Below, one piece after another: positions 1 to 64,000 of a stretch of DNA of 64,000 nt; within the stretch, counting starts at the first letter, position 1, and each line of letters opens with the position of its first letter. The translations under genes were made by a program, and so were the position numbers. Below the pieces are notes generated by a model. It did no database searches. It was given only the letters and a program-made list of their open reading frames with translations, and had not been told where the DNA came from. The stretch is from positions 1,826,008 through 1,890,007 of the forward strand of contig OX639992.1 of assembly GCA_951828515.1 (NCBI GenBank), read 5' to 3'. This DNA comes from an uncultured Poribacteria bacterium. Its GTDB lineage: Bacteria > Poribacteria > WGA-4E > WGA-3G.

Positions 1-192
1 TTTAATTTTACCTTACGGACTTTTAATTTTACCTTGCGGGTAAGTAACGCACTTTGGAACTTTACGCTTTCCGTGTTTGAGTCGTTCTCTACTTCGTTAC
101 GAACTTGGGTCTTGAGGCGAGGCAAGACATATCGCCTTCGGCTATAGGCTGCCGTCTCTGGCTCAGTTTTTCAAGATCCCACATAGAGCGAA

Positions 193-762
193 CTACTCAA
201 ACAGGTGCGCGACTGGACAGGTAAAACCCGGTATGACATCCTCACCAGTGAGTATATCATCACGTGTGAGCATCTCAATATCCGTCTCAGAACGATATAC
301 CGTTACGGTTTGGGAAACAGGCTCAAGCACCCAGACGAGACGGGTTCCGGCGTTCAAATATGCGAGAGCCTTCTCGACAACACGAGATTGGACATCTGAG
401 GGAGAAACGACCTCAACCGCTAGATCAGGTGGTATAGGAAACCCTTTTGTTTTGTCGCCCGTCAACCGTGCAGTCGAAACAAATGCGACATCAGGTTTCA
501 TTACACGTTCCCCAACCCGAAATGTGATCTCTGCAGTGTACAGACGACCCAGTTTATTTTGATACACATACGCGTCCAAGTATCGAATAACATTGACACT
601 AATTTCACCATGCTCTCTCGACGGTGGTGGCATTGGTACTAATTCTCCCTTAACATATTCATACCCCTCCACATCATGCTCGAGAAATTCCTCCAACGTC
701 ATCTTGACACTTTCTGGCGGACGTATTCCCTGCTCAACTTCGTGGATTTCTTGTTGCTTCAT
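193..762 (-). CDS. Uma2 family endonuclease (DUF820, putative restriction endonuclease-like)
   Basis: 189 aa ORF with the C-terminal PDLAVEVVSPS motif and overall layout typical of Uma2/DUF820. A GGAGG RBS lies 8 nt upstream of the ATG at 762. Confidence 0.7.
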   Translation of the reverse strand: MKQQEIHEVEQGIRPPESVKMTLEEFLEHDVEGYEYVKGELVPMPPPSREHGEISVNVIRYLDAYVYQNKLGRLYTAEITFRVGERVMKPDVAFVSTARLTGDKTKGFPIPPDLAVEVVSPSDVQSRVVEKALAYLNAGTRLVWVLEPVSQTVTVYRSETDIEMLTRDDILTGEDVIPGFTCPVAHLFE

Positions 763-874
763 GCTTTTAATCCCTCCGTATAGAAAGTCACCAGTGTGTT
801 AAAGTCCAAGCACCTTTGAATAGGAAAGGCAAGAAGTCTAATGTCTGTTTTACCCGTCGATCTTCAACTGGATC

Positions 875-2107
875 CTAACCAATTTCCGTCATCAACTTCC
901 GAAAAGCGTTGAGTTGCGGGGCAATGATATGGGATGTATCTGTTTTGTTCTCAAGTGCTTCAACGGTTTTGAGTCCGTTGCCTGTGATGGCAAGAACCGT
1001 TGGTTCATCGGGTCGGATGTGCCCGCTCTCTATCAATTTTTTCGTGGCGGCGAGTGTTACACCGCCTGCGGTTTCGGTGAAGATACCTTCTGTGGAAGCA
1101 AGAAGTTTGATCGCATCCACGATTTCAATATCGGTGGCATGTTCGCCGACACCGCCGGAATTTCGGACAGTATCAACAGCATAGATGCCGTCTGCGGGGT
1201 TTCCAATAGCAAGCGATTTAGCGATTGTGTTCGGTCTAACAGGTTTCACAAAATCGCCATTCTCTTTGTATGTATTGACGATGGGTCCACAACCTTCGGC
1301 TTGGGCGACATGTATTTTAGTGTTCGGTTTATCTATTAATCCCAAAATGTGGAATTCCTTTAAAGCTTTGCCAATCTTTGTGATAAGAGAACCACCGGCG
1401 GCAGGTGCGACGATATGTGCGGGTGCCTTCCAACCGAGTTGTTCGATCAGTTCAAAACAGAGAGTTTTCGAGCCTTCAGCGTAGAAAGGGCGGATGTTGA
1501 TATTAACGAATGCCCAGGGATAGACCCCACCGATTTCACTGCAGAGTCGGTTGACCTCGTCATAAGTACCGGTGATACCGACAACTGTAGGACCATAAAC
1601 GAGGGATGCAACGACCTTACCAACTTCGAGATCTGCGGGGATGAAAATGAAGCAATTCAATTTCGCGATAGCAGCGTGTGCGGCTACAGCGTTGGCGAGG
1701 TTGCCAGTGGAGGCACAAGAAACAGTATCAAAATCGAATTCTTTTGCTTTGCTTAAGGCGACTGCTACAACTCGGTCCTTAAAAGAAAAGGTCGGATGGC
1801 AGACGGTATCATCTTTGATATAGAGTTCCTTGACTCCAAGGGCATCTCCGAGATTTTTAGCTCGAATGAGAGGTGTAAATCCGGTGTTCGTGCCATCTGT
1901 TGGTTCACCATCTACCGGCAGGAGATCTGCATAACGCCACATGCTTTGTGGACCGTTTTCTATTGAACACCTTGAAATAGATTTTTGTATCTCCTCATAG
2001 TTATAGTCTACTTCCAGGGGCCCGAAACAGAACTCGCAAACGTGAAGAGGTTCTTTGGGATACTTCTCACCACATTCGCGGCATTTGAGCCCTAATACTT
2101 TTTCCAT
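875..2107 (-). CDS. thrC: threonine synthase with N-terminal zinc-ribbon
   Basis: 410 aa. It has an N-terminal CxxC...CxxC segment, a PLP-lysine motif SFKDR, and the glycine-rich loop of the fold-type II PLP family. The start is preceded by the conserved leader CCGCAAGGAAAATTAAAAT-ATG. Confidence 0.85.
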   Translation of the reverse strand: MEKVLGLKCRECGEKYPKEPLHVCEFCFGPLEVDYNYEEIQKSISRCSIENGPQSMWRYADLLPVDGEPTDGTNTGFTPLIRAKNLGDALGVKELYIKDDTVCHPTFSFKDRVVAVALSKAKEFDFDTVSCASTGNLANAVAAHAAIAKLNCFIFIPADLEVGKVVASLVYGPTVVGITGTYDEVNRLCSEIGGVYPWAFVNINIRPFYAEGSKTLCFELIEQLGWKAPAHIVAPAAGGSLITKIGKALKEFHILGLIDKPNTKIHVAQAEGCGPIVNTYKENGDFVKPVRPNTIAKSLAIGNPADGIYAVDTVRNSGGVGEHATDIEIVDAIKLLASTEGIFTETAGGVTLAATKKLIESGHIRPDEPTVLAITGNGLKTVEALENKTDTSHIIAPQLNAFRKLMTEIG

Positions 2108-2130
2108 ATTTTAATTTTCCTTGCGGTTCG
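2108..2130 (-). promoter_or_regulatory. conserved translation-initiation leader CCGAACCGCAAGGAAAATTAAAAT immediately 5' of thrC ATG
   Basis: The same motif recurs at 1..46 (two copies), 2278..2303, 34029..34055 and 60341..60362, each abutting the ATG of a minus-strand gene. Confidence 0.5.
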
Positions 2131-2467
2131 GTCAGGCAAGTCTGAACCTTTGCGTGCCTTTGCGTGTATCTGGAGGAAACGCCCAAGCAAAACCCCTCCA
2201 TTTCACTACGGACTACAGGCTTCGCAAACGAGGTTTACAACCCTGTCCTCTGCTTACTGACTGCCGACCCCTATTCCTAATTTTCCTTGCGGTTCGGTCA
2301 GGCTGGTTAGGATTTTGACGATCCTCATCGTAATCCAGCCCGGCACGTTGTTTGGGCTTACGTTTTTGGTACTATTAAGATCGTGTGCCCTCGACACTTC
2401 CTTCACAACCCGAAAACGACGACTTCACGAATGAAAGAAGTCGTCGTGGCGTACCATCATCAGAAGA

Positions 2468-3799
2468 TTAAATTGTCAGTTTAACGCTAAATTCGTTCTT
2501 TCCGGATTGTAATGTGAGGCGTATAAAAAGCGAATGTTCACCTATCCATCTGACATCATCGACGTCAGACTCGGTTAATTGTAAACCTTCGTGGTCGCCC
2601 CACACTGCTATCCCATAAGGCATCGTCCTCATTGACTCTATCACAATAGCGATATGTAGCTGCGTTCGGTGTCGCGTCGGTAGAAAACCGGTTAGGACGG
2701 GTTTATTCACCTCGGATTGTAACACCCGTTCACCAGCATAGTTTTTGATTTCAATGGGATCCATAGCACCTTCAACAAAAGTGAACTCGCATGCCGCGTC
2801 GTAGTAAAACATTTTTAACGTAGACTTCGGCTTAGCAGTTTCCTCTTGGATCTCTGTACTCGTTTCTATAACAGCTGTCGGTTCGGTTTTCTGGCAACGT
2901 TTAATGTAATCGTCAACCATTTGAGAAAGAAGTAGCGGTTTTGTGTCTTGAATACCAACGATGTGTGCGAAGTAGGCATCGAGTCGTTCCAACCCCTCTT
3001 GCCCAAGGTGCGCAACGGTAAGTGGGTCGATATGTTCCACATAACCAAGCCATTGATTCCACGCTGTGCTTCCTACATAGATATCATAATGTTGTTGCGC
3101 TGTTCCGTTTAAGAGCGCCGCTCGGAGATTTTGTGTATCTTCGGCAAGATGACCAGCGGTATGGTAAGGTATACCCACAATCTTTTCAAATGATTGTGCG
3201 CTATCTACATCAGTGGTGCCTCGCGTGACAATAGCATCAAGAGACGCGGAAGCCTCAAGCGGGTAGAAACATCCAAAACCTCCGCGGTCGGAAACCTCAA
3301 CTTCGGGAACGTGCGGGTCTGTGTCATCAACATCCGACTGACTCCAGTGGTAACCCCAAAGTCCCTGGAATCCGGTCTGTTCAAGTACCCGTAGAAAAGT
3401 ATCATTCTTGAAGACTGCTCCTGCGATGTTGGGTTCTGCCCAAGACATTTCACGCGTGAGTCTTTCCCGTTCCCTTGTTATATATTCCGGCAACTTCTCT
3501 CGCATCGTGACGAGATGCGATGCCATGGCTTCTGTGCTGGCACCCGGATTTGCGTTCCTTGCCCTCTCCCAGTTTGTTTCCCAGATCTGTCTGATGTCGA
3601 GCATCAACAACGGCGCGTCGCCGTTCTCTGTATGCCATGCTGTGAGTAGTTTCGCGACGACTGGAGCAGATTTGGTATCGACCGCCCACGTTATGGGTAT
3701 ACCGTGTTTGTGCGCGACTTCTGCTAACAGTCGCATGCCCTCAAGCAGTCGTTCTCGGTCTTCCGCCATTGCTGTGCTTACCAATCCGTAACTCAGCAT
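2468..3799 (-). CDS. hypothetical protein (possible divergent polysaccharide-deacetylase/CE4-like fold)
   Basis: 443 aa ORF with good coding character and no recognisable catalytic motif. Its start at 3799 lies 2 nt from the stop of the upstream aldolase gene (3802), which suggests translational coupling. Confidence 0.35.
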   Translation of the reverse strand: MLSYGLVSTAMAEDRERLLEGMRLLAEVAHKHGIPITWAVDTKSAPVVAKLLTAWHTENGDAPLLMLDIRQIWETNWERARNANPGASTEAMASHLVTMREKLPEYITRERERLTREMSWAEPNIAGAVFKNDTFLRVLEQTGFQGLWGYHWSQSDVDDTDPHVPEVEVSDRGGFGCFYPLEASASLDAIVTRGTTDVDSAQSFEKIVGIPYHTAGHLAEDTQNLRAALLNGTAQQHYDIYVGSTAWNQWLGYVEHIDPLTVAHLGQEGLERLDAYFAHIVGIQDTKPLLLSQMVDDYIKRCQKTEPTAVIETSTEIQEETAKPKSTLKMFYYDAACEFTFVEGAMDPIEIKNYAGERVLQSEVNKPVLTGFLPTRHRTQLHIAIVIESMRTMPYGIAVWGDHEGLQLTESDVDDVRWIGEHSLFIRLTLQSGKNEFSVKLTI

Positions 3800-3801
3800 T
3801 A

Positions 3802-4515
3802 CTATTCCAAAAAGACGGTAACGCCCATGTCGGCGTACTTTTGGCGGGTGCTCGGATTACCATTCCTAAAGCAGACAGCGGTTGTAGTCCCCTCCAAAGC
3901 TCTTGCAACGTATTCAACACAGGCATCCACGGTTTGGAGTGCGTGATTTGGATGGCTCTCAATGCTGAACGTCAGATCAGCGGGACCGAAGGAGAGACAG
4001 TCAACCCCCGGCTTAGCGAGATATCGCGCATGTGTGACGGCTTCTATGGATTCAATTTGCATCCAGAGGATACCATTGGAGTTCCACCAATCGGCGTACT
4101 CAAGCCGTTCTCTACCTTCGGAATTTACCCGGGCGGCACCCCCCCAACTCCGAATTCCCTGTTGCGGGTAGTAGAAAGCAGCGACTGCTTCGTTTACGGT
4201 TTCGTCCAATTCCACCTGTGGCACCTCAATACCCGTAGGACCTAAGTCAAGGTAGTTGCCAATGAGATACGCGTTTTGGGTGTGCTTAATCCGAAAGTTG
4301 ACCAGAATCCCCAACTCATTCGCCATGTTACAGAAGGCGACGAGCCGATCCTCGTTGTATGGAGAGTGTTGGCTATCCACGGCGACAAAATCGTAGCCGT
4401 CCTCTTCGACTTTGGCAACGAGCACTTCGGCAGATGCTGCCATAGAGACGTTAGCGCCATAGACGAGTTCTCCGTTATGTATTCGCTGTTTCAAATTTGC
4501 TGCTGACATTGTCAT
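3802..4515 (-). CDS. HpcH/HpaI family aldolase (2-keto-3-deoxy-acid aldolase)
   Basis: This matches the HpcH/HpaI aldolase architecture (MTMSAANLKQRIHNGELVYG...DFVAVDSQHSPY...). The ATG at 4515 has a GAGGG RBS. The ORF extends 44 codons further upstream to 4647, but that extension lacks support. Confidence 0.7.
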   Translation of the reverse strand: MTMSAANLKQRIHNGELVYGANVSMAASAEVLVAKVEEDGYDFVAVDSQHSPYNEDRLVAFCNMANELGILVNFRIKHTQNAYLIGNYLDLGPTGIEVPQVELDETVNEAVAAFYYPQQGIRSWGGAARVNSEGRERLEYADWWNSNGILWMQIESIEAVTHARYLAKPGVDCLSFGPADLTFSIESHPNHALQTVDACVEYVARALEGTTTAVCFRNGNPSTRQKYADMGVTVFLE

Positions 4516-4905
4516 CCCTCGCTTTTTGTTGCAGCTTGCAGGTTTCCAAAACTTGCCGTTAAATAGTGTGTGTGGTGCGTGTAAGTTCAATTTCATAATG
4601 CAAACGCCATAGTAGGTGCTATTCCGAAAGCAAAGCAGGCGTTTCAATTCACGCTTGAACCTTTATAATTATACCCTAAAATCCGTTTCCTGTCAACGGA
4701 TTTGTGTTTTGTATAGAGCAATCAGCAATCAGCAGTCAGCAATCAGCAGTTGCCATTTCCTTTTGCTGTGTTTCAGAGTATTCAGAGTAAAACATGGAAA
4801 GTGATAGGTCTTAGAAAGGGTTGTAAACCTTCACTACAACTGGGTTCTGGGCGGTTTTCATAGCAGGTGTTTTGTAGATTTACTCTGAAAGTCTACAGTT
4901 AGCAG

Positions 4906-5060
4906 TCGGGAATCGGAGTTCCCTCCTACAAGAGTCAGTGTTTAGATAGGGCACGGGTTCTGGGAAAAGTCACGACCGGGAGGTCACTCCTACAGAAGAG
5001 GGAGTCAGGATTCAGAGGTTGCTCCTACAGGAAGGCTTTGGGAATTGACAGGATCGGATT
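4906..5060. repeat. cluster of small-hairpin repeats of the GGGAATCGGAGTTCCCTCCTACAGAAGAG family
   Basis: Units GGGAATCGGAGTTCCC and GGAGGTCACTCC, each followed by TCCTACAGAAGAG. Related copies lie at 9340..9412 and 52791..52830. Confidence 0.5.
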
Positions 5061-5111
5061 CTCAGGGTATGATGCTGGGAATGAGAAAAAATAGAGATGA
5101 TGGAGAATTGC

Positions 5112-5531
5112 ATGAAACCTTATGAATACGTCGAACACACGGCTGATATGGGACTACTGGTTAGAGGGAAAAGTCTGCCTAATCTTCTGAAAAACGCGGC
5201 ACAGGGACTCTTTGAAACGATAGCGGTCGTGGATACAATTGATGAGACAGACTCGGTCGAGATCCACCTTACGGCTGAATCTGTGGAAGATCTCTTCGTC
5301 GGATGGCTTGACGAACTCATCTTTCAGCACGAAACGAAGGAGATATTTTTTAAACGCGCCGACATCAAAGACTGTAGTGAAACAGAGGTATCAGCGACGG
5401 TCTACGGTGAACCGACAAATTTCGATAAACACGAGGTTTACACCGAAATTAAGAGTGTTACGTATCATCAGTTGCAAGTCGTGCGAAAGTGTGATGGTAG
5501 CTGGTTTGCTCAGGTTATTTTCGATCTCTGA
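5112..5531 (+). CDS. archease
   Basis: N-terminal YEYVEHTADMGL is the archease signature (HTAD) and the size is ~140 aa. GGAG sits 8 nt upstream of the ATG at 5112; the ORF track start at 5097 is the alternative. Confidence 0.8.
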   Translation: MKPYEYVEHTADMGLLVRGKSLPNLLKNAAQGLFETIAVVDTIDETDSVEIHLTAESVEDLFVGWLDELIFQHETKEIFFKRADIKDCSETEVSATVYGEPTNFDKHEVYTEIKSVTYHQLQVVRKCDGSWFAQVIFDL

Positions 5532-5541
5532 TACACTGTTC

Positions 5542-7464
5542 CTATGGATAGAACTGATACATTGTGGTGTTCAGAAGGATGTTTAGGAGGCTCCATGTGC
5601 TTCCCATGAGGTAATCACCGAGAACTAATCCTAAGAAGAAGGGGATGGCGCGCCGATAACTCTGGATACCACCGTGTCGAAGGATAAGCCATTTCAATGT
5701 CAAGGCAATTAGCAACGGAATCCAGAGGTCGGACATTTCTTGGTTGCTCGCCATCACATAACCGAGTGGATGCAGGGGTAGCCAAAAGAATTTGACACGA
5801 AGATATGTAAGCACCATCATGACAGAAAAGCCAATACCCATAAATATTACGCCGAGCCAGTCTGTGCTGAGCGGATACGTAATCCAGTTCGTCAACCGTC
5901 CGAAGTATTCTCTCCCGTAACCGAGTGCCCACGGTCCAAAGTAGCCGGAATCCGCACCGAATTGGTAGTAGAGATGCAGTTGGACCCAAAAGGCGACAAG
6001 CCCTCCGAAAATAGTGGCAATAACAACTGTCAAGAGCATCCGGCGTTGGTTAATATTAGCGAGTTCAGCGATTTTAAACGCCTCCAATTGATGCGGCATC
6101 TGCTGCGGACGGTAATCTCGGTTGAAAAAGCAGACGGAGAGTGCCGTTAAGTTCTGAGCCCCAAGACGATGCGTCCCCAAAATAGTGTTTAAGATGTATC
6201 GCGGTGCCTGCCAGTGGTAGGCGTGGACAAAAATGCCGGACTCCGCTCGGATACGTGTTGTCACCAGCGGCGTTATGAGGAACAGAACAGCGAAAGTAAG
6301 CGCAAGCCAGACCGACATGCCCGCCTTGTAGAGGAGAAACGCAAACAACAGAATACCGAGTCCAAAGCCCCATACCGCCACCCGATACGGCATCGGTTCA
6401 TCGTGCTGTTCGGCGGGTGGCTCTCGTCCACGAGAGGGCAGCACACTTTTCAGAACGGCTTTGAAATGCCGTTTGCCCGTCCAACCAAAGAAAAAACAGA
6501 GCCCCACGAATGCTCCGATCGTCTGTTCGTTAAGATAGGGGAAACGCGGGATACTACTCCACCCAACGGCTTTTGCTAAAGCGACTTCGTTCCGATAGAG
6601 AAAATAGAAGAGGGTTGTCGAAAAGAGGACATCCAACGGCATGAGGAACATAATGCCGATAGCAAACGGATAAAAAGCCGTGATGATGGTGCCGTAGAGA
6701 CTCAAGGGTGGCTCCTGAAACGAGAAAAAACGGCGCGTCACCGGAATATGTGGAATCACGGGATAGAGATGGCTCAATCCATTGAAAAGACTGATACCCG
6801 CAGCAATCGCAAAGCCGATCCACATCCGTTTATTTCTGAAGAACGCAGAAGTAGGATTCGTCATTGCCAGTGGGAGTTGAATAATCGGGAAGGTAAGGCG
6901 TTCACGCTGTGCCCACTGCCGACGGAGGATCGTATTGAGGCAGAGAAAGATGAACGCTATCACTGTAAAGAGCAACAACCACGCCGCTACTACTGGTGCC
7001 CAAACCTGTAGATGCATCGGACGGTATAGACTTGACTCTCCTTGGTAGTAGCCCCGAAGTGCGTCTCTATCTGAAACCGTGAGCCATTGCGGGAGGTGGT
7101 GCCAAAATAGGGTGCGCCATTCGTTTTCTTCCGTTGCGAACCAGAAACTGTGTCCAAGTACAGAAAGAATCGCTTGCAGGACATCGCATCCAGCGAGCGT
7201 TGTGGCGAAACTGAGTGTCACGTAGAGAAGTAGTAGTTCACCTTGTCCAAGGGCAAAATCACTGTTTAGGAGACGGATGACCGCGTTAATTAGCATCACT
7301 GCGGTGAGGATGAAAATCACGTTGGAGAGTGGGACGACCCATGTCGGAAAGGTATAGCGCACGACTTCCATCTGGATAAGGAAGTAGCAGTTAATCGGTG
7401 CGGTAATCGCGAAGATACACAAGACGCGCCAGGTCAAGGCACGTTGCTGGGGGAGAGAAGTCAA
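5542..7464 (-). CDS. polytopic integral membrane protein, unknown function
   Basis: 640 aa with at least 14 predicted hydrophobic helices and no recognisable catalytic motif. Confidence 0.5.
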   Translation of the reverse strand: MTSLPQQRALTWRVLCIFAITAPINCYFLIQMEVVRYTFPTWVVPLSNVIFILTAVMLINAVIRLLNSDFALGQGELLLLYVTLSFATTLAGCDVLQAILSVLGHSFWFATEENEWRTLFWHHLPQWLTVSDRDALRGYYQGESSLYRPMHLQVWAPVVAAWLLLFTVIAFIFLCLNTILRRQWAQRERLTFPIIQLPLAMTNPTSAFFRNKRMWIGFAIAAGISLFNGLSHLYPVIPHIPVTRRFFSFQEPPLSLYGTIITAFYPFAIGIMFLMPLDVLFSTTLFYFLYRNEVALAKAVGWSSIPRFPYLNEQTIGAFVGLCFFFGWTGKRHFKAVLKSVLPSRGREPPAEQHDEPMPYRVAVWGFGLGILLFAFLLYKAGMSVWLALTFAVLFLITPLVTTRIRAESGIFVHAYHWQAPRYILNTILGTHRLGAQNLTALSVCFFNRDYRPQQMPHQLEAFKIAELANINQRRMLLTVVIATIFGGLVAFWVQLHLYYQFGADSGYFGPWALGYGREYFGRLTNWITYPLSTDWLGVIFMGIGFSVMMVLTYLRVKFFWLPLHPLGYVMASNQEMSDLWIPLLIALTLKWLILRHGGIQSYRRAIPFFLGLVLGDYLMGSTWSLLNILLNTTMYQFYP

Positions 7465-7528
7465 TGTTAATCCGCCTTAGTGAAAAGCGTTAATCTTTTC
7501 TATCTGTCATGGAAACAGAGACGATTTG

Positions 7529-7795
7529 TTATAAGAAGGTTTTAACATCTTCAGGACTCGCTCCGACTGAGAGAGAAACGTGTCCCCATTCCTCGTTTGA
7601 AAGATGCTTTATTAATTCGTCCCAGATGAGGCTATGTCTCTCTTTCACCAACTTTCCATCAAACTTCCTGCTAACGATGACAATATGGATCAGGTCATCA
7701 AAACCATCGGAGACATCGACCAGATCATTTTCGTCACAGAAGTATCCACTTTTGAGTTTATCGTAAATTTTCTGCTTTAACATTTTGCATGCCAT
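7529..7795 (-). CDS. BolA family protein
   Basis: The region DGFDDLIHIVIVSRKFDGKLVKERHSLIWDEL matches the BolA core (H..vvVvS..F.G...v.RHrlvy..L). Start uncertain (ATG at 7837, 7795 or 7783). Confidence 0.5.
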   Translation of the reverse strand: MACKMLKQKIYDKLKSGYFCDENDLVDVSDGFDDLIHIVIVSRKFDGKLVKERHSLIWDELIKHLSNEEWGHVSLSVGASPEDVKTFL

Positions 7796-7954
7796 GTATA
7801 TATCCTTCGCTAAGATGTTATTGCTTATCCAGTGCATGACTTCTTCAACAGCTTCAATGAAAAAAGTTGCAGCATCACCAGTTGTTTGGCGGGTATAACG
7901 CCACTTTGGGGTCCAACGGTTGACTAAATTAAATTCGGTTGTCAGTCGTCAGTA

Positions 7955-7980
7955 GGCGGGGTTGCAAACCCCGCCAGCAG
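7955..7980. repeat. REP-like hairpin variant GGCGGGGTTGCAAACCCCGCCAGCAG
   Basis: Same family; located ~45 nt downstream of the enolase-family gene stop. Confidence 0.55.
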
Positions 7981-8021
7981 AGAAAAAGAAAACCGTACTG
8001 ACCTTTTGAAAGGATAAAGAC

Positions 8022-9293
8022 TTACCACTGACCATGCACAGGGGTCTCACGTGCTTTCTCGAAAAGATCTGCCCATTCGTCAGTGCCATCGTCAAAGTTT
8101 AATTCGAGACGCGCGCCATCCACCTGTGCCTCACCACCGCCTGCATTGAAATAACTCAAACCATCACCGGACATGTGGATGCAACTGCCATCAGGATAAA
8201 CAGCGGTTTTGATGATACGCGGGACAGGATGAATCGTATAACCGTCAGCGTCTAACTTATCAGCAGGTACACGGAAGCGTTCAACTGCGTCTTCATCGAC
8301 TTCAACGCCTAACCCAGGCGCATCGGCAATCTTGTGGCATCCATCCGAGACTTGTATGGGGTGCGTGAGCAGATGGTCGCTGTAGAGATTAATACAGGTG
8401 ATTGCGGGCCATGTCGCATGTGTGAGTACACTCCCGAGATGTCCTGCCCAGGTTGTCGTCAAGCCGTTTCCAACGATCTGGAGCCAAAACGGCATATCTG
8501 CTGCTGCGCTGAGTTGCCCCTCACGCATCACCTGCGATTTGCCACCACCGATGACAAACCCTGTGCATACGTCCTCACGCACACAAGTGGTATAGGGAGG
8601 TGACCCGAAATGCATGGCGACCTGACACCCAACGGCTTGACGAATCTGCTTGTTTCCGTCAACATCGCTCTGCGGGATGGGAGTCTCAAACATCGCCACG
8701 TTTGGATGTGCAGCGAGTTTTTTCAGGATCGGGATAGCCGTTTCTGCGTCGCGCCACGAACTGTTCGGATCGAGGTCGAGTTTGAAGTCGGCTGGTACGT
8801 TTTCTGAGACTGCCTCTACCTGTGCGGTGATATCCCACCACGGACGCGGTTTATTTTTGAAACTGGTATAGCCGTTTTCCACGGCGTTAGCGGCTTCTGC
8901 TGCCCAGTTTTCAGGGGAGGAGTCGATACACCACCACGAAATTGGAACAGCTTCGCGACACTGCATGCCAAGAAGTTGGTAGATTGGAATCTCTAAAATT
9001 TTTCCGACGACATCAAAGAGTGCCATCTGTAAACCGGCACCAAGCGAATCGTCGTTCATAAGTTCGGCGGGACTTTGTCCAAGCACACGTTCAGCACTGG
9101 TATCACTGACCCGGGAATAGGTATAGTGGATGACGGTCTCGCCCCAACCGATATGTCCAGTATCGGTTGTAACCTTGCACAATTCAAGAAGCGACCAGTT
9201 GTAAACTGTTGATACGCTCTGGGTGGTAATTTGTTGTTGGCGCGGGGTGAAGGGGACATCTACAATCACACGTTCTACGTTCGTGACTTTCAT
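8022..9293 (-). CDS. enolase-superfamily enzyme (mandelate racemase/muconate lactonizing enzyme-like dehydratase)
   Basis: N-terminal KVTNVERVIVDVPF capping-domain start typical of MR/MLE/galactonate dehydratases, followed by a TIM-barrel region. The ATG at 9293 has a TAAGGAG RBS; the 27 codons further upstream overlap a REP hairpin. Confidence 0.6.
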   Translation of the reverse strand: MKVTNVERVIVDVPFTPRQQQITTQSVSTVYNWSLLELCKVTTDTGHIGWGETVIHYTYSRVSDTSAERVLGQSPAELMNDDSLGAGLQMALFDVVGKILEIPIYQLLGMQCREAVPISWWCIDSSPENWAAEAANAVENGYTSFKNKPRPWWDITAQVEAVSENVPADFKLDLDPNSSWRDAETAIPILKKLAAHPNVAMFETPIPQSDVDGNKQIRQAVGCQVAMHFGSPPYTTCVREDVCTGFVIGGGKSQVMREGQLSAAADMPFWLQIVGNGLTTTWAGHLGSVLTHATWPAITCINLYSDHLLTHPIQVSDGCHKIADAPGLGVEVDEDAVERFRVPADKLDADGYTIHPVPRIIKTAVYPDGSCIHMSGDGLSYFNAGGGEAQVDGARLELNFDDGTDEWADLFEKARETPVHGQW

Positions 9294-9309
9294 GGGTAGA
9301 CTCCTTATC

Positions 9310-9336
9310 GGCGAGGTCAGGAAACCTCGCCAGCGG
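9310..9336. repeat. REP-like hairpin GGCGAGGTCAGGAAACCTCGCCAGCGG
   Basis: Member of a family of at least 10 copies sharing GGCGAGGTT-loop-AACCTCGCC-AGCGG. Confidence 0.65.
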
Positions 9337-9479
9337 CGGTGGATAAGCATCGTGATCGGGAGATCGTTCCTACACAAACAAGGGTCGCGATTCGGAGATC
9401 GCTCCTACAGAAGAGAAAAATAAAAAGGGCGAGGGATTCATAAAACCTTCTCCCCCGCCCTATTGTATACCAATACATA

Positions 9480-10307
9480 CTAATACGCAACTTTAATTTC
9501 GCCCCAGAGGGTCGTGAGCTTGTCTTTGACATCGACATCAAAACCGTTTTTGTTTGTAACGAGAATGCTGTCGATCCGTCCCATTCCCCAACTTTCGTGC
9601 CAAACACCGACAGAACCGGCACCCTTGGTAGTGGCTTTGTCGGATTCAAGTATTGGGTCTCCGAGGTCATCGGAGGGTGCGAACAGGTCTTTGATTTCAT
9701 CAAGTTTCTTATACCAGACTTTAACGTTGTTGCCTTGGACCTCAACGCGTCCGAAATAAGCGACAGCATTGGTTTGATCGAGTCCAGCCCCTAAGCCGTG
9801 CGGTACACTGTCTATTTCCTTACCACCATTTTCACAACCGCACTGATCAAGGCATTGTCCGCTCGGACAACACCCGTCTTCCAGACTCATGAAAAGGACG
9901 GCCGCTGTCTCATTATAGCCAAAGACAACGAGATAGCCTTTATCGTCCCCTTTTCTACGGAATTGCAGACCGAAACTATCATCATCACCAAAGGAAAAGA
10001 CGGCTTGGACGATGCCGTCGGTAAAGTTTTTCACACCAGGCAGTTCTGTGTTACCAGAGATACCGCATCCCTCAGCGGTTTGCTTCATGGATCTTTTTCC
10101 ACCGATTTTGCCGCCTTCAAAATCATCCTCACCCCAGATGGTGCCCGCGTTTTCCGGTTTATAGTTTTTGACATTGTTCACATCAGCATTCGGTTTTGCG
10201 TCCTTGGAGCCGGGCTCAAAATCGGCGTAAAACACAACTTGACCGCTGGCGTGAAACGAAACAAGTAGACTCAAAACGAGGCTGAAAAGAAAAAAACGTG
10301 TCTTCAT
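9480..10307 (-). CDS. secreted hypothetical protein, paralog A (Cys-rich core DGCCPSGQCLDQCGCENGG)
   Basis: Signal peptide MKTRFFLFSLVLSLLVSFHASGQ. A GGAGGAG RBS precedes the ATG at 10307. It aligns over its full length with the adjacent paralog at 10564..11388. Confidence 0.55.
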   Translation of the reverse strand: MKTRFFLFSLVLSLLVSFHASGQVVFYADFEPGSKDAKPNADVNNVKNYKPENAGTIWGEDDFEGGKIGGKRSMKQTAEGCGISGNTELPGVKNFTDGIVQAVFSFGDDDSFGLQFRRKGDDKGYLVVFGYNETAAVLFMSLEDGCCPSGQCLDQCGCENGGKEIDSVPHGLGAGLDQTNAVAYFGRVEVQGNNVKVWYKKLDEIKDLFAPSDDLGDPILESDKATTKGAGSVGVWHESWGMGRIDSILVTNKNGFDVDVKDKLTTLWGEIKVAY

Positions 10308-10563
10308 GAATGTCTCCTCCGATTTCATAAAGAGTTGTGTTGCCGTTTATTCACAAGCAACAGCATGATGACAAGGCTATAGGCATCGCTTAGATACCCG
10401 TATCATCAAAGATGCCTTGTCTAAAACTAAAGTGGTGTTGGGTGAGGTACGGAGACCTCACCCGACAAAGATGAGTAGTGCAATGCAGAAAGACTGAGGT
10501 ATGGTAACCTCGCCCTGCAACGCCAGTTGATTCTATGCTATTTGTCTATATTAAGGCAGGAGA

Positions 10564-11388
10564 CTAATAGCTGCTTTTAACGTCGCCCCACGTCGTAGAG
10601 AGTTTGGCGTGCGGGTCGACATCAGTGGTGCCACCAGGACCGGTAACAAGGACGCTATCGACTCTTCCGTTGCCCCAACTTTCGTGCCAGATACCGACAG
10701 TACCGGGTCCCAAATCATCTGCGCCGTCATATTCAGCGACTGGATCGCCGAGTTCACTGGAGGCGGCGAAGAGATCGGACACATCGTCAAGTTCCATATA
10801 CCAGACCTGGATGAGACTTCCGATGACTTCAACGCGCGCAAAATAGGCGACGCTGTTGTCTTGTGAGAGATCTGCACCTAAGCCGTGGTCAACCCCGACG
10901 AGTTCATTCCCCCCATTTTCGCAGCTGCACTGGTCGAGACACTGCCCGGAAGGACAGCATCCATCTGCGAGGCTACCGATGATAATTTGGGGTGTTTCGT
11001 TATAGCCGAATCCGACGAGATAACCGCTGTCGTCTCCGACGCGCCGGAATTGGAAACCAACGCCATCATCGTCTTGCCATGAAAAAACGGCTTGGATGAT
11101 ACCGTCAGAGAAGCCATCGACACCGGGCAGCGGTGTATTACCGGAGATGCCACACCCTTCGGCAGATTGATGCAAGGCACCGCTGCCATCAGGAAATTCA
11201 TCTGACTCCACCCAAACGGTTCCAGCGTTTTCCGGCACCCAATTTGCTGGGTCGTTAACGCTGACATCCGGGATCGCTTTAGAGCCGCTTATTTCAAAAT
11301 CAGCATAGAAAATTACCTGTGCGCTGGCGTGGCCAATCAGTATAACTGAAAAAAGTGTGATGAGCACCATAAGGTGGGTTCTTGTCAT
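10564..11388 (-). CDS. secreted hypothetical protein, paralog B (Cys-rich core DGCCPSGQCLDQCSCENGG)
   Basis: Signal peptide plus full-length similarity to 9480..10307 (shared segments QVIFYADFE, AEGCGISGNT, GCCPSGQCLDQC, VAYF.RVEV, WHESWG). An AAGGAG RBS lies upstream of the ATG at 11388. Confidence 0.55.
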   Translation of the reverse strand: MTRTHLMVLITLFSVILIGHASAQVIFYADFEISGSKAIPDVSVNDPANWVPENAGTVWVESDEFPDGSGALHQSAEGCGISGNTPLPGVDGFSDGIIQAVFSWQDDDGVGFQFRRVGDDSGYLVGFGYNETPQIIIGSLADGCCPSGQCLDQCSCENGGNELVGVDHGLGADLSQDNSVAYFARVEVIGSLIQVWYMELDDVSDLFAASSELGDPVAEYDGADDLGPGTVGIWHESWGNGRVDSVLVTGPGGTTDVDPHAKLSTTWGDVKSSY

Positions 11389-11588
11389 TTTGTCACTCCT
11401 TTATTGGTTGAATTTCCACAAGTTAAGTAGTCTGCCTCAAAGTCAGTTTTGCCTGCTAAGGGCAGATTCTTATCAATAGGATGGTTTCTCGTGAAACCGA
11501 TACCTAAAATATAGCAAAAAAGCAAATTTCTGTCAAGAAAAGATAGAATTTTTATTTTTTGGGAGGCTTTGCCGTTGAAAGGGGAGGT

Positions 11589-11615
11589 GGCGAGGTTAGG
11601 GAATCTCGCCAGGGG
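11589..11615. repeat. REP-like hairpin GGCGAGGTTAGGGAATCTCGCCAGGGG
   Basis: Same family. Confidence 0.6.
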
Positions 11616-11741
11616 TGTGTTAATCAGCAAACAGTTTATAAATTTTAGACGTTCCGATAGTTTTCAGGTGGAAAGAGAAAGAGTAGACAGGCGATTGCTA
11701 TAAGTGGAGCGGAAGTGAAGGGTCTCTAACGCCACGAAAAA

Positions 11742-12650
11742 CTAAAGACTGCTTGATTGCTTATAGTCTTTCAACCTATTTTGCAACGTCCGGACGCTAA
11801 TCTCCAATACTTCCGCGGTTTTCGTTCGATTTTCGTTCTGCCACGCCAAAGTGTCGAGGATAAAGGTTTCTTCCATAGTCTTAAGGCTTGCTCCGAGAGG
11901 AACAGACACAGTTTGTTGGTTTTCAGGTGTGTAATTTTCTTTTGGTATGTTAACTCGCGGTTGCCCAAATGCCAAAATTTCTTCAGGCAGATGCCCAGGT
12001 AACACAGCCTCTCCATCTGACAAGATAACTGCGTGGATTAAAGCGTTTTCTAACTCTCGTATATTCCCGGGCCAAGGGTAGTTTTGGAGACGTGCGAGCG
12101 TCTCTGGTACTATTTTACGCACTGGCTGCGCGTAGGTATTACAATGTTTCTCCACAAAGTATTCTGTCAACATGCGAATATCCTCTCGCCGCTCGCGTAA
12201 GGATGGTAAAGAAAGAGAAACAGCATTCAATCGATAGTAAAGGTCTTTGCGGAAAGTGCCATTATCAACAGCCTCCGAGAGGTTACAGTGCGTAGCCGCA
12301 ACGATTCGGACATCCACTGGAATCGGCTTTGTTCCGCCTAAGCGTTCAATCTCACCCGTCTCAACCGCCCGTAACAACTTCGCTTGTAGGGAAAGTGGCA
12401 TATCTCCAATTTCATCAAGGAAGAGTGTCCCGTTGTGTGCGCTTTCAAATTTGCCGATGTGTTGCGTTTTCGCGTCCGTAAATGCACCTCTTTCATGTCC
12501 AAACAATTGGCTCTCAAGCAGCATATCCGGAATTGCGGCACAGTTGACAGAAACCATTTTGTTCCCCGACCGATCACTGTTTTGGTGTAAGGCACGTGCT
12601 ATCAACGCGTTAGGATATTTATAAAGAGGTCTATTTACTCGTTGGGAAAC
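11742..12650 (-). pseudogene. sigma-54-dependent transcriptional activator fragment (AAA+ sigma-54 interaction domain C-terminal part plus Fis-type HTH); N-terminus missing
   Basis: It encodes ...ALIARALH...VNCAAIP...[10 protein letters not shown]...LLRAVE (ESFGHE-like GHERGAFT loop) plus a C-terminal HTH. The Walker A GESGTGKE and the receiver/sensor domain are absent. The frame opens only at a stop near 12654, inside the 3' end of the upstream gene, and the track start is a TTG. Confidence 0.55.
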
Positions 12651-14635
12651 CTCTTAGCGAGATACTTGGGGTTTGATCTGATGCTGGGTGGATAGCGGAT
12701 CTCCCATACCTTAACGAGTGCTTTCGCGAAATTGTTTGTGGGATAGATAGGTACAAATGCGCTGCTCGGCTCCCCACGCAGAAACGGAGCAGTAGTGGTT
12801 TCCTTTACGGTTAACATGAGATGGGTTGCCCTATGGGATCTCAGAAATTCTAATGCCTCGCGTTCGGTTTCAGCGAAGTTGATATGCTGTCGGTAGAGAG
12901 CTATCCAATGGGGTATGTAGTGGTCCTGATCAACAATGGTTTTGACCCCGGCGAGGACATTGAGTTGACTTCCATGATTCCAGTGCGCGGCAACAACAGC
13001 ATGCCCGGGTAGATTGCCTTTCATCCAATCAAACGCCTGCGCGAGGCTGCCTCTCCCCGGTATAGCCCTGCGAGATTTGATAGCGGCAGGTAGTGCCCGG
13101 TTTGCGTGCCCTCCGACAGGTGCATAGAACAGAATTAGGGTTAACATCAAGACAGGGATTGCTGTTCTTAATAGAAGCTGCGGGACACGGTGTTTCACTT
13201 TATTGGCATAGAAAGTGGCTAAGAACAAGAGGAGGTCTGCGGTAAAGAAGGCGATGGATATCCCGACAAAAAAATTGTAGCGTTTCGCATCCCGTGCCAG
13301 TGCTACCCAAAAGAGAAACCATAGGGTAAATGCAACATAGATGAATTCATTCTTAACAGCACTTCGTCGTCGCCAGGCAAGCACAAGGAATCCAATGACG
13401 CAGGTAGCAACCGCAATACCGAACTCAATATTAACAATGGATGTTCCCAAAAGCGGATCAAGCACACTGCGGTAAAAGGTTGTTCCCGTGAACAGGACCA
13501 GTGGTGCGGCGAACACCAGTCCTTGCCATTTCCAAAAGCGGAAGAGTGCCATAGCAATACCGAGACTCCCCAACACAAAAACACTACCGTAATGCGTCAT
13601 CCAATAGGCAAGAAAAGTGCTTTCCAGTTCCTCAATGCTTTGCATGAGTGCGCTTTGACTGAAAGGCACAGTGGTATCGGTAAGGGTTTTGGACTGCATG
13701 AGGATATAACCGAGTGCGAGCATGATGCTGGCAAGGGTTAATCCAAACGCAAGGGTGCGTGCGTGGAGACGAAGCCAATCAGCGAAAGGTCTCTTTGTGA
13801 TGAGAAGGTGGCGGAGGTAACGGATAACTAAAAGGGCGATCGGTGGGACAAGCATCAGGGCGGCGATGTGCGTTGAAAAGCCTTGCCCGCTTCGATACGC
13901 AGGAGATACAAGATACAGGGGTGGCACGAAGATGCAGACCCAGATGAGATATACCTCTAATCTGTCTTCTGTTTCGGAGGTGAGAAACCGCCATATCTCA
14001 ACCAATAGAATGATACTGAGAAAAACGCCGAAGCCTTCCCAACTGACACCCCCAAGGAACATAGCGAAACCACTCGCGAGTGTCCATAAAAGACACTTAC
14101 GTAGCTGTTGCGATTGCAATGAAGCGAGATAGGTTGTGACGGTGAGGATACCGAGCAGGAGGCACCAGCTGTCTCTATCTCCAAAACCGGCAGTGCTGCG
14201 GTTAATCGCGCCCGGGAGTGTTGCCAGAAGCACACCAACGATGCTTGAAAAGAGAATACCGAAAGTGCGATAAAAAAAGAGACAGAGCGCCCCAAGTCCA
14301 CTGCAGAACCAGACAACGGGTGTGTAGACAGTAACGTGATAGAGTGTAACCTTCGGGAATACCCACGCGATCCCTTTGTGAACGTAGGCGAGGACGTATC
14401 CGTAGAGATTGAGGGTTTGCGTTAAATCTCTACCGAGTGGCAGCCATCGGTTCATATCCCGTTCTGGCAACTTTCCGTTTTCGGAGATGAGCTGCGCCTG
14501 CCAGTAGTAGAAGTAACCATCTGATTCGGTTAGCTGTCCAGCGGGGACATTTGTGATTCCTTGCAGCCGAATGAAAGCGGCAAGGCATAGGATACCGACA
14601 ATCAGAAAGATCGCACTTAATTTTTGTATCTTCAT
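12635..14635 (-). CDS. STT3/AglB/PglB-type oligosaccharyltransferase-like GT-C membrane protein
   Basis: 666 aa polytopic protein. Its first external loop [12 protein letters not shown]....[14 protein letters not shown] parallels eukaryotic STT3 EFDPYFNYR...DDRAWYPLGR. A later [10 protein letters not shown] sits where WWDYG would be. Confidence 0.6.
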
Positions 14636-14776
14636 AACATTATTCTAAACTTTGGACAATTTTAAGCGATACGGCTGTCGTCCCTATGGGGCTGTCCATT
14701 TCGTTTTCATTTCTCTGATTCTTACAGAGGACGGGGTAGTTGCTCCGATGGTGAGCAACTACCGTGATAGGTTGAA

Positions 14777-15025
14777 TTAGTGGCAGGTATTTTCATATTC
14801 ACCACAAGCCTGCTCCGTGTTGTCTTTCGCACTTTCACACCGCTCTGCATTCCCACTGGCACACGCAATACTTTCATTCTCTTGTGCATCACTACACGCC
14901 TGTTGAAGGCTACTACAGTCACTAGCTTCTGCTTTCTGTAACATCCCGTGAAACGTCCCGAAACCAAATGTGAGTGCGAAGATGAGGACGAGGGCTGGAA
15001 TACTTGCAATCAATGTAGATTTCAT
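14777..15025 (-). CDS. small secreted Cys-rich protein
   Basis: 82 aa with a signal peptide (MKSTLIASIPALVLIFALTFG), 6 Cys in an acidic C-terminal half, and an AAGGAG RBS. Confidence 0.4.
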   Translation of the reverse strand: MKSTLIASIPALVLIFALTFGFGTFHGMLQKAEASDCSSLQQACSDAQENESIACASGNAERCESAKDNTEQACGEYENTCH

Positions 15026-15268
15026 GTTTTATTTTCTCCTTTTTCCGCCCCTTGATGGCGCGGAGATTTTACTAAAATATTCCGAACATGCTAAGGCACA
15101 TTCAATATATATCTATGAGCAATTTACATGCCAATAGCAAGAAGCCATACCGTTAGGGGATCTCGGCAAAATACAACTCTGCATATTTTGCGCACTCTGA
15201 AAATTTTACATACCTGACCCTGCATATTTTTCATAATTCCATAAGACGCATGCACCTAATGCAGAATA

Positions 15269-15414
15269 GGAGTTACGCAAAGCGCAATAATGCACGTCGC
15301 ATGAATCAACGGTATTCAGGTTCTCCATATGGCATGAGTCGGGGTGAGTACACCGCAGAATTGCGCTACTACGAACCAAAGCCCGCACAAAAACAGGTAA
15401 ACTATGTAAGTCCT
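15269..15414. repeat. MITE-family member with degenerate left TIR (AGGAGTTACGCAA) and intact right half shared with 29660/53575 copies
   Basis: The right half GAATTGCGCTACTACGAACCAAAGCCCGCAC...TATGTAAGTCCT matches the 29660 element. Confidence 0.5.
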
Positions 15415-15857
15415 ACCTAAGTTGCTACTTAACGTGAGATTGACATAAGCGTATCGTTGGAGCCCTGCCTCATTCTCGCAGGCAGCGGTGGATTGTCGGG
15501 TTTCGCTGTGTTTATTTTTCTGAATGTGTCATGAAAAAGGAGACGTTTGTGGGTAATTTGAAGGATTCTGGGTGTGTCATCGCTCTACCCGACCTACGGG
15601 TCTCTTTCAATTTTTATTATTAAACTCACGTTACTTACAAGATTTTCGCCGTGAAGTCCGCGTTTTTGTATCGTCTCCTGTGAACTTTCGGACGCACAAG
15701 AAACACGGACTAACAGTCTATGCTACAAAGGGGCTACTTGCGCTATTTGGGAAAACTTAATAACACAAAGGGGTGATGAGGCAGGCTTTCAAGTGCGTTT
15801 GCCTACCGAAATTGAAGGATGGAGATTGGAAAGTATGGAATAGGAATGGGAAATTTA

Positions 15858-18731
15858 TTAATTATCGCGCTGAAAACGGAATATCCCATTATGTTCTGTA
15901 CCGACGTAAAGTGTATTACGATCAACAGCAAGGGAGGTAACTGTGTATGGTATTTCTGGAGCAATTTGTTTCCAAGTGTTCGTTCGGCTATCTACTTGAT
16001 AAACCCCGCTGGCACATACACTGTAAAGGGTTGAGCCATCCGTCGCGATCTGATCCATAAGGAGTGGACACCCGTCAGTATCGGTGAGTGCATGCCAGGT
16101 TTCACCCTCGCGTGAACGCATCACTCCTGCGTCCGTTGAGATGTAGAGGGTTGAACCTACAAAGAGAATGTCTTTGTAGTAAGCAAACGGAAAGGCGAGG
16201 CTTTGGGTAATGTTCTTCCAAGTATTTCCACCATCCAGAGACCGGAAGAGGTCCCCCTCTCGTTTACCGGCATAGATGGTATCGTCCGAAGCGGCAAGAG
16301 CGAAACCTGTCTTAAGAGGTGAGATTTCTCCACCATCTTCCAAACCGGTGTGGTGCCACTCCGTCTCGCCGGGTCGCCACCTGAAAAGTTTCCGTCGGTG
16401 TTCCATAAAAACGGCTTCCCCGACGAGGGTAAAACTCCCGTTTGTTCTGTCTTCTGTCAGGAATAAGTTCTCGTCCCATAATTGTTCCGCTTCACGATCC
16501 CTGACGTTTGTTTCTCTGGCTTTTTGGAGCCTCTTCTGCAATTCAGTGTAGAGATCGTCTTCCTCGAAATCCGGCATACCTGGAACTGGTATCAGGGCAT
16601 CACTGCTAACGGGAAGGTAAAAAAGTTGCGTCCGATTACCGGGAACACTGCTGAGATGGAGAGTTGTATTGCTTGTCTGTATCTTTGGATAGACCAGAAG
16701 TTTACCTTCACTCTCCACGTTAAGGGTCTCCCAAGATTCACCACTGTTTTTTGATTTAATAATCTCTCCACCGGTGACTGCATAGAGAGCGTTTTCGACG
16801 GAACTTAGATTTTGAACATTGAAATTCGCGATCCCTGTTACAAAGGGATGCCATGTGTCCCCTCCATCCGTCGAGCGCGTTATTCCGCCGTAATAGGTTC
16901 TGTAAAAATTGTTTTCGTCCAACGCGATAGTAGGAGAAGCTCCAAATGCATGTCGGTCATTTCCAAGATACATCCACGTCTCACCGGCATCATAGGAGCA
17001 TAATATTCCACCAAAACTTATTAACAGAATCTTTTTCCCGATTGGGACGACTCTGACTGCGACTCCCATCTCAGGGGTATGCGGCGTAATATCGGTCCAT
17101 GAATCGCCGAGGTCGGTCGAATAGAAGACTTGGGCTTCAGGACCATGCCGTCGATTTATGCTCGTCCCGACGTAGAGCCTCTCCTCGGCAACTGCCAAGG
17201 ATTTAATACCGTGATCAGTCGGCACCGGCAATTTTTTCCAATTACCGGACAATCGGAAAAGCCCCCGACTCGTTCCGACAAAAAGCGTGTTATCAATGGC
17301 AAGCGCGTCCCGAATATGGAACTCGAAATCACCATCTTCCCGGACAATATCGGATCGCAAGACATGTCCTATGAATTCCCACTGCTTCCCAGCATCTTCG
17401 GAACGAAACACTTCGGTTCTGAGGACGAGGTACATCGTCATATCAGCATTCCCAGACTTGTGTTGCTGAGTGCCATCGGTAATCACCAATGCGACAGGAC
17501 GTCCCTCGGGGCGTGAGCCGAGAACACTCCAGGTTTTACCCCTATCCGTTGAGGCTAAAAGTTCATCGGATGTCAGGAGATAGAGGGTATCCCGGTATTC
17601 TGTCATGACCTTGCTGAATTCTCGCTTCGGACCGCTGGCACTGACAAGTGTCCACGCGTCTGTCTGTGGTGTGAATCGGTAGAAGCCGGGTTTCGCAACA
17701 GCATAGAGGGATTGGTCAGCGGCGAGAAAGAGTCCGGGATATGAAACCTCCCCTGTTCCGTTCGCTTGAATCCATTGCGGTTTCGCGGCGCGAGCGTCTG
17801 CCTCCTTGGGAGGCAAGGTAGCAAGCAAGTTGGGTCCCGGTTGTTGTCCGGCGCCTGTATTTTTGCCGAGCGTATCGGTGTTTCCGAATTGGTTTCTGAC
17901 ATCAGGCTTTAGTTTCAACGGAAGCACAACGGGTGCCTCAACGAATTCAATTGTCATCTCCGATGTTGCGTCTAAACTGTAAGGTTGCTGGAAACGATAC
18001 AGCGCACGTGTACCCACACCAATCATTAGAAGAATGAGAAACGTTGATGCGAAGGAAAACCCCCAGGGCACCCAAGGTTTACTTGCAGAAGGGGCAGTCG
18101 GCTGGAGACGAGCGATTTCTCGCATGACGTTCGCAGTCAGGGTCGACGGTGCTTGGAAAATACCGGAGACATCGTGGAGGAGGTGTTCTTGCGTTTTCAA
18201 TCGCTTGCGAGCCCGGTGGAGCCGACTTTTGATGGTGTTCGGGGATACACCCAAAAATTCACTAATCTTTTCACACGGCATCTCTGCGAGATAGTGCATC
18301 GTTACAACCGTGCGTTCGCTCTCTGGCAGTTTTTGGAGAAGACGCTTGACAAGGTCGCGCTGGTGCTCAACGTCTGCAGCTTCAGCACCTGTTGCCTCAT
18401 ACGCTGCATAGGAGAGTTCCGCCAGTTGGACCCCGGGCATCGCATCCAGAGATGTCGTTGGCTCCTGTTTCTTCCGCATCCACGCGATACACTGACGCGC
18501 CGCAATTACATAAAGCCACCCGAGAAAATGATACGGGGGTTTCAGGAGCGACAACTTTTTGTAAGCTTTCAGGAAAATATCTTGTGTGAGCTCCTGGGCT
18601 GTGTGAAAGTCGCCGATCTTCCGCCACACAAAGGTGTGGATCGGTTTCTGGTATCTGTTGACAAGCACGGTAAAAGCGTTGTCGTCTCCCTCTAAAACCC
18701 GCTGAATTAAGTCAAAATCATTGGTCTCCAT
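15858..18731 (-). CDS. ECF sigma factor fused to transmembrane anti-sigma-like segment and large BNR/Asp-box repeat (beta-propeller) extracytoplasmic domain
   Basis: N-terminal sigma-70 region 2 (DLIQRVLEGDDNAF...) and region 4 (ESERTVVTMHYLAEMPCEKISEFLGVSPNTIKSRLHRARKRL). One TM helix (WGFSFASTFLILLMIGVG). At least 8 Asp-box motifs S/TxDxGxTW (STDRGKTWS, SEDAGKQWE, STDLGDSWT, SYDAGETWM, STDGGDTWH, SKNSGESWE, SLDGGNTWK, SREGETWH). Confidence 0.75.
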   Translation of the reverse strand: METNDFDLIQRVLEGDDNAFTVLVNRYQKPIHTFVWRKIGDFHTAQELTQDIFLKAYKKLSLLKPPYHFLGWLYVIAARQCIAWMRKKQEPTTSLDAMPGVQLAELSYAAYEATGAEAADVEHQRDLVKRLLQKLPESERTVVTMHYLAEMPCEKISEFLGVSPNTIKSRLHRARKRLKTQEHLLHDVSGIFQAPSTLTANVMREIARLQPTAPSASKPWVPWGFSFASTFLILLMIGVGTRALYRFQQPYSLDATSEMTIEFVEAPVVLPLKLKPDVRNQFGNTDTLGKNTGAGQQPGPNLLATLPPKEADARAAKPQWIQANGTGEVSYPGLFLAADQSLYAVAKPGFYRFTPQTDAWTLVSASGPKREFSKVMTEYRDTLYLLTSDELLASTDRGKTWSVLGSRPEGRPVALVITDGTQQHKSGNADMTMYLVLRTEVFRSEDAGKQWEFIGHVLRSDIVREDGDFEFHIRDALAIDNTLFVGTSRGLFRLSGNWKKLPVPTDHGIKSLAVAEERLYVGTSINRRHGPEAQVFYSTDLGDSWTDITPHTPEMGVAVRVVPIGKKILLISFGGILCSYDAGETWMYLGNDRHAFGASPTIALDENNFYRTYYGGITRSTDGGDTWHPFVTGIANFNVQNLSSVENALYAVTGGEIIKSKNSGESWETLNVESEGKLLVYPKIQTSNTTLHLSSVPGNRTQLFYLPVSSDALIPVPGMPDFEEDDLYTELQKRLQKARETNVRDREAEQLWDENLFLTEDRTNGSFTLVGEAVFMEHRRKLFRWRPGETEWHHTGLEDGGEISPLKTGFALAASDDTIYAGKREGDLFRSLDGGNTWKNITQSLAFPFAYYKDILFVGSTLYISTDAGVMRSREGETWHALTDTDGCPLLMDQIATDGSTLYSVCASGVYQVDSRTNTWKQIAPEIPYTVTSLAVDRNTLYVGTEHNGIFRFQRDN

Positions 18732-18906
18732 CTATATCTTCTCCAAAAAATGAGCGTAAGGGCTTTATTATATAGTAACGCGTATAGAGGATCGAAAGGT
18801 TGCATAAAATGCAAGTTTCACGATAAATATTTTCGCCTTTTATAGCCTAAGTTGCTACGTACAAGATTTTATGGTAGATTTTAGAATTACTTTGACACTC
18901 TAAAGA

Positions 18907-18945
18907 GGCGAGAGAAACACCCAAGCAAAAACACCTCGCCAGCGG
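18907..18945. repeat. REP-family variant with enlarged loop (GGCGAGagaaacacccaagcaaaaacaCCTCGCCAGCGG)
   Basis: Its loop module AAACACCCAAGCAAAAAC recurs at 2172..2199 and 33246..33280. Confidence 0.5.
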
Positions 18946-19240
18946 AGAAGGGTCGTTGTTTTTTAGGATGTCTATGTATTTTTAGGATTTACCATAGTTA
19001 TGAAGGAAGAAGAGGCACAGACTAACAGTCTATGCTACGAATATCAAAATTTCTACACAGATATCGCCCCGCTGAGGCTTTAGCGTATTAGCGTTTTCTC
19101 ATTCGTAATTTACCAGAGATGTTCATTTTTTGCAAGGAATTTGGCTAAGAGCGGGTGTGTAAAATTTTGCCAGAAGATTGGGTTGGAAGGGTGGAAACTT
19201 GGAAGCGGAAAGTGTTGGTTGTCAGCGTCAGGTCAATTGT

Positions 19241-19267
19241 GTAAGTCCTAAGATCTTCAGGACTTAC
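19241..19267. repeat. perfect hairpin GTAAGTCCT-aagatcttc-AGGACTTAC built from the MITE TIR sequence
   Basis: 9-bp stem with a 9-nt loop; the arms are the TIR motif in inverted order. Confidence 0.5.
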
Positions 19268-19313
19268 GCAAAATGAAGATTAAGAATTTAATCGGGTAAT
19301 GCGGGTATTAATT

Positions 19314-19358
19314 GTCTGAATCAGGATTTTCAGGATTCAAGGATTTTCAGGATTATAG
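19314..19358 (+). repeat. CAGGATT-array repeat copy 1 (TGTCTGAATCAGGATTTTCAGGATTCAAGGATTTTCAGGATTA)
   Basis: A ~44-bp element holding four CAGGATT half-sites; also present at 48515 and 49552. Confidence 0.6.
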
Positions 19359-19420
19359 AACCTCTTTGATTGAGAACTTTCCTTTATAGAATTATCCAAA
19401 TATTTTATTAGGCTTCATAT

Positions 19421-19569
19421 TGCGTAAAGCAGCAATATATTTCACCCAAAAATGCCTCGCAGTGAGAGTATTTCAGTTATTTAACCCCCTAAAGAATCAA
19501 CGGTATGAATGCCTTATGGCATTCCCCGCCCCTTATCAGGGGGACTTCAAGAGGAAGTGTGTAAGTCCT
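19421..19569. repeat. MITE-family member (right TIR TGTGTAAGTCCT intact; internal module shared with 33112 copy)
   Basis: TTAACCCCCTAAAG...CCCCTTATCAGGGGGACTTCAAGAGGAAGTGTGTAAGTCCT parallels the 33112..33231 element. It overlaps the last codons of the nucleotidyltransferase gene. Confidence 0.45.
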
Positions 19570-19573
19570 AATC

Positions 19574-20251
19574 CTAAAAAAGTTGCTGGGCTGCCTGGAG
19601 GCGTTCGGGAGAGCCGATATCTATCCAATCGGGGTCGGTTTTAAGAACATGAAGGTTTTCTAATTTCGGAAGGACATCGTAGGAGAGAGAAAACACGTCG
19701 CTATCGGGAAACGATCGAGCAATTTTGCTGTTGAAGAGGTAGACACCGGCATTGATATACCCACTTTGGTATGTGGTAGGTTTTTCCAGGAATGCCGTAA
19801 TCTGCCCTGTATCCGAAGAGATGATTTCACCATAAGGACGGGTGTCATCCACCCAAACAGATAGCAGTAAACCTGCCATGTCCTCTCGAAATGTAGATAC
19901 CATTTCGTTGAGCGAGAAATCTCGCCACAGGACATCCCCGTTCAACACAAAGAACGGGGAACTCTGTATGTACCGCATTGCGTTTTTGATAGCACCCCCG
20001 GTGTCAAGTTTTTTATCTTCTTTACAATAGCGAATGGAAATGCCATTGTAAGACTCTCCGATGGTGTATTGGAGCACATCATGGAGGTGCCCAGTCGCGA
20101 GGATGAGTTCTTGGACTCCAACTTCCTTCAGGAATTCACACTGCCATTGTAGAATAGAACGGTTTTTGATTTTTAGGAGAAGTTTGGGGGTATGTTTGGC
20201 GGTGGCCCCCAGGCGAGTCGCATGTCCACCGCATAAAATGATTGCTTGCAT
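19574..20251 (-). CDS. sugar-phosphate nucleotidyltransferase (NDP-sugar pyrophosphorylase family)
   Basis: MQAIILCGGHATRLG N-terminal nucleotide-binding motif; 225 aa. Confidence 0.75.
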   Translation of the reverse strand: MQAIILCGGHATRLGATAKHTPKLLLKIKNRSILQWQCEFLKEVGVQELILATGHLHDVLQYTIGESYNGISIRYCKEDKKLDTGGAIKNAMRYIQSSPFFVLNGDVLWRDFSLNEMVSTFREDMAGLLLSVWVDDTRPYGEIISSDTGQITAFLEKPTTYQSGYINAGVYLFNSKIARSFPDSDVFSLSYDVLPKLENLHVLKTDPDWIDIGSPERLQAAQQLF

Positions 20252-20269
20252 AAATCTATCACCCTTGGT

Positions 20270-20296
20270 GGCGAGGTTAGGAAACCTCGCCAGCGG
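20270..20296. repeat. REP-like hairpin GGCGAGGTTAGGAAACCTCGCCAGCGG
   Basis: Same family; sits between the cytochrome-fusion gene and the nucleotidyltransferase gene. Confidence 0.65.
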
Positions 20297-20443
20297 TTGA
20301 ATGGTCCAGAATCTAAAGCGGTGTTGGCTTCGGGTTCTCTGAGGGTCCAGGCATCGGTTTGGGATCTGGAATGGGCTTCACGATTCCCATTTTCCAACTC
20401 ATAATTTTTCCTCCTTTCTAAAAAATGCATCTGTTTGCGGATT

Positions 20444-22294
20444 TTATTGACACGGTGTGCCGCTTGCCCGCAACAGCTGGTTTGCTCGAAATTGGTGGTT
20501 ATCAACTAAAATCGTAGGAGAGGCTCTAATGCCCAATTCCGCGGCACGTTTTATGTTCTCTCGGAAAAGTTGTTCTGCTTCCGGACTGTCAAATAGTGCT
20601 TGAATCTTCGCGACATCAATGCCGTATTTCTCAGCACAGTCCTCCCAACTCTTGTCCAGTTTTTTGCCGCGGCACAAAATATAGTCGAGATACTTATCAG
20701 GATACTCTCTCGCTATCAGTAACTGCCGAATGTTCTCTGCCACTTCGGGGTAGCCGTGTAGACTGGTGAACGGTGTTACCTCTTGGAGAGAAACAGTCTC
20801 TTTCTCTTGGGCGATAAAGCGGAGTTTAAAGTCAATTTTATCGCCAAACTCCTTCACGATCGGAATAATTTTCTCCTCCGCCTGAACACCGAATGGACAG
20901 TAACTCATTACAAAAAGTTCCAAGGTCGGTTTTCCCATTCGGGAAACCCGAGATGTCAATAATTCCTCAAGGTTCATCGGTTGGCGGCTGTGGTCCACAT
21001 CTTTGGTGTGGAGTGCTACCACTTCTGCAAACCCAGGCGAATGTTTTGTGTCGTGGCACGTAAGACAGAGCGATGTCTCAGCGGCGCGTCGGATATTCTC
21101 TTTCTTCGGATTGCCGACGTGTTGTTTGCCGGGACCGTGGCACGTTTCACATTGCACACCCTTAAAGGTCGATGTCTCATCACCAATCTGAAAACCTGTC
21201 TGGTAACCGAAGCCGGTCGTATGACAGGAAACACAATTCGGATTGAAGTATCGCTCTTTTTTCAACAGCGTTTCAAAAGCGAAAGCATGCCGTGTTGCAG
21301 ACCACTGGAGATATTCTTGCTCATGGCACCGCTGACAGGCAGTCGCTGATACATATCCGTTTTGCGGATCTTGTTCCAGTGGTTGTTCGGCAAAAAGGGG
21401 TTTGTGTTCAGACGATTGGGCAACCTCGCGGTAAAAATCGGTGAGCAACTGGCGCACGGATTCATCTTCTGGGACATCCCCGGTCAGTGCAAGTTGTGCG
21501 GCATGGTGTTGGGTTAGTTCACCGTCTGCATTCACCCAGAGTGCCAAAAAACCGAGTGTTTTCCCCTCAGATGTTGAACCTGCCCAAATCGGTGCGTTCA
21601 TCTGTTGAGTGGGTTCCACCTCTTCAGGACTGATGATGACATCGATATTAGGATGTTCCGTTGAGTTGGGTGTCCCTAAGGCAATCATCAGATTTGTATT
21701 TGGAAACTCTCGCTCAGTTGAAACGGGAACAACGGCAATTGAGAGTTCACCAGCAGTTTGAAGAATAGACGGTTGAGCGTAGGCGTGATTCTCATCAAGA
21801 AATGGGAATGATGCCGCAGCACGTCGCTCGATGAGATACGCATCTCCATAATTGAGGTCGTTTTGACTCAGCGCGATAGCGTCGTATCCCATTATGGACA
21901 TCGCTTTTAGATTTACCTGACACCTCTGTGTATCTATATCCTCGGTGCCATCGAAAATATCTCCAGCGTCAACCAAGAGCGTTGGAACGCCTTGTTGGCG
22001 GATTTGTGATATAAGGAAAGCACGCCTTGGCAAGCCACCGGCTTGTTCTTGATAGCATCCACACGGTTCCAGATGGCTTTTCGTGGCACCTGTATAGAGT
22101 ATCACGACAGAAGGTGGATCTTCACCTTCAAAGAGTGCGATAACGCTTTCAAAGGTTTCACCAATCGGTTGCCGTGCCTGTTGCTTGATTTCCTGAATCT
22201 GTTGCTGTCTGCGGGATTCCGCCCAATGTGTATATAGTGGTGGGACCCCGATAACAAGCGTTAGTAGAATTAAAGTGACGATAGCAAGCTTCAT
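20444..22294 (-). CDS. multidomain secreted/membrane-anchored protein: degenerate 5'-nucleotidase/metallophosphatase-like domain + tetraheme cytochrome c + C-terminal CPFG domain
   Basis: N-terminal hydrophobic anchor. VVILYTGATKSHLE...LLVDAGDIFDG...SQNDLN follows the 5'-nucleotidase pattern (ILHTNDHHS...LLDAGDQFQG...GNHEFD) with the His/Asp ligands replaced. Four CxxCH motifs (CQRCH, CVSCH, CETCH, CLTCH). C-terminal ~200 aa has SYCPFG. Its start is 2 nt from the upstream gene stop. Confidence 0.6.
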   Translation of the reverse strand: MKLAIVTLILLTLVIGVPPLYTHWAESRRQQQIQEIKQQARQPIGETFESVIALFEGEDPPSVVILYTGATKSHLEPCGCYQEQAGGLPRRAFLISQIRQQGVPTLLVDAGDIFDGTEDIDTQRCQVNLKAMSIMGYDAIALSQNDLNYGDAYLIERRAAASFPFLDENHAYAQPSILQTAGELSIAVVPVSTEREFPNTNLMIALGTPNSTEHPNIDVIISPEEVEPTQQMNAPIWAGSTSEGKTLGFLALWVNADGELTQHHAAQLALTGDVPEDESVRQLLTDFYREVAQSSEHKPLFAEQPLEQDPQNGYVSATACQRCHEQEYLQWSATRHAFAFETLLKKERYFNPNCVSCHTTGFGYQTGFQIGDETSTFKGVQCETCHGPGKQHVGNPKKENIRRAAETSLCLTCHDTKHSPGFAEVVALHTKDVDHSRQPMNLEELLTSRVSRMGKPTLELFVMSYCPFGVQAEEKIIPIVKEFGDKIDFKLRFIAQEKETVSLQEVTPFTSLHGYPEVAENIRQLLIAREYPDKYLDYILCRGKKLDKSWEDCAEKYGIDVAKIQALFDSPEAEQLFRENIKRAAELGIRASPTILVDNHQFRANQLLRASGTPCQ

Positions 22295-22296
22295 TG

Positions 22297-23445
22297 TTAA
22301 AAAAACCTATTTATAAGGGAGATTATCCCGAGGTGAAAGGGACCTTTACAGAGCACTGTTAACAATCCGCCGAATGTAATAACAGGTGCAAAACGAATCG
22401 CGGGTTGAATCCGAATCTTGTTATCAAAGTGTGCAAACGCGTTTTCTTTAACTAAACTCTGCAATTCACAGATTGTTTCGGCGGAAAGCCCGACTGGATC
22501 AGTTGTTATGAGCTCGGCACCTTGGCGTTCATTTCTATCCATCTGTTTCTCATAATGGGCACGACCATCCTCGCCTTCCTTTTTGACGATGTGTTCACTG
22601 AGGATCATCCCTACTTGGAGGTGTGACACTTCAATTATTCGATCAAATGCCACACTCGCTAACTGAAGCACGAGCTGCTTCGCTACCACAAAAATGAGTA
22701 GGTAGAAGCCTACAGAAAAGGCAATTCCTACCAGCAGCAGCCCGATGGAGGGGGCAGATTTCAGCATCAACCACCCGCTGAAAAATAAGATGACAACAAC
22801 AGCAGTTGGCGTTTTCAGCAAGGGACCCAAAACCTTTTGCATACCGGCAAAAACGAACAGGACTAATACGAGTCGCATCACTTGATCCAACTGCCAACCC
22901 AAACTATTGAAAAGGTAGGTAAGTCCTGCTCCAATAAGGATAAACTGAAGCAAACCATAGAGTTTCTCTAACAGGGAATCCCGATCAACGGAGGATTTGA
23001 TGAGTTGAATGAGCACTGCCCCTGTCCCCCGGACCCTGATTAACTTTACAATGAGGTAGCCTATTGCCACGATTGTGTAGGGAATGATGATATTGAGTGC
23101 CAATACTACCGGTGGAAACATTGATATCTCTTGTATAGGACCAAACCACCATGAAGGTAGTATTAAACAAAGCCCCCAGAATAACTTAGAGTCGCCGGGT
23201 GAAAAGACACCAAACGTATAGAGTCCGATGGCGATCGCACCACTAACCACAAATAGGATTGCAGCGTTCAAAGGAGTCGTAAGCCCCATAAAACAACCCG
23301 TTATTTGACCGAGGGTGCCTGCGTAAATGAGGCACATTGAACAGAGATTTGGTATTTTGTGGGTCTTTATGTCTGCATAACTTGCATAACCACAGAAGGT
23401 AAGAGCTATAGATAGAAGAACAGTCTCATAAATGAATGTGTTCAC
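22297..23445 (-). CDS. A24-family prepilin peptidase-like membrane protein with long C-terminal extension
   Basis: Both catalytic Asp motifs of A24/TadV/CpaA peptidases are present: ADIKTHKIPN (D-x5-IPN) and FSPGDSKLF (GxGD-KL). The ORF is 382 aa against ~170 aa for CpaA, with extra TM helices and a soluble C-terminal region. GTG start with a GGAAG RBS. Confidence 0.6.
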   Translation of the reverse strand: MNTFIYETVLLSIALTFCGYASYADIKTHKIPNLCSMCLIYAGTLGQITGCFMGLTTPLNAAILFVVSGAIAIGLYTFGVFSPGDSKLFWGLCLILPSWWFGPIQEISMFPPVVLALNIIIPYTIVAIGYLIVKLIRVRGTGAVLIQLIKSSVDRDSLLEKLYGLLQFILIGAGLTYLFNSLGWQLDQVMRLVLVLFVFAGMQKVLGPLLKTPTAVVVILFFSGWLMLKSAPSIGLLLVGIAFSVGFYLLIFVVAKQLVLQLASVAFDRIIEVSHLQVGMILSEHIVKKEGEDGRAHYEKQMDRNERQGAELITTDPVGLSAETICELQSLVKENAFAHFDNKIRIQPAIRFAPVITFGGLLTVLCKGPFHLGIISLINRFF

Positions 23446-23595
23446 AAAAACTTCCTATGATAATAGGAGGGTATTAGTAAACAATGATGGGTGCTTGTGT
23501 TTCCTTAATAAAATAAATTGTACCATCATTGATTTCAAAATACCCGCCATGTCTTTTACACCAAAAGATAGAACTTTAATGCTTACCTTTGATCA

Positions 23596-23892
23596 TCAAC
23601 TCGAGCGACACACATTTATCACTTCGCGGATAACCCTTGTGACAAAGTCGTTTTCAACTGGATCCCAAACCCAGTCTGTACCTACAGCGACTACCTTTTC
23701 TACATACTCATTCCCAGGCCCACAATCACCATCGTTATTGCACTCATCTGCATACGCTGATGAATTAAACACGATAGCTTGGACAAGCATGAGCCCTCCT
23801 GTAGCAATACTAAGAGTCAATGGTGTTTTTATACCTACACGGCCTTCCTCAGAATTGAGAAAGTCTTGAATTTTCGACTTGAGATTTTTCAT
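23596..23892 (-). CDS. small protein, paralog 1: conserved N-terminal leader (MKNLKSKIQDFLNSEEGRVGIKTPL), hydrophobic segment, Cys-rich C-terminus
   Basis: 98 aa. The first ~45 aa are ~80% identical to 25235..25522, and the shared C-terminal motif is C-[ND]-N-D-x-x-C-x-P-G-N. The upstream 60 bp is conserved between the two copies. Confidence 0.55.
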   Translation of the reverse strand: MKNLKSKIQDFLNSEEGRVGIKTPLTLSIATGGLMLVQAIVFNSSAYADECNNDGDCGPGNEYVEKVVAVGTDWVWDPVENDFVTRVIREVINVCRSS

Positions 23893-23986
23893 TCAGTTTT
23901 TCTTTTTTCTTTATACCGGCTCTCACACCCGGTCAGATTGACTCAACCTAGACTGTTTTGCAGGTTGATGCCTTCATAAAAGCACA

Positions 23987-24988
23987 CTATGGTTGTTTTA
24001 GATATCCCCACGACGTTGTCAGCAAATGAACTTGTGGGTGTACAGGCAACGCTCGTGGATCAAACCAACTCCCGAGGCTATTCACCCCTTGATGTGTCAG
24101 TTGCTTTGTCGATCGACGTGTGATATCAACTCTGAAGAGGTGTCTCTGCTCGTCAACCTTCTTTTCATAGAGGAGTTCAGTGCCATCAGGGCTCCACAGA
24201 GGGTGTCTCGCATATCCACCCGCTCTGGAGACGATCCGTTTCCTCTGTGTCCCATCGGGTCTCATAATATGAATCGTGGCCATATCGACTCGATCCAGAA
24301 GCCATGGAGCATCGGAAAAGGCGATCCATTCCGCGTCTGGAGACCATGAAGGGTACTTGTGACGTAAATCACCCAGAGACACTTTCCTCCGGTTCTGCCC
24401 TTCTGGCGAGATGAAAATGAGGGGGTAGCCTTCTCTTTCTTGTTGTGCGAAATTCGCTGCTGCAAAAGAGAAAACGATTCTCTCACCTTCTGGGGACCAC
24501 GCAGGTTGCCCGCCAAACTCCCCTGCGATAGCAAGCGGTTTTTCGTTTTTTCCATCAATGTCAGCTATGTAAATTGCCTCATCATGGTATCGGAAGTAAA
24601 CAATCCCTTTGCCATCAGGGCTCCATGCCGGTGCTGATCTGTCCGCTGCACTTCTAAAAACTCGTTTTACATTCTGACCATCCGCATCCATAAGGAACAC
24701 ATCTCGCTGACCGTCTCGATGAGACACAAAGAGAATATGTTCCCCTGTCGGTGAAAAGACGGGGGCATAATCGCGAGACAAGTGTTGTGTCAATTGGGTC
24801 ACTTCACTGCCATCGGGGTTCATGAGATAGATGTCCAGATTCCCTGTTATATCGGAGGCGAAGACAATCTTCGCTGTTTTCGGGGCTTTTGCCCAAGTCA
24901 GATCCAAAACACTGAAAAAAAACGATACGCAGAAAACGTAGAACATCAAAAGGGTAGGTTTCTTCATAAGTTTCTTTTCTGATAGCAA
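23987..24988 (-). CDS. TolB-like periplasmic beta-propeller protein
   Basis: Signal peptide, then repeated PxWSPDG blades (APVFSPTGEH, APAWSPDGKG, QPAWSPEGER, YPSWSPDAEW, HPLWSPDGTE). Start is either a TTG at 24988 with an AGGAG RBS or the ATG at 24967. Confidence 0.7.
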   Translation of the reverse strand: MLSEKKLMKKPTLLMFYVFCVSFFFSVLDLTWAKAPKTAKIVFASDITGNLDIYLMNPDGSEVTQLTQHLSRDYAPVFSPTGEHILFVSHRDGQRDVFLMDADGQNVKRVFRSAADRSAPAWSPDGKGIVYFRYHDEAIYIADIDGKNEKPLAIAGEFGGQPAWSPEGERIVFSFAAANFAQQEREGYPLIFISPEGQNRRKVSLGDLRHKYPSWSPDAEWIAFSDAPWLLDRVDMATIHIMRPDGTQRKRIVSRAGGYARHPLWSPDGTELLYEKKVDEQRHLFRVDITRRSTKQLTHQGVNSLGSWFDPRALPVHPQVHLLTTSWGYLKQP

Positions 24989-25234
24989 ACTATCACACTC
25001 CTAAAAATGGCATCGTCAGTGAGAGCCCGTGAAGTGAACACAGGGACCTTGCAGAGATACCACTGAGATCGTTTTTCCGTAAAAAAGACAAATAAAGTTA
25101 TCTTGACACAATACAACTTTATTTTTCAATCACCTGTAGGAACTTGGATAAAGTGGCTTGGCGAGATTTTTACAGCGGGCTTTCGCGCCACTTTTTGCCT
25201 CTCGCCAAGTCCGGGATGTTAGTTTCTAACATCG

Positions 25235-25522
25235 TTATTGGCAAAATGTATGTACTTCAACGATGTCTTCCACAACATGTCCTCGCATCGGACAAAAGAT
25301 CTCTTGAGTCCCAACAACAATTGTGACCGTTTGGCAGGTCTGGTTTCCAGGACATTGGGAGTCATTATCGCAAACTCTCCCAGCATCCGCATCGGGGGCG
25401 GTCATCGCTTGTGCAAGCAGAAGTCCACCTGTGGCGACACCGAGGGCTAGGGGTGTTTTCACGCCAACACGCCCTTCTTCGGAAGTCAGAAAGTCACTAA
25501 TACGCGACTTAAGATTTTTCAT
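25235..25522 (-). CDS. small protein, paralog 2: conserved N-terminal leader (MKNLKSRISDFLTSEEGRVGVKTPL), hydrophobic segment, Cys-rich C-terminus
   Basis: 95 aa, with an AAGGAG RBS and 5 Cys in the C-terminal half. Paralogous to 23596..23892. Confidence 0.55.
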   Translation of the reverse strand: MKNLKSRISDFLTSEEGRVGVKTPLALGVATGGLLLAQAMTAPDADAGRVCDNDSQCPGNQTCQTVTIVVGTQEIFCPMRGHVVEDIVEVHTFCQ

Positions 25523-25572
25523 TTGGTTTCTCCTTTCTTTTTACCGGGGATCTCAGACCCGGCAGGATTGAC

Positions 25573-27207
25573 TTAACCGGAACGGTTAAGCCCATTTCCA
25601 GCAAGAGGTACCTCGCGCTGGAAGTGCTTGAAAACAGATTCAACTTCGGCAGGGGTATGGTGTTTGGACAATACTTCTGCTAAAGCGTTTTCAAGGCGTT
25701 CAAATCGGTTTGTCTCCTGCCGATAGACACTCGGATAAGCCATTCCGGTTCTCGGGTCATAGTATCGGCAGAACAGGGGCTGACACAGGGATAGAGGTGT
25801 TGATGATTGGCAGCGTGTATTGGCACGCGCTGAACCTTGCTTAAACAGCCTCACAATCTCCTGAGCGGTGCGTTCCCACGTATATTTTGCTACGAATCCT
25901 TTTGCTACCTCCCTATACTTTTCGCATCTTTCCGTGTCACTTAGTAATTGGTTTATAGTTTCAGATAGATGCTGCATTGGAACCTCCAAATCGTTTCCTT
26001 TTCCAGCAGGACACTGGACAAGTACTCCCGCACCCTCAATTTCCGGCGGTAGTCCATATTTTGAAATCACAACTGCAGGGGTCCCGTATGCCATTGCTTC
26101 CAAAACCAATGAGGGGGAAGTCCCTGGTACAGCAGGGAAACAAACGACATCCAATGCTTGGAAGAATATGGGCAATACTGATCGCGTGCTTTCGTCACTT
26201 GCGTTGAAGATCACCAAGTTGCTCAGCGGATTCCGATATGCGTCAGCCAAAATTGAGTCGTAGACAAAGAAAACAAGGTGTGGGTTTGCAGTCGCGATAT
26301 CCAAGATATTCCGCATTCCAGCGTTTGGTTCAAATCCCGAAATAATACCCACCACGGGCCTCTGTGCAAACAATGGATTATCTGTAAGCACGGCAGCGTG
26401 TTGCTTGGCTAATTCTTTCCCGATAGGTTCAACGACATTGATGCCCTCTGAAATTGTGTGCACCCCTGCAGAGTCCACCCCGAATTCTGAGAGCCAGTCG
26501 GTAAGCCATGTAGCTTTGGACAGAATTAAATCTGTGGATTTCTGTGCCGTGTACGAATTCAAAGCAGATTCAAGGATTAAGGCTTGCATTCGTCTGTCAC
26601 TCTCTAAACAGCGAAGGACCGGCAGATTTTTAGAATAGTATAGGATATCGTGACTTGGAAATTGTCCAAGCAGTAAGATACCATCGTAGCCATCCATTGC
26701 ATACCAAGGGAACCAGAAATTTGAATGCTTCTCAATTATATCGCGATTTGATACGAACCCTCCAAAATCATGTCCCGGCTCCCCATTGATGTTGAAAGTT
26801 TCTAATTCCGCCAGTTTTGAGAGTGCTACCAATAGATGGAACCGGTTCTCGTTTGTTACAGGGTCCTGAACACTTTTTTCTGGAACAAACTGAAAGGGAA
26901 CAAGTAATTTGAGTCTCCTATCTGATTGAGAAGGTATGTAAGTGCTCCAAGTAGGACTTGACAACTGTCCCCGTTGACTGAGCCGTTGCAACCGTTCAAT
27001 GCCTTCAAAAATCTGCTCTATTTTGAATTTCGATCTTAACCTCTCAACAGTTGCATAAAGTGTTTCAGTGAGATTTTGATCAAGGAGTTCCCATTCCACA
27101 TCGTTAATTTCAACAATAGTATCAGATTCTAAGTCAGCGGCGTATTTTCGCCCCGACTGCTCAAATTTGCGGTGTTGATGCACTCGATATCTTGTTTCTA
27201 CCTTCAT
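25573..27207 (-). CDS. GT4-family (GT-B) glycosyltransferase with N-terminal PqqD/RRE-like domain
   Basis: C-terminal PAVPGTSPSLVLEAMAYGTPAVV is the GT4 E-x7-E region. The N-terminal ~90 aa (YAADLESDTIVEINDVEWELLD...IFEGIERLQRLSQRGQL) follows the PqqD pattern v.eLN..a..iw.l.dG..t..ei...l...y...eI..Dv..fl..L...GlL. Confidence 0.7.
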   Translation of the reverse strand: MKVETRYRVHQHRKFEQSGRKYAADLESDTIVEINDVEWELLDQNLTETLYATVERLRSKFKIEQIFEGIERLQRLSQRGQLSSPTWSTYIPSQSDRRLKLLVPFQFVPEKSVQDPVTNENRFHLLVALSKLAELETFNINGEPGHDFGGFVSNRDIIEKHSNFWFPWYAMDGYDGILLLGQFPSHDILYYSKNLPVLRCLESDRRMQALILESALNSYTAQKSTDLILSKATWLTDWLSEFGVDSAGVHTISEGINVVEPIGKELAKQHAAVLTDNPLFAQRPVVGIISGFEPNAGMRNILDIATANPHLVFFVYDSILADAYRNPLSNLVIFNASDESTRSVLPIFFQALDVVCFPAVPGTSPSLVLEAMAYGTPAVVISKYGLPPEIEGAGVLVQCPAGKGNDLEVPMQHLSETINQLLSDTERCEKYREVAKGFVAKYTWERTAQEIVRLFKQGSARANTRCQSSTPLSLCQPLFCRYYDPRTGMAYPSVYRQETNRFERLENALAEVLSKHHTPAEVESVFKHFQREVPLAGNGLNRSG

Positions 27208-27216
27208 TTTACAACC

Positions 27217-28926
27217 TCACGCTGTCGCTTGAATAAAGCCGTAGCATCTCGCAAGTATCGCCTTCGCGGTATCCTCATCTTCAATGAGTTCACTAAGTAT
27301 TGTTTCCACTTCCCTGACGGTATGTTCTTTGAGAAGGCTAATAACCAATCCGTCCTCAACTTTCTGGTTAAAAATTCCGTAGGGATTTACAAGCATTTCA
27401 TATCGCGAATTCATATTGAGTACTATGGACTTCTGTTCTAACCGTTTCTGATGGGTGTTCCAATAAGATGAAAAAAAAGTGTTGAGTCGATTTTCACAGA
27501 ACAATTTCTTTTTCCAATTGAGTTCCGAGAACAAGTCAAGGATACGTTGCGCTGTTTTCTTCCAAGTGAACGTTTGTGCGCGATTCAGTGCCTTTTGAGC
27601 GTAGGCTGCTCGTAGGGAATTGTCGTTTAGCAACAGATTTACCCCTTCCGAGAAGTCAAGTGGAGAAGCATAACTGGCAATGCTCGTGATGTCCTGTTCA
27701 AAGGGAACGGTAGGAACGATCAAACCCGCATCTCCCACGACAGAAGGAACACCATCAAAATCGGAGATGACCGGTGGTACACCGCACGCCATTGCTTCAA
27801 GCACTGTTAATCCGAATGTCTCCTCGCCAGACACGGAAGGGAAACAATATACATCAAAGGCGTTGTAAATCAGCGGTAATTTTTCACGATCATAGAATCC
27901 GATATAGATAAGGTTCTCGGGAATTTTTCGCTGTGCGTATCTACCCTCATTCTGACCCGCCTGCAAAAAGAGAAGATGTGGGTTGAGTTCTGCCAACTTC
28001 AGGTAGATAGATGCCCCCTTTTCAGGTTGGAAACGAGAGAGGTAACCCACGGTGGGCATTGTTTTAATTCGTTCATCTCCTACGCGTTTCGCGAGTTCAT
28101 TCTTTGCCTGTTGTTTATCCATTGGACGGAATAAGTTTAAATCTACACCATTTGCGACAGTATTGAAAACACCTTTATCCCAGACGAACTGGGAATAAAA
28201 TTCGCCAACAGAATCTGTAGGTGCCGTGAAGGCATCATAATCCCGTAGAGCAGTATAGTGTAACAATACAGAACGCACGTTTGTACCACCATGTCCACCC
28301 ACCGAATGCACTTGCATTAGAATCGGAGGGAGTTCGGGACATCGGAATAGTGGGATGAATCCTTCTTGGCTACGGTCAGAGTGGATTGTAAGGATACCTT
28401 CATATTGCGAAGCAATCTTTTCGGGTATACGCACCATGTCGAGCAGACTCAAATCCACTTCGTAGAAATTCTCGCCAAGTTTTCTGTTTTGTGTGCCAGC
28501 AAAGTGAAGTACTGCCTGGTCTTTCAGAGCCTGAATAGTATAAGCGAGAGCAACATGGGTCCCAGCACTGGTATTTTCTATGTCTGAAACAGCATCGGGA
28601 GCCAACCCCTGGACCACCAATAAAAAATGTGGACAATCTCCTTTTTTGAAAAATAATACGTCGGATTTCTCACCACGATTAAGGAGTAAACCCCGTCCCA
28701 CATATTCGATCAATGTCTCAAATGCTTCTTCAATATCACCATCACTGTAAGCGGTTTTTAATGTCTCTATAATTTCCTCTGTCGTCCGTGTCTCCGCGAG
28801 TTTCAGAACATCAGCAATCGCAGCAGAGATTTCGACGAGACTTGCTTTATCCAAGTCTGCGGCGTAAAGTCCACCATCTTTTTCAAAAATATGGAGTTGA
28901 TGAAGAGGTTTCGGAAAATCAAGCAT
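27217..28926 (-). CDS. GT4-family (GT-B) glycosyltransferase with N-terminal PqqD/RRE-like domain (paralog)
   Basis: PSVSGEETFGLTVLEAMACGVPPVISD is the GT4 motif. N-terminal LYAADLDKASLVEISAAIADVLKLAE.RTTEEIIETLKTAYSDGDIEEAFETLIEYVGRGLL is PqqD-like. Start uncertain (ATG at 28926 or TTG at 28950). Only 10 bp separate it from the downstream paralog. Confidence 0.7.
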   Translation of the reverse strand: MLDFPKPLHQLHIFEKDGGLYAADLDKASLVEISAAIADVLKLAETRTTEEIIETLKTAYSDGDIEEAFETLIEYVGRGLLLNRGEKSDVLFFKKGDCPHFLLVVQGLAPDAVSDIENTSAGTHVALAYTIQALKDQAVLHFAGTQNRKLGENFYEVDLSLLDMVRIPEKIASQYEGILTIHSDRSQEGFIPLFRCPELPPILMQVHSVGGHGGTNVRSVLLHYTALRDYDAFTAPTDSVGEFYSQFVWDKGVFNTVANGVDLNLFRPMDKQQAKNELAKRVGDERIKTMPTVGYLSRFQPEKGASIYLKLAELNPHLLFLQAGQNEGRYAQRKIPENLIYIGFYDREKLPLIYNAFDVYCFPSVSGEETFGLTVLEAMACGVPPVISDFDGVPSVVGDAGLIVPTVPFEQDITSIASYASPLDFSEGVNLLLNDNSLRAAYAQKALNRAQTFTWKKTAQRILDLFSELNWKKKLFCENRLNTFFSSYWNTHQKRLEQKSIVLNMNSRYEMLVNPYGIFNQKVEDGLVISLLKEHTVREVETILSELIEDEDTAKAILARCYGFIQATA

Positions 28927-29273
28927 ATTTTTTGTCTCTATATACAACAAACTGAATCAACACATTATTTTATTTCAACTCGAAGAATGCCAATTCTTGA
29001 AATAATGCTCTGTTACAACGACAGATATCTCTAACGAATTTTTTACGTATCACTCAGCATTCTCTATGTTGCAATTCCCGTGCCAATTGGAAGAACCCAC
29101 GCCGTTCGTGAATTTTAGGAAAATGGGACTACGCAAATTTTTCGCAGTCGGCAAATTTTGCATACCGAATCTCTGCAGATATTGCAGAGTTCCAAAAGGC
29201 AGTGGCACCGGCGCGCGATATATCGGGGACGAACACTATGGTAAACTTTAGAATTAACTGTACACTCTGCACC

Positions 29274-29294
29274 GGCGAGGTTAGAAACCTCGCC
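29274..29294. repeat. REP-like hairpin GGCGAGGTTAGAAACCTCGCC
   Basis: Same family. Confidence 0.6.
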
Positions 29295-29360
29295 TACCCG
29301 GGGAGGGGAGAATGTCTGCTTATTTTTTTGGTTTACCATAATAGCGACAAACTCCTTAAC

Positions 29361-29645
29361 CTACTCCCAATCCGCGTGTCCGCTATCAACCATCCTCCGA
29401 TTGACATACAAGTTATCCGAGTATCGCCAGACATGCGCGACTATGCGCCCATAAATATCGGTAGCTACCGACTTGATTGTGACGCGCTTCAGCTCTATGA
29501 GAAACTTTAGATAGGCAGTGGATATTTGTCCTTCGGGGGTGCTGTTTTCAGGGGCATTTATATTTGCCAAGCGAATGCGTTGAGTTGACGTGTTAAAGGT
29601 ATCACCATCAGTTACGGATGTGACGTAGGTTGAATATTCATGCAT
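29361..29645 (-). CDS. thermonuclease (staphylococcal nuclease-like) family protein
   Basis: VTDGDTF...IRLANINAPE...DIYGRIVAHV matches the SNase core (v.DGDT..irL.giDaPE....YGR.la.v). 94 aa with a GGAGG RBS. Confidence 0.6.
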   Translation of the reverse strand: MHEYSTYVTSVTDGDTFNTSTQRIRLANINAPENSTPEGQISTAYLKFLIELKRVTIKSVATDIYGRIVAHVWRYSDNLYVNRRMVDSGHADWE

Positions 29646-29659
29646 CTCTCTACCTCCTC

Positions 29660-29779
29660 AGGACTTACGCAAAATTGGCTTTCATGCCAAAATTGAAGGG
29701 ATATTCCCGAAGAAAGCGCAATGAATTGCGCTACTACGAACCAAAGACCGCATGAAAACGGGTCAACTGCGTAAGTCCT
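29660..29779. mobile_element. MITE-like element (~120 bp) with 12-bp terminal inverted repeats AGGACTTACGCA / TGCGTAAGTCCT
   Basis: It is bounded by perfect TIRs and is intergenic. A near-identical copy (~95% identity) lies at 53575..53694. Confidence 0.7.
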
Positions 29780-29947
29780 ACCTCCTTTTTGAAGGAGTAA
29801 CTTATAGGCGTATGTGGACGGAAACGGAATAGCCGCTATCCCTCACAAATTAGGGATTTATACTACAGTAACGCGGATAGGGTACAGGAAGGTTGCAGAA
29901 AGTGCAATTCTTTGGAAATGTTGTGTGGTTACAATAAATTTGTAATG

Positions 29948-29974
29948 TGGCGAGGTTAGGAAACCTCGCCAGCG
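29948..29974. repeat. REP-like hairpin GGCGAGGTTAGGAAACCTCGCCAGCGG
   Basis: Same family; identical to the 20270 copy. Confidence 0.65.
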
Positions 29975-30252
29975 GCGGTGGAGGTATCCGCTTCTCTTGA
30001 GATTGCCTCGCAGTAAGAGTTATTTGTAGGTTTTACCATAGATGAAGTCAACAATTTCTATTTTAGTGTTAGAGAAATTCGGTATACCGACGTGTGTAGA
30101 TTAAAATGTTTGTTCTATACGAAGCGGAGAATTTTTGAGGGAACTTAAGGAGCAGGAAGGTGGACGCGAAAGAAGGCGCGGTGTCGCGCCTTCCAACATA
30201 TCCATTTTTTTCGACTTGACAGAAGCGAGTAGAAATGCTACGTTACTGAATA

Positions 30253-30699
30253 TTAATTATTCTCGGCACCTTCGTCAATCCAGTCAATGAAAAGTTGGAC
30301 TTGGTCTCCATCCAACGGTGGGCCGCCAGGCGGCATGCCGCCGCCATCAATGCGTTTGACGACAAGGCTTCCTTTGCCATCGCCAGCGACAAAGGCAGGA
30401 CCGTTCGCGCCACCCTTTTTGAAGGTATCGTATTGGCTGAGGTTAAGCCCTGCGACACCGGGTGCGGCGTGGCATCCCGGAACGGCGCATCGTTCAGCGA
30501 GGATAGGCTGGACATCGTCCCCAAAAGAGACCCCTTCCACAACAGGTTCTTCGACAGGAGGAGGCTCAGGTGCTGGTGTCTGAGCAGGAGGAGGCGTTGT
30601 AGCGGGCTGGAGAACATCAGCCATACCGGTGGTATCCTCAGTGGTGTCACCTTCATCCCCGCAACTGGCAACGAAGATTGCAATGAGAAAGAGACTCAT
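30253..30699 (-). CDS. lipoprotein with planctomycete-type cytochrome c (PSCyt1-like) domain
   Basis: Signal peptide with an ASCG lipobox, then a Pro-rich linker. ERCAVPGCHAAPGVAGLNLSQYDTFKKGGANGPAFVAGDGKGSLVVKRIDGGGMPPGG...LFIDWIDEGA resembles the PSCyt1 pattern (C..CH ... GG.sG.a.vpG....S.L...i...MPp ... l..WI..GA). Start may instead be upstream at 30768. Confidence 0.5.
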   Translation of the reverse strand: MSLFLIAIFVASCGDEGDTTEDTTGMADVLQPATTPPPAQTPAPEPPPVEEPVVEGVSFGDDVQPILAERCAVPGCHAAPGVAGLNLSQYDTFKKGGANGPAFVAGDGKGSLVVKRIDGGGMPPGGPPLDGDQVQLFIDWIDEGAENN

Positions 30700-30897
30700 G
30701 GCGAAAATAGGAATAGAAACGGAATGAAGGTATCGTTTACGTGTATGTATCAAAGACGAAGCAATCACGACAGGATTCTCCTTTTTTCAGAAATGTATTT
30801 TTTGGCGTAGTTTGCAAGCCAAAACTTGCTGTTAAATGTGTAGGAATCTCGTTGTTTTGTATGTATATAGAATACCACGATGCAAAGGAGATGTCAA

Positions 30898-31842
30898 ATG
30901 AAAATTCTGATTAACACCGATACGACGGCAGAACAACAACAGCAGATCAAATCGGTTTCTGATGACCTTTCGCTTGTGCACCCACAGAATTCAGAAGAGG
31001 CGCTGCGCGAAATCGTAGATACTGATATTGTGTTGGGTGGATTCAACCGTTCGCTTTTTGAAAATGCGAAACAACTGAAATGGGTACAAGTACTTTCGGC
31101 TGGCGTTGATGGCTTGCTGTTTCCGGAATTTGTTAAAAGCGATGTTATCCTAACGAGCGCGAAAGGGTTTGTTGGTCCACATCTGGCAGATCAGACATGG
31201 GCTTTACTTCTTGGTCTCCTCCGCGGCGTCGGACGTTCGGTTCGCGAGCGGACGTGGGACAATCGAATGTCGATCCGTCTGGCGACGTGGGAACTCAGCG
31301 AACAAACGCTGGGGATTATCGGACTCGGTGGAACGGGGATTGACGTTGCGCGTCGGGCACAAGGGTTCGATATGCGCGTTATCGCTGTGGATCCAGAGGC
31401 AGTTGAAGCACCATCGTTTGTCCATGCGGTTTGGAAGATGGATCGGTTCCATGATCTTCTTGCGGCGTCAGACATCGTTGCTATCTGTGCCCCGCTGACC
31501 CCGGAGACGCACGGTATGTTCGACGATGCGGCGTTTGAACAGATGAAATCGCATGCGCTGCTTATCAACGTCACACGCGGCAAGATTGTCGACGGACCGG
31601 CACTGCTCCGTGCACTCACTTCAGAAAGTATCGGCGGTGCGGGGTTAGATGTCACGCCTGAAGAGCCGTTGCCTACTGACAGTCCGTTATGGGATCTACC
31701 GAACGTGATTGTTACACCACACGTTGCGGGTGGCTCACCGATCCGCTTGGACCGGAGTGTTGGGCTTTTCTGCGATAATTTAGAACGGCTCCTCGTTGGG
31801 AAACCGCTCCTGAGCGTGATTGACAAAGAGAAAGGGTACTAA
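30898..31842 (+). CDS. D-isomer-specific 2-hydroxyacid dehydrogenase family (glyoxylate/hydroxypyruvate reductase or PGDH-like)
   Basis: GIIGLGGTGIDVARRAQGFDMRVIAVD NAD-binding GxGxxG-17-D, with catalytic R/E/H region (VTRGKIVD...VTPHVAG). An AAGGAG RBS lies 7 nt upstream of the ATG at 30898. Confidence 0.8.
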   Translation: MKILINTDTTAEQQQQIKSVSDDLSLVHPQNSEEALREIVDTDIVLGGFNRSLFENAKQLKWVQVLSAGVDGLLFPEFVKSDVILTSAKGFVGPHLADQTWALLLGLLRGVGRSVRERTWDNRMSIRLATWELSEQTLGIIGLGGTGIDVARRAQGFDMRVIAVDPEAVEAPSFVHAVWKMDRFHDLLAASDIVAICAPLTPETHGMFDDAAFEQMKSHALLINVTRGKIVDGPALLRALTSESIGGAGLDVTPEEPLPTDSPLWDLPNVIVTPHVAGGSPIRLDRSVGLFCDNLERLLVGKPLLSVIDKEKGY

Positions 31843-32043
31843 GATGTCAGGTGCTTACGGTACAGGTGCGGTTGTATAGTAATATTAGAAAATCAATGTT
31901 AGATTTTCAGGAAGGGTGGAAGAGAAGGAAGACTGGAAGAAACACCCTATTTCCTATCTTCCAAACTTCCAACTTTCCGACCCAATTGGGATTCAAAACC
32001 TGTATGTTAAACTTGCTTACCGGTGAAGGGGCATAAGTCATAT

Positions 32044-33054
32044 TTAGTCCATATCAGCGATTTTAACGAGTTGCTTCCCGGTATTGCCGCCCTTTAGCAT
32101 GCTAATGAACGCTGCGGGCGCGCTTTCGATCCCACCTTCTTCAATTGTCTCATGATATTTCAACCTGCCCTGTCGCAACCATTCTGACATCTCAACGAGT
32201 GCCTCGGTATGCTGATCGGCGAACTCAGAGACGAGGAAGCCTTCAATCCTCGCGCGCTTAGTGATCATGTGCCAGAGGAAACGCGGTCCTGTCTCCGGTT
32301 TCTCTAAGTTATACTGCGAAATTTGCCCACAAATGACGACGCGCCCCTTGATTCTTAAATTAGTGAAAACGGCATCTGTGATAGCACCACCGACGTTGTC
32401 AAAATAGACATCAATACCATCAGGAAGAAGTCTCTGGAGTTCTTCGTGATAATCGCTAACCTCTTTATAATTAAAAGCGTCATCAAATCCGAGTTCATCA
32501 ACGATGTAAGCGACTTTTTCATCGGTTCCTGCAGAACCGACAACCCGACACCCCTTGATTTTCGCGATCTGTCCGACGACGGAACCGACTGCCCCAGCGG
32601 CACCAGAGACAAATACTGTCTCCCGCTCTTGGAGTTTCCCAATCTCAAGCAAGCCGAAATAGGCTGTTAGACCGGGCATACCGAGAATCCCGGCACCGGT
32701 TGAGATAGGAGCGATTGTCGGATCAATCTTCCTTAAGCCATCACCGGCAGCAACGCCATATTCTTGCCATCCGATACCCGCGTTGACGATATCACCTACT
32801 TGAAAATCCGGATGCTTTGACGCGACAACTTGTGCGATAACACTACCTATCATAATCTCGTCAATTTCCACGTTAGCGGCGTAAGATTTCGCTGCATTAA
32901 TCCGTCCTCGCATATATGGATCCACTGAGAGGTAGAGCGTCTTTACCAACACCTCTCCATCTTCAGGCGTTGGAATCGGCACTTCAACCAAGTTAAAATC
33001 CGACTCCTTTGGGTACCCTGCGGGTCGGGAAGCGAGGGTAATTTGACGATTCAT
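32044..33054 (-). CDS. NADP-dependent oxidoreductase, MDR superfamily (YncB/CurA/PTGR-like alkenal/enone reductase)
   Basis: MNRQITLASRPAGYPKESDFNLVEVPIP...LYLSVDPYMRGRI N-terminus is typical of this family. GAAGAVGSVVGQIAK nucleotide motif. AAGGAG RBS. Confidence 0.8.
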   Translation of the reverse strand: MNRQITLASRPAGYPKESDFNLVEVPIPTPEDGEVLVKTLYLSVDPYMRGRINAAKSYAANVEIDEIMIGSVIAQVVASKHPDFQVGDIVNAGIGWQEYGVAAGDGLRKIDPTIAPISTGAGILGMPGLTAYFGLLEIGKLQERETVFVSGAAGAVGSVVGQIAKIKGCRVVGSAGTDEKVAYIVDELGFDDAFNYKEVSDYHEELQRLLPDGIDVYFDNVGGAITDAVFTNLRIKGRVVICGQISQYNLEKPETGPRFLWHMITKRARIEGFLVSEFADQHTEALVEMSEWLRQGRLKYHETIEEGGIESAPAAFISMLKGGNTGKQLVKIADMD

Positions 33055-33111
33055 TTTAACGTTTCTCCTTTATTCATTTTCAGTTATCGGTTTTCAGTGG
33101 TTAACTGTCAT

Positions 33112-33231
33112 AGGACTTACGCAAAATTAGCAAATATCGGGCTTATGGACGCAAAAAGTGGTATTTTCCATATTTTTAACCCCCTAAATCCCCCTTATCA
33201 GGGGGACTTTAAGAGGGAGTGCGTAAGTCCT
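33112..33231. mobile_element. MITE-like element, same TIR family, different internal module (contains CCCCCTTATCAGGGGGA hairpin)
   Basis: AGGACTTACGCAAAATT ... GAGTGCGTAAGTCCT. It is intergenic between the MDR reductase and PhyH genes. Confidence 0.65.
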
Positions 33232-33281
33232 GTGTCAGTAAGATCGCGAGCGGGGGAAACACCCAGCAAAAACACTCGCTT

Positions 33282-34028
33282 CTACAACGATAGTTCGGGA
33301 TCAGATTTCCTGTGATTAAATTGCACGGGATCTTCACCGTGAACGACGATAAGTTTGTGTTCGGGCGCATCCCAATCGAACACTTTGACAATCGGCAGGA
33401 TGACCCGAACCGCTAAACCGATGCGTCGTTTGTCAGAACGATTTGCCTCCGAGTGATGCAAGGTGCGCTCATTAAAAAGGACAAATTCGCCGGGTTGCAT
33501 TTCAAGGTTGACAATAGTGGTGGTATCAATGAACCCGAGATCGCCCATTTGATTGAACGCCATGTCCGAGGTCGCTTTCACGTGTGGGACCACTTTTCGG
33601 TGTGAGCCGGGAACGATCTGGAGACAACTATTTTCTAATGTTGCGGAATCGACAGCAATCCACGCAGAAATAATAATCGGAGGTTCAAGGGGCCAGTAAT
33701 TAAAGTCTTGATGCCACGGAATCTCTTTCGCGCCCGGTTCTTTGATGAAAAAATTCGTCCGCCAGAGCAGAAGATCGGGTCCGTAGAGAGATGCCATCCG
33801 TTTGACGATCGCTGGATGTGTGGCGAGATTATGAATCAATGTAGAGTCAAGATGGCGGTTGTGCGCCAATTGGTTGTGATCCGGCGGTGCAGTCTCAAGG
33901 ACTGTCTCTATTTCCGAATGCATGTTGAACATATCTTCAGAACTACAAAGTTTGTAAGGACCGAGGTAACCCTGCCGCCAAAACTGTTCCCTTTCTTCGG
34001 CACTCAATGCATGATTTCCGTTCTGCAT
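33282..34028 (-). CDS. phytanoyl-CoA dioxygenase (PhyH) family Fe(II)/2OG oxygenase
   Basis: WHQDFNYWP (HxD) ... later His. 248 aa. Preceded by the conserved leader GCAAGGAAAAATTAAAAA-ATG. Confidence 0.75.
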   Translation of the reverse strand: MQNGNHALSAEEREQFWRQGYLGPYKLCSSEDMFNMHSEIETVLETAPPDHNQLAHNRHLDSTLIHNLATHPAIVKRMASLYGPDLLLWRTNFFIKEPGAKEIPWHQDFNYWPLEPPIIISAWIAVDSATLENSCLQIVPGSHRKVVPHVKATSDMAFNQMGDLGFIDTTTIVNLEMQPGEFVLFNERTLHHSEANRSDKRRIGLAVRVILPIVKVFDWDAPEHKLIVVHGEDPVQFNHRKSDPELSL

Positions 34029-34202
34029 TTTTTAATTTTTCCTTGCGGTTAGATAACGTACGTTTCAAATTTGATGTCCGTTCCATAAATCCGCCTGCGC
34101 CGTTGTTGCAGGCTATAGGTTCCGTACAAATTCTGAGAATCATTATGGTCTTGGTCGGAACGTCGTGGAAAGCAGACAGAGGACATACATTTATAGTAAA
34201 GC

Positions 34203-34384
34203 CCATAATTACTTGGACATTACGGATAGGCGAGGATACAATCCTCGCCAGCGATGGTGTGGGCATAATTACTTGGACATTACGGATAGGCGAGGATACA
34301 ATCCTCGCCAGCGATGGTGTGGGCTTCCTTCACTGAACATAGGCGAGGATACAACCCTCGCCAGCGATGGTGTGGGCTTCTTTC
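34203..34384. repeat. tandem repeat, ~60 bp x3, each unit carrying a REP-like hairpin GGCGAGGATACAATCCTCGCCAGCGATGGTGTGGG
   Basis: The first two units are identical: CATAATTACTTGGACATTACGGATAGGCGAGGATACAATCCTCGCCAGCGATGGTGTGGG. The third has a different left half. Confidence 0.7.
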
Positions 34385-34434
34385 ACTGAACAACTGTCCA
34401 CATATTTTCTGACTTTACTATAAAATCCGCGATA

Positions 34435-35472
34435 CTATTCCTGACAGACATGCACTTTAACTGCGCCGGAGGTCTTATCGGCAGACACTCGAAACGCTTC
34501 AACGATCTCTTCAAGCGGATAGTAGTGTGTCACCAATTTTGTAGCATCGACCTTGCCGGAGTCAATTAATTCAATCGCTGCCTCAAAGTCGGTCTCCATC
34601 CCGCTATACCCGTAGCAGTTAGACCCTGTAACGAATGCCTCTGACCAGACGATCTTGGAAAGATCCACTTCAAGCGGTTTGTAGTATCCCGCGACGAGGA
34701 CAACAGCCCCCTGTTTCCGAACGATATTCATAGCGATGTCAAAGTTTTCCCCACCGCCTACGGTTTCAATCACGGCATCAAAACCGATACCGTCTGTGAC
34801 ATCCTCGACGTATTCTTGCACGTCGGTGTCGCTGACGTTCACAACATGATTTGCACCGAGTGCTCTTGCGAGTTCTGCCTGTTGTTCGTATTTAACAGTA
34901 ATCAGCGTCTCTTTGACACCCGCGGCGACTGCATCCGCTAAAGCGAATTGTCCGATAGTCCCGCCACCGATAATTGCGATGGTATCTCTGGAATTGGCAC
35001 CTGTCCGCGCGATGGCACGATGTGAAACAGCGAGCGGTTCAACGAGTGCTCCTTGCTCAAATGTCATGTCTTTCGGTAATTTAAACAACCCGGAATAGTG
35101 CGTCGAGGTGTATTCAGCGAACCCGCCGTGCATACTCGGAGAGACTCCGGTTCTATTGAAGCAGAGATTATACTGTCCGGTCTCACAATACTTGCAGGTG
35201 CCACAGTGCGCAAAGCATTCCACAGCGACCCTGTCACCAATGTCAAATTTTGTTACACCATCGCCGAGTGCCACGACCACGCCACATGTCTCATGCCCTG
35301 CGGCGTATTCGTGGGATTGCCCCCAATGCCCGAAATAACTGTGCAGATCACTTCCGCAGATACCGGTCTGTTTTGTATCAACGAGTACAAAGCCTGGAGG
35401 CGGTTCGTTCCGTTCGACCTCACGAATTTCAATTTCTTCAATGCCTGTGTAGATAGCGGCTTTCATTCTCAT
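34435..35472 (-). CDS. zinc-dependent alcohol dehydrogenase, MDR family (threonine/sorbitol dehydrogenase-like)
   Basis: GICGSDLH ... GHE ... structural zinc Cys cluster (CAHCGTCKYCETG); GGGTIG nucleotide motif. Confidence 0.8.
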   Translation of the reverse strand: MRMKAAIYTGIEEIEIREVERNEPPPGFVLVDTKQTGICGSDLHSYFGHWGQSHEYAAGHETCGVVVALGDGVTKFDIGDRVAVECFAHCGTCKYCETGQYNLCFNRTGVSPSMHGGFAEYTSTHYSGLFKLPKDMTFEQGALVEPLAVSHRAIARTGANSRDTIAIIGGGTIGQFALADAVAAGVKETLITVKYEQQAELARALGANHVVNVSDTDVQEYVEDVTDGIGFDAVIETVGGGENFDIAMNIVRKQGAVVLVAGYYKPLEVDLSKIVWSEAFVTGSNCYGYSGMETDFEAAIELIDSGKVDATKLVTHYYPLEEIVEAFRVSADKTSGAVKVHVCQE

Positions 35473-37094
35473 GACAGTTTCTCCTTTGTTTCTGGCGTTA
35501 GCAGTTGTTTACGGAGTGCTTGCTTATCAAATTTTCCGACGCTCGTTTTCGGGATTTCATCAACAACGACAAACCGGTCAGGAATCCAAAATTTAGGAAA
35601 CTCAACAGAGAGGTGTTGCCGAAAGTCATCCGAGATGCTTTCATCCGTCCATTGTGTGAGTACAACAACAGCGAGTGGACGTTCACCCCACTTTTCATCT
35701 GGCACGCCGATGACAGCCGCCTCACGTACGGACGGGTGCTTTAGGAGTGAAGTTTCTAAGGCAACACTTGAAATCGACTCTCCACCACTTCGGATAAGTG
35801 CTTTCGCGCGGTCCACAATCTGCACGTAACCGTCTACGTCAATAGTAGCAACATCTCCGGTGCGTAACCACCCATCGGCAGTGAAATATTCCGTAGTAGG
35901 CTGAATATTATAGTAACAACTTGCTGTCCATGGACTCCGCACTTGTAGTTCCCCGACTACCTCTCCATTCCAAGGAAGTTTCGTGAAACCATTAGACGTT
36001 TCAGCTGCGAGACGGAGTTCAACACCCGGTATGGGTTGTCCTTGCTTCGCCTTAATTCGCCATTTTTCAGCATCCGACAAATTTTGATGCACCCCGCGCA
36101 GTTTCGAGAACGTACCCGTCGGTGACATCTCCGTCATCCCCCAAGCGTGGCACACCTCAACACCGAGATTTTTTTCATAAGCTTCAATGAGAGTCGGTGG
36201 CATCGCCTCACCGCCGACTATCAATCTTCGCAACGTGGAGAGGTCCCGCTTCCTTTTCGATAATTCGGGATAAGCCTTTGCCCAGATTGTCGGGACTCCT
36301 GCAGCAACGGTGACACCTGTCTCGGCGATGAGATCAGCGAGGCACACGGGCTTGGCACTCGGAAGCACTATATCCGCACCAGCGAACATAGCCGCGTAGG
36401 GCAGTCCCCACGCCATCGCATGGAACATCGGAACAAGGGGCATCACGACATCTGCCTCTGTTAATCCGAAGACATCGGCTTGATTCACGGCAAGCGTGTG
36501 GAGAAACATGGAGCGATGGGTATAGAGAACGCCTCTCGGTTCCCCTTGCGTCCCACTGGTATAGCAAAGCCCCATTGCCCAGCTTTCGTCAGGAATATTC
36601 CATGAATAGACCGGCTCGGCTTCAGAGAGCAACTGTTCATAAGCAACACTCGGAGGCACGGAAATCGGATTAAAGTGGACAATTTGCTTACATTCTATTC
36701 TCTCTCGTAGTTCCTCAAATGGCTCGGCAAATGCGTCACCCACAAAAATAATCTTGTCTTCTGCCTCGTGGACAATCCGCGCCAGTTGAACGGGAGTGAG
36801 ACGAACATTGAGCGGGTGTAGCACAGCCCCCATGCACGGAATCGCATAGTAGAGTTCCAGATGCTGATAGGTATTGGAAGCGTACGTCCCAACTCTGTCC
36901 CCTGACTGTATAACACCCAATTGCGTGATAGCATCCGCTAACCGTTTCACACGCTCGTATAACGCAGTATAGGTGTAACTATGGAACGTCTGATCGGGCA
37001 GAAGTGTAGTAACTCGCTTACTGCCGTGTATATGGTGAGCATGTTCCAAAATCTGCGCAAGCGTCAAGGGATAGTTCATCATCAAGCCGTGCAT
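35469..37094 (-). CDS. AMP-dependent synthetase/ligase (fatty-acyl-CoA synthetase family)
   Basis: YTSGTQGEPRGV AMP-binding motif I, GWLRTGD motif, C-terminal Lys region. It overlaps the downstream ADH by 4 nt (ATGA). Start uncertain between 37094, 37082 and 37148. Confidence 0.8.
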   Translation of the reverse strand: MHGLMMNYPLTLAQILEHAHHIHGSKRVTTLLPDQTFHSYTYTALYERVKRLADAITQLGVIQSGDRVGTYASNTYQHLELYYAIPCMGAVLHPLNVRLTPVQLARIVHEAEDKIIFVGDAFAEPFEELRERIECKQIVHFNPISVPPSVAYEQLLSEAEPVYSWNIPDESWAMGLCYTSGTQGEPRGVLYTHRSMFLHTLAVNQADVFGLTEADVVMPLVPMFHAMAWGLPYAAMFAGADIVLPSAKPVCLADLIAETGVTVAAGVPTIWAKAYPELSKRKRDLSTLRRLIVGGEAMPPTLIEAYEKNLGVEVCHAWGMTEMSPTGTFSKLRGVHQNLSDAEKWRIKAKQGQPIPGVELRLAAETSNGFTKLPWNGEVVGELQVRSPWTASCYYNIQPTTEYFTADGWLRTGDVATIDVDGYVQIVDRAKALIRSGGESISSVALETSLLKHPSVREAAVIGVPDEKWGERPLAVVVLTQWTDESISDDFRQHLSVEFPKFWIPDRFVVVDEIPKTSVGKFDKQALRKQLLTPETKEKLS

Positions 37095-37240
37095 GTTCTC
37101 CCGGTCCCTCACACAAACAATTGTCCAAGTTTCCCATGATTTTAGCATAAAAGCAGACTTTGTGGTTAAAAAAACTAATACTCTACATCTTTACAACTTT
37201 AATTTGCATTTTACGAAAAAAGAAGACATAATTAACTGTT

Positions 37241-37375
37241 AGGGCTTACGCATAAAGCAGATATTAGAGGATGCAAGAGTAAATATAGTGGATTCTGTAA
37301 TTAATTTTACACCAAACTCGGTGCGGTTAGAAACCGCACCTACCGGCGGTGTGCAGATATTAGAGGATGAAAGAA
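37241..37375. repeat. degenerate MITE-like copy (AGGGCTTACGCATAAAGCAG ... CGGTGCGGTTAGAAACCGCACCTACCGGCGG)
   Basis: It shares its internal module with 37515..37604. The TIRs are mutated. Confidence 0.4.
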
Positions 37376-37514
37376 CAAACGGATAGGGATTTTCCTATGC
37401 CTCCAATCTTTCACGGTTCCAATCCTGCCAGCAGACGAAGGAATCTCGCGTAAGTGTATTAGAATCGGAAACATGTTTGGATGTTTTATACTTTTATATC
37501 CATTTTTTACGATC

Positions 37515-37604
37515 AGGACTTACGCAAAATCACTAAATTTCATCTATTCGGATGCATTCGGTACGGTTGGGAAACCGCACCTACCGGGGAAGTGCGTAAG
37601 TCCT
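37515..37604. mobile_element. MITE-like element (~90 bp), same TIR family, internal module CGGTACGGTTGGGAAACCGCACCTACCGGGG
   Basis: It has perfect TIRs. Its internal module also occurs in a degenerate copy at ~37241..37375. Confidence 0.65.
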
Positions 37605-37637
37605 AACTATTATCAACCTATAAACAAGGAAAACTAA

Positions 37638-40430
37638 ATGTCAATTTCAAATAGTAAACAGTATTTCTGGTACATTGCCGCCATTTTATTTAGCATTGCA
37701 TCAGTGATACCAACGGCTGTCAGTGCAGACACACTCTCAGTCGTTGTTCAAGATCAGAATGGAAATGCTATATCAGAAGCAAAAGTACAAATTGGAAACC
37801 AAGAACAAACAACTGACGAATCAGGAACTGCCACGTTTAGCGATGTCACAGACGCACAGTCAGTGACTGTAATAGCAATCGGATTTTCGAGTAAACGCAT
37901 TAATACCACTGCCGGACAAACTGAAGCAATAGTCAATCTTGCTCCGATTCAAACGATTGAATCCGTTGTAGTCGTCGGGACCCGGAGTATAGGTAGGCGA
38001 GCTTTACAAGCCTCCGTTCCAATAGAAGTCGTTAACAGGGAACAACTCAGCCTTACCGGTCAATCTGAGACAGGGCGTGTGCTTCAGATGTTAGTCCCCT
38101 CCTTCAATTTCTCAAGTTCAAGCATTAGCGATGGCACAGATGCCCTGCGTCCAGCAACACTGCGTGGCTTGGGACCTGACCAGACGCTTGTGCTTGTCAA
38201 TGGTAAGCGTCGTCACAAAAGTGCGTTGTTGCACGTTAACACGTCGGTAGGACGTGGGACCGCTGGAACGGACTTCAATGCGATTCCATCCGCGGCGATA
38301 GAGCGTATTGAGGTACTTCGGGATGGCGCGGCGGCACAGTACGGCTCCGATGCTATCGCTGGTGTTATCAACATCGTGCTAAAAGATGACGTTGACACAG
38401 GCGATGCCGACATCTATTGGGGACAAACATACGAAGGCGATGGCGACACATGGAACGGTAACGCCAACTACGGCATGAAAGTCGGCGAATCCGGTTTCCT
38501 CAATCTCACCGCTGAATGGCGCGATAGAAAACGGACGAACCAGGCAGGTCTTACGGGCGAACGGCAGTATGACTGGATAGATGTCGACCAAGGCAGACCT
38601 CCGGATAAAATGCTTGAAATTGAAAATGATGATGGAACTGTAACCGAAAAACCGGTATGGTTTGACCCGCGCGAATACACTTTTGAACGGCAGAACTTCC
38701 GCATTGGAGATGCCGACTCTTCACAAAAAATTGGATTTTATAATTTTGGACTTCCACTCGCCGCGGGTTTAGAACTCTATTCTTTTGGTGGGCACTCTTC
38801 ACGCCAAAACAACAGTGCCGGTTTTTACCGCCGAGCCAACCAAGCATCACGGACTGTCACCGAAATCTATCCCGACGGGTTCCTACCGGAAATCAATACC
38901 GACGTTGGGGACACATCCATTGCCTTAGGTATAGCATGGACGCATGAAGCGACCGACCTGAATGTCGATGCCAGTATCAATCACGGCTTGAATACATTCG
39001 ACTTTTTGATTTCTAACTCACTGAATGCCTCCTATGGTGCGAGCAGTCCGACCTCCGCGGATGCGGGTGGATTTGAGCTTTCGCAAACGGTGTTTAACTT
39101 AGATGTCACCTATCCACTGGACTACCAATCCTCACTGATGAACCTCGCAGGCGGTGTCGAGTTCCGTCGAGAAGGTTACGGCATCCACGCTGGCGAACCG
39201 CTTTCATGGATTAACGCTGGACTTGGGGCACCGGGTGCCACTGGCGGTATCCAAGTATTCCCCGGTTTCCGACCCGATAACGAATTGGACGAAAGTCGAA
39301 CCAATATTGCAGGTTATGCTGATTTTGAATCCTATCTCAGTGGACAACCCGGAGCAGGTCTTCTTGTCGGGGCAGCGGTGCGCGGTGAGCAGTATAGCGA
39401 CTTCGGTACCACCGTCACAGGAAAAGCGACGGCTCGCTATGACTTGACGAAACAGATTGCGGTTCGTGCGGCGGGCAGCACAGGTTTCCGGGCACCTTCA
39501 CTGCATCAACTCTACTTCAATAACATCAGTACGCAATTCTTGGTAGATGCGACGGATCTTGATGGTGACGGCGATACAACCGAAGTGTTACCACGCGAAC
39601 TCGGCACGTTCCGTAACGACAGCGATGCTGCACGTGCACTCGGGATACCTGAACTCAAAGAGGAAACCGCATTTAACGTCTCCGGTGGTTTCGTGTTGAA
39701 ACCGCTTGAGAAGATGTGGCTCACAGTAGACGGTTTTCTCATCCAAATTGATGATCGCATCGTTCTGAGTGGTAGTTTCAGTGCCGATAAAATTCCAAGC
39801 CTCATCGCGGCAGGGGCAAGCAGCGCACAGGTGTTCACAAACGTCGCACAGACACGCACCCAAGGCGTGGATGTCGCAGCGGGTTATCTCCACGCTTTCG
39901 ACGATGAATCGCTTCTTAATCTGAAGGTTGCGTTCACATGGGCAGATACCGAAGTTATCGGTGCCGTGGATGCGCCAGAAATCCTCATCGGGCTTGAGGA
40001 GACCCTCTTCCCTTCACAGGATCGCTCCATGATTGAGGAGTGGCAGCCGAACACCCGAATCAACTTCAGTGCAGATTACATCATCGGCGATCTCACCATC
40101 GGTGGTGCTTTGCGCTACTTCGGGAGTTACACCGTCCAAGAGGGAAGTGGTGCCGATCCGGCACGGCAGACTTACGGCGGGAAATGGCTTACCGATGTCC
40201 AGAGCAACTATCAACTCAATGAAGGGCTTTCATTGACTATCGGCGTGAACAACTTATTTGACCAACTGCCCGATCTCAATGAAATCGGTCAGTCGCGGGC
40301 TGGAACATTAGAGGATAGCACAGGACATGTCATTGTGGACTCGCCTGGCGTTTTCACGTATTCCAGAAGGTCGGCACCTTTCGGTTTCAATGGCGGACTT
40401 TACTACGCGAAACTATCCTATAGTTTCTAA
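37638..40430 (+). CDS. TonB-dependent outer-membrane receptor with N-terminal carboxypeptidase-regulatory-like domain
   Basis: Signal peptide, then a CarbopepD_reg-like stretch (VVVQDQNGNAISEAKVQIGNQEQTTDESGTATF). Plug region with TonB box. C-terminal barrel ends YYAKLSYSF (terminal Phe). Confidence 0.85.
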   Translation: MSISNSKQYFWYIAAILFSIASVIPTAVSADTLSVVVQDQNGNAISEAKVQIGNQEQTTDESGTATFSDVTDAQSVTVIAIGFSSKRINTTAGQTEAIVNLAPIQTIESVVVVGTRSIGRRALQASVPIEVVNREQLSLTGQSETGRVLQMLVPSFNFSSSSISDGTDALRPATLRGLGPDQTLVLVNGKRRHKSALLHVNTSVGRGTAGTDFNAIPSAAIERIEVLRDGAAAQYGSDAIAGVINIVLKDDVDTGDADIYWGQTYEGDGDTWNGNANYGMKVGESGFLNLTAEWRDRKRTNQAGLTGERQYDWIDVDQGRPPDKMLEIENDDGTVTEKPVWFDPREYTFERQNFRIGDADSSQKIGFYNFGLPLAAGLELYSFGGHSSRQNNSAGFYRRANQASRTVTEIYPDGFLPEINTDVGDTSIALGIAWTHEATDLNVDASINHGLNTFDFLISNSLNASYGASSPTSADAGGFELSQTVFNLDVTYPLDYQSSLMNLAGGVEFRREGYGIHAGEPLSWINAGLGAPGATGGIQVFPGFRPDNELDESRTNIAGYADFESYLSGQPGAGLLVGAAVRGEQYSDFGTTVTGKATARYDLTKQIAVRAAGSTGFRAPSLHQLYFNNISTQFLVDATDLDGDGDTTEVLPRELGTFRNDSDAARALGIPELKEETAFNVSGGFVLKPLEKMWLTVDGFLIQIDDRIVLSGSFSADKIPSLIAAGASSAQVFTNVAQTRTQGVDVAAGYLHAFDDESLLNLKVAFTWADTEVIGAVDAPEILIGLEETLFPSQDRSMIEEWQPNTRINFSADYIIGDLTIGGALRYFGSYTVQEGSGADPARQTYGGKWLTDVQSNYQLNEGLSLTIGVNNLFDQLPDLNEIGQSRAGTLEDSTGHVIVDSPGVFTYSRRSAPFGFNGGLYYAKLSYSF

Positions 40431-40453
40431 GACATCTGTATAAAAATGTTTAC

Positions 40454-40511
40454 AGAGGACTCCTTTTAGTAAAAGTCTCTTACTTTAGGACTACAAGGAG
40501 TCCTCTTTTTA
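40454..40511 (+). terminator. rho-independent terminator (12-bp stem AGAGGACTCCTT/AAGGAGTCCTCT, long loop, T5)
   Basis: The inverted repeat lies 24 nt after the stop of the first TonB receptor gene and is followed by TTTTT. Confidence 0.6.
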
Positions 40512-40569
40512 ATCGCATTATTGTTCAATTTCGCATATTGGACTTATCTATACTAAAAGAATCCTCATA

Positions 40570-43368
40570 ATGTTAATTTTAAGCAATATACGTTACTTCT
40601 GGCACATCGCCATCATTTTATTCGGCATCACATTGATGATACCGATGGCAGCCAATGCCGATATACTTAAAGTAGTCGTTCAAGATCAAAATCGGAAGGC
40701 TGTTCCAGAAGCAAAAATTCAGGTTGGCAATCAAGAACAAACAACAGATGACTTTGGGACCGCCACTTTTAGCGATATAGCAGATGCAGAATCGCTAACT
40801 GTAACAGCAATTGGATTTCTGAAAAAACGAATTAATATCATTTCGGGGCAAACCGAGACCACAGTAATACTGGCTCCCATCCAAACGATTGAATCTGTTG
40901 TAGTCGTTGGAACTCGGAGTATGAGCAGACGAGCTCTGCAGGCTCCTGTCCCGATAGAAGTCGTTAACAGGGAACAACTCAACCTTACGGGTCAATCTGA
41001 AACGGGTCGTGTGCTTCAGATGTTAGTACCCTCCTTCAACTTCCCAAGTTCAACCATTAGTGATGGCACTGACGCGTTGAGACCCGCGACTTTGCGGGGT
41101 TTGGGACCTGATCAGGTGTTGGTACTGATCAATGGTAAACGTCGCCACAAAAGTGCGTTACTTCACGTAAACAGTTCGGTCGGTCGTGGCACTGCCGGCA
41201 CAGACTTCAACGCGATTCCTGCCGCGGCGATAGAACGTATTGAAGTACTCCGAGATGGTGCAGCGGCACAGTACGGCTCCGATGCCATCGCTGGTGTTAT
41301 CAACATTGTGCTGAAGAACGATGTCGATAAAGGCGATGCTAACATTTATTGGGGACAAACTTATGAAGGTGACGGAGATACGTGGAGTGGAAATGTGAGC
41401 TACGGAACGAAAGTAGGAGATTCCGGCTTTCTCAACTTAACAGCGGAATGGCGTGAACGTTATCGGGCAAATCGCGCTGGACTCACCGGGACGCGACAAT
41501 ACGATTGGGTAGAAGCGAATCAAGGCAGAGCACCTGATGCTATACTTGAGGTAAAGGATACAAATGGTAATGTGACAGGTGAAAAACGGGTCTGGTTTGC
41601 CCCACGCGAATATCATTTCAATCGGAAAAATCTCCGGGTCGGGGATTCTGACGCCTCACAAAAGGTTGGGGTTTACAATTTTGGCTTGCCGCTGACGGAA
41701 GGATTAGAGTTATATTCATTCGGTGGTTATTCCACGCGCCAAAACAACAGCTCAGGTTTTTATCGCAATGCCAAAGATGTTAGCCGTAACGTGAAAGCGA
41801 TCTATCCAGATGGTTTTCTCCCCGAAATTAACACAATGATTGAAGATGTATCCATTGCTTTGGGAATGGCTTGGAACCACACCTCAACAGATTTGAATGT
41901 TGATGTCAGTATCAATCACGGTCTGAATACGTTTGACTTTTTCGTTTCTAACTCTCTGAATGCATCCTATGGGGCTGCGAGTCCAACTGTCGCTGATTCC
42001 GGTGGCTTTCGACTCGATCAAACCGCTTTTAATGTAGATGCCACCTATCCGCTTATGTATCAGTCTTCACTGGTGAACCTCGCAGGGGGTGTCGAACTCC
42101 GTAGGGAAGGCTACGGTATTCGAGCGGGTGAACCTGTTTCTTGGCTCAACGCAGGTCTCGGTGCAGAAGGTGCCGCTGGCGGTATTCAGGTATTTCCCGG
42201 CTTCCGACCGGACAATGAAGTCGACGAAAGCCGAACCAATATTGCAGGCTATGCGGACTTCGAATCCTACTTAAGTGGCCAACCCGGAACAGGTCTTCTC
42301 GTCGGTGCTGCAGTGCGTGGGGAACAGTATAGCGATTTCGGTGCAACTGTCACAGGCAAAGCGACAACCCGCTACGAGCTGACAGAACAGGTTGCGGTCC
42401 GCGCTGCAGGTAGCACAGGTTTCCGAGCCCCTCTACTCCAACAACTCTATTTTAACAACATTAGCACACAATTCAAGGCGGACAATAACGATGCTGACGG
42501 CGATGGGGACACAACAGAACTACTGCCTTTCGAGATAGGGACATTTCGGAATGATAGTGCCACGGCGCGCACGCTCAACATTCCAGAGCTCAAAGAGGAA
42601 ACCTCCGTCAATGTTTCAGGCGGCATTGTGGTCAAACCCATTCAAAATCTATGGCTGACGCTTGATGCCTTTCAGATTCATATTGATGATCGGATTGTGC
42701 TGAGTGGAAGTTTCAAGGCTGATGCTGTCCCTGTCTTAGCACAAGCGGGTGTTAACCAAGCACAAGTCTTTACAAATGTCGGACAAACACGCACCCGTGG
42801 TATCGACATAGCTGCAGGTTACCTACATGCTTTCGACAACGAATCCATCCTGAATTTCAAGTTCGCGGCAACGTGGACGGACACTGAAGTTATTGGCGAT
42901 GTGGAAGTTCCCGGTCCTATTCTGATTGGCTTTGAGGAAATCCTTTTTCCGGAACGAGAACGCTCCATCATTGAGGAATGGCAACCGAACACGCGCATAA
43001 ATTTCACAGCAGATTATATTATTGGTCCCCTCAAGCTTGGATCTGCTTTACGCTACTTCGGAAGTTACACCGTTCAAGAAGGAAGCGGAGAGAGTGCGCA
43101 GCGACAAACCTATAGTGGAAAATGGCTCACTGATATCCAAGGGATATATCAACTCAGCAACTCTTTAGCACTGACGTTAGGGATAAACAATTTTCTTAGT
43201 CAACTACCTGACCTGAATGAGGTGGGACAAGCGCGTGGTGGCACCCTCATAGATAGTACTGGAACAGTTATTGCGGATTCACCAGGCGTTTTCACGTATG
43301 ACCGTAGGGCTGTCCCTTTCGGTTTTAACGGTGGATTTTACTACGCGAAGGTATCCTACAGTTTTTAA
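40570..43368 (+). CDS. TonB-dependent outer-membrane receptor (tandem paralog of 37638..40430)
   Basis: About 70% identical along its length to the upstream receptor, with the same domain order. It ends YYAKVSYSF. Confidence 0.85.
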   Translation: MLILSNIRYFWHIAIILFGITLMIPMAANADILKVVVQDQNRKAVPEAKIQVGNQEQTTDDFGTATFSDIADAESLTVTAIGFLKKRINIISGQTETTVILAPIQTIESVVVVGTRSMSRRALQAPVPIEVVNREQLNLTGQSETGRVLQMLVPSFNFPSSTISDGTDALRPATLRGLGPDQVLVLINGKRRHKSALLHVNSSVGRGTAGTDFNAIPAAAIERIEVLRDGAAAQYGSDAIAGVINIVLKNDVDKGDANIYWGQTYEGDGDTWSGNVSYGTKVGDSGFLNLTAEWRERYRANRAGLTGTRQYDWVEANQGRAPDAILEVKDTNGNVTGEKRVWFAPREYHFNRKNLRVGDSDASQKVGVYNFGLPLTEGLELYSFGGYSTRQNNSSGFYRNAKDVSRNVKAIYPDGFLPEINTMIEDVSIALGMAWNHTSTDLNVDVSINHGLNTFDFFVSNSLNASYGAASPTVADSGGFRLDQTAFNVDATYPLMYQSSLVNLAGGVELRREGYGIRAGEPVSWLNAGLGAEGAAGGIQVFPGFRPDNEVDESRTNIAGYADFESYLSGQPGTGLLVGAAVRGEQYSDFGATVTGKATTRYELTEQVAVRAAGSTGFRAPLLQQLYFNNISTQFKADNNDADGDGDTTELLPFEIGTFRNDSATARTLNIPELKEETSVNVSGGIVVKPIQNLWLTLDAFQIHIDDRIVLSGSFKADAVPVLAQAGVNQAQVFTNVGQTRTRGIDIAAGYLHAFDNESILNFKFAATWTDTEVIGDVEVPGPILIGFEEILFPERERSIIEEWQPNTRINFTADYIIGPLKLGSALRYFGSYTVQEGSGESAQRQTYSGKWLTDIQGIYQLSNSLALTLGINNFLSQLPDLNEVGQARGGTLIDSTGTVIADSPGVFTYDRRAVPFGFNGGFYYAKVSYSF

Positions 43369-43520
43369 CGGTTGCTAAAATCCAAAAGAGGCAGGCATGG
43401 TTGAAAACCGCGTCTTTTTGCATATTAAAATTATTAAGTTTTCCCGTAGGAGCAATCCTCGAATCGCAACTTCTTTAATAGAAGCGACAGAAAACTGAAA
43501 ACAGAACGATCCCCGTGAAG

Positions 43521-45422
43521 TTATGTGATGTTTTCAGCAAAACTCTCAGCAGATGGCCATATTGAGCAAAAATAGGAGAATAAGTTTTCCGTGCGCTGAC
43601 TAATTTGCGGTGAATCCCAGATACTATGTTGACAAATTTCCTTATTCATCACCAAAAGGGAATTTTGAAATAAAGATGTTTTCTTCTCAGGAAACGGATC
43701 GTTTGACATACTGGAATTGTGCCTACCTGTGACAAGCGTCAGGTTTCCTATGCTTTGTAGGAAATTACTTCTTAGATTTGCCAATGCAAATGATAGTTTA
43801 TACGATTCATTAATTAACCCATTTTCAGACGGTTCGGTTTCCCATTCTGGGTTATTCGCGCGGTATTCACTCCGAAACAGGTCTTTATAATAAATCCTGT
43901 CTTTGGACTCAAAAACAAGTTTATCATCCCCTTTTATACCCAGTGGTAAAGACCAAGTTCTCTGCCATTTCTCAGGCATTATATGCTCAAGGCTAAGCTT
44001 ATTGTCAAAAACCAACGTACCAGTCTCAAGAAACCGGTTCTCTTCCCGCTTCATTAGTTCAATTCGATACAAAATGTAACGAATGACGTTTTTGTTTACA
44101 CCATAGGGAACAGGTCCTAACGTCAAAAAAGTTTTAACTTCAGAATCAGTCGGCCACTTAGTCGCGTTTGCCGTTTCATCAGATAATAGGCTTATGAAGT
44201 TTCCTAAGTTGAAGTTTCGTCCCTTCAGCCTCCGAATTAAGCGAGAAAAGAATTGGGTATAACTCTGAGTACCTCGTTTGATACACAGCAAACGACGCAT
44301 TGTATAAGACTCCAAAATATGTAGGACTTTGGAAAATTCTGGGCCGGATACCTTCAATTCATTTATTATAAATAGTATAAATGGGTGTACGGTTGCAATA
44401 TCAAATATTTCGTAAAACAACATCGCTCTTCCAATTTCTGAATCGAGGCTACAATTTGTCATTTCTTGATAAACTTCTGAATATCTTTTCAGTTCGGAGA
44501 GCTCATATTCAATTCTATTGTTTACCGCAAGATTTCTCTGATATACATTAAACAGAGGCGTAACATTCTCCGCGCCTAGCTTTGCCATGACAAAGTGTTG
44601 GAAAAAGAGTTCAGATAACGCTATTTTCGTTCGCGCGACCGTTCTTTCTGTTTCCCAATAAGGAGTCTCAAAATGATTCCAATAATCTCTATATAACCTA
44701 TCTCTATCCTCTTCAATCCGAGCCCTCAGAAATAGATTGTTCCTGAGCAAATCAAATTGGAGTAGAGGTTTACCCCTTGCATTGAGCGACTCAAAAATTT
44801 TTTCAGGCTCGTCATTTGAACCAAGCAATATCTGGACGAACCCAAAGTCACGTTGGATAGAACGAAATAGCCTTCGAGTTTTTTGCTCATCACGGTCAAC
44901 ATAATTTTCAATTTTATTCTTGAAATAACCATAGGCTTCGTGCATAGTCTGGGGACCACTATCTGCACTTTTATCAATTAATGAAATGAATGCATCCTTG
45001 TCAAAATCTGTTGGGATAAGTTTGTACTGTTGTTCATCGTTTGAGTCGTAACCTTCATTCCGTAGGTACCGTTCGGTTTGAATCTTAATCTTTTTAAACC
45101 CATACGATTTACAAATATCTCTAAGGGCACAGAGGATGATTTGAAAGGTCGTTAAGCGTTGCTGTCCATCGATAATTTCATACTGTTTTACTTCATCCAC
45201 GTTGCTCGTTTTTTGCTGTATGACGATAGCACCCGTAAAGTGAGGAGAATGCTGCCCTTGGTGTTCATCTGAGAGTTTCTGACGAATTTTCCCCATTATA
45301 TCATCCCATAAAGGTTCCCATTGATCATCCAGAGTCCAGACGTAATGGCGTTGAAAGAGAGGAATTATGAACTGAGTTTCGCCACTAAATAAAGCATCTA
45401 CATCCACACTCGTTGTATCCAT
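43521..45422 (-). CDS. GmrSD-like DUF262/DUF1524 protein (type IV modification-dependent restriction endonuclease family)
   Basis: N-terminal IPLFQRHYVW and IIDGQQRLTT (the DGQQR ParB-like NTPase motif of DUF262). C-terminal LEHIMPEKW His-Me/HNH-like DUF1524 motif. 633 aa with an AAGGAG RBS. Confidence 0.75.
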   Translation of the reverse strand: MDTTSVDVDALFSGETQFIIPLFQRHYVWTLDDQWEPLWDDIMGKIRQKLSDEHQGQHSPHFTGAIVIQQKTSNVDEVKQYEIIDGQQRLTTFQIILCALRDICKSYGFKKIKIQTERYLRNEGYDSNDEQQYKLIPTDFDKDAFISLIDKSADSGPQTMHEAYGYFKNKIENYVDRDEQKTRRLFRSIQRDFGFVQILLGSNDEPEKIFESLNARGKPLLQFDLLRNNLFLRARIEEDRDRLYRDYWNHFETPYWETERTVARTKIALSELFFQHFVMAKLGAENVTPLFNVYQRNLAVNNRIEYELSELKRYSEVYQEMTNCSLDSEIGRAMLFYEIFDIATVHPFILFIINELKVSGPEFSKVLHILESYTMRRLLCIKRGTQSYTQFFSRLIRRLKGRNFNLGNFISLLSDETANATKWPTDSEVKTFLTLGPVPYGVNKNVIRYILYRIELMKREENRFLETGTLVFDNKLSLEHIMPEKWQRTWSLPLGIKGDDKLVFESKDRIYYKDLFRSEYRANNPEWETEPSENGLINESYKLSFALANLRSNFLQSIGNLTLVTGRHNSSMSNDPFPEKKTSLFQNSLLVMNKEICQHSIWDSPQISQRTENLFSYFCSIWPSAESFAENIT

Positions 45423-45766
45423 ATCTAAACTCTCCTTACATGTTATGACCTATCTAAAGATTGCCGAAATGCCACAAAATCCACTTTCTTATGGGAGCGA
45501 ACAAGGCCACAAGAATAGTTAAATTATTAATATTACATTGTGTCAGATTCCAAAAATGTTGTCAAATGAAATCCCATAGTCATCCAGTTCACCTATAAAA
45601 ACAACACCCGTATCTTGCCATACCCATAGTAGGAATGATTCCTCAATAGCACCTTTTTCATAGAAAGGGCGGAAAATCGAATGATTTCGTTTGGATATTT
45701 CTATTGCACCTATTTGGACAATATGCTAAATTGGAACGAGATTTGAATCTAAAGGAGAGTTATTGA

Positions 45767-46330
45767 ATGCATCGACATCTCTTAATCGTTTGTGCGACGT
45801 TACTTTTTATAGGTGCCATTATTGCGCTGAGCATCAACTCTGTTGAAAGCCAGAGTGATATGGTGCAGCGCGGGAAATACCTCGTGGACACGGTGGGTGC
45901 GTGCGGACATTGTCACACACCACGCGCCGGTGCTGAATATAATATGGACATGTATCTCGCCGGACATCCAGCGAACGCGCCTTACCCACGCTACAATTTC
46001 AGCATGATGCAACAGGGCATCTTCATCCTGACATCAACACAAATGACAGCATTCTCCGGTCCGTTCGGAACGAGTTTCTCATCAAACTTGACCCCGGACA
46101 AAGAAACCGGATTGGGCGAATGGACAGAGAAAATGTTCATCCAAGCGATGCGTACTGGACTCCATCAAGGCATAGAAGGCAATCGGAAGATATTTCCACC
46201 GATGCCGACGAAACACTACGCCCAAATGAACGATGAAGACTTAAAAGCAATCTGGGCGTATCTCAGGACAACTAAGCCTGTTAAAAACGAAGTGAGTTCG
46301 CCGTTGAATTCACGGGGACGACCGTATTAG
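45767..46330 (+). CDS. c-type cytochrome (single CxxCH), membrane-anchored
   Basis: N-terminal hydrophobic anchor; GACGHCHTPR heme-binding motif; distal Met candidates. AAGGAG RBS. Confidence 0.6.
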   Translation: MHRHLLIVCATLLFIGAIIALSINSVESQSDMVQRGKYLVDTVGACGHCHTPRAGAEYNMDMYLAGHPANAPYPRYNFSMMQQGIFILTSTQMTAFSGPFGTSFSSNLTPDKETGLGEWTEKMFIQAMRTGLHQGIEGNRKIFPPMPTKHYAQMNDEDLKAIWAYLRTTKPVKNEVSSPLNSRGRPY

Positions 46331-46478
46331 TTAGCCGTCAGCCATCAGGGCGTTCCGCTGCGCTCCACTCTCGGGTGTCAGCAATCCATTTATGGTATTT
46401 TAAGATTCTGACTGCCACACGTCCCGCTGAACGCTAACACCTACGTCGGGGCAACTCAAAAATTCGGAGACACACTTT

Positions 46479-47714
46479 ATGGTATTAGAAAAAAAATCAG
46501 TACGAATCGCCGTTGTCGGTATGGGTATAGGCAAACCCAATGGGACGGCACTCGCCAGCAATCCACGAGGCAATGTTGTCGCACTCTGCGATTTGCTTGA
46601 AGATCGGATGAAAGACTTCGCCAAAGATTTACCGGGCGAGGTCAAATTCTATACAGATTATAAAGAGATGTGCAAAGCCAGCGACATCGACGCAGTATTT
46701 GTTGGCACACCGAACCAGTGGCATGTGCCGATAGCATTAGAAGCGGTGCGGAACGGCAAACACGTCATGGTAACGAAACCACTCGCCGATTCTGAGGAAG
46801 CGGCGCAAAAACTTGTCGCGGAAGCGGAAGACGCAGGCGTTGTCAATATGATGTCGCTCTCTACGCGCTTCGGAGATACTTGCCAACACCTCGGCACCCT
46901 CGCACGCGATAATTATTTTGGTGAACTCTACTATGCCCGTGCGCGGAGTGTGCGTCGCAACGGTATCCCGGCATGGAATCTCGGCTTTATCAAGAAGGGA
47001 GGCGGTGCGTTTCGTGATATGGGTGTCCACGTTCTCGATTCAGCGTGGTGGATTCTCGGATTGCCGAAACCGGTCGCAGTGCTCGGTGCCGCCGGTGCGA
47101 AATTTGGGCCGCGGGGACGCGGCTACTGGAATCGCAGTCAACCGCCACAGGAGACCTACGAGCAGTACGAGTCAGATGACTACGCAGGTGGTTTCATTAC
47201 CTTTGAAAACGGGCTCGGTTTACAGGTGGAAAGTTTCTGGGCATCACACCAACCTGATGAATTCCAGATAGAACTCTTTGGCACAGAAGCCGGCGCGACG
47301 ATGAGTCCCTTACGACTCTACCGCACGGACGAATCGGGCACGTCTGAGGATATAAACGTCAATCTACCACCGGGTAAATACAGTAACTCATGGGATGCGA
47401 TCGCCGATCACTTCATCGCATGCATCTTAGACGACGTAAAGTGCCAGGCACCGCTCCGCCACGGATTGATTGTTCAACAGATGATGGAAGGGTTGCTCAA
47501 AAGTGCTGAGACGGGACGTGAAGTCCAGATTGAAGAAATTGGAGACCAACCAAAGCGTGGAAATACAAAAATGTCCGTGCCGAAAGTCAAAGAACTGCGC
47601 CGATTGCGCGACGAAGAAAATTGGACCTACGACGAGCTTGCTCAGAAGTTCGGCATAAGTGATACCTGTGCATGGAATATCTACCAGCGAAATACATGGA
47701 AACACGTGAAGTAG
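46479..47714 (+). CDS. Gfo/Idh/MocA family oxidoreductase with C-terminal HTH-like extension
   Basis: RIAVVGMGIG Rossmann start with the family-typical core. An extra ~50 aa C-terminal tail reads VKELRRLRDEENWTYDELAQKFGISDTCAWNI, which resembles a sigma-r4/resolvase-type helix-turn-helix. Confidence 0.7.
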   Translation: MVLEKKSVRIAVVGMGIGKPNGTALASNPRGNVVALCDLLEDRMKDFAKDLPGEVKFYTDYKEMCKASDIDAVFVGTPNQWHVPIALEAVRNGKHVMVTKPLADSEEAAQKLVAEAEDAGVVNMMSLSTRFGDTCQHLGTLARDNYFGELYYARARSVRRNGIPAWNLGFIKKGGGAFRDMGVHVLDSAWWILGLPKPVAVLGAAGAKFGPRGRGYWNRSQPPQETYEQYESDDYAGGFITFENGLGLQVESFWASHQPDEFQIELFGTEAGATMSPLRLYRTDESGTSEDINVNLPPGKYSNSWDAIADHFIACILDDVKCQAPLRHGLIVQQMMEGLLKSAETGREVQIEEIGDQPKRGNTKMSVPKVKELRRLRDEENWTYDELAQKFGISDTCAWNIYQRNTWKHVK

Positions 47715-47752
47715 TAGAATCCTATATTGAAGACGCTGGAGAGGTTTAAAAA

Positions 47753-48475
47753 ATGACCTTCGACCTAACAACGCTTCGCGACGATTTTGCAAGAAACGGT
47801 TTCGCTATTACACCGAATCTGTTTACGCGGAGTGAAGTTCAACATCTCAAATTAGAGTGTATTGACCTTCTCGAAGCCGTTAAGGCAGAAACAGGTGCAG
47901 CCGCTGGACACGGTGTGTATGTCGGTTTAGCTGCGCGAAGCCCCGTTTTCCAAGCGGCAGTCGGTGATGCGCGGATACTCGATATTTTAGAAGGCATCCT
48001 CGCACCGGATATTGAGTTCCTGAGCGATAAGATGGTTTTCAAAAGTGAGACGACGACTTTCGCCAGCCCTTGGCACCAAGACTGGTCGTATTGGTATGGC
48101 GCACACAAGCTCTCGATCTGGGTCGCCCTCGACGATGCGACTGTCGAAAACGGGTGTCTCAAACTCTTTCCGGGTTCCCATAAATCCGCTATTGTCCACG
48201 ATGGTGATGCCAGTGATGGCAATGGGTTCGGGAATCGACTCCGTCCGGGGGCAGTTGATGAAAGTCGCGCTGTTACCGCGGAGGTCGAAGCAGGGGGTGC
48301 CGTCTTTTTTCACGATTTGACGCTTCACTCCAGCCATCCCAACATATCCGGCGAAGAACGCTGGGTTTGGATCCCCACATATCGCGACGCGAACGCGGAG
48401 GACACCGATTATCCGTGGGCTGTTGCTGCGAAAGTTTTAAGGGGCGAAAAATTAAGGGAACGGATGGAAGGATAG
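47753..48475 (+). CDS. phytanoyl-CoA dioxygenase (PhyH) family Fe(II)/2OG oxygenase
   Basis: WHQDWSYW (HxD) ... LHSSHPN distal His; 240 aa. Confidence 0.75.
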   Translation: MTFDLTTLRDDFARNGFAITPNLFTRSEVQHLKLECIDLLEAVKAETGAAAGHGVYVGLAARSPVFQAAVGDARILDILEGILAPDIEFLSDKMVFKSETTTFASPWHQDWSYWYGAHKLSIWVALDDATVENGCLKLFPGSHKSAIVHDGDASDGNGFGNRLRPGAVDESRAVTAEVEAGGAVFFHDLTLHSSHPNISGEERWVWIPTYRDANAEDTDYPWAVAAKVLRGEKLRERMEG

Positions 48476-48514
48476 AAGAATGGAAGGCTGGGAAGAGTGG
48501 AAGGGGAAGAGATC

Positions 48515-48557
48515 GTCTGAATCAGGATTTTCAGGATTCAAGGATGTTCAGGATTAG
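48515..48557 (+). promoter_or_regulatory. CAGGATT-array repeat copy 2, intergenic upstream of sugar-phosphate isomerase gene
   Basis: Same 44-bp element, in the same orientation as the flanking genes. Confidence 0.4.
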
Positions 48558-48628
48558 GAAGTGCCAGCGCGATTCTTGGGACAACCAAGAATTTTCGCTT
48601 ATTCCGACTCACAACTATAGGAGAAGTT

Positions 48629-49483
48629 ATGTTTAAAAATTTGAGTACCGGTGCGATCAGCATCCGGGCAAATATGACAGAAGGTTTAGCGTTAGCAAAA
48701 AATTCCGGTTTTGAAGGTCTCGACCTGAACATTGACGAAGCCAACCAACTCGCCCAGGAACACTCCGTCCAACACGTCAAAGACCTCTGGTCAGAAGCAG
48801 GTATCGCTATGGGCGGATGGGGGTTCGGTGTGAACTGGCGTGGTCCTGATGCTGATTACGATGCTGGTTTAGCACAATTGCCCGAACGCGCAGCACTTGC
48901 CGCAGAGTTGGGTTGCTATCGGACAACCACTGTTGTCGGACCTGCCTCCAATGACATGACCTTTCAGGAGAATTGGGATTTCTCTGTGAAACGGCTGCGT
49001 CCTATTGCCGAGATTCTTAAAGAACACGGGCATTCAATCGGGCTTGAATTCATCGGACCGGCAACGAGTCGCAAAGGTTCTAAGTACCTCTTCGCCTATT
49101 CGATGGATGCGATGTTAGGGCTTGCCGCCGCTGTCGGTACAGGAAACGTTGGACTGCTGTTCGATACATGGCACTGGTACACCTGTCGTTCCACGACCGA
49201 CGATGTTCGCAAACTCTCTGTATCGGATGTTGTTTACGTCCACATTAACGACGCGCCTGCTGGTATTGACCCGTATGACCAGATTGACAATATCAGGTGT
49301 CTTCCCGCCGAAACCGGGGTCATCCCGCTCACTGAGCTGATGCACATCCTGACGGAGATCGGCTATGAAGGACCTGTGACACCGGAACCGTTCAGTCAAA
49401 AGGTGGCAAGCATGGAACCCGCAGACGCAGCGAAAGCCACTGCGGAATCGTTGGATCAGGTGTGGGAAAACGCGGGGCTATAA
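48629..49483 (+). CDS. sugar phosphate isomerase/epimerase (xylose isomerase-like TIM barrel)
   Basis: GFEGLDL ... GLEFIGP ... FDTWHW ... VHINDA pattern of AP-endonuclease-2/xylose-isomerase-like TIM barrels. AGGAGA RBS. Confidence 0.7.
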   Translation: MFKNLSTGAISIRANMTEGLALAKNSGFEGLDLNIDEANQLAQEHSVQHVKDLWSEAGIAMGGWGFGVNWRGPDADYDAGLAQLPERAALAAELGCYRTTTVVGPASNDMTFQENWDFSVKRLRPIAEILKEHGHSIGLEFIGPATSRKGSKYLFAYSMDAMLGLAAAVGTGNVGLLFDTWHWYTCRSTTDDVRKLSVSDVVYVHINDAPAGIDPYDQIDNIRCLPAETGVIPLTELMHILTEIGYEGPVTPEPFSQKVASMEPADAAKATAESLDQVWENAGL

Positions 49484-49551
49484 GTGTTCTGTCTACCATA
49501 GGCGCGCTGCATGAAGATTCAGAATTTAATTCGATTATGTGGTGCGTCCAT

Positions 49552-49595
49552 TGTCTGAATCAGGATTTGCAGGATTCAAGGATTTACAGGATTAT
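49552..49595 (+). promoter_or_regulatory. CAGGATT-array repeat copy 3, intergenic upstream of RraA-like gene
   Basis: Same element, in the same orientation. Confidence 0.4.
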
Positions 49596-49674
49596 GGGTG
49601 CCTCTCATTTGAAAATCATCCTTCGATGGTTACCAATGGAGCAGATTTTACTAAGTACAGGAGTGTGACTTAAC

Positions 49675-50481
49675 GTGCAACTTATCCACAAAGAGAGCAT
49701 CCTCGCGATGACCCACTTATGGGAAGGCGACCGATTCCCTGATGGGCGCCCGCGCGTCTCGGACGATATTATTCAGCGGATGAAGGCTATCAGTATCGAG
49801 CAGGCGTGGGGTGTCCTGCACGGCAACGACTATAAGTTTCAATTTGCTGGCGACTGGATGAATCTTCATCCGGATCGGATTCTTGTCGGTAGAGCGGTGA
49901 CGTGCGCTTTTGTGCCGATCCGTCCTGACTTCAACGATGCGATTTCTGCCCAAGGCGAAAAAGAAGGATGTGTCGGCGGTCAAAACTCATGGGTAATCGA
50001 TACGCTCGTCCGCGATGATGTCATCGTTGTTGATCTCTTCGGCAAAGTGAAAGATGGGACTTTCGCCGGGGACAATCTCGGCAACTCCATCTATGCGAAA
50101 ACACGGACAGGAATGGTAATCGACGGTGGTATCCGGGATCTGGATGGTATCTACGAATTGCCAGATTTTGCTACGTTCGTGCGCGGTGTAGATCCGACAG
50201 GTATTGCGAACGTCACACTCACGGGCATCAACATTCCCATCCGCATTGCGGAAGCGACAGTTTTACCGGGAGACGTGGTTTTAGGGAGACGTGGTGGAGT
50301 CATCTTTATTCCACCACACTTCGCACAACAGGTCGTTGAACAAGGCGAGGAGGTGGCTCTCCGAGATCGGTTCGGGCATCAACGGCTACGCGAAGGTGTG
50401 TACACGCCAGGCGAAATAGATAGGAAATGGTCTGAGGAAATCGAGGCAGACTTTGCGAAATGGCGTGAGGATCAGAAATAA
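49675..50481 (+). CDS. RraA-like protein (RraA/4-hydroxy-4-methyl-2-oxoglutarate aldolase family)
   Basis: VVDLFG...AGDNLGNS...GMVIDGGIRD matches the RraA/DlpA signature (D..G....a..G......A...G..G.ViDG.iRD). GTG start with a GGAG RBS; an alternative ATG is at 49708. Confidence 0.55.
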   Translation: MQLIHKESILAMTHLWEGDRFPDGRPRVSDDIIQRMKAISIEQAWGVLHGNDYKFQFAGDWMNLHPDRILVGRAVTCAFVPIRPDFNDAISAQGEKEGCVGGQNSWVIDTLVRDDVIVVDLFGKVKDGTFAGDNLGNSIYAKTRTGMVIDGGIRDLDGIYELPDFATFVRGVDPTGIANVTLTGINIPIRIAEATVLPGDVVLGRRGGVIFIPPHFAQQVVEQGEEVALRDRFGHQRLREGVYTPGEIDRKWSEEIEADFAKWREDQK

Positions 50482-50565
50482 AAGCTCCGCACGCCGCAAT
50501 TCAGATTGACGACAACGCAGACTCCTGCTAAAATTAAGAGAAACCCACAGACACGGAGGGGACGC

Positions 50566-51393
50566 ATGAAACCTCTTAACGACTTCGCTCTCAAACAACG
50601 AAAATATCTGCCGACCTTCACAAAAGCCACCGGAAAACCTACCGTTTACATACCAGGCTACCCGTATGAGGACGAGCACCCTATACCCGCAACCGGATTC
50701 CACGGAGAACAGATCAACATCTTGTATGAACAACTCTCCAGTTATTTCGCAACGCACACCCATATCTATATCGGCGTTGACAACTTCATCTATTACCGTG
50801 AAGGCGATACCACGAAGAGCGTCGCACCCGATATTTATGTCGTCTTAGGCGCAGCAAAATTTCCACTCCGCAGGAGTTTCTACACTTGGGCAGAAGGTGC
50901 GGTGCCAACGGTGCTTTTTGAGTTTTTGTCGGATTCGACAGCCGATGAGGATCGAGAAGAAAAGGTACAGATATATCTACGGGATATAGGGGCACAAGAG
51001 TATTTCATCCATCAACCCGAGATGGAGAAACCTGCAGAGTTTCGCGGGTGGCGGCGGGACCCCTCAGGCGCGATTGTTGAGATGCCCGCGGATGCACAGG
51101 GAGATTTATTTAGCGAGTCCTTAAATTTGTCGTTCCGGTGGACAGATCAACATCATAGCCATGTCCGGTTGTTACGTCCTTATCTGCCGGATGGCACTCC
51201 GATCACGACTGCTATAGAAGAGCGGAACCTTCGCGCAGCAGCGAAACTGCGTGCGGAAGAAGCAGAAGTCCGTGCGGAAGAAGCAGAAGTCCGTGCGGAA
51301 GAAGCAGAAGTCCGTGCGGCAGCAGAAGCGCGCCGACGGCAGGCATTAGAACTTGAGTTGGAACACCTTCGCCGCCGACTCACAGACCGATAA
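50566..51393 (+). CDS. Uma2 family endonuclease (DUF820) with C-terminal heptad tandem repeat (RAEEAEV x3)
   Basis: PDIYVVLG...PTVLFEFLSDST is the Uma2 core. A GGAGG RBS lies 7 nt upstream of the ATG at 50566. The C-terminus is coiled-coil-like and encoded by a 21-bp x3 tandem repeat. Confidence 0.7.
   Translation: MKPLNDFALKQRKYLPTFTKATGKPTVYIPGYPYEDEHPIPATGFHGEQINILYEQLSSYFATHTHIYIGVDNFIYYREGDTTKSVAPDIYVVLGAAKFPLRRSFYTWAEGAVPTVLFEFLSDSTADEDREEKVQIYLRDIGAQEYFIHQPEMEKPAEFRGWRRDPSGAIVEMPADAQGDLFSESLNLSFRWTDQHHSHVRLLRPYLPDGTPITTAIEERNLRAAAKLRAEEAEVRAEEAEVRAEEAEVRAAAEARRRQALELELEHLRRRLTDR
51250..51330 (+). repeat. in-frame 21-bp tandem repeat (CGTGCGGAAGAAGCAGAAGTC x3 + partial) inside Uma2 gene
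   Basis: Encodes RAEEAEV x3. Confidence 0.7.
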
Positions 51394-51711
51394 CAGAGAA
51401 AACACGTCACTGGCCAAGCGATCAACCTCGCCCACTGCTGCGCTTTGACCGATATTCTGTTTTATGCGTCCATCCTAACAAAAACTTTACAGACCCTTTG
51501 AAAATATTTGACATTTAAACGGAAAATGTAGTATGATTGGGCTTTGGTTCCTGTAAAAAGCATGTGCGATTGTTTTTAATGAAAGTAATGACCATGCGGG
51601 TTTTACTTTTTCATTAGCACTCAATTTTTACATGAGCTAATTCGGTATTTTGTTATTTTTGATTATAGATCGGCAAACTACACTATAGACTCAGAATCCA
51701 CAGGAAGCCCT

Positions 51712-52302
51712 ATGACACCTGAAGGGATAGTCGTTGCGGCGGTTGAGCAATATTTTTCGCAGCCCAAATTCCAAAAATTCTCTACAAAACAAGAATATCA
51801 AATTAAGATGGGCTCTGATAAACGCAGAGCAGACGTTGTGCTTATGAATAGCAAAGGCGATCTTGCGGCTATTGCAGAATGCAAGCGTCAGGGGGTAGAG
51901 GGAGATGGAATCGATCAATTGAAGTCTTATCTCAGTGCAACGGACACATCTTTAGGGATATTCGCGAATAGTACGGAACCCGATTCATGGAATTTCTACG
52001 AAAATCTAGGGAGAAACCGATTTAGAGAGATAACGACACATTCTGAGTTTGAAAAACAGGTTGTAAAAGGTGGAGATAACTTTGTAACTCGCGCATTAGA
52101 TTTTTTTAGACAGTTTCTGCGACCTAAACCTGGCAACATCAAGAGTGATGACAGGAAACCTACCGGCATAGAAATAGATGAAGAGTCCGCGGAACCAATT
52201 CCCCCGGTAATATCCCCAAAACGACACATTGACTCTATAATTCCCAAGGACAGACCTTTGCAAAAACGTGAGTTTGATAAAGGAGACGGATTTTATTATT
52301 AA
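51712..52302 (+). CDS. PD-(D/E)xK nuclease-fold protein (type I restriction enzyme R N-terminal domain-like)
   Basis: RADVVLMNSKGDLAAIAECK gives D...E.K spacing typical of HsdR_N/Mrr-like PD-(D/E)xK nucleases; 196 aa with an AGGAAG RBS. Confidence 0.5.
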   Translation: MTPEGIVVAAVEQYFSQPKFQKFSTKQEYQIKMGSDKRRADVVLMNSKGDLAAIAECKRQGVEGDGIDQLKSYLSATDTSLGIFANSTEPDSWNFYENLGRNRFREITTHSEFEKQVVKGGDNFVTRALDFFRQFLRPKPGNIKSDDRKPTGIEIDEESAEPIPPVISPKRHIDSIIPKDRPLQKREFDKGDGFYY

Positions 52303-52958
52303 ACTCACGTTGATTTAGGGATTTGTATATGTACCGCGATCCATCAGCGAAAGGCATGGATGAGGTAAATAATCGACTCAGTGAGGACATAATAACACTA
52401 CGCACAATGGACAGACAACGGAAACAGACAATCGCGTAGCAACAGCAAAACAGAGATGATGGTTGCCGCGATAAAATCATCGGGTACGCAATTATTGGTA
52501 TTATTGGTATTATTTTCGCACTGATAGGTGCCTTGTCGGAAGGGTGTTAAAAAAATAATCCCTGTCCTATCGTCGCAAAACTACAGCCTGCTATCCTGAT
52601 TCCAGCAACAAATGCTGACGAACAAAAAATCCGAGAAACCCGTGGCATCCGCGTCAATCCGCGATTCAGACGGATACCTCTCGCCGTAAAGCAAAATAAT
52701 TACACACCCAGAACTCCACAAACTAACACGTTTATGCTACAAAGAGGCCCTGTGAATTCTAACATTCACTAAAAAAATTGCCTCGTAGAGCAACAGGTCG
52801 GGAATCGGAGTTCCCTCCTACAGACGAACTAATCGCTCTGGGCATTTTCAACGGCTTGTGGAAGGATTATCAAGGGGTACCTGAAGGGTTGATTTAGAAA
52901 AGTATTTTGAAAATGTGATTCCAGTAGAAACGAGTAGCGGAAAAAGATGTTGCAACTT

Positions 52959-53366
52959 TTAGAAGAGTTTTGCTTTTTTATTTCCCCATTTTGGATCAAC
53001 TGAAGGTGCACAAAGACAGTCGCGATTGTGTTCCAAAGCCGCTGCCTCACGGTAATGACCACCATTTTCCAATTCGCGTATTTTCTGATTATAGTGCTCA
53101 AGCACGCGTTGGTATACTTCCTCTGCAGTCAAACCATCAGCAAACGCCCGATCTATTTCAGAATCGCAGTCAAAAAAAGCGTCGGAAATACGCATCAAAA
53201 CGATGAAGTCCTCATTGTATCCAAAGTAGGCAAGGCACCCATGGGTCCCAAAGTCAGGTCCGAGTTTAGCAGCAGTTTGACAAGCAAAAAAATGAACAAC
53301 CTTGCTATCTGATTCCTCAGATTGATAACTCCCTATATCAAAAATAGAGTTGCAATGTTCTCCCAT
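52959..53366 (-). CDS. hypothetical protein
   Basis: 135 aa ORF with no RBS and no recognisable motif. Coding status uncertain. Confidence 0.25.
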   Translation of the reverse strand: MGEHCNSIFDIGSYQSEESDSKVVHFFACQTAAKLGPDFGTHGCLAYFGYNEDFIVLMRISDAFFDCDSEIDRAFADGLTAEEVYQRVLEHYNQKIRELENGGHYREAAALEHNRDCLCAPSVDPKWGNKKAKLF

Positions 53367-53574
53367 ATAGAAGGGACAAGCAGTGAAATGGAACTTGTGT
53401 TGGTTCTCCTTCTACCACTTCTCGTAAAGAAATCCATTGACCATCGGAAGTTATAGCCACTGGACGACTCCAATGGTCTTCGTGAGGCATTGGTGCGTTA
53501 TTCGCCATGAGTGTCTCCTTAAGGAATCAGAACCCAAACTATTTTTTTTAAACTGGTTGATATTTCTAAGTATC

Positions 53575-53694
53575 AGGACTTACGCAAAATTGGCTTTCAT
53601 GCCAAAATTGAGGGGATATTCCCGAAGAGAGCGCAATGAATTGCGCTACTACGAACCAAAGACCGCACGAAAACGGGTCAACTGCGTAAGTCCT
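53575..53694. mobile_element. MITE-like element, second near-identical copy (TIR AGGACTTACGCA)
   Basis: It shares ~95% identity over 120 bp with 29660..29779 and has the same TIRs. Confidence 0.7.
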
Positions 53695-53867
53695 AAAGTA
53701 TTATACGATAAAACGAAATAAAAGTCGAAAATAGGACTGGGTGCCACTATGTGAAAAATTTGACTTTTCGTAGTGTATATGTTATACTTTAAAATGAAAT
53801 TTTTCAGGCAGCTACACTTAAGATAGGGTTGTAGAAGCGGTATTGTGCGTTGTTATCTGGATGAAAA

Positions 53868-54818
53868 ATGAGAATCGCCAAAAATCTGACAGACCTCATC
53901 GGGAATACGCCAACGATCCGCCTGAACGCCTTGCCCAGCAAGGACGATGCGACTATTTTCGCGAAACTGGAAGCCTACAACCCGGGTGGCAGTATCAAGG
54001 ACAGGATTAGTTATGCGATGGTCGTTGATGCCGAAGAACGCGGTATCCTTAGAAAAGGGGATACCATCGTTGAACCTACAGCGGGTAACACAGGCTTAGG
54101 GCTTTCTATCGTCGGTATCGCGAGAGGTTATCCTGTCACTTTGACGATGCCAGAAAACGTCAGTCGTGAGAAATACGAACTCCTTTCCGCCTTCGGTGCG
54201 AAAATTGTGCTAACACCAGAACACGGTGGTATGGCAAGTGCCATTTGGGAGGCAGAAGAGATTGTCAGACGACACTCGCGGCATTATATGCCGAACCAGT
54301 TCACAAACTCTGCGAATCCAGAAATCCACCGGCGCACGACTGCAGTCGAAATTCTTAAAGCAATCGGTAGCGACATCGATTTTTTCGTTACTGGGGTTGG
54401 AACAGGTGGTACATTGACAGGCGTTGGGGAAGTGTTGAAAACAGAATGCCCCGATGTGAAAGTTGTCGCAGTGGAACCGCGGGTTTCAGCCGTGCTTTCC
54501 GGGGGTCCCCCGAATCCGACGCGAATTGATGGTCTCGGTGCGGGAATGATCCCCGAAGTGCTCAATGTAGATGTGATTGATGAAGTCATCACGGTCTCCG
54601 AAGAAAAAGCCTATCAAATGATGAAATCAATTTCAACAAGCGAAGGTTTGTTAGTCGGTATGTCGTCGGGTGCGAATGTGTACGCTGCCTTAGAGGTTGC
54701 AAAAGACCAAGGACCGGATAAAACTGTCGTTACAATTCTCCCCGACACAGGGGAACGTTATTTCAGTTTGAGTCGTTACTTTGAAATCGAATCGGACATC
54801 ATGGAGGCACTCCCTTAA
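53868..54818 (+). CDS. cysM: cysteine synthase (O-acetylserine/O-phosphoserine sulfhydrylase, CysK/CysM family)
   Basis: PLP-lysine motif SIKDRISYAM and glycine loop GVGTGGTLTG. 316 aa. Sits next to cysH, cysO-like and mec-like genes. Confidence 0.85.
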   Translation: MRIAKNLTDLIGNTPTIRLNALPSKDDATIFAKLEAYNPGGSIKDRISYAMVVDAEERGILRKGDTIVEPTAGNTGLGLSIVGIARGYPVTLTMPENVSREKYELLSAFGAKIVLTPEHGGMASAIWEAEEIVRRHSRHYMPNQFTNSANPEIHRRTTAVEILKAIGSDIDFFVTGVGTGGTLTGVGEVLKTECPDVKVVAVEPRVSAVLSGGPPNPTRIDGLGAGMIPEVLNVDVIDEVITVSEEKAYQMMKSISTSEGLLVGMSSGANVYAALEVAKDQGPDKTVVTILPDTGERYFSLSRYFEIESDIMEALP

Positions 54819-54842
54819 AGTGTCCTGTATGGGAAACCAAGT

Positions 54843-55011
54843 GGAGTCTGCCTACTCTATGCTGTGGACGGCAGAGCGGAGTCTGCCTACTACTATGCTG
54901 TGGACGGAAACCGAACGGAGTCTGCCTACTACTATGCTGTGAACGGAAACCGAACGGAGTCTGCCTACTACTATGCTGTGAACGGCAGAACGGAGTCTGC
55001 CTACTACTATG
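54843..55011 (+). repeat. tandem repeat, 5 units of GGAGTCTGCCTACTACTATG(CTGTGGACGG + 6-9 nt); last unit provides the RBS and ATG of cysH
   Basis: Five copies of a ~28-bp core with 6-9-bp variable joints, read directly from the sequence. Confidence 0.7.
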
Positions 55012-55776
55012 AAGCCAATTGACGAAGAATTGACGTATTCAGTAGATCATGCTCTCTGTCAAGAAATTGTCTTGACGGAGGCTCCTCAAGAAATTCTTTT
55101 CTCTCTGTTTAAGCGGTTCAAAGCGCGCGCCGCAATTGTCACAAGCGGGCAACTATCGGGCATGGTACTGCTCCACCTGGCTGCCGAAAACCAATTGCCG
55201 TTTCGGGTCTGTACGCTTGATACACTTCGACTTTTTCCTGAGACCTATACCTTCCTTGAACAGGTGGAATCGCGCTACGGTATCCAGATCGAACAGATTC
55301 AGCCTGACCCACAAGAAGTACAGCAGATGGTGACAGAGCACGGCGAACACCTGTTTTTTGACAGCAAAGCGAAACAGGAATACTGTTGTAACATCCGAAA
55401 AGTTCGTCCGATGCAACGGCTCCTGGAAACGTTGGATGTTTGGATAACGGGTTTACGACACGACCAATCGGATGCGAGACAACAACTCCGAAAGGCAGAA
55501 ATCATATCTTCAACGACACATCCTGTGCTCAAGGTCAGTCCGCTTCTTCAGTGGACAACTGACGAGGTGTGGCAATTTGTTCGTGAAAACGAAATTCCTG
55601 TGAATCCGTTGCTTGAAGCAGATGACCGTGGTCATTATTATGAATCGCTTGGGTGCATCATCTGCACAACATCCATAAAACCCGGAGAACCGAAACGAGC
55701 AGGACGGTGGCGTTGGCAGAACGCCCCCTCTTCAGAAGAAAATACCAAAGAGTGTGGATTACACTACTCGATTTAA
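55009..55776 (+). CDS. cysH: phosphoadenosine/adenosine phosphosulfate reductase (CysH family)
   Basis: PAPS-reductase fold with C-terminal redox motif KECGLH (ECGLH signature). Its start codon lies inside the last unit of a 5x tandem repeat. Confidence 0.8.
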   Translation: MKPIDEELTYSVDHALCQEIVLTEAPQEILFSLFKRFKARAAIVTSGQLSGMVLLHLAAENQLPFRVCTLDTLRLFPETYTFLEQVESRYGIQIEQIQPDPQEVQQMVTEHGEHLFFDSKAKQEYCCNIRKVRPMQRLLETLDVWITGLRHDQSDARQQLRKAEIISSTTHPVLKVSPLLQWTTDEVWQFVRENEIPVNPLLEADDRGHYYESLGCIICTTSIKPGEPKRAGRWRWQNAPSSEENTKECGLHYSI

Positions 55777-55921
55777 TGGCTGTCAGCAAGATGGCTGTCG
55801 GCTGTCAGCCGTCGGAAACCTTTAGTAAAGAGGTTTCCTGATAAAGTAGAGTCTTCTTTCTGACTACTGACCGCTGATGACCGACTGCTAATGGCTAATA
55901 AAAAAGGAGAAAATCTATTTC

Positions 55922-56209
55922 ATGTCTGTAACAGTCCGTATCCCAACCCCGCTGAGACGTTTGACACAAAACTTGGCTGAGGTTGAAGCAGAAGGTGCCA
56001 ATATTGAAGGTATCATCGACAATCTTGAAGTAAACTATCCAGGGATGAAAGAACGTCTCTGTGATGACGGCGGAAATATCCGTCGGTTTGTAAATATCTA
56101 TCTCAACGACGAAGACATCCGCTTCCTCGATGGAAAAGCGACCGCTGTCGAAGATGACGCTGAAATCTCAATTATTCCCGCGATCGCTGGCGGATGCAGT
56201 CTATCTTAA
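55922..56209 (+). CDS. cysO: ThiS/MoaD/CysO-family sulfur carrier protein with C-terminal GG-CSLS extension
   Basis: 95 aa beta-grasp. It ends ...IIPAIAGG followed by 4 extra residues CSLS. AGGAGA RBS. Adjacent to a JAMM protease gene. Confidence 0.7.
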   Translation: MSVTVRIPTPLRRLTQNLAEVEAEGANIEGIIDNLEVNYPGMKERLCDDGGNIRRFVNIYLNDEDIRFLDGKATAVEDDAEISIIPAIAGGCSLS

Positions 56210-56315
56210 TGACTATTGCTTGCCAATGCCAGTAACGGTCAGAGACTCCGATGTATTGGCTGTCAGAGAGATTTTCAGCGTTTCTTTCTGACAGCTGACG
56301 GTTAATTGCTATTCG

Positions 56316-56780
56316 ATGACAACTTTGAAACCAGAAATCCTCAGCGAGATTTGTGACCACGCGAAATTGGAGTTTCCCAATGAATGTTGCGGTATCATTC
56401 TGGGGACTGAAACACAAGTATTTGTTCGGAAATGCCGGAACATACAGAATGAATTGCATCAGGAAGATCCAGACACATATCCGCGCGATGCCCGCACAGC
56501 GTACGTCATACACCCTGACGATTTAATCGCCATTCACAAAGAGTCTGACACACAGCAACGGCAGATTAAGGCGTTCTACCACTCACACCCAAACCACGAG
56601 GCGTACTTCTCCGAAAAAGACAAGGCAGATGCAACCGTATGGGGTGAACCTGCTTATCCGGATGCTACATATTTGGTTATCTCAATTTACGACACCGAAA
56701 TACGCGCGGTGAAGGCTTTCGCATGGGATGAAACAGGGAAAGATTTTATTGAGATCAAGGCACCGTTTGGAGAAACCTAA
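56316..56780 (+). CDS. mec: JAMM/MPN+ metalloprotease (Mec+/QbsD-like, sulfur-carrier C-terminal processing)
   Basis: EFPNECCGIILG (Glu) ... FYHSHPNHEAYFSEKD gives the HxHx7Sx2D JAMM zinc motif; 154 aa. Confidence 0.75.
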   Translation: MTTLKPEILSEICDHAKLEFPNECCGIILGTETQVFVRKCRNIQNELHQEDPDTYPRDARTAYVIHPDDLIAIHKESDTQQRQIKAFYHSHPNHEAYFSEKDKADATVWGEPAYPDATYLVISIYDTEIRAVKAFAWDETGKDFIEIKAPFGET

Positions 56781-56828
56781 TACAGTAGAAGCGATTTCCC
56801 GAACACGACCCTCATTGAGGCGAGAACC

Positions 56829-59177
56829 ATGCAACGCTTGCGAGTCCTTTTGGTGAAGCTTGCGAACCAAAACTTGCGCTACAAATGTCAGCAATTGATG
56901 TCGGACCTGCGCGTTGTCAAAACCTCTGGATTCAGGTCCTACGTTGGACTTCTCACCTTTTCCGCCGCTTCCCTCGCCATTGCCTTAGGAATCACCCTCC
57001 AAAAATACATTGTTTTTGAATACCACTCAAATTCGGGTATCGTCGGCTGGCTCAGTGTTCATGCGTATCCGAAACAGCAGGAATACTTCTTCTATCTGCT
57101 GGCACTGCTTGGTATCCCCACAACAATATATCTGTACTGGCTCGCGTGGTGTGTCTATTCGCGCTGGTGCGCCCAACGAACCGCCCAACCGATACAGCGT
57201 GTGCTGAAAGCAAACGCCTTGGCATCCATTCCGTTGTGGCTTTGCTGGCTACAGGTCTACTCTATCGGTCAGGGTATACTAACAGGCTTATTCGTACCGA
57301 TGAGTCTATCCATTTTGCTAAAATTGGTACTGTTGTATAAGCGGTACTTCCCTACACTGTGGACTCCAGATATTTCTGATGACAGAGACACCCACAACGC
57401 AGCCTGCAACAACGGCGCAGGCGGATTAATAGAAAAGCAGCCTAATCCTGAACCTCACTTTATAACTCCGCAAGGTACAATTAAAAAACGTGGTGGACTT
57501 GAATACCTTATCCTTCCCATTTTCATCTATCTCCTTATCTACTCTGGAAACATCCACGGCAAAATAGATTTATTTCATGAGGGTGAACGCCTCGCACCTC
57601 TCAATGAAATGCTGCACGGCGCGGTGCCGTTTCGGGACATCTATATCCAGCATGGACTCTTCCAAAACGCTTATCTGGCATGGTTGGGTAGCCAATTCTT
57701 TGAACCAACCCTATTCGGTATGCGTTCAATGGAGGACATATTGGACCCACTGGGTTATATCGCTCTCTACGTGCTCGGTTTGCAAGTATTCCGAGGTAGA
57801 TTTTTGACCGCTTTTATCTGTGTGATTATTGCCTCTGGGACAGAGTTTTGGGTAACTGCAAGACACAGCCTGGGCTTAATTAGTTTCGCCTTCGTAGCGA
57901 ATTCCCTTACGCACTTCCAAAAGACTCGCCCGAACCAGGTCCCTACATTTGTATGGAAATTGCTCCTCGCTGGGATCTCCACGAGTTTGGCGTTTTGGTA
58001 TAGCACTGAAATCGGGCTCTACACGCTGGGTGCCATCGGATTATTCCTGGTTATATATGTGTTCCAAGGCGGCTTTGGAACAGAGAATGGAAGAGGGCGA
58101 GGTTGGAAACCTCGCCAGCGGGAGGGAAGGGGAAGAGAATACCTGATCCCCTTAATCAGTTATGGCTGCGGGGTGCTGTTAGGTTTTCTCTCGGTAGGTA
58201 TCTATTTTTTATCGCACGGTGCCTTGGATGATGTAATCTGGAATTCCTATATCCAGTGTCGCTATCAACTCGCAACGTGGGGACTTGCTTTTCCATCTCT
58301 ATCGGAAACACTTGCCCTCTTGTCAACAGAGGGTTGGAACGCTTTCGTTTTCAGCGAAGGATTTCGATGGTACCTGCCCGTTTGCATCTTTTTGATCGTC
58401 GCGGCGTATCTGACATATCGGTGCTTATGTGGAACTGCATCAGAACCCAACGCGATGAAACTACTGCTGTTATTGCTCGGTGGCATTGCATTCTTCCGAA
58501 CTGCATTGGGACGTTCAGATGGTGGACATCTGATTTACGGCGCAACCTTTTTATGGCTGCTCTGTCTATTCCCATTAGAGAGAGGCATTTCCAAAATGTT
58601 CCGTGCGTGTCTATCGTTTTTAAGAGGGAACGGACGTTGGCAGTCCGCATTGAAGGCAGTGTGGGTGCTAATTCCGATGGCAATATTCTGTTGGTATGTA
58701 GGGCAAGCGCATCAGCCGTTGGCAGGTTTCCGAGAGAAATGGCAAAGATTGCGTCAGAACCCGTTCAAACAACGCGTTGTAACGCAGGAATTAGTGCGCG
58801 CAGGAAAGGTGGACATCCCAGACGATCAAGTTCAACAGGTTCAAAAGGTGGTCGCTTATATCCAAGAAAATACAGCACAGAACGAAAAGATTTTCGATTT
58901 TACGAGCCAGGGTGCCTACTACTTCTTCGCAGACCGACTGAGCGTTACCCGATTCCATCAAGTCTCGTACGCATCAACACCTGAGATGCAGCAAGAAGTT
59001 ATCTCAGCCCTTGAAAAGGACAAAACGCGTTTAGTGATCTTTAAAACCGGAGGTTGGTTCGATGCTGTTGACGATATTCCTGTCGAGGAGCGGCACCCCC
59101 TGATCGCGGAATACCTGCAGGCGAACTATGAACTCGCGGTGAACATTAACGAAACGGAGATTTTGCTTCGGAGATAA
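56829..59177 (+). CDS. large polytopic membrane protein, unknown function (contains an in-frame REP-element insertion)
   Basis: 782 aa with many TM helices and a GAGG RBS. Residues ENGRGRGWKPRQREGRGRE are encoded by a REP-like hairpin at 58096..58121. Confidence 0.5.
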   Translation: MQRLRVLLVKLANQNLRYKCQQLMSDLRVVKTSGFRSYVGLLTFSAASLAIALGITLQKYIVFEYHSNSGIVGWLSVHAYPKQQEYFFYLLALLGIPTTIYLYWLAWCVYSRWCAQRTAQPIQRVLKANALASIPLWLCWLQVYSIGQGILTGLFVPMSLSILLKLVLLYKRYFPTLWTPDISDDRDTHNAACNNGAGGLIEKQPNPEPHFITPQGTIKKRGGLEYLILPIFIYLLIYSGNIHGKIDLFHEGERLAPLNEMLHGAVPFRDIYIQHGLFQNAYLAWLGSQFFEPTLFGMRSMEDILDPLGYIALYVLGLQVFRGRFLTAFICVIIASGTEFWVTARHSLGLISFAFVANSLTHFQKTRPNQVPTFVWKLLLAGISTSLAFWYSTEIGLYTLGAIGLFLVIYVFQGGFGTENGRGRGWKPRQREGRGREYLIPLISYGCGVLLGFLSVGIYFLSHGALDDVIWNSYIQCRYQLATWGLAFPSLSETLALLSTEGWNAFVFSEGFRWYLPVCIFLIVAAYLTYRCLCGTASEPNAMKLLLLLLGGIAFFRTALGRSDGGHLIYGATFLWLLCLFPLERGISKMFRACLSFLRGNGRWQSALKAVWVLIPMAIFCWYVGQAHQPLAGFREKWQRLRQNPFKQRVVTQELVRAGKVDIPDDQVQQVQKVVAYIQENTAQNEKIFDFTSQGAYYFFADRLSVTRFHQVSYASTPEMQQEVISALEKDKTRLVIFKTGGWFDAVDDIPVEERHPLIAEYLQANYELAVNINETEILLRR
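58096..58121. repeat. REP-like hairpin GGCGAGGTTGGAAACCTCGCCAGCGG located inside a CDS
   Basis: Same family; inserted in-frame within the 56829..59177 membrane protein gene. Confidence 0.6.
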
Positions 59178-59275
59178 TATTATTAGTTATCAGTCGTCAG
59201 TCATCAATTTTCAGTTAAGAGATGATTTCCAAACGAAAACGGTTGTCGTTTAACCGAAACCGCTTTAATCAATAA

Positions 59276-60340
59276 CTACTTTTGTTGTTCAATGAAGATT
59301 CGGTAGATGTCCTCAAAGAGTCTGACATCTGTGAGTGTATCTTCGGCTGAAGATCGGAAGGGTTCATTGTTGCGGACATTCGCCACAAAGTATTCCGCTT
59401 CCCTGTGGTATGCCCAGGTCCAACTCGGTCTCGGAATCGGACGTGTGATTTCCTGTTCTTCTCCGGCTCGATAGACTTCAACCTCTGCAGGCGTATTTTT
59501 CAAAAGCAACGGTGGTGCCCACGTATGAACCCATCCGTTCTCAAAGTAGATTTGACTATGCTCATCCCACCGGTAGTGAGAGACATGTCCGGTCTCTAAC
59601 GTCACACGGATGCCATCCATATCGAAGATAACAACACCAGAATATCCGTTAGGGTCTAAATCGACGACTCTGATGCTAACGTTGTCGCCGGCATCAAGAA
59701 ACCAGCGCATCAGATTAATATTGTGCGTGTACTGTTGTAAATATCCTAAATAAGAACCGCGCCACTGTTCGGGTATCCACTCTGGGGTTTTGACAGGTGC
59801 GCTCGGCTTTGTTTCTGTTGTCCCATCCATGTGGGTATCGAGATTACACACCCAGTCGCCACCGAATCCGTGATTCCTTGCATACGTCAAGCGTCCGAGT
59901 TCATCTGTTTCTCGGAATTGTGAGACCTTTGCCTTGACGATCTCGTTTCCGGCATCGTACCGTTTCATATAACCGACCATCAACTTTTTGCCAGACGCCT
60001 GCGATGCTGATACAATAGCTTCGGCTTGTTCAACGGAAACAGCCATCGGTTTCTCCATGAAGACGTGCTTACCTGCTAAAAGGAGATCCTTCGCGATTTC
60101 ACCTTGTAATGCAAAGTCGGCAGATACGGCGACTGCTTCAATATCGGCATTTTGTGCGAGTTCACCGTGGTCCCGGTAAAGTTGAGGAATACCAAAACGG
60201 CTTTGGACTTTCTTTCCCAACTCCGTACGGACCTCTGCGAGTCCAATGAGTTCACAGTCTGGAATGCTTGCAAAATTTGGGATGTGGACCTTCTGTGCCA
60301 TGAACCCACAGCCGATATAACCGAGTCGAATGTTTTCCAT
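59276..60340 (-). CDS. Gfo/Idh/MocA family oxidoreductase
   Basis: IRLGYIGCGFMAQKVHIPNF Rossmann start, EKPMAVSVEQAE motif. Preceded by the conserved leader variant GGGCAAAATTAAAAT-ATG. Confidence 0.8.
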   Translation of the reverse strand: MENIRLGYIGCGFMAQKVHIPNFASIPDCELIGLAEVRTELGKKVQSRFGIPQLYRDHGELAQNADIEAVAVSADFALQGEIAKDLLLAGKHVFMEKPMAVSVEQAEAIVSASQASGKKLMVGYMKRYDAGNEIVKAKVSQFRETDELGRLTYARNHGFGGDWVCNLDTHMDGTTETKPSAPVKTPEWIPEQWRGSYLGYLQQYTHNINLMRWFLDAGDNVSIRVVDLDPNGYSGVVIFDMDGIRVTLETGHVSHYRWDEHSQIYFENGWVHTWAPPLLLKNTPAEVEVYRAGEEQEITRPIPRPSWTWAYHREAEYFVANVRNNEPFRSSAEDTLTDVRLFEDIYRIFIEQQK

Positions 60341-60497
60341 ATTTTAATTTTGCCCTAACGGGAGGTATCAGGTGTTGTGTGGCAACGTCCCCGAAATCCA
60401 AAGATCCGCTTTTCGCCTTCGGCTACAAGCTGCCACCGTCCGCTAAGTTTTAAACTTACCCGTACGGGATGGTCCTCCAGATAATTCAAAAAGATGT

Positions 60498-60944
60498 CTA
60501 ACGAAGATAGCGCGCCTCTATCTGCTCAACCGCGGTTTGAGCCCCTTCCCTTACAAGTGCGGAGGCATCGTCTCGGGCAAGTTGCTTCAGTTTACCGAGA
60601 CTGAGGCTCGCTTCCAGTTTACCGAGGGCGACTGCGACGAAATAGCGTACATCGGCATCTTCGTCGTCCAGTGCCTCTAAGAGTACGTTTGTATCCATTA
60701 CGGTGGCAAGATGTCGGTCAGCATCACCGATATTAATCAACGCCTGCGCGGCGAGCCGCCGCGAATGAATGTCTCCGTGAAGGAGGGAGGAGAGCAAGTC
60801 GTCGTTTCCTTTGGAAATGACACCTAAGTTATCCCAATCACAATCCAAACAGAACCATGAATTACCATCCAACCGACGGAGGTTCGCATTTTCGCACGAG
60901 GGACATTCCTCAAATTCCTGTTGTTGACTTATGATTTTGTCCAT
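60498..60944 (-). CDS. HEAT/PBS-lyase-like repeat protein with N-terminal zinc ribbon
   Basis: CPSC...CLDC zinc ribbon, then HEAT-like repeats (RRLAAQALINIGD ... DADVRYFVAVALGKL). AAGGA RBS. Confidence 0.55.
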   Translation of the reverse strand: MDKIISQQQEFEECPSCENANLRRLDGNSWFCLDCDWDNLGVISKGNDDLLSSLLHGDIHSRRLAAQALINIGDADRHLATVMDTNVLLEALDDEDADVRYFVAVALGKLEASLSLGKLKQLARDDASALVREGAQTAVEQIEARYLR

Positions 60945-61004
60945 TGTCCTTGATTACGGCACACGCTATGTGCCTCCTACTTTTCGCGCCGTATTCGGCG
61001 TATA

Positions 61005-61412
61005 TCAGTTCCCATTTTTGGTAGTCGTCATAGCTTCGTCAATCGTAGGGTTTCCTTCTAACTCAGGTAACTCGCGCCAGATTTCAGGACCCTCTGGTTT
61101 GAAATTAATTGTCGCGATGAACTGCATACCGTGATAGAAGTTAATTTTGAATTTGCCGCCGCCGAAATTTTTCCTGAGATACTGCAATGGGGCTTCAATC
61201 AACGGACCCATTTCGTCTGCGTGATAGAAAGCAAGCGGTTTAAACCGTACTGTATTGCCGACAGGTTCTTGCACGAGTAACTGTGCCGACGTAGCAGGAA
61301 AAAGCACCTGAAACGCTTGCCAAAGGTCGGAAACAGTGGGATCCAGTTTCCCAATGCGTTTTTTAAAGTCGTTCTCAAGATATTCTGAGAAGGTATTGAA
61401 AACCCAGTCCAT
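61005..61412 (-). CDS. hypothetical protein
   Basis: 135 aa ORF with no motif recognised. Confidence 0.35.
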   Translation of the reverse strand: MDWVFNTFSEYLENDFKKRIGKLDPTVSDLWQAFQVLFPATSAQLLVQEPVGNTVRFKPLAFYHADEMGPLIEAPLQYLRKNFGGGKFKINFYHGMQFIATINFKPEGPEIWRELPELEGNPTIDEAMTTTKNGN

Positions 61413-61604
61413 GATTTAGCCATCGGTTATCGGTTGTCGGTAGGGTATGCAGCAGTTGCAATAATAGTTTCGTACACCACAAACTGCTCTTAACCGATAA
61501 CTGACAACTGACAACCACTCCTCTGATAACTATTACAGCGGTGCCTTTAAGAAGTCCTTCCAATCAAAATTGGGCAGAGGAAACTCCTCCGTGGCTTTGC
61601 ATTG

Positions 61605-62018
61605 TCAAAATGTCGCCGCTTTCTCGAAAAACTCAATATCTACACGTTCAACACCGGCTTGTCGTGCATTTTCAGCGACACGCTGGACAACCATCTCACG
61701 GACAAACGGAATTGGTATCCGCTTGACTCGGTGCTCGACTTCCTCTGTACAAGGTACTGCAGTGTTATCAAGGAAGGGACCGTCCTGAAGTGCGGCTTCA
61801 GCAGGGTGGTCGCAAGTCTCAGGCACGAGTTGTTGCAGTCGCATCGAGACATAACCCGTCACCCACTGCTTGAACTCCTCAGTTTTCTCGGTACCAACTT
61901 CACCGACATCGGAACGCTGTTCCAACTTTTCGTTGATACTGACGAGCAGACTTTCCAGACGTGTCAAGCGTTCTTCTACACTCGTAAGCCGCTCGTGCGC
62001 ATTTGTTTGCTCACTCAT
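61605..62018 (-). CDS. hypothetical protein with PCP_red-like (protochlorophyllide-reductase C-terminal-type) domain
   Basis: C-terminal KRIPIPFVREMVVQRVAENARQAGVERVDIEFFEKA parallels [37 protein letters not shown] in the ORF at 63583..63975. N-terminal coiled coil. AAGGAG RBS. Confidence 0.4.
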   Translation of the reverse strand: MSEQTNAHERLTSVEERLTRLESLLVSINEKLEQRSDVGEVGTEKTEEFKQWVTGYVSMRLQQLVPETCDHPAEAALQDGPFLDNTAVPCTEEVEHRVKRIPIPFVREMVVQRVAENARQAGVERVDIEFFEKAATF

Positions 62019-62028
62019 GTTCTTCTCC

Positions 62029-62748
62029 TTAAATTACCCAATACTTCCAGAGGTCTTCTGGAATTTCGTATTTAATCTCCTCCCGTTTTTTATGGGAGTA
62101 ACGTGCGAAGATCCCAAAACGGGGGACATCTTTGACATTCGCTGAACCGGTATGGCAGAGAAACGCGTGCCACAACACAACATCGCCAGGGGCACCGATA
62201 AACTCACAAGGTCCCTCTGGTGATAAATCCGAAAGCACATGCCATCCCCACTCCTCAATATCATAGAAACTGCCATCAATCTGCTCTGGATATTGAAGGA
62301 AGTACTTGTGCGTTGAAGAGTGACTCTGGGGCCAAAAGACGAAAGCCCCGCCACCGGGTTCGACATCATAGAGGTAGGTCGTTGCACCGAGCATAAAAGG
62401 GCTCCAACCACCGGGACCGTATGCGTCAATATGTCCACTACCGGGCATCGACCACTCTTCTTCAGGGTTGGGCCACTTGACAAGCGGTGAACCACCACCC
62501 CCAGCAAATTGACCGCCACCGAGTTGTTCGGTAATCTCCTGCATCACAGGCAACTGCCCAAACAATGGCGAAAAACTGAAGTTTTGCACCACGTAATCGC
62601 CGGGCCATGTTTCTGGCGTTTCCATGCTGGAATTAAAATGCTCCCAGACCTGGGTCCGCCATCCCTCAATTATCTCAGGATTAATCAAATTCTTAAGGAT
62701 TAAGTATCCATGTTCCTGAAAAAATGCTATCTGATCTGCTGTAAGCAT
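62029..62748 (-). CDS. phytanoyl-CoA dioxygenase (PhyH) family Fe(II)/2OG oxygenase
   Basis: GSGHIDAYG (HxD) ... LCHTGSAN distal His. The ATG at 62748 is the likely start; the track ORF extends to 62814. Tandem paralog of the next gene. Confidence 0.7.
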   Translation of the reverse strand: MLTADQIAFFQEHGYLILKNLINPEIIEGWRTQVWEHFNSSMETPETWPGDYVVQNFSFSPLFGQLPVMQEITEQLGGGQFAGGGGSPLVKWPNPEEEWSMPGSGHIDAYGPGGWSPFMLGATTYLYDVEPGGGAFVFWPQSHSSTHKYFLQYPEQIDGSFYDIEEWGWHVLSDLSPEGPCEFIGAPGDVVLWHAFLCHTGSANVKDVPRFGIFARYSHKKREEIKYEIPEDLWKYWVI

Positions 62749-62801
62749 CTGGGTTCCCTCTATCGGTAAAGGACTGATGGCTGATAACTGACAACCACCT
62801 C

Positions 62802-63527
62802 TTAAATTGCCCAATATTTCCAGAGATTCTCTGGGATCTCATATTTAATCTCATCCTGTTTTTTATGGGCATATCGCGCAAAGAGACCAAAACGCGGGAC
62901 GCTTCTCACATTTTCCGATCCGGTATGACAGAGAAACGCGTGCCATAGCACAACATCACCCGCAGCACCAATAAATTCATGGGGTCCCTCTGGGGACAAA
63001 TCCGAGAGGACGTGCCACCCCCAACCCTCAATATCATAGAAACTGCCATCGATCTGTTCAGGGTACTGAAGGAAGTACTTGTGCGTTGAAGAGTGGCTCC
63101 GGGGCCAAAAGATGAAAGCACCCGCCTTGGGTTCAGCATCATAAAGATAGGTTGTCGCCCCTATCATAAAGGGGCTCCAGCCAGCAACAGCCCCATACGC
63201 GTCGATGTGTCCATCCTTGGGCAGTGCCCACTTTTCTTCAGGATTGGGCCACTTGATAATCGGTGACCCGCCACCGCCTGTAAAGAACTGTCCGCCACCA
63301 AGCTGATCGGTGATCTCTTGCATCACAGATAGATGCCCAAACAACGGTGAGAAACTGAAGCCTGGAATCTCATAATCGTTGGGCCACGTCTCCGGTGTTT
63401 CCAAGCTGGAATTAAAATGCTTCCATATCTGGGTCCGCCATCCCTCAATTATCTCAGGATCAATCAAATTCTTAAGGATAAGGTATCCGTGTTCCCGAAA
63501 AAATGCTATCTGCTTTGTCGTCAGCAT
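62802..63527 (-). CDS. phytanoyl-CoA dioxygenase (PhyH) family Fe(II)/2OG oxygenase (tandem paralog)
   Basis: About 75% identical to 62029..62748 (MLTTKQIAFFREHGYLILKNLIDPEIIEGWRTQIW...). The ATG at 63527 has an AAGGA RBS. Confidence 0.7.
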   Translation of the reverse strand: MLTTKQIAFFREHGYLILKNLIDPEIIEGWRTQIWKHFNSSLETPETWPNDYEIPGFSFSPLFGHLSVMQEITDQLGGGQFFTGGGGSPIIKWPNPEEKWALPKDGHIDAYGAVAGWSPFMIGATTYLYDAEPKAGAFIFWPRSHSSTHKYFLQYPEQIDGSFYDIEGWGWHVLSDLSPEGPHEFIGAAGDVVLWHAFLCHTGSENVRSVPRFGLFARYAHKKQDEIKYEIPENLWKYWAI

Positions 63528-63582
63528 ACGAATTCCTTCTGTGGTTGTTTGACGCACAGCGGCGTGCGCCTACTATCTTGCA

Positions 63583-64000
63583 TTAGCGTTTTGGTCTGAA
63601 GGATGGAATACCAGTTTTATCAAATCTTTTCTTGACAGCCTGCATCAACTCAGGGGTAACCTCGCGATAACCGTGTTCGCGTGCGTATTTTTCAACGCTT
63701 TTGACGACCATGCCACGCGCAAACGATGGCACACGCTTCAACCGCTTTTCTGCCGCCGGTGTCCACTGCAAATCATAATCGGTTTCTGTCGCAAAAGCAA
63801 TCTTTTTCTCAATTTGAACGGGGGGTGTGTTGTGTTGTCCAGGCTGATATTCACACGATGCGTCTTCGGCAAGATAGTTGCCTGTAGTGGCATAGGCACG
63901 CGCCCTGCAACCGCCGCAAACTTCCCTGAATTCACACGCACCGCACTTTCCTTCAAGCAGATTCCGGTTCCGCAAATCCTGAAAAGTCTTTGATTCATTC
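63583..64000 (-). CDS. partial CDS (N-terminus outside window): Cys-rich SPASM/twitch-like segment followed by PCP_red-like domain
   Basis: The frame stays open to the window edge. [18 protein letters not shown] resembles the terminal Cys cluster of radical-SAM auxiliary domains. The C-terminus shares the RVP.FARGMVV..VE..ARE.G domain with 61605..62018. Confidence 0.4.

Follow-up and report, generated by a model that had tools for sequence, protein, structure and literature searches.

The window that we analysed, a 64,000-nucleotide stretch of a contig from an uncultured Poribacteria bacterium, carries a gene whose 616-residue product consists, in order, of a membrane anchor, a CxC-containing 5′-nucleotidase-like domain, a tetrahaem domain, a GILT/DsbA-like domain and a tail cysteine (see table). 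The window holds no paralogue of this three-domain gene. It follows, after a gap of only 2 nt (...TAA CA ATG...), the gene for an A24-like aspartyl (prepilin-type) peptidase, and no Shine-Dalgarno-like sequence precedes its ATG. The initial annotation had noted this coupling, and it was right both in the sequence of the gap and in the nature of the neighbour: the peptidase scores 26.0 bits against Peptidase_A24, just under the cut-off of 26.5, with a weak Arc_PepC match and no NCBIfam match, but it has both A24-type aspartate motifs, YADIKTHKIPN (D25) and SPGDSKLF (D85), which are kept in six cassette paralogues.

Table. Features of the three-domain gene, its product and its neighbours, by position in the window.
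Feature	Position	Strand	Remarks
Three-domain gene	20444..22294	-	ATG start, 616 aa, no longer alternative ORF
N-terminal hydrophobic segment MKLAIVTLILLTLVIGVPPLYT	22229..22294	-	residues 1-22; hydropathy 2.1 over residues 1-19
5′-nucleotidase-fold domain without dimetal site	21395..22120	-	residues 59-300
PCGC (P77 C78 G79 C80), proposed redox centre	22055..22066	-	invariant in 150/150 three-domain proteins
Tetrahaem c554-like domain	20975..21382	-	residues 305-440; Cytochrome_C554 match
Four CxxCH	21323-21337, 21221-21235, 21137-21151, 21053-21067	-	residues 320, 354, 382, 410
GILT/DsbA-like thioredoxin-fold domain	20447..20959	-	residues 446-616
Monothiol C466-P-F-G	20888-20899	-	C466 invariant across 150 proteins
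C615, candidate mobile tail cysteine	20450..20452	-	penultimate residue, invariant; role inferred
A24-like aspartyl (prepilin-type) peptidase	22297..23445	-	382 aa, polytopic; upstream gene
Small exported Cys-rich protein 1	23596..23892	-	98 aa; candidate substrate; leader MKNLKSKIQDFLNSEEGRVG, then hydrophobic stretch
PD40/TolB-like beta-propeller protein	23987..24988	-	333 aa; PD40 E 1e-24
Small exported Cys-rich protein 2	25235..25522	-	95 aa; candidate substrate
GT4 glycosyltransferase pair	25573-27207, 27217-28950	-	each roughly 550 aa; Glycos_transf_1
Sigma-54 promoter consensus TGGCACGGGAATTGC	29071..29085	-	perfect; ~120 nt upstream of first GT4 gene
NTP_transferase gene	19574-20251		nucleotide-sugar gene in cluster
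Sigma-54 activator-like ORF	11742-12605

The two small Cys-rich proteins of the window are 47% identical to each other. The sigma-54 site could possibly be the promoter for the entire same-strand gene string; a single such site is only suggestive, as nine matches at one mismatch or fewer were found where 3.65 were expected. A 29-aa Pro-rich ORF downstream of the three-domain gene is also conserved, and in one other locus (L001) it lies upstream of the NTP-transferase gene, unlinked to the three-domain gene.

Nine further Poribacteria loci were looked up and compared with the window, the paralogues of the three-domain protein being 32-85% identical. The gene sits in a recognisable cassette in all nine loci, as it does in the window, and the A24-like gene likewise is present in 9/9. 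Every cassette encodes members of a small Cys-rich protein family (82-107 aa, 3-8 Cys) with a Flp-like leader, F[IL]xxEEG[RK]VG, and beta-propeller genes (PD40; WD40 or Kelch in L086 and L167) adjoin these small proteins in all but one of the nine loci, L168 having a Laminin_G_3 gene instead. The GT4 pair recurs in L001, L004, L085, L086, L167, L168 and L169, and a GHMP kinase is found in L003, L085, L167 and L168. Literature searches on Poribacteria with multiheme proteins, DsbA or prepilin peptidase returned nothing relevant.

The same three-domain architecture recurs in over 230 protein clusters from Candidatus Poribacteria (32-93% identity). These comprise at least 120 clusters of close homologues (70-93%), nearly all full-length (615-644 aa) and drawn from many independent assemblies, plus over 110 clusters of paralogues (32-47%); a profile scan of metagenome contigs with the three-domain profile gave one full-length three-domain locus only (L087). 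Across an alignment of 150 three-domain proteins, with identity down to 32%, the interdomain linkers and the C-terminus are conserved. The initial annotation had asked whether the fusion recurs in homologous loci, or whether a frameshift had joined genes that are separate in relatives. A frameshift or assembly fusion might be suspected, given that in other phyla DsbA is encoded on its own, downstream of the two-domain gene, but the breadth of the architecture, together with the conserved linkers, led us to reject an artefact, to which we give only a negligible probability.

The AlphaFold2 (AF2) model of the 616-aa protein has a mean pLDDT of 83 and a pTM of 0.76. It predicts a helix from residue 2 to residue 40, and the conserved helix thus continues past the hydrophobic segment to about residue 40, with conserved juxtamembrane residues P18, Y21, E26, R29, L30, I33, K37 and A40. 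Residues 1-22 are probably an uncleaved signal anchor, which would place the remainder of the protein in the periplasm.

The motifs on which the initial annotation had based its reading of the protein all lie in the translation: ILYTGATKS at residues 65-73, EPCGCYQEQAGG at 76-87, SQNDLN at 143-148 and CPFG at 466-469. Its three-part anatomy of a nucleotidase-like module, four CxxCH sites and a thioredoxin-like C-terminal domain is also upheld, by domain matches and by conservation. Of the families that it had suggested for profile searches, Cytochrome_C554 and DsbA were matched; Metallophos and 5_nucleotid_C were not, and the isolated N-terminal 308 aa gave no Pfam match of any kind even at E 10. 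The N-terminal domain was instead identified by NCBIfam, by PDB sequence search and by fold search, and it has the alpha/beta sandwich fold of the calcineurin-like metallophosphoesterase/5′-nucleotidase family. The proposed loss of its metal ligands was confirmed by mapping on CD73, where D36, H38, N117 and H118 are replaced by A70, K72, Q144 and N145, and by the corresponding columns in the 150 relatives, which hold N/S/G, Q/K, Q/K/D and A/T/P. CD73 D85 does align with D112, but this column is mostly Gly in the family, and the dimetal motifs DxH, GD and GNH[ED] are absent from the domain. No hydrolytic activity is expected, because the dimetal ligands are replaced, Metallophos is not matched, and the substrate-binding C-terminal domain of the nucleotidases is swapped for a tetrahaem domain.

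In this N-terminal domain the segment E76-P-C-G-C80, with Q84, G87 and R91, is absolutely invariant in the 150 three-domain proteins; PCGC is kept in 119/120 close homologues. The initial annotation had taken the CGC as an insertion, a view that did not hold: motif I is followed by a loop that contains the CGC, and CD73 has a Cys-bearing loop there as well. The first two domains match the NCBIfam model NF041198 (UshA_like_PCGU), UshA-like (seleno)protein, at 220.3 bits (E 4.2e-65), below its curated cut-off of 275 bits, and nine other relatives likewise fall below the cut-off, at 165-255 bits. The match covers both domains and extends through the haem domain to position 516 of the 519 in the model. 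As in NF041198, a PCG-U/C motif (here EPCGC at 76-80) follows the first beta-strand, and the nucleotidase-like domain is followed by one with four CxxCH. By sequence, then, the three-domain protein is related to NF041198 without being an equivalog member, and its PCGC corresponds, with Cys for Sec, to the PCG-Sec motif of the selenoprotein family. In six genome loci of relatives from other phyla (L011, L014, L038, L063, L070 and L077) an in-frame TGA stands at the second Cys codon; SECIS-like hairpins after the TGA were clear in only two of these six (z about -3), and the Sec assignment is based on the conserved reading frame and on NCBIfam and literature annotation. A ‘COG0737 UshA-like, CxU’ selenoprotein family was described by Zhang and Gladyshev in 2008 (PMC2398784) and is listed also in PMC9312934 and PMC13188914; its members are among the more abundant marine selenoprotein families, listed since 2008 with no function assigned (PMC2398784, PMC13188914).

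Relatives have Sec in place of the second Cys, as is typical of redox-active sites (PMC2398784; PMC13188914). We therefore favour a redox role for the CGC, and the invariance of E76-C80, Q84, G87 and R91, taken with the Sec at the C80 position in relatives, suggests that the CGC region is a catalytic redox site. The initial annotation had suggested that the N-terminal module might be a non-catalytic binding domain; this is probably not so, since a known selenoprotein family has a CxU redox motif to which the CGC corresponds as its Cys form. A related idea is that the degenerate nucleotidase domain is a pseudoenzyme, which serves only to attach the cytochrome and the thioredoxin-like domain to a partner or a nucleotide-sugar. 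Both the lost metal ligands and the nucleotide-sugar genes of the cluster (the NTP_transferase gene in the window and the GHMP kinase genes in other cassettes) would fit this, but such docking explains neither the absolute invariance around the CGC nor the Sec in relatives, and the nucleotide-binding C-terminal domain of the 5′-nucleotidases is missing, so that we consider it very improbable.

The tetrahaem domain matches Cytochrome_C554 (PF13435) at 59.8 bits (E 5e-16), well above the gathering cut-off of 20.8, and in the PDB it matches cytochrome c554 (1bvb, E 3.7e-9) and 6i5b (E 2e-15). Its four CxxCH motifs are far beyond chance, as even one CxxCH arises in only 1% of residue shuffles. All four are invariant, along with H336, H392, H418 and H435; as these four invariant His can act as distal ligands, haem ligation by a Cys is not indicated. 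Residues 365-377 fall below pLDDT 50 in the AF2 model, which was made without haems. In all likelihood this domain stands where nucleotidases have their substrate-binding domain.

The C-terminal domain has a thioredoxin fold with an inserted helical domain; its scores against both DsbA (PF01323) and GILT (PF03227) are above the Pfam thresholds, and its closest fold is that of GILT, so the thioredoxin-like character put forward in the initial annotation stands. The active site of GILT is CxxC and its signature is CQHGxxEC. The CxxC of DsbA and GILT is absent here, the site being C466-P-F-G469 (CP[FY]G in 117/120 close homologues), and the Cys-containing GILT signature is also absent, with only the HG..E core kept, in the SLHG..E motif (SLHGYPEV). 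The domain also has a loop of S592-P593-T594. In 150/150 proteins the last Cys is found 1-3 residues before the C-terminus, and in 139 of them it is the penultimate residue; the final block of the AF2 model has a pLDDT of 49. This invariant cysteine had been missed by the initial annotation.

We conclude with high confidence that this is a membrane-anchored periplasmic Poribacteria protein, whose first two domains are related, as a Cys form, to the UshA-like (seleno)protein family, and that to these a monothiol GILT/DsbA-like domain and a penultimate tail cysteine are added. The initial annotation had called the fusion unusual as a whole. The pairing of a 5′-nucleotidase-like with a tetrahaem domain is not so, being found in thousands of proteins from many phyla; what is special in the Poribacteria protein is only the added GILT-like domain and the cassette.

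Neighbours of the two-domain relatives in other phyla suggest what the shared core may do. A classic CGHC DsbA gene lies directly downstream on the same strand in 5/80 two-domain loci (Nitrospinota, Nitrospirota and Thermodesulfobacteriota), a gene for a Thioredoxin_7 (CRYC)-HEAT protein takes the same position in seven Planctomycetota loci of these 80, and in two Latescibacterota loci a GILT-like domain is fused, adjoining signal peptidase I. DSBA, Thioredoxin, Thioredoxin_7 and Redoxin are among the most frequent families in 133 immediate neighbours. Related parts also occur in a haem-free architecture, a CxC domain followed by two GILT domains (P0183, PCDC), and longer Poribacteria paralogues have added glutaredoxin/DCC-like domains. 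When 812 ORFs from these loci were clustered all against all, no family recurred in more than 9/80 loci, and hence there was no conserved neighbourhood for the broad two-domain family; thioredoxin-fold genes are the sole recurrent link across phyla. As neighbours are not conserved outside these thioredoxin-linked subsets, the module may in general act on something other than a protein thiol. That a thioredoxin-fold partner is fused in Poribacteria, and is encoded by a separate adjoining gene in other phyla, nevertheless favours a thiol-redox function.

We tentatively propose, at somewhat under an even chance, that the three-domain protein is a haem-linked thiol-disulfide oxidase for the Cys-rich exported proteins of its cassette. 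We infer the topology of the protein, its substrates, the order in which its cysteines act and the direction in which electrons flow, along the following lines. The small exported Cys-rich proteins would undergo processing by the neighbouring A24-like peptidase and, probably, glycosylation by the GT4 pair. Their cysteines would exchange with C466 of the GILT-like domain; the mixed disulfide would be resolved via the flexible tail Cys C615; electrons would pass to the C78-G-C80 centre and leave via four bis-His haems to a periplasmic cytochrome or terminal oxidase. The role of DsbA and that of its re-oxidant would thus be combined in one polypeptide, with haems replacing the quinone of DsbB/VKOR. 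The initial annotation had suggested disulfide or thioether chemistry on Cys-rich substrates: the disulfide part is the one best supported by the conserved context, and nothing found supports the thioether part, there being no radical-SAM, lanthipeptide or similar thioether-chemistry genes in the window cluster. Points against the oxidase mechanism are that the second active-site Cys is missing from the GILT-like domain, that the Cys counts of the two small proteins of the window are odd (3 and 5), and that direct electron transfer from a dithiol to c-type haem without flavin or quinone is uncommon.

Electrons might instead flow in the opposite direction, from the respiratory chain via the haems and the CGC to the GILT-like domain, which would then reduce or isomerise wrong disulfides in a DsbD/DsbC- or GILT-like role. 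GILT, the closest structural match of the C-terminal domain, is a reductase; monothiol CP[FY]G suits isomerase or reductase chemistry through mixed disulfides; bis-His haems often are of low potential; and among the two-domain relatives, many, Sec forms included, come from anaerobic lineages, and TlpA/Redoxin-type neighbours occur. Against this, the protein encoded separately alongside in five loci is a CGHC DsbA of the classic type, which usually acts as an oxidase, the many-Cys small cassette substrates must acquire disulfides before these can be corrected, and sponge-associated Poribacteria are generally described as aerobic heterotrophs. We regard the reductase direction as unlikely. Also rather improbable is that the CxC/CxU centre acts on an inorganic or metalloid substrate (polysulfide, thiosulfate, selenium species, arsenite or a soft metal ion), with the haems as an electron wire and the thioredoxin-fold domain in an accessory role like that of SoxW/SoxS in the Sox system. 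The dimanganese ligands of SoxB are absent, no sulfur, selenium or arsenic metabolism genes were found in the window cluster or the nine Poribacteria cassettes, and what recurs, fused or as a neighbour, are protein-thiol oxidoreductase folds.

Returning to the proposed oxidase, the Poribacteria fusion, the adjoining DsbA and thioredoxin genes elsewhere and the Cys-rich cassette all point to haem-wired protein-thiol redox chemistry, and thus give an orphan family a directly testable hypothesis. It is possible, if doubtful, that the CxC/CxU and tetrahaem module represents an unrecognised disulfide-generating class, which re-oxidises DsbA/GILT-type domains into c-type haems without quinone or flavin. 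If so, this would place a third way of making periplasmic disulfides alongside DsbB and VKOR, and would give a first function to the widespread UshA-like selenoprotein family. In Poribacteria, the multi-copy cassette would then mature glycosylated, disulfide-bonded, prepilin-like surface proteins; the analysis flags in these sponge symbionts an undescribed multi-copy cell-surface cassette of A24-like peptidase, Cys-rich proteins with Flp-like leaders, beta-propellers and GT4 pairs.

Compared with known systems, the protein shares with NF041198 a 5′-nucleotidase-like N-terminal domain with PCG[U/C], in which the Sec column is identical, followed by a four-CxxCH c554-like domain; it differs in being a Cys form with a membrane anchor, a 170-aa GILT-like domain and the tail Cys. 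Unlike UshA, CD73 and SoxB, it has its dimetal ligands replaced and a tetrahaem domain in place of the substrate-binding C-terminal domain. Like DsbA, which works with DsbB or VKOR (PMC11208910), it has a DsbA-superfamily domain that is periplasmic, bears an SPT loop of the cis-Pro type and needs a re-oxidant; in contrast to DsbA it has CPFG in place of the active-site CxxC. The three-domain protein contains nothing like DsbB/VKOR, and where those systems use a quinone-reducing membrane protein the proposed re-oxidant here is a soluble CxC domain with c-type haems, on the same chain. The C-terminal domain differs from GILT (mouse GILT, 6nwx) in being bacterial, periplasmic, monothiol (CP[FY]G) and fused to a cytochrome, and in the absence of the signature cysteines.

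In the mitochondrial Mia40-Erv1-cytochrome c relay, the CxC (CPC) of Mia40 oxidises client cysteines and the electrons end on cytochrome c; the Poribacteria protein, if it acts as we propose, would be a bacterial functional analogue of this relay and an alternative to DsbB/VKOR. A mobile C615 would similarly have functional analogues in the GCUG arm of mammalian thioredoxin reductase and the GGCGG arm of SoxY, where a Cys or Sec only a few residues from a flexible C-terminus shuttles between redox centres. The protein has no kinship of sequence or fold with Mia40-Erv1, thioredoxin reductase or SoxY, and it would work without a flavin and with all its parts in one polypeptide.

The three-domain gene starts two nucleotides beyond the stop codon of the A24-like peptidase gene (...TAA CA ATG...), with no Shine-Dalgarno-like sequence between that stop and its own ATG. 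Its product contains 15 cysteines by sequence count: C78 and C80 in EPCGC, C125, the eight of four CxxCH haem sites (residues 320, 354, 382 and 410), C466 in CPFG, C541, C553 and the penultimate residue, C615. Only 1% of residue shuffles of the protein yield even one CxxCH. Residues 1-22 are strongly hydrophobic and form the beginning of a long helix (2-40) in the structure model; we infer that they are an uncleaved signal anchor, which would place the remainder in the periplasm, the compartment in which c-type cytochromes and DsbA-like domains function.

The initial annotation was correct as to the two-nucleotide gap, the four haem sites and the single-Cys CPFG of a thioredoxin-like C-terminal domain. 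Of the domain searches that it proposed, those of the haem and C-terminal parts found Pfam families, namely Cytochrome_C554 (E 5e-16), DSBA/Thioredoxin_4 and, for the isolated C-terminal part, also GILT (33.5 bits vs a cut-off of 22.4); the N-terminal 308 residues had no Pfam match, even with the threshold relaxed to E 10. Among NCBIfam models, the 519-position NF041198 'UshA-like (seleno)protein' (model UshA_like_PCGU) spans the nucleotidase-like and haem parts at E 4e-65 and 220 bits, below its curated cut-off of 275 bits. We are highly confident of these domain identities.

A sequence search of the PDB aligned residues 59-194 with the 5'-nucleotidase CD73 (E 5e-8), such that ILHTNDVHS of CD73 corresponds to ILYTGATKS, DAGD to DAGD and GNHEF to SQNDL. 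This bears out a 5'-nucleotidase-like module with replaced metal ligands: D36, H38, N117 and H118 of CD73 have become A70, K72, Q144 and N145, and D85 is retained as D112, in a column that is mostly Gly in the family-wide alignment. With the metal site lost, a non-catalytic role for the protein could be considered; we hold it to be very improbable. Whereas 5'-nucleotidases have a substrate-binding C-terminal domain, here the tetrahaem domain takes that place, following helix 278-294 (Pfam match and structure model); this suggests that the haems would be turned toward the former active site, the present location of the CGC.

At least 120 clusters of close homologues (70-93% identity) were found in a search of 5.8 billion proteins. 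Among the 120 listed, nearly every one is full-length (615-644 aa); PCGC is kept in 119, the four CxxCH likewise in 119, and CP[FY]G in 117. Those with a named organism are from Candidatus Poribacteria and bear the label 'hypothetical protein' or 'multiheme c-type cytochrome'. With a profile built from remoter three-domain representatives, more than 110 further three-domain clusters at 32-47% identity were found, all from Poribacteria where an organism is named; some share a contig with a close homologue. Thus Poribacteria carry the gene as a multi-copy family of paralogues. The conservation of the fusion in both sets, nearly always at full length in the closer one, rules out a frameshift or fusion artefact.

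In an alignment of 150 three-domain proteins, the invariant residues are T68, E76, P77, C78, G79, C80, Q84, G87 and R91 in the N-terminal domain; all four CxxCH with H336, H392, H418 and H435 in the haem region; and C466, the S592-P593-T594 loop and C615 in the C-terminal part. These four histidines could supply every distal ligand that four bis-His haems require. In 150/150 proteins the final Cys is 1-3 residues away from the C-terminus, in 139 of them as the penultimate residue; the model gives the tail a low pLDDT.

Beyond this family, HMMER run exhaustively against 1.84 billion representatives picked up 9,820 relatives (E up to 0.001). Their architectures include the xCGC domain with the tetrahaem domain (440-500 aa), the same with an extra N-terminal region (about 930 aa), with a GILT-like domain (610-680 aa), or with a GILT-like and further domains including glutaredoxin/DCC-like ones (900-1000 aa). 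Others are haem-free double GILT-like proteins (500-650 aa), such as P0174 and its relatives, with Cys-rich linkers between two CP[YF]G domains, and a second haem-free set in which a CxC nucleotidase-like domain precedes two GILT-like domains (P0183, motif PCDC, about 790 aa); P0187 and P0258 are further haem-free examples. Judging by these haem-free forms, the CxC domain and the GILT-like domain may also cooperate without cytochromes. When one genome per species was scanned, 397 relatives turned up across phyla (Latescibacterota, Planctomycetota, Acidobacteriota, Myxococcota, Nitrospinota, Nitrospirota, Verrucomicrobiota, Thermodesulfobacteriota and others). Every relative scored falls under the NF041198 cut-off (165-255 bits), so the curated model is restricted to a narrower clade.

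Of the 80 loci kept, six (L011, L014, L038, L063, L070 and L077) have an in-frame TGA after EPCG in place of the second-Cys codon, and the conserved GG..RRA resumes downstream. Judged by sequence, this is the PCGU selenocysteine form, in agreement with the 'COG0737 UshA-like, CxU' selenoprotein family of the GOS metagenomes (76 Sec and 92 Cys sequences; PMC2398784), which a 2026 review (PMC13188914) lists under NF041198 and to which neither paper assigns a function. Sec and Cys are equivalent at C80, and the two-domain family has Sec forms in MAGs that include Eisenbacteria, Myxococcota and 'Deltaproteobacteria'. Only L038 and L063, among the six loci, show a clear stable hairpin directly 3' of the TGA (z about -3).

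The neighbours of two-domain genes are mostly unconserved (no family in more than 9 of 80 loci), and thioredoxin-fold proteins are the one theme that recurs across phyla. A classic DsbA gene (CGHC; PF01323 E 1e-11) lies immediately 3' on the same strand in L019, L031, L037, L040 and L067, from Nitrospinota, Nitrospirota and Thermodesulfobacteriota; a Thioredoxin_7 (CRYC) and HEAT protein is encoded downstream in seven Planctomycetota loci; and in two Latescibacterota loci, where a signal peptidase I gene precedes, a GILT-like domain is fused. The most frequent families among 133 immediate neighbours include DSBA (5), Thioredoxin (5), Thioredoxin_7 (3) and AhpC/Redoxin (2); by our rough estimate, thioredoxin-fold proteins account for about 1% of the genes of a bacterial genome. 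Fusion in one lineage and adjacency elsewhere is a classic sign of functional partnership, and the partnership with DsbA and thioredoxin-type proteins is recurrent.

We compared the window with nine Poribacteria loci (L001/L002, L003, L004, L085, L086, L167, L168, L169), whose paralogues are 32-85% identical to the window protein. As the initial annotation had supposed, the neighbour is A24-like: a polytopic protein of 363-382 aa is encoded in the window and all nine loci, directly upstream of the three-domain gene in L001, L004, L085 and the window and no more than 8 kb away elsewhere, and both catalytic Asp motifs are kept (Y[AT]D[IML]xxxxIxN and G[VI]x[SA][PA]GD[SA]K). A GT4 glycosyltransferase pair (~550 aa each) is common to these loci except L003, where it was not seen; PD40, WD40 or Kelch beta-propeller genes number one to three, except in L168, which has a Laminin_G_3 gene instead; and sugar-activation genes (NTP-transferase, GHMP kinase) are frequent nearby. 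At the cassette edge, recurrently in the window, L001 and L168, ECF sigma factor regions 2 and 4 are joined to BNR/Sortilin-type beta-propeller repeats, an unusual combination of sigma factor and large propeller region in one protein, which may be a sensor-regulator of the cassette.

Each cassette also encodes one to four small proteins (82-107 aa) with a basic N-terminus followed by F[IL]xx[ED][ED]G[RK][VI]G, a hydrophobic stretch terminating at an AxA-like site, and a C-terminal part of 35-55 aa with 3-8 cysteines, 6 and 8 being the commonest counts. Their leader, which Pfam does not recognise, resembles those of Flp prepilins (FLKDESG|ATAIEYG), minus the EY motif. In nearly all of those compared (the window's two and the small ORFs of L001, L003, L004, L085 and L086) a Cys lies 0-5 residues from the C-terminus (TFCQ, VCRSS, GCVDV, ACVN, YCCA, GCVG, PEC), echoing TPCQ, the end of the three-domain protein with its penultimate Cys. 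Since a periplasmic thiol-disulfide domain is encoded beside their peptidase, these small exported proteins are its obvious candidate clients.

Building on the observed parts, their invariance and the cassette, we propose that the three-domain protein is a haem-linked disulfide-forming oxidase, a reading that is quite possible, if short of probable. Through C466, the monothiol GILT-like domain would react with client cysteines; the mixed disulfide would be resolved by the mobile C615; and the disulfide thus formed would be handed to C78/C80, a centre that the four haems could re-oxidise, passing electrons onward to the respiratory chain. The direction of electron flow is our proposal only, and its reverse, a reductase or isomerase role, we consider unlikely. 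Two weak points of the oxidase mechanism are the odd Cys counts of the window's two small proteins and the combination of two-electron and one-electron steps without a coupling flavin or quinone. Action on a small-molecule or metalloid substrate, in place of such protein clients, is more doubtful still.

The window has other features as well. The perfect sigma-54 site precedes the first GT4 gene by about 120 nt, in a same-strand gene string that ends with the three-domain gene, and an activator-like ORF also flanks the cassette in L085; with nine consensus matches observed vs 3.65 expected, this promoter link is suggestive only. The 82-aa ORF, just upstream of the STT3-like gene, may encode another exported Cys-rich, possibly glycosylated protein of the same regulon. 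The 29-aa ORF is preceded by a strong ribosome-binding site (AAAGGAGG); its peptide is 26/29 identical in L001, there upstream of an NTP-transferase gene and away from the three-domain gene. The GmrSD-type gene falls in the lowest-GC stretch (44001-46000, GC 0.40 vs about 0.48) and is likely a horizontally acquired defence gene; the TonB-dependent receptors are clear paralogues, each with an N-terminal CarboxypepD_reg-like domain.

Features of the window, with positions of one gene in two further loci
Feature	Position	Strand	Remarks
Three-domain gene	20444-22294	-	ATG start, 616 aa
A24-like peptidase gene	22297-23445	-	382 aa
Small Cys-rich proteins	23596-23892; 25235-25522	-	
ECF-sigma/BNR fusion	15858-18731	-	957 aa; L001 18935-21826; L168 4944-7874
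Sigma-54 promoter, perfect consensus	29071-29085	-	TGGCACGGGAATTGC
Sigma-54 site, one mismatch	15119-15133	-	precedes another small Cys-rich ORF
Sigma-54 activator-like ORF	11742-12605	-	
82-aa ORF (MKSTLIAS...)	14777-15025	-	signal peptide, 6 Cys; weak DUF6520 match
STT3-like oligosaccharyltransferase-like gene	12635-14635		TIGR04154 E 2e-14, far below cut-off
29-aa Pro-rich ORF	about 20313-20402	-	MSWKMGIVKPIPDPKPMPGPSENPKPTPL; directly 3' of the three-domain stop
GC-rich hairpin	about 20262-20284		GGCGAGGTT-TCCT-AACCTCGCC; 3' of the 29-aa ORF
GmrSD-type restriction endonuclease	43521-45422	-	GmrSD_N E 1e-37, GmrSD_C E 2e-22
Tandem TonB-dependent receptors	37638-40430; 40570-43368	+	930 and 932 aa

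The pairing of nucleotidase-like and tetrahaem domains is a known, catalogued and functionally orphan family. In the literature searched we did not find the addition of a GILT-like monothiol domain to the UshA-like family, the invariant tail Cys or membrane anchor of the three-domain protein, or the Poribacteria cassette. The canonical routes of disulfide formation (DsbB/VKOR) are described in PMC11208910. If haem-linked disulfide generation is true, an abundant selenoprotein family would gain a function and an alternative to these routes would be added. In functional terms, we take the relay to be akin to that of Mia40 (CPC), Erv1 and cytochrome c, and the tail to be comparable with the GCUG tail of mammalian thioredoxin reductase and with the GGCGG arm of SoxY, a sequence in which the relative P0123 itself ends.

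Follow-up and report, generated by a model that had tools for sequence, protein, structure and literature searches.

Among the aspartyl peptidases of the A24 class, which are recognised by two catalytic Asp residues, the second of them in a GxGD-type motif, one of the closest described counterparts of the protein analysed here is EppA of Methanococcus maripaludis (NF053826). The overall layout appears to be shared, with an A24 core, extra transmembrane (TM) helices and an Arc_PepC-type domain in ∼330-390 aa. EppA is a larger, second and specialised peptidase for a subset of substrates with a distinctive signal (PMC4371748), a role that the present protein probably has as well. These substrates are class III pilins with Gln at position +1, assembled by EpdJKL (PMC4371748). 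FlaK (PDB 3S0X; NF040695), which we take together with PibD, has six TM helices in 230 residues and carries a beta-domain equivalent to PF06819 (Arc_PepC). Variants of the GxGD motif are documented in archaea (PMC4307647). TadV/CpaA are non-methylating A24 peptidases for small substrates, of ∼150-170 aa and without extra helices or a soluble domain, and the bifunctional PilD-type enzymes bear a Cys-rich methyltransferase domain (PF06750).

Two further systems are relevant for their precursors. HXS, a recently described anti-phage defence, comprises an HxS-repeat precursor (HxsA), the radical SAM proteins HxsB/HxsC and HxsD, with the NCBIfam variants HxsA3/HxsA4/HxsC4. HxsA is cleaved in an N-terminal processing that is not simple signal-peptide removal, and none of the four proteins of the experimentally studied system is an A24 peptidase (PMC13128918). 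RRE-dependent RiPP pathways combine a conserved leader, a hypervariable core and a cluster-encoded protease; when the leader proteases of RiPPs were reviewed in 2023, the A24 aspartyl class was not mentioned.

The locus considered here lies in a 64,000-nucleotide stretch of poribacterial DNA, the whole of which is referred to as the window. In the order of transcription, its cassette consists of the following genes:

27217-28950, minus strand: RRE-GT4 glycosyltransferase, 577 aa, with which the operon begins (PF00534, E 1e-23; N-terminus in alignment A6)
25573-27207, minus strand: RRE-GT4 glycosyltransferase, 544 aa (PF00534; N-terminal ∼90 aa in alignment A6)
25235-25522, minus strand: mini-protein 2, 95 aa, with the leader of mini-protein 1, A45-D-A47 and a distinct Cys-rich core
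23987-24988, minus strand: secreted PD40/TolB-like beta-propeller, 333 aa (PF07676, E 1e-24)
23596-23892, minus strand: mini-protein 1, 98 aa, candidate substrate (leader HMM, conservation table and poribacterial homologues)
22297-23445, minus strand: EppA-like A24 (GxGD) aspartyl intramembrane peptidase, 382 aa, ORF ends exact
20444-22294, minus strand: UshA-like/cytochrome c554/DsbA-like fusion, 616 aa, starting 2 nt past the peptidase stop codon
19574-20251, minus strand: sugar-1-phosphate nucleotidylyltransferase, 225 aa (mannose-1-P guanylyltransferase-like, E 3e-37)
15858-18731, minus strand: ECF sigma factor fused to BNR/Sortilin-like repeats, 957 aa (Pfam labels in loci L003/L004)

A promoter-like site lies at 28993-28964, ahead of the gene for the 577-aa glycosyltransferase, and between mini-protein 1 and the peptidase no convincing terminator or attenuator was found, the counts being those expected from shuffled sequence. 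The peptidase ORF has a GTG start with a Shine-Dalgarno-like AGGAAG 6 nt upstream. Its parts are:

23371-23373, minus strand: codon for Asp25, the first catalytic residue, where TM1 ends (Y-x-D-[IL]-K-x-x-K-I-x-N), invariant in alignment A1 and in the 94-sequence alignment A2
23191-23193, minus strand: codon for Asp85, the second catalytic residue, within S-P-G-D-S-K-L, a GxGD variant (conservation in A2)
23086-23406, minus strand: PF01478 Peptidase_A24 core, residues 14-120, TM1-TM5 (Pfam match, AF2 helices)
22645-23025, minus strand: extra membrane block, residues ∼141-267, ∼4 TM helices (AF2, alternating K/R content of the loops, model lengths)
22405-22644, minus strand: soluble alpha/beta domain, residues ∼268-347, PF06819 Arc_PepC-like, predicted to be cytoplasmic (PF06819, AF2, K/R content)
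22300-22398, minus strand: C-terminal helices, residues 350-382, with a near-invariant Q..x-F-A-P..G..T motif (A2 conservation, motif listing)

The original prediction, an A24 core with both Asp motifs in a protein much larger than TadV/CpaA and without the methyltransferase module of PilD, was borne out in each of these respects. The motifs ADIKTHKIPN (residues 24-33) and FSPGDSKLF (residues 81-89) supply the two catalytic Asp, the second in a GxGD-type setting. D25, N33, D85 and K87 are invariant among the 94 relatives in A2, and G84 is conserved in at least 90% of them. The family consensus at the second Asp is W-S-[AP]-G-D-[AS]-K-L; in the query this reads S-P-G-D, the first Gly being replaced. 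PF06750 gave no match at E ≤ 0.1, and the protein begins directly with TM1. A PF01478 match, which had been proposed as a check on the motifs, was obtained with E 1.3e-5, although its 26.0 bits fall just under the 26.5-bit cutoff; relatives score 28-48.5 bits, above the cutoff. An NCBIfam scan of the protein returned no match at E ≤ 0.1, the EppA model included.

An AF2 model was built on the 94-sequence alignment, a model from a shallow 13-sequence alignment having been discarded at a pLDDT of 43.8. It places the core helices at residues 2-28, 33-53, 58-77, 83-95 and 111-137, followed by those of the extra block (141-152/155-181, 188-210, 213-230 and 234-267). The 230-position FlaK model lacks these ∼4 TM helices, while the EppA model has 334 positions. 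The soluble domain is modelled with strands at 269-272, 285-290, 296-301, 311-313 and 343-347 and a helix at 322-333. The PF06819 match of the query, over residues 248-335 (E 0.004), stays with 17.7 bits below the cutoff of 23.4, which five relatives exceed (P0222, 37.0 bits; P0245, 32; P0160, 28.8; P0139, 28.5; P0124, 25.1). A soluble C-terminal domain had been expected: the domain exists, but it is not terminal, since two helices with the F-A-P motif follow it, in which F352, A353, P354, G359 and T363 are at least 90% conserved in A2. Nor is it an addition specific to this peptidase, as had been supposed, for PF06819 is catalogued for archaeal A24 enzymes and has its equivalent in FlaK. The concern that the C-terminal half might be a separate gene in relatives was removed by the best 150 of the 540 representatives, most of which are 350-390 aa long and extend over profile positions ∼5-375.

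The Asp25 loop is predicted to be cytoplasmic because it is rich in K/R. The soluble domain contains 10 such residues in the query (family mean 14). The K/R distribution groups it with the two Asp loops, and all three are predicted to face the cytoplasm, in agreement with published FlaK (PMC4985597, PMC4307647). Fold comparison of the AF2 model gave FlaK as the sole strong structural match, and the membrane fold is of the FlaK type. Profile searches of PDB sequences with A1 and A2 found no match, FlaK included, and the relationship is therefore visible by fold comparison only. The query also differs from FlaK in its ∼4 additional helices, its 382 residues and its S-P-G-D in place of G-x-G-D.

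The family comprises 540 clusters at 50% identity (E ≤ 1e-3), nearly all of them of 350-390 aa, and up to four copies occur per poribacterial genome, each within a mini-protein cassette. A further homologue search with a diverse alignment was filled by Poribacteria and did not widen the taxonomic breadth. Some homologues are annotated by JGI as 'Flp pilus assembly protein protease CpaA', and 'prepilin peptidase' is another source label. The EppA model matches 12 of the 94 relatives and the FlaK model five; EppA coverage reaches positions 7-331 and 8-330 of 334, the latter in the L084 peptidase, which shares 28% identity with the query across residues 5-380 (E 1e-37 in tblastn). All of these scores are far from equivalog level: the best is 58 bits, where the cutoff is 450. 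Judged from these domain matches, the architecture is already known, being the archaeal A24B layout of PF01478 plus PF06819, whereas its genomic context appears to be new. A 785-aa protein, P0137, looked like a fusion of GT4 and peptidase and was rejected as such: its GT domain is incomplete (profile positions 13-141 of 172), the junction is exactly the peptidase's own Met, and a cytoplasmic domain on an N-out TM1 clashes with the predicted topology.

What sets the locus apart is the pair of mini-proteins. A leader-bearing mini-protein upstream of the peptidase had been foreseen and is indeed found 150 nt away, and the second lies 1.8 kb away; these are the only two leader-bearing ORFs in the window, the remaining ∼50 kb having none. 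Mini-protein 1 consists of a leader (residues 1-17, MKNLKSKIQDFLNSEEG), a basic linker RVGIKT, a hydrophobic helix at 24-42, A46-Y-A48 and a Cys/Asp-rich core at 49-98. The same order of conserved leader, hydrophobic helix, A-x-A and hypervariable Cys/Asp-rich core recurs throughout. The leader consensus is K-I-R-x-F-L-x-S-E-E-G, extended as F-L-x-S-E-E-G-[RK]-V-G-x-K, with conservation of F 96%, S 84%, E 98%, G 98%, V 92% and K 86%, and R/K directly after the invariant Gly in 83%. The hydrophobic stretch has 18-20 residues and is followed by P/G/T and then A-x-A, whose Ala are conserved in 81% and 90%. The cores form disulfide-rich modules of 21-66 residues. A search for mini-proteins among indexed homologues gave 29 matches, all close relatives. 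The N-terminus of mini-protein 1 matches NF038309 (HxsA3) at positions 4-46 with E 8e-5 and 22 bits (cutoff 65). A double-glycine/C39 type of leader was considered and dropped, because its motif is unsuited and neither a C39 nor a PCAT gene belongs to the cassette.

Leader-bearing mini-proteins lie near the peptidase in 75 of 86 sources: 164 such ORFs were found in 74 of them, and the 75th source, L084, came from a second search round. The link extends to peptidases less than 40% identical to the query, where 16 of 19 loci still have a leader-bearing mini-protein (divergent loci, with 21-35% identity, are L005, L066-L082, L084, L087 and L088). The three leader-negative loci among the 19 are short or truncated contigs. 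Five distant family members were sampled (P0200, P0216, P0247, P0264 and P0270); all adjoin HxsD and HxsB genes scoring above the equivalog cutoffs, and in three of these loci an HxS-repeat precursor carries a leader of the mini-protein type. The leaders at L084, L092 and L095 match the HxsA3 N-terminus with E 1e-7 to 1e-8. Inspection of homologue neighbourhoods, as the original prediction had proposed, thus returned the same leader beside the same peptidase family in HxS-type cassettes; in the distant loci L002 and L086 no leader-bearing or HxS-rich ORF was found. The ECF fusion and the propeller are missing from HxS-type and Chloroflexota cassettes, in which the peptidase and a leader-bearing precursor remain. 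Across the sequences compared, leader and peptidase travel together and the core and modifying enzymes change between cassettes. The reciprocal test, from leader to peptidase, is weak because the metagenome scan with the leader gave three loci: L089 with the full cassette, a 1.9-kb contig with a further leader-bearing mini-protein, and a chance match.

The other genes suggest what may happen to the precursor. The N-terminus of the 577-aa glycosyltransferase resembles ScfB-type rSAM maturases; alignment A6 of the GT4 N-termini aligns with residues 4-82, at the N-terminus of CteB (5wgg_A; E 2.8e-15). PqqD is matched by 13 of the 21 members of A6. These RREs are thus homologous to that of a sactipeptide maturase, on enzymes of GT4 (PF00534), whereas fusions of RREs to glycosyltransferases have been described for GT2 (PF00535). 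With an RRE on its tailoring enzymes and a precursor of conserved leader and variable core, the cassette is RiPP-like. Three features set it apart from RiPP pathways: a signal-anchor-like helix attached to the leader, disulfide-rich modules of 21-66 residues as cores, and a candidate protease of the A24 class. The beta-propeller is the usual next gene, with a homologue directly downstream of 88 of 163 mini-protein genes. Homologues of the cytochrome/DsbA fusion occur in 66 of 86 sources, those of the ECF sigma-Sortilin fusion in 52 and those of the nucleotidylyltransferase in 21. The nucleotidylyltransferase probably supplies the sugar donor, and the ECF fusion is a possible regulator of the cassette. 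The A-x-A site, which resembles that of signal peptidase I, and the RRE domains had been overlooked in the original prediction, and both change the mechanistic picture.

Because the peptidase sits in a repeated mini-protein cassette and not with pilus genes, it is most likely a dedicated leader peptidase. Comparative genomics links it strongly, at the level of gene neighbourhoods and motifs, to the adjacent leader-bearing mini-proteins, and the proposal of a dedicated leader peptidase with an added domain gains support in its first part; the domain, which may have a recognition or regulatory role, is no peculiar addition. We consider it probable that the protein is an active EppA-like GxGD protease that serves as the processing peptidase of this cassette rather than as a pilus enzyme. 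The substrate, and a cut after the invariant Gly at the cytoplasmic face of the membrane, we infer. The precursor has the conserved leader K-I-R-x-F-L-x-S-E-E-G at its N-terminus; in the cytoplasm the RRE domains of both GT4 enzymes would bind this leader, and the precursor may be glycosylated, a step that we infer wholly. Its hydrophobic helix would insert N-in/C-out, and the peptidase, with both Asp predicted to face the cytoplasm, would cut between E-E-G and [RK]-V-G, a parallel to the cleavage of class III signals by prepilin peptidases just ahead of the hydrophobic helix. Outside, the cytochrome/DsbA fusion would oxidise the Cys-rich core, which may be freed by signal peptidase I at A-x-A or stay anchored, and which may pair with the neighbouring beta-propeller. 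In variant (HxsA3/A4-type) HXS cassettes of other lineages the same peptidase-leader pair would serve HxS-repeat precursors.

The cut sites of prepilins and archaellins directly abut the hydrophobic helix, whereas the proposed cut would leave a basic 7-residue linker, [RK]-V-G-x-K-x-P, before it. At +1 the mini-proteins have R/K, where EppA requires Q and FlaK, PibD and TadV usually take a small or hydrophobic residue (PMC4371748). The conserved A-x-A right after an 18-20-residue hydrophobic stretch, with P/G/T before it, is moreover a textbook c-region, and since such a site after an h-region by itself makes an ordinary Sec/signal-peptidase-I signal, a second cut is not obviously needed. The mini-proteins might then be ordinary Sec substrates with an extended n-region, cut by signal peptidase I at A-x-A, and the A24 homologue might clear the signal remnant in the manner of a signal peptide peptidase, or scaffold or chaperone the coupling of glycosyl transfer to export. 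Signal peptide peptidases belong to the GxGD proteases, basic residues lie at the cytoplasmic flank of the helix, and the cytochrome/DsbA partner implies a soluble periplasmic core, all in keeping with this account. We nevertheless regard it as unlikely, because the most conserved block of the precursor, S-E-E-G-[RK]-V-G-x-K with its Gly at 98%, lies on the cytoplasmic side with the predicted active site, and the invariance of both catalytic Asp speaks against a pure scaffold. Characterised A24 enzymes, furthermore, cut N-terminal to the helix after Gly/Ala and not inside released remnants (PMC4371748; PMC4985597, which treats the GxGD protease family).

Two other accounts have very little probability in our estimation. 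The peptidase could be the organism's prepilin or Flp-type enzyme for pilins encoded elsewhere, its place beside the mini-proteins being incidental. Source annotations as 'prepilin peptidase' or 'CpaA' favour this, as does the leader F-L-x-S-E-E-G (ahead of the cut, F-L-x-[SD]-E-[ES]-G), whose resemblance to Flp leaders such as R-F-L-K-D-E-S-G/A-T-A-I-E-Y (slash, cut site) we take only as a lead. The presence of as many as four peptidase copies per genome, each in its own mini-protein cassette, does not fit incidental adjacency. No T2SSE/T2SSF-type ATPase or platform genes and no tad genes were found in the Pfam-annotated loci or the scanned genes of the window, 15 mini-proteins had no Flp_Fap (PF04964) match at E ≤ 10 and no E5/Y6 signature, and their mature parts are Cys-rich globular modules, unlike pilins. 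With +1 Arg/Lys, a basic linker and A-x-A they likewise differ from the pilins cut by archaeal EppA, and the host here is a bacterium. Equally improbable is action on another cassette protein (the propeller, the cytochrome/DsbA fusion or the ECF sigma fusion), for instance regulated intramembrane proteolysis of the fused sigma factor. Intramembrane proteolysis commonly controls ECF sigma activity, and the sigma fusion, a frequent neighbour, contains a TM segment in its centre; however, the peptidase-leader pair persists in the cassettes that lack both this fusion and the propeller, the propeller and the cytochrome fusion bear ordinary N-terminal signals or anchors, and to our knowledge the intramembrane proteases that control ECF factors are site-2 metalloproteases or rhomboids, not A24 enzymes.

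A dedicated processing peptidase may be part of something more general. We advance tentatively, and with rather less than even confidence, that peptidase and leader constitute an unrecognised portable module for maturation and sorting, in which a RiPP-type leader welded to a signal-anchor would be read by RRE enzymes and then removed by an EppA-like protease, and which would serve both hypervariable mini-protein arrays and HxsA3/A4 processing. The readers would be RRE-bearing GT4 enzymes in Poribacteria and HxsB-type radical SAM enzymes elsewhere. The mini-protein leader is homologous to the HxsA3 N-terminus, although the window cassette itself is no HXS system: the NCBIfam scan showed no HxsB/HxsC radical SAM protein, HxsD or HxS repeats, and RRE-GT4 enzymes and Cys-rich cores stand in their place. 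In HxsA3/A4-type HXS systems, the protease still missing for N-terminal processing would come from this EppA-like family. Poribacterial genomes, with up to four cassettes each, would produce arrays of probably glycosylated, disulfide-rich mini-proteins, every one paired with its own secreted beta-propeller, and their role may lie in interaction of the symbiont with its host or with phage.

If correct, these proposals would add an A24 aspartyl intramembrane protease to the leader peptidases of RiPP-like pathways, would mean that processing of class III-type signals is used for non-pilin cargo in Bacteria, and would supply variant HXS systems with a concrete candidate enzyme for N-terminal processing. 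Poribacteria are dominant symbionts of sponges, and essentially all of their sampled genomes contain several copies of the cassette, which together make up a large gene system that lacks annotation. A part in interactions with the host or with phage is plausible for its products, which are small, secreted, disulfide-rich and paired with beta-propellers.

The peptidase gene lies within a minus-strand operon, with the following genes in 5' to 3' order:

27217-28950, minus strand: GT4 glycosyltransferase (PF00534) with a predicted N-terminal RiPP recognition element (RRE)
25573-27207, minus strand: second RRE-GT4
25235-25522, minus strand: mini-protein (small, leader-bearing and Cys-rich), 95 aa
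23987-24988, minus strand: PD40/TolB-like beta-propeller with a Sec signal
23596-23892, minus strand: second mini-protein, 98 aa, directly before the peptidase
22297-23445, minus strand: EppA-like A24 peptidase, 382 aa, GTG start with AGGAAG 6 nt upstream
20444-22294, minus strand: UshA-like/cytochrome c554/DsbA fusion, 616 aa, starting 2 nt past the peptidase stop codon
19574-20251, minus strand: sugar-1-phosphate nucleotidylyltransferase
15858-18731, minus strand: ECF sigma factor fused to BNR/Sortilin-like repeats, 957 aa, last in order

The two mini-proteins are the only leader-bearing ORFs in the 64-kb window. A DUF6785/DUF6784 protein (5542-7464, minus strand, E = 1e-151) and an N-terminally short sigma-54 activator-type AAA+ ORF (11742-12605, minus strand) have no apparent connection to the cassette.

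The peptidase belongs to the A24 family. As originally predicted, the 382-aa ORF carries both Asp motifs, ADIKTHKIPN (residues 24-33) and FSPGDSKLF (residues 81-89), and lacks the PilD N-terminal layout, that domain giving no match in Pfam. The proposed PF01478 (Peptidase_A24) check gave a match over residues 14-120 (E = 1.3e-5) that scored just below gathering (26.0 against 26.5 bits). PF06819 (Arc_PepC, 'Archaeal Peptidase A24 C-terminal Domain') matched residues 248-335 (E = 0.004), and in distant family members both domains score above the Pfam thresholds. An NCBIfam scan of the window peptidase returned zero matches.

By word-indexed search, 561 homologues of 378-382 aa were found; those with a named source are all from Candidatus Poribacteria, and the homologues form two or more groups of paralogues, at ~80% and ~51% identity. 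When 1.84 billion representatives were searched exhaustively with a profile, 540 clusters reached E ≤ 1e-3, of which 205 were at ≤ 1e-10 and 46 at ≤ 1e-30. Among the best 150 of the 540 clusters, most family members are 350-390 aa long and match the profile end to end; thus the C-terminal half is part of the same gene in relatives and never a separate one, as the original prediction required. Aligning 94 full-length and diverse members, which share 18-57% identity with the query, left D25, N33, D85 and K87 as the sole invariant columns; G84, P97, N118, the C-terminal F352-A353-P354, G359 and T363 are conserved in at least 90%. The NCBIfam model 'prepilin peptidase EppA' was matched by 12 of the 94 and 'preflagellin peptidase FlaK' by five; the EppA match ran end to end in the relative P0245 (positions 7-331 of 334) and over positions 8-330 in the peptidase of the Chloroflexota locus L084, which shares 28% identity with the query (residues 5-380). 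Since the best EppA-model score among the relatives was 58 bits against a cutoff of 450, they are homologues, not orthologues.

An AlphaFold model from 13 close sequences was of no use (pLDDT 43.8), whereas the 94-sequence alignment gave a model with pLDDT 90.5 and pTM 0.84. Predicted helices 2-28, 33-53, 58-77, 83-95 and 111-137 make up the PF01478 core, residues 141-267 a further block of about four TM helices, and residues 268-347 an alpha/beta domain of five strands and one helix. Both features claimed earlier, extra TM helices and a soluble domain, are real, but the soluble domain is internal, not terminal, as helices 352-366 and 370-381 follow it. Nor is it an innovation: the modelled layout is the already known archaeal A24B/EppA (Arc_PepC) architecture rather than a new fusion. 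Family means for K/R alternate between loop 1 (2.9), loop 5 (5.5), loop 7 (1.1) and the soluble domain (14) on one side and loops 2, 4, 6 and 8, which are not basic (0.3-0.6), on the other. This pattern indicates an N-out topology, with both Asp loops, and hence the active site, and the soluble domain predicted to be cytoplasmic. The prediction agrees in its exposed domain and cytoplasmic Asp residues with published FlaK, whose six TM helices are accompanied by a solvent-exposed four-stranded domain and whose two Asp residues face the cytoplasm (PMC4985597, PMC4307647).

Scanning one genome per GTDB species gave 80 loci, almost all from Candidatus Poribacteria, with up to four on one chromosome (e.g. 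OZ244804.1); the rest were one Chloroflexota MAG, one Dehalococcoidia MAG and a few unclassified MAGs. A leader HMM built on nine leaders and run against all ORFs of the 86 sources compared for neighbours found 164 ORFs (154 unique leaders) in 74 sources, and in 75 after a second round that added L084; the sources without a match include several contigs of only 2.6-4.7 kb. One leader type thus co-occurs with the peptidase in a conserved manner, which lends good support to the earlier idea of a dedicated leader peptidase. Homologues near the peptidase were found for the cytochrome/DsbA fusion in 66 of the 86 sources (the Chloroflexota cassette included), GT4 in 62, the ECF-Sortilin fusion in 52 and the PD40 propeller in 50; at one locus (L005) the propellers are Kelch-type in place of PD40. 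The gene directly after the mini-protein is the PD40 propeller in 88 of 163 cases and the peptidase in 12, and the ECF-Sortilin fusion gene directly follows 16 mini-protein genes. In L003 (1323-14590), six to eight pairs of mini-protein (73-80 aa) and PD40 propeller (~330 aa) stand in tandem, and L004, L010 and L083 also contain such arrays, their mini-proteins having near-identical leaders and hypervariable cores. In L023 (14595-15743), the first 28 leader residues are fused in frame to a PD40 propeller gene whose own signal peptide is still present, which suggests a decayed mini-protein gene and turnover within arrays.

The mini-protein consensus begins M-K-x-N-L-R-G-K-I-R-[ED]-F(96%)-L-x-S(84%)-E(98%)-E(68%)-G(98%) and continues [RK](83%)-V(92%)-G(82%)-x-K(86%)-x-P(77%)-L(90%)-x-L-G(88%), followed by a hydrophobic stretch of 18-20 residues and A(81%)-x-A(90%). 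From this anatomy two processing signals can be read at the N-terminus: a putative class III-like signal, with the invariant Gly N-terminal of the helix on its cytoplasmic side, and a putative signal-peptidase-I-like A-x-A on the far side. The core past A-x-A is hypervariable (21-66 residues, median 38) and contains 14.6% Cys (usually 4 or 6 Cys) and 11% Asp. Its Pfam matches (window 23599-23748 and 25238-25381) are all sub-threshold: EB module, Squash inhibitor, WAP, EGF and Dickkopf. All are eukaryote-type small disulfide modules, and the host is a sponge symbiont; the matches may reflect cysteine spacing only. The 616-aa fusion combines a UshA-like metallophosphatase-type domain (220 bits against a cutoff of 275 for NCBIfam 'UshA-like (seleno)protein'), cytochrome c554/multihaem motifs and a DsbA-like thioredoxin, and may function as the disulfide oxidase dedicated to the Cys-rich cores. 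The ECF sigma part of the last gene (15858-18731) is joined via a TM segment to its large BNR/Sortilin-like repeat domain; the fusion protein might regulate the cassette as a one-component system.

The N-terminal ~90 residues of the two GT4 families, aligned from 21 diverse sequences, match CteB 5wgg_A residues 4-82 (E = 2.8e-15), the leader-binding RRE of this sactipeptide maturase, and 13 of the 21 regions match PqqD (PF05402). By this homology, both adjacent window GT4s carry an N-terminal RRE, and the cassette therefore follows RiPP logic, in which tailoring enzymes first bind the leader, which is later removed. One 785-aa ORF (P0137; L001 10001-12358) joins a truncated RRE-GT4 to a complete peptidase. 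It was rejected as evidence of a GT4-peptidase fusion, given the truncated GT domain, a junction at the peptidase's own Met and a topology conflict, and probably arose through a deletion or an error of assembly. Contig L001 (see also 4661-6264) has a second, intact peptidase and, on the other strand, a GT2, a radical SAM enzyme and a 72-aa ORF with F-L-T-L-E-E-G-A-G but without a hydrophobic helix.

The leader extends beyond this cassette. Its sequence aligns with the N-terminal half of the HxsA3 model in NCBIfam (E = 8e-5), from the His-Xaa-Ser (HXS) system. In L084 (2-3477, Chloroflexota MAG SpSt-1225), a His/Ser-rich 83-aa peptide with the mini-protein leader matches nearly the whole HxsA3 model (E = 1.4e-7) and is encoded just upstream of the EppA-like peptidase, after which come an HxsD-like protein of 270 aa, a UshA-like protein and ABC transporter ATPases; this cassette seems to stand between HXS systems and that of Poribacteria. 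Two divergent peptidases (P0151 and P0202, 21-24% identity to the query) adjoin F-F-T-S-E-S-G and F-F-S-S-D-S-G leaders, also with A-x-A and Cys-rich cores. All five sampled most-distant members (P0200, from a Woesearchaeota archaeon, P0216, P0247, P0264 and P0270) adjoin HxsD and a radical SAM enzyme, the latter above the HxsB equivalog cutoff in the four loci scanned, L002, L092, L094 and L095 (388-485 bits against 370). In these variant HXS cassettes (L092, L093, L094, L095 and L002), the A24 family member, at position 6001 or 10001, is directly beside HxsD, and no NCBIfam model covers it. L092, L094 and L095 have HxsA3/A4-like HxS-repeat precursors with K-I-S-x-F-L-x-x-E-[ED]-G-x-I-S-K before a hydrophobic helix, and L094 an HxsC4-like enzyme. 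Experimentally studied HXS comprises four proteins and no A24 peptidase, although its HxsA undergoes an unexplained N-terminal cleavage (PMC13128918). The two kinds of system have different cores (HxS repeats or Cys-rich modules) and tailoring enzymes (HxsB/C or GT4), whereas leader and peptidase family are common to both. That these two are kept while the rest changes is the strongest evidence that the peptidase recognises the leader.

We conclude that the peptidase is probably the dedicated processing peptidase of the leader-bearing precursors. Glycosylation of the precursor would take place in the cytoplasm, through RRE-GT4 enzymes bound to its leader, and the precursor helix would insert N-in/C-out. 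The peptidase would then cut past G17 (EEG|RVG), as A24 enzymes do past Gly/Ala before a helix; we give this exact site about an even chance, its weak points being the R/K at +1 and the basic seven-residue linker between cut and helix. Disulfides would be formed outside by the cytochrome/DsbA fusion, the core might be released at A-x-A by signal peptidase I, and it may pair with the adjacent propeller. The A-x-A site by itself could account for export, leaving the peptidase as a post-SPase-I signal-remnant peptidase or a scaffold, which we consider rather unlikely. That it is an ordinary pilus/Flp peptidase is highly improbable, as no type IV filament genes are among the window genes scanned and the mini-proteins scanned have no Flp_Fap match in Pfam. 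There is equally little to expect of another cassette protein, such as the ECF fusion, being the substrate.

A 2023 review of RiPP leader proteases makes no mention of an aspartyl or prepilin-type enzyme, a 2025 survey notes RRE fusions with GT2 but not GT4, and a literature search gave no paper joining prepilin peptidase, RiPP and leader peptide. The enzyme is an EppA-like A24 peptidase in Bacteria with a non-pilin cargo; the cassette that it serves seems undescribed and is of greater interest than the enzyme itself.

What the first reader, a model, noticed from the sequence alone, without database searches (positions are those of the whole stretch)
23596..25590. Two paralogous ~95-aa proteins with Flp-prepilin-like leader, duplicated together with a ~60-bp conserved upstream region
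The proteins at 23596..23892 and 25235..25522 share the following:
- MKNLKSKIQDFLNSEEGRVGIKTPLTLSIATGGLMLVQA versus MKNLKSRISDFLTSEEGRVGVKTPLALGVATGGLLLAQA, then diverge into different Cys-rich tails;
- an overall layout of a basic N-terminus, DFL.SEEG, Gly, then a hydrophobic helix, as in Flp prepilins (…F.KDE.GATAIEYGLIA…), though without the E/Y of the Flp motif;
- a conserved upstream DNA motif (TTGAGTCAATCTGACCGGGTGTGAGAGCCGGTATAAAGAAAA versus TTAAGTCAATCCTGCCGGGTCTGAGATCCCCGGTAAAAAGAAAGGAG, containing a CCGGGT-N7-9-CCGG hairpin), so the promoter or operator was duplicated along with the gene.

Variable Cys-rich cores behind a conserved leader is the classic signature of precursor-peptide families (bacteriocins/RiPPs) and of pilin diversification.
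Basis: seen in the sequence. Interest (0 to 1): 0.75.

Follow-up and report, generated by a model that had tools for sequence, protein, structure and literature searches.

The report
Leader-guided secreted cysteine-rich peptide cassette
The two small genes are members of a Poribacteria-specific family of precursor peptides (near-invariant leader, hypervariable disulfide-rich core). They sit in a conserved operon with two leader-binding glycosyltransferases and a prepilin-type peptidase, and each is preceded by a previously uncatalogued two-hairpin RNA element; together this looks like an undescribed kind of ribosomal peptide pathway.

Summary
Both ORFs lie on the minus strand. They share a 40-aa leader (75% identity) and a conserved upstream stretch.

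Together with 29 related loci (all named ones Candidatus Poribacteria) there are 60 distinct family members. Each has a near-invariant leader (MKNLKSKIRDFLNSEEG|RVGVKxPL…AQA…AxA) and a hypervariable core of 20-48 aa, mostly with 4 or 6 Cys.

The genes sit in a strictly syntenic operon:
- two GT4 glycosyltransferases, each with an N-terminal RiPP recognition element;
- repeated [small gene + PD40 propeller] modules;
- an A24 (prepilin-type) aspartic peptidase with an archaeal-type C-terminal domain;
- a UshA-like/multihaem/thioredoxin-like protein;
- a sugar nucleotidyltransferase.

The RiPP recognition element matches the CteB RRE with profile E 6e-12, and CteB is the top Foldseek hit.

The "promoter/operator" is better read as a sense-strand RNA element of two hairpins. 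It shows strong covariation, occurs 70 times (E &lt;= 1e-4) always directly before a family gene or its remnant, and has no Rfam match.

Best reading (0.55): these are RiPP-like precursors that are recognised through the leader, glycosylated in the cytoplasm, cut by the A24 peptidase at the Flp-like SEEG|R site, exported, and disulfide-bonded.

They are not Flp pilins: the Flp motif, the Pfam match and the Tad machinery are all absent. I rate it a new variant of a known kind.

The parts
27217..28950 (-). RRE-fused GT4 glycosyltransferase (577 aa) with an intact E-x7-E motif (GEETFGLTVLE). The N-terminal ~90 aa form a RiPP recognition element.
   Evidence: Pfam Glycos_transf_1 at 84 bits. The profile of the N-terminal domain hits the CteB (5wgg_A) RRE, residues 6-81, at E 6.2e-12. 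The AF2 model has three strands then three helices, with block-mean pLDDT 85-94 across residues 11-80; its top Foldseek hits are CteB, TbiB1, lasso B1, PbtF-RRE and LynD. The EX7E motif is conserved in orthologs.
25573..27207 (-). Second RRE-fused GT4 paralog (544 aa). The first Glu of E-x7-E is replaced by Gly in all orthologs, so it may be a non-catalytic or altered partner.
   Evidence: Pfam Glycos_transf_1 at 39 bits. Its N-terminal domain aligns with that of GT577 in alignment A3, which hits the CteB RRE. PGT[SP][PL]S[LI]VLE in all orthologs matched by the motif search.
25520..25606 (-). 5'-UTR RNA element, copy B: hairpin 1 at 25570..25593 (overlaps the stop codon of the 544-aa GT), hairpin 2 at 25543..25563, Shine-Dalgarno AAGGAG at 25530..25535, ATG at 25520..25522.
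   Evidence: Covariance-model hit at 70.6 bits, E 1.5e-13. Covariation statistics. Folding of the individual hairpins.
25235..25522 (-). Precursor B (95 aa): leader 1-17 (MKNLKSRISDFLTSEEG), RVGVK plus a hydrophobic segment, ADA at 46-48, and a core with 5 Cys.
   Evidence: Orthologs with the same core are found in L001 and L004.
23987..24988 (-). Periplasmic TolB-like PD40 beta-propeller (333 aa, own signal peptide, no peptidase domain). It is the partner gene of the small-gene module.
   Evidence: Pfam PD40 at 1e-24 and a partial match to NCBIfam TolB. [small + PD40] repeats 1-5 times per locus.
23890..23985 (-). 5'-UTR RNA element, copy A: hairpin 1 at 23943..23968 (larger loop), hairpin 2 at 23915..23933. 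There is no GGAG Shine-Dalgarno (AAAGAAAAAAG instead).
   Evidence: Covariance-model hit at 44.5 bits, E 2.5e-07. Folding; sequence.
23596..23892 (-). Precursor A (98 aa): same leader, AYA at 46-48, a core with only 3 Cys because the third scaffold Cys is Tyr. It may be a weakened copy.
   Evidence: P0001 (97% identity) also has Tyr at this position; P0002 (78% identity) keeps the Cys.
22297..23445 (-). Polytopic membrane A24-family (prepilin/preflagellin-type, GxGD) aspartic peptidase with an Arc_PepC C-terminal domain (382 aa). It is the candidate leader peptidase.
   Evidence: Pfam Peptidase_A24 at 26.0 bits (gathering threshold 26.5) plus a weak Arc_PepC match. Of 31 homologs, 27 match Peptidase_A24 and 30 match Arc_PepC. 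D85 in PGDSKLF is invariant and D25 in YADIKTHKIPN is at least 90% conserved. The gene is syntenic in most of the related loci.
20444..22294 (-). UshA-like metallophosphoesterase / cytochrome c554 multihaem / DsbA-like thioredoxin-fold protein (616 aa) with a monothiol CP[FY]G motif. It is a conserved cluster member and a possible periplasmic redox helper.
   Evidence: NF041198 at 220 bits; synteny; CPFG or CPYG in 26/26.
19574..20251 (-). Sugar-phosphate nucleotidyltransferase (225 aa), the likely supplier of the NDP-sugar donor.
   Evidence: Pfam NTP_transferase at 1.8e-30. Syntenic.
15858..18731 (-). ECF-type sigma factor fused to a membrane span and a BNR/sortilin propeller (957 aa). It is frequently adjacent to the cluster and is a possible regulator.
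   Evidence: Pfam Sigma70_r2/r4, ECF, BNR and Sortilin. Adjacent in many loci.

Best explanation
The two genes encode precursor peptides of a lineage-specific, RiPP-like pathway for small, secreted, disulfide-rich and probably glycosylated peptides.

Proposed steps (all inferred from sequence and context):
1. The near-invariant N-terminal ~17-25 residues are bound by the RRE domains of the two cytoplasmic GT4 enzymes. The 577-aa enzyme is catalytic. The 544-aa enzyme lacks the first Glu of EX7E and may be a partner or have altered chemistry.
2. These enzymes add sugar from an NDP-sugar made by the cluster's nucleotidyltransferase.
3. The segment RVGVK plus about 18 hydrophobic residues inserts into the membrane with the N terminus inside.
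4. The co-encoded A24 aspartic peptidase cuts at the cytoplasmic face after the invariant Gly of F-L-x-S-E-E-G, as TadV and FlaK do with Flp prepilins and preflagellins.
5. The AxA motif that lies 0-4 residues before the first Cys is probably cut by signal peptidase I, releasing a 20-48-aa core.
6. The core forms 2-3 disulfides in the periplasm.
7. Each core type comes with its own periplasmic PD40 propeller (binding partner, chaperone or immunity protein). The modules multiply, diverge and decay.

The ~85-nt two-hairpin RNA in front of every precursor gene acts in cis on the polycistronic mRNA. Processing or stabilisation, or control of translation, would let the precursor be made in excess over the enzymes.

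Shown here: family architecture, synteny, RRE homology and fold, A24 motifs, RNA covariation.
Inferred: every biochemical step, the cleavage sites, the sugar and its acceptor, and the biological role.
For: - Family architecture: 60 distinct members have an invariant M1 K2 L4 K5 F11 L12 S14 E15 G17 R18 V19 G20 K22 P24 L25 and hypervariable cores. Cys counts are 6 (29 members), 4 (22), 5 (6), 7 (2) and 3 (1).
- Synonymous divergence within the leader argues for selection on the protein.
- RRE on both GTs: profile E 6.2e-12 to CteB residues 6-81. PqqD hits in 12/29 members. The AF2 model has the three-strand/three-helix topology, and its Foldseek hits are almost all RiPP RREs. CteB's N-terminal domain is the leader-binding RRE (PMC6231123).
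- Leader subtype tracks GT subtype. Leaders of the form LRD[KR]F[RH][DE]FL occur in the five loci (L010, L011, L012, L014, L019) that also carry a second, divergent RRE-GT gene or pair downstream of them.
- A24 peptidase: both Asp motifs are conserved, the Pfam match is shared by homologs, and the gene is syntenic. A distant family member, P0114, also lies two genes upstream of an A24+Arc_PepC gene.
- The leader weakly matches the N-terminal region of the HxsA3 model in 25/26 members.
- No dedicated exporter is present in the operon.
- The hydrophobic segment plus AxA directly before the core fits Sec export.
- RNA element: 14 pairs, 93.7% of cells paired against 82% in shuffles (0/500), 95 compensatory cells against 29 (0/500), and slid controls at 62% or less. 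Of 72 matches at E <= 1, 70 have E <= 1e-4. All 70 are on the sense strand and immediately 5' of family genes or their remnants.
Against: - No modification, cleavage or expression has been observed.
- No conserved Ser/Thr (or other obvious acceptor) exists in the core, so the glycosylation site is unknown and the GTs could act elsewhere.
- The window's own A24 protein scores just under Pfam's threshold. It has no PDB sequence match, and its AF2 model was unusable (pLDDT 44).
- Residues after the putative cleavage Gly (R-V-G-V-K) are charged. This is unlike known A24 substrates, whose hydrophobic helix starts at once.
- Two proteolytic sites (A24 and SPase I) on one leader is unusual, and only one of them may be used.
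- Passage of a glycosylated peptide through Sec is not established.
- The thioredoxin-like domain is monothiol (CP[FY]G), so it is not a classical DsbA oxidase.
- Precursors of 70-100 aa with a signal-peptide-like segment are atypical for RiPPs.
Confidence: 0.55

Rival explanations
1. They are ordinary Sec-secreted small disulfide proteins, for example ligands, inhibitors or chaperoned partners of the adjacent PD40 propellers. The conserved N-terminal extension is merely a family-specific signal-peptide feature, and the glycosyltransferases act on a polysaccharide or another protein.
For: - The n-h-c layout with AxA 0-4 residues before the first Cys looks like a type I signal peptide.
- Mostly even Cys counts imply an oxidising compartment.
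- The small gene is tightly paired with a PD40 gene.
- GT4 enzymes usually build glycans.
- No conserved acceptor residue is present in the core.
Against: - Both GTs carry an RRE, a peptide-leader-binding domain.
- The only conserved peptide leader in the operon is this one.
- Leader subtype co-occurs with GT subtype.
- Residues 1-25 are far more conserved than any signal peptide needs to be.
- The A24 peptidase linkage persists in a distant relative.
Confidence: 0.17
2. They are Flp-like (type IVc) pilins or pseudopilins. After A24 cleavage they would be assembled into a glycosylated fibre or surface structure by machinery encoded elsewhere, with antigenic diversification of the exposed Cys-rich domain.
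For: - The leader F-L-x-S-E-E-G followed by a hydrophobic segment resembles Flp prepilin leaders (sequence; the comparison with Caulobacter PilA is from my own knowledge).
- A dedicated A24 peptidase is present.
- There are multiple variable paralogs.
Against: - No Flp motif (E/Y) follows the Gly; charged R and K stand at +1 and +5.
- No Flp_Fap Pfam hit at E <= 10.
- No ATPase, platform or secretin gene appears among the ORFs of the window that were scanned, the called genes of L001-L004, or the blocks mapped in the other loci.
- The hydrophobic segment is short and Gly-rich and is followed by AxA.
- RRE-fused enzymes are not part of any known pilus system.
Confidence: 0.1
3. The conserved upstream region is a DNA-level promoter or operator, duplicated with the gene, rather than an RNA structure.
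For: - It lies directly 5' of each gene and contains a palindromic CCGG core.
- ECF sigma genes flank the cluster.
Against: - G-U pairs are frequent on the sense strand (for example 27 at pair 20-56 and 15 at pair 66-82), and they would be A-C mismatches on the other strand.
- 12 of 14 pairs show compensatory changes while the primary sequence of hairpin 1 changes completely.
- There is no sigma-70-like hexamer pair in the element.
- In copy B, hairpin 1 lies inside and at the end of the upstream coding region of the same operon.
Confidence: 0.08

Closest known systems
Flp/Fap prepilins processed by TadV/CpaA (A24 peptidases of Tad pili)
   Same: - A short basic N terminus, an F-L-x-x-E-x-G motif ending in an invariant Gly, then a hydrophobic segment.
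- A dedicated A24 aspartic peptidase encoded beside the substrate genes.
- Several paralogous substrates.
   Different: - No G/xxxxEY Flp motif and no Pfam Flp_Fap match.
- Charged residues follow the Gly.
- An AxA site and a Cys-rich variable domain follow.
- No Tad ATPase, platform or secretin genes.
- The peptidase has the archaeal-type Arc_PepC domain.
- RRE-glycosyltransferases are present.
Glycocins (sublancin, glycocin F) and their sun-type clusters
   Same: - Ribosomal precursors with a leader.
- A dedicated peptide glycosyltransferase.
- Small disulfide-bonded products.
- Thiol-redox proteins encoded in the cluster.
   Different: - Glycocins use GT2 SunS-type enzymes without an RRE, a double-glycine leader and a C39-ABC exporter, and they occur in Firmicutes (my own knowledge).
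- Here there are RRE-fused GT4 enzymes, an A24 peptidase, a Sec-like segment, PD40 partners, and the host is Poribacteria.
SCIFF/CteA-CteB (ranthipeptide) and other RRE-dependent RiPP systems
   Same: - The RRE of the GTs is homologous to that of CteB (E 6e-12; rmsd 2.2 A).
- The cores are Cys-rich.
- The leader starts MK-x-[LI]-K.
   Different: - The catalytic domain is a GT-B glycosyltransferase, not a radical SAM/SPASM enzyme.
- The precursors are longer and carry a hydrophobic export segment.
RRE-glycosyltransferase fusions noted by RRE-Finder
   Same: An RRE fused to a glycosyltransferase, flagged as a possible new RiPP class (PMC7470986; PMC12710340 names PF00535 fusions).
   Different: - Those reports are bioinformatic listings only; the 2025 paper names PF00535 (GT2), whereas here the catalytic domain is GT4 (PF00534).
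- Neither passage read here mentions an A24 peptidase, PD40 modules or the RNA element.
Archaeal class III signal-peptide proteins cut by FlaK/PibD/EppA
   Same: - The A24 + Arc_PepC domain architecture.
- Gly at -1 and Gly at +3 of the putative site (the importance of these positions for FlaK is from my own knowledge).
- The substrates are often glycoproteins.
   Different: - The host is bacterial.
- Position -2 is Glu rather than Lys/Arg.
- The substrate is not a filament subunit or a binding protein.
- Glycosylation would be cytoplasmic and RRE-guided.
GtfA/GtfB of the accessory Sec system (serine-rich adhesins)
   Same: - A pair of GT4-type proteins, one with a degenerate catalytic motif.
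- They act in the cytoplasm on a protein that is later exported and has an unusual extended, Gly-containing signal peptide (my own knowledge).
   Different: - No SecA2/SecY2.
- The substrates are tiny Cys-rich peptides, not serine-rich repeats.
- RRE domains are present.

Membership tests
Flp/Fap pilin family (PF04964; TadV substrates) | Leader ending in Gly, followed at once by the Flp motif (xxxxEY) and a hydrophobic helix of about 20 aa | tested here: not met
   After G17 the sequence is R-V-G-V-K-[TSA]-P-L. No E at +5 or Y at +6 in any of the 26 aligned members.
Flp/Fap pilin family (PF04964; TadV substrates) | Match to the Pfam Flp_Fap profile | tested here: not met
   No hit for any of 26 members at E <= 10.
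Flp/Fap pilin family (PF04964; TadV substrates) | Co-located Tad assembly genes (TadA ATPase, TadB/C, secretin) | tested here: not met
   None among the cluster genes and 10 further large ORFs of the window, nor among the called genes of L001-L004. The conserved blocks mapped in the other loci leave little room for them. The rest of the genome was not searched.
Flp/Fap pilin family (PF04964; TadV substrates) | Dedicated A24 prepilin peptidase next to the substrate genes | tested here: met
   Gene at 22297..23445. Peptidase_A24 matches in 27/31 homologs. D25 and D85 motifs are conserved.
RiPP precursor peptide (general definition) | Conserved leader with a variable core across paralogs and orthologs | tested here: met
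RiPP precursor peptide (general definition) | Co-encoded modifying enzyme with a leader-binding RRE | tested here: met
   Both GT4 proteins. CteB RRE at E 6.2e-12. The predicted fold matches RRE folds.
RiPP precursor peptide (general definition) | Post-translational modification of the core and proteolytic removal of the leader | not testable with these tools
   Needs mass spectrometry of expressed peptides. Only candidate enzymes are present.
Glycocins | SunS-type GT2 glycosyltransferase, double-glycine leader, C39-ABC exporter | tested here: not met
   The GTs are PF00534 (GT4). The leader has no GG/GA cleavage motif before the core. No ABC transporter is in the operon.
Peptidase family A24 (GxGD aspartic peptidases) | Two catalytic Asp residues in D-x-K-x-x-x-I-P-[ND] and G-x-G-D-x-K-[LF] contexts within a polytopic membrane protein; Pfam PF01478 | tested here: met
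   YADIKTHKIPN and SPGDSKLF. D85 is invariant and D25 at least 90% conserved. The window protein scores 26.0 bits against a cutoff of 26.5; homologs reach E 5e-7, and many carry a precomputed PF01478 annotation. Activity was not tested.
Sec (type I) signal peptide | Positively charged n-region, hydrophobic h-region, c-region with small residues at -3 and -1 | tested here: inconclusive
   By inspection: RVGVK, then about 18 hydrophobic residues, then [TS]P-x-A-x-A 0-4 aa before the first Cys in most members. No signal-peptide predictor was available. The 17-aa acidic N-terminal extension is atypical.
HxsA3 (NF038309, His-Xaa-Ser system precursor) | Score above the curated cutoff (65 bits) and His-Xaa-Ser repeats | tested here: not met
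   Best score 22.4 bits, confined to the N-terminal region of the model; no HxS repeats. The resemblance is in the leader only.
Any Rfam family (for the upstream RNA element) | Covariance-model match | tested here: not met
   No match at E <= 1 in window 19000..30000, nor at the element copies in L010, L013 and L021.

The most novel reading that the evidence does not exclude
This is a new class of ribosomal peptide natural products with four unusual features.
- A prepilin-type (A24, archaeal-architecture) intramembrane aspartic peptidase serves as the leader peptidase.
- Tailoring is done by RRE-fused GT4 glycosyltransferases.
- Export uses a Sec-type segment built into the leader.
- Each hypervariable disulfide-rich core co-diversifies with a cognate periplasmic beta-propeller, in the manner of a toxin/immunity or ligand/receptor pair.

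All of this would be controlled by a new family-specific structured 5'-UTR RNA. The system would be a diversifying arsenal or host-interaction repertoire of uncultivated symbionts of sponges and corals.
Probability: 0.35. Interest if true: 0.85.

Novelty: new variant of a known kind. Interest (0 to 1): 0.72.

Why it matters
- It would add a leader peptidase type (A24/GxGD) and an enzyme architecture (RRE-GT4) to RiPP biology. It would also show how a prepilin-like leader can be re-used for peptide maturation instead of filament assembly.
- The pathway is directly testable by heterologous expression, with about 60 natural core variants already available.
- It concerns Poribacteria, an uncultivated phylum. 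Several of the genome records are bins with sponge- or coral-style labels, and the molecules these bacteria use for interactions are largely unknown.
- The two-hairpin 5'-UTR element is a well-supported candidate for a new cis-acting RNA family.
- In public annotation these genes are only 'hypothetical protein', or at most part of an unanalysed antiSMASH 'RRE-containing' region (PMC12795557).

Tried and rejected
- AF2 model of the A24 protein built from 31 homologs: pLDDT 44, so it was not used for fold search.
- Sequence and profile searches of the A24 protein against PDB: no hits.
- Rfam searches of the window region and of three related loci: nothing at the element. The only hit was an unrelated group II intron in L010.
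- Sigma-70 promoter and terminator scan: no enrichment, and nothing in the element.
- Test of whether an upstream anti-SD sequesters the Shine-Dalgarno, closing a three-way junction. Mean pairing probability was 0.73 against 0.64 with a shuffled 5' flank (Wilcoxon p 0.002, 31/49 higher). Window copy B showed no effect (0.63 against 0.71). I treat this as inconclusive.
- A third helix between CTGGA[AG]ATGG and the inter-hairpin AATC: examined by eye, no consistent pairing, dropped.
- Pfam and NCBIfam on the small proteins: only sub-threshold Cys-pattern hits (EB, WAP, defensin-like, Myxo_Cys_RPT) and the weak HxsA3 leader hit.
- The srp/proteusin RiPPs reported as highly expressed in Poribacteria are a different family, with an NHLP leader and YcaO.
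- Literature searches combining Poribacteria or RiPP with 'prepilin peptidase' found nothing relevant.
- S-glycosylation of a spare Cys was considered. Most cores have an even Cys count, so it cannot be general.
- The search for the GT N-terminal domain in the large protein database returned only 7 fragments. The profile was therefore built from loci instead.

Full report
**Observation**

Both small ORFs are present at the given coordinates, on the minus strand: A at 23596..23892 (98 aa) and B at 25235..25522 (95 aa).
- tblastn of each against the whole window finds only the other copy: E 2e-23 for the full length, and 75% identity with E 2.6e-18 for the first 40 residues.
- Within the 40 leader codons, 15 are identical, 15 differ synonymously and 10 differ non-synonymously. 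The leader is therefore held by selection on the protein, not by recent gene conversion.

**The family**

A search of 5.8 billion proteins gave 29 relatives; those with names are Candidatus Poribacteria. A profile search of 1.84 billion cluster representatives gave only 87 clusters.

A scan of one genome per species gave 25 loci, 24 titled as Poribacteria MAGs (one as an uncultured bacterium) and several of them bins with sponge- or coral-style labels. In these loci plus the window I found 68 family ORFs, 60 of them distinct.

Leader. It is almost invariant: M1 K2 L4 K5 F11 L12 S14 E15 G17 R18 V19 G20 K22 P24 L25 are identical in all 26 aligned members. The order of elements is:
- MK(N)[NL][LK]..KI..F[LV].SEEG;
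- [RK]VGVK;
- about 18 hydrophobic, Gly-rich residues ending in AQA;
- a short [TS]P-containing linker ending in A-x-A;
- 0-4 residues later, the first Cys.

Core. It is 20-48 aa, acidic and hypervariable, but built on C-x5-C-x5-C...C. Cys counts are 6 (29 members), 4 (22), 5 (6), 7 (2) and 3 (1). Mostly even counts fit disulfide bonding outside the cytoplasm.

Copy A of the window is the 3-Cys exception: Tyr replaces the third scaffold Cys. It also lacks a GGAG Shine-Dalgarno.

**Context**

All neighbours are on the same strand, and the order is conserved across the related loci:
1. GT4 glycosyltransferase, 577 aa.
2. GT4 glycosyltransferase, 544 aa.
3. [small gene + PD40/TolB-like periplasmic propeller], repeated 1-5 times.
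4. A 382-aa polytopic membrane protein matching Peptidase_A24 and Arc_PepC.
5. A UshA-like / cytochrome c554 / thioredoxin-fold protein.
6. Often further small genes.
7. A sugar nucleotidyltransferase.
8. Frequently a sigma factor fused to a BNR/sortilin propeller.

No ABC exporter and no pilus-assembly genes occur in the operon or among the other large ORFs that I scanned.

**The glycosyltransferases carry RiPP recognition elements**

Both GTs have an extra ~100-aa N-terminal domain.
- A profile of 29 such domains hits the N-terminal residues 6-81 of CteB (PDB 5wgg) at E 6.2e-12. In CteB this is the RRE that binds the CteA leader by extending its beta-sheet (PMC6231123).
- Pfam PqqD is hit weakly by 12 of 29 members.
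- An AF2 model of the 577-aa enzyme's domain has three strands followed by three helices, with block-mean pLDDT 85-94 across residues 11-80.
- Its best PDB fold matches are CteB (rmsd 2.2 A), TbiB1 with leader, TigE, lasso B1, McbB, the PbtF RRE, LynD and TruD.
- The 577-aa enzyme keeps the GT4 E-x7-E motif. The 544-aa paralog has Gly in place of the first Glu in every ortholog the motif search matched.
- Loci whose leaders are of the subtype LRD[KR]F[RH][DE]FL (L010, L011, L012, L014, L019) are exactly the ones in this set that carry a second, divergent RRE-GT gene or pair downstream of those genes. That pattern is expected if the RRE reads the leader.

RRE-glycosyltransferase fusions have been listed by genome mining as uncharacterised (PMC7470986; PMC12710340, which names PF00535). 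I found no description of this GT4 system.

**The peptidase**
- The window protein scores 26.0 bits against a Pfam threshold of 26.5.
- Of 31 homologs, 27 match Peptidase_A24 and 30 match Arc_PepC.
- The two catalytic contexts, YAD25IKTHKIPN and SPGD85SKLF, are conserved: D85 is invariant and D25 at least 90%.
- A distant family member, P0114 (leader ...ISDFFTQEDGNVGRK...), lies two genes upstream of a homologous A24+Arc_PepC gene on an unrelated contig. The leader-peptidase linkage is therefore older than the Poribacteria expansion.
- The leader segment F-L-x-S-E-E-G followed by a hydrophobic stretch resembles the region around the cleavage Gly of Flp prepilins (my own knowledge). G17 is kept even in the distant relatives.
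- The Flp motif itself is absent, and there is no Flp_Fap match.

**The upstream element is an RNA structure**

Aligning 56 upstream regions shows two hairpins followed by AGAAAGGAG-N7-8-ATG.
- RNAalifold predicts 14 pairs, 12 of them with compensatory changes.
- On the named structure, 93.7% of cells pair, against 82% in shuffles (0/500 reach the observed value).
- There are 95 double-sided changes against 29 in shuffles (0/500).
- Sliding the partners drops pairing to 62% or less.
- Frequent G-U pairs point to the sense-strand transcript.
- A covariance model finds 72 matches at E <= 1 in the window plus 25 loci. Seventy have E <= 1e-4; all of these are on the coding strand and each is immediately 5' of a family gene. 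Twelve were not in my first ORF list, and these precede intact, truncated or fused copies.
- The window has exactly two: 25520..25606 (70.6 bits) and 23890..23985 (44.5 bits).
- In copy B, hairpin 1 overlaps the stop codon of the 544-aa GT.
- Rfam 15 has no match, and the element is absent from the distant locus L030.
- A sigma-70 scan gives no support for a promoter.
- A possible anti-SD pairing is at best weak.

**Interpretation**

The best-supported reading is a RiPP-like pathway:
1. The leader is recognised by the RRE-GT4 enzymes and the peptide is glycosylated in the cytoplasm.
2. The hydrophobic segment inserts into the membrane.
3. The A24 peptidase cuts after G17, and signal peptidase probably cuts after AxA.
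4. The disulfide-rich core is released into the periplasm, beside a module-specific PD40 propeller.
5. The RNA element probably raises or tunes precursor output from the polycistronic mRNA.

None of these steps has been observed. The acceptor residue is unknown. The thioredoxin-like domain is monothiol. Charged residues after the putative A24 site are atypical.

The rivals are weaker. They are plain secreted proteins whose neighbouring GTs act on something else, Flp-like pilins, and a DNA operator. They must ignore, respectively, the RRE domains, the missing pilus features, and the RNA covariation.

**Novelty**

The parts are known kinds: leader/core precursors, RREs, GT4 enzymes, A24 peptidases and 5'-UTR hairpins. 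I did not find the combination described, and the family has no curated model; NCBIfam gives only a weak leader match to HxsA3. An antiSMASH 'RRE-containing' region has been tabulated for a Poribacteria MAG without analysis (PMC12795557). I rate it a new variant of a known kind, with a fair chance that it defines a new RiPP class.

Noticed in passing
window 23987..24090 (C terminus of the PD40 protein); L013, L019, L021; L030 62..292: The PD40 partner proteins end in a conserved tail, WFDP..ALPV.PQ..LLTT[ST]WG..K. In the distant locus L030 the ORF just upstream of the family member, which has no such PD40 tail region, ends in TTTWGQIKSEPF. This may be a C-terminal sorting or recognition signal.
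   Followed up: partly
window 23596..23985: Copy A looks weakened. The third scaffold Cys is replaced by Tyr (3 Cys in all), there is no GGAG Shine-Dalgarno, and the RNA-element score is lower (44.5 bits against 70.6).
   Followed up: partly
L011 11971..12100; L018/L023 ~5190..5370; L022 13771..; L028 8014..; L006 9805..9903; L011 10240..10332: Many RNA-element copies are followed by truncated, frameshifted or PD40-fused leader remnants. Short relics of the 3' ends of the 544-aa GT or of the UshA-like gene precede some small genes. This indicates repeated duplication of [upstream gene end + element + small gene], followed by decay.
   Followed up: partly
window 20444..22294: This is an unusual three-part protein: a UshA-like metallophosphoesterase, a cytochrome c554-type multihaem region and a DsbA-like fold. 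Its thioredoxin motif is monothiol, CP[FY]G, in 26/26 orthologs. It scores 220 bits against NCBIfam 'UshA-like (seleno)protein' (cutoff 275).
   Followed up: partly
window 15858..18731: A 957-aa ECF-type sigma factor (regions 2 and 4) is fused through a membrane span to a BNR/sortilin propeller. It lies next to the cluster in many genomes, and some genomes have a separate small ECF sigma gene upstream of the first GT.
   Followed up: no
L010 6979..7055: A group II intron domain (RF00029, 54.6 bits) lies between a small gene and its PD40 partner.
   Followed up: no
P0085 (341 aa): A repeat protein carries five copies of VIREFLNSEEGRVLL, nearly identical to leader residues 8-19. It could be coincidence or a shared binding motif.
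   Followed up: no
window 37638..40430 and 40570..43368 (+); 43521..45422 (-): Two tandem ORFs of about 930 aa on the plus strand were not examined. Next to them is a GmrSD-type restriction endonuclease.
   Followed up: no
window 5542..7464: A large DUF6785/DUF6784 protein (E 1e-151) of unknown function.
   Followed up: no
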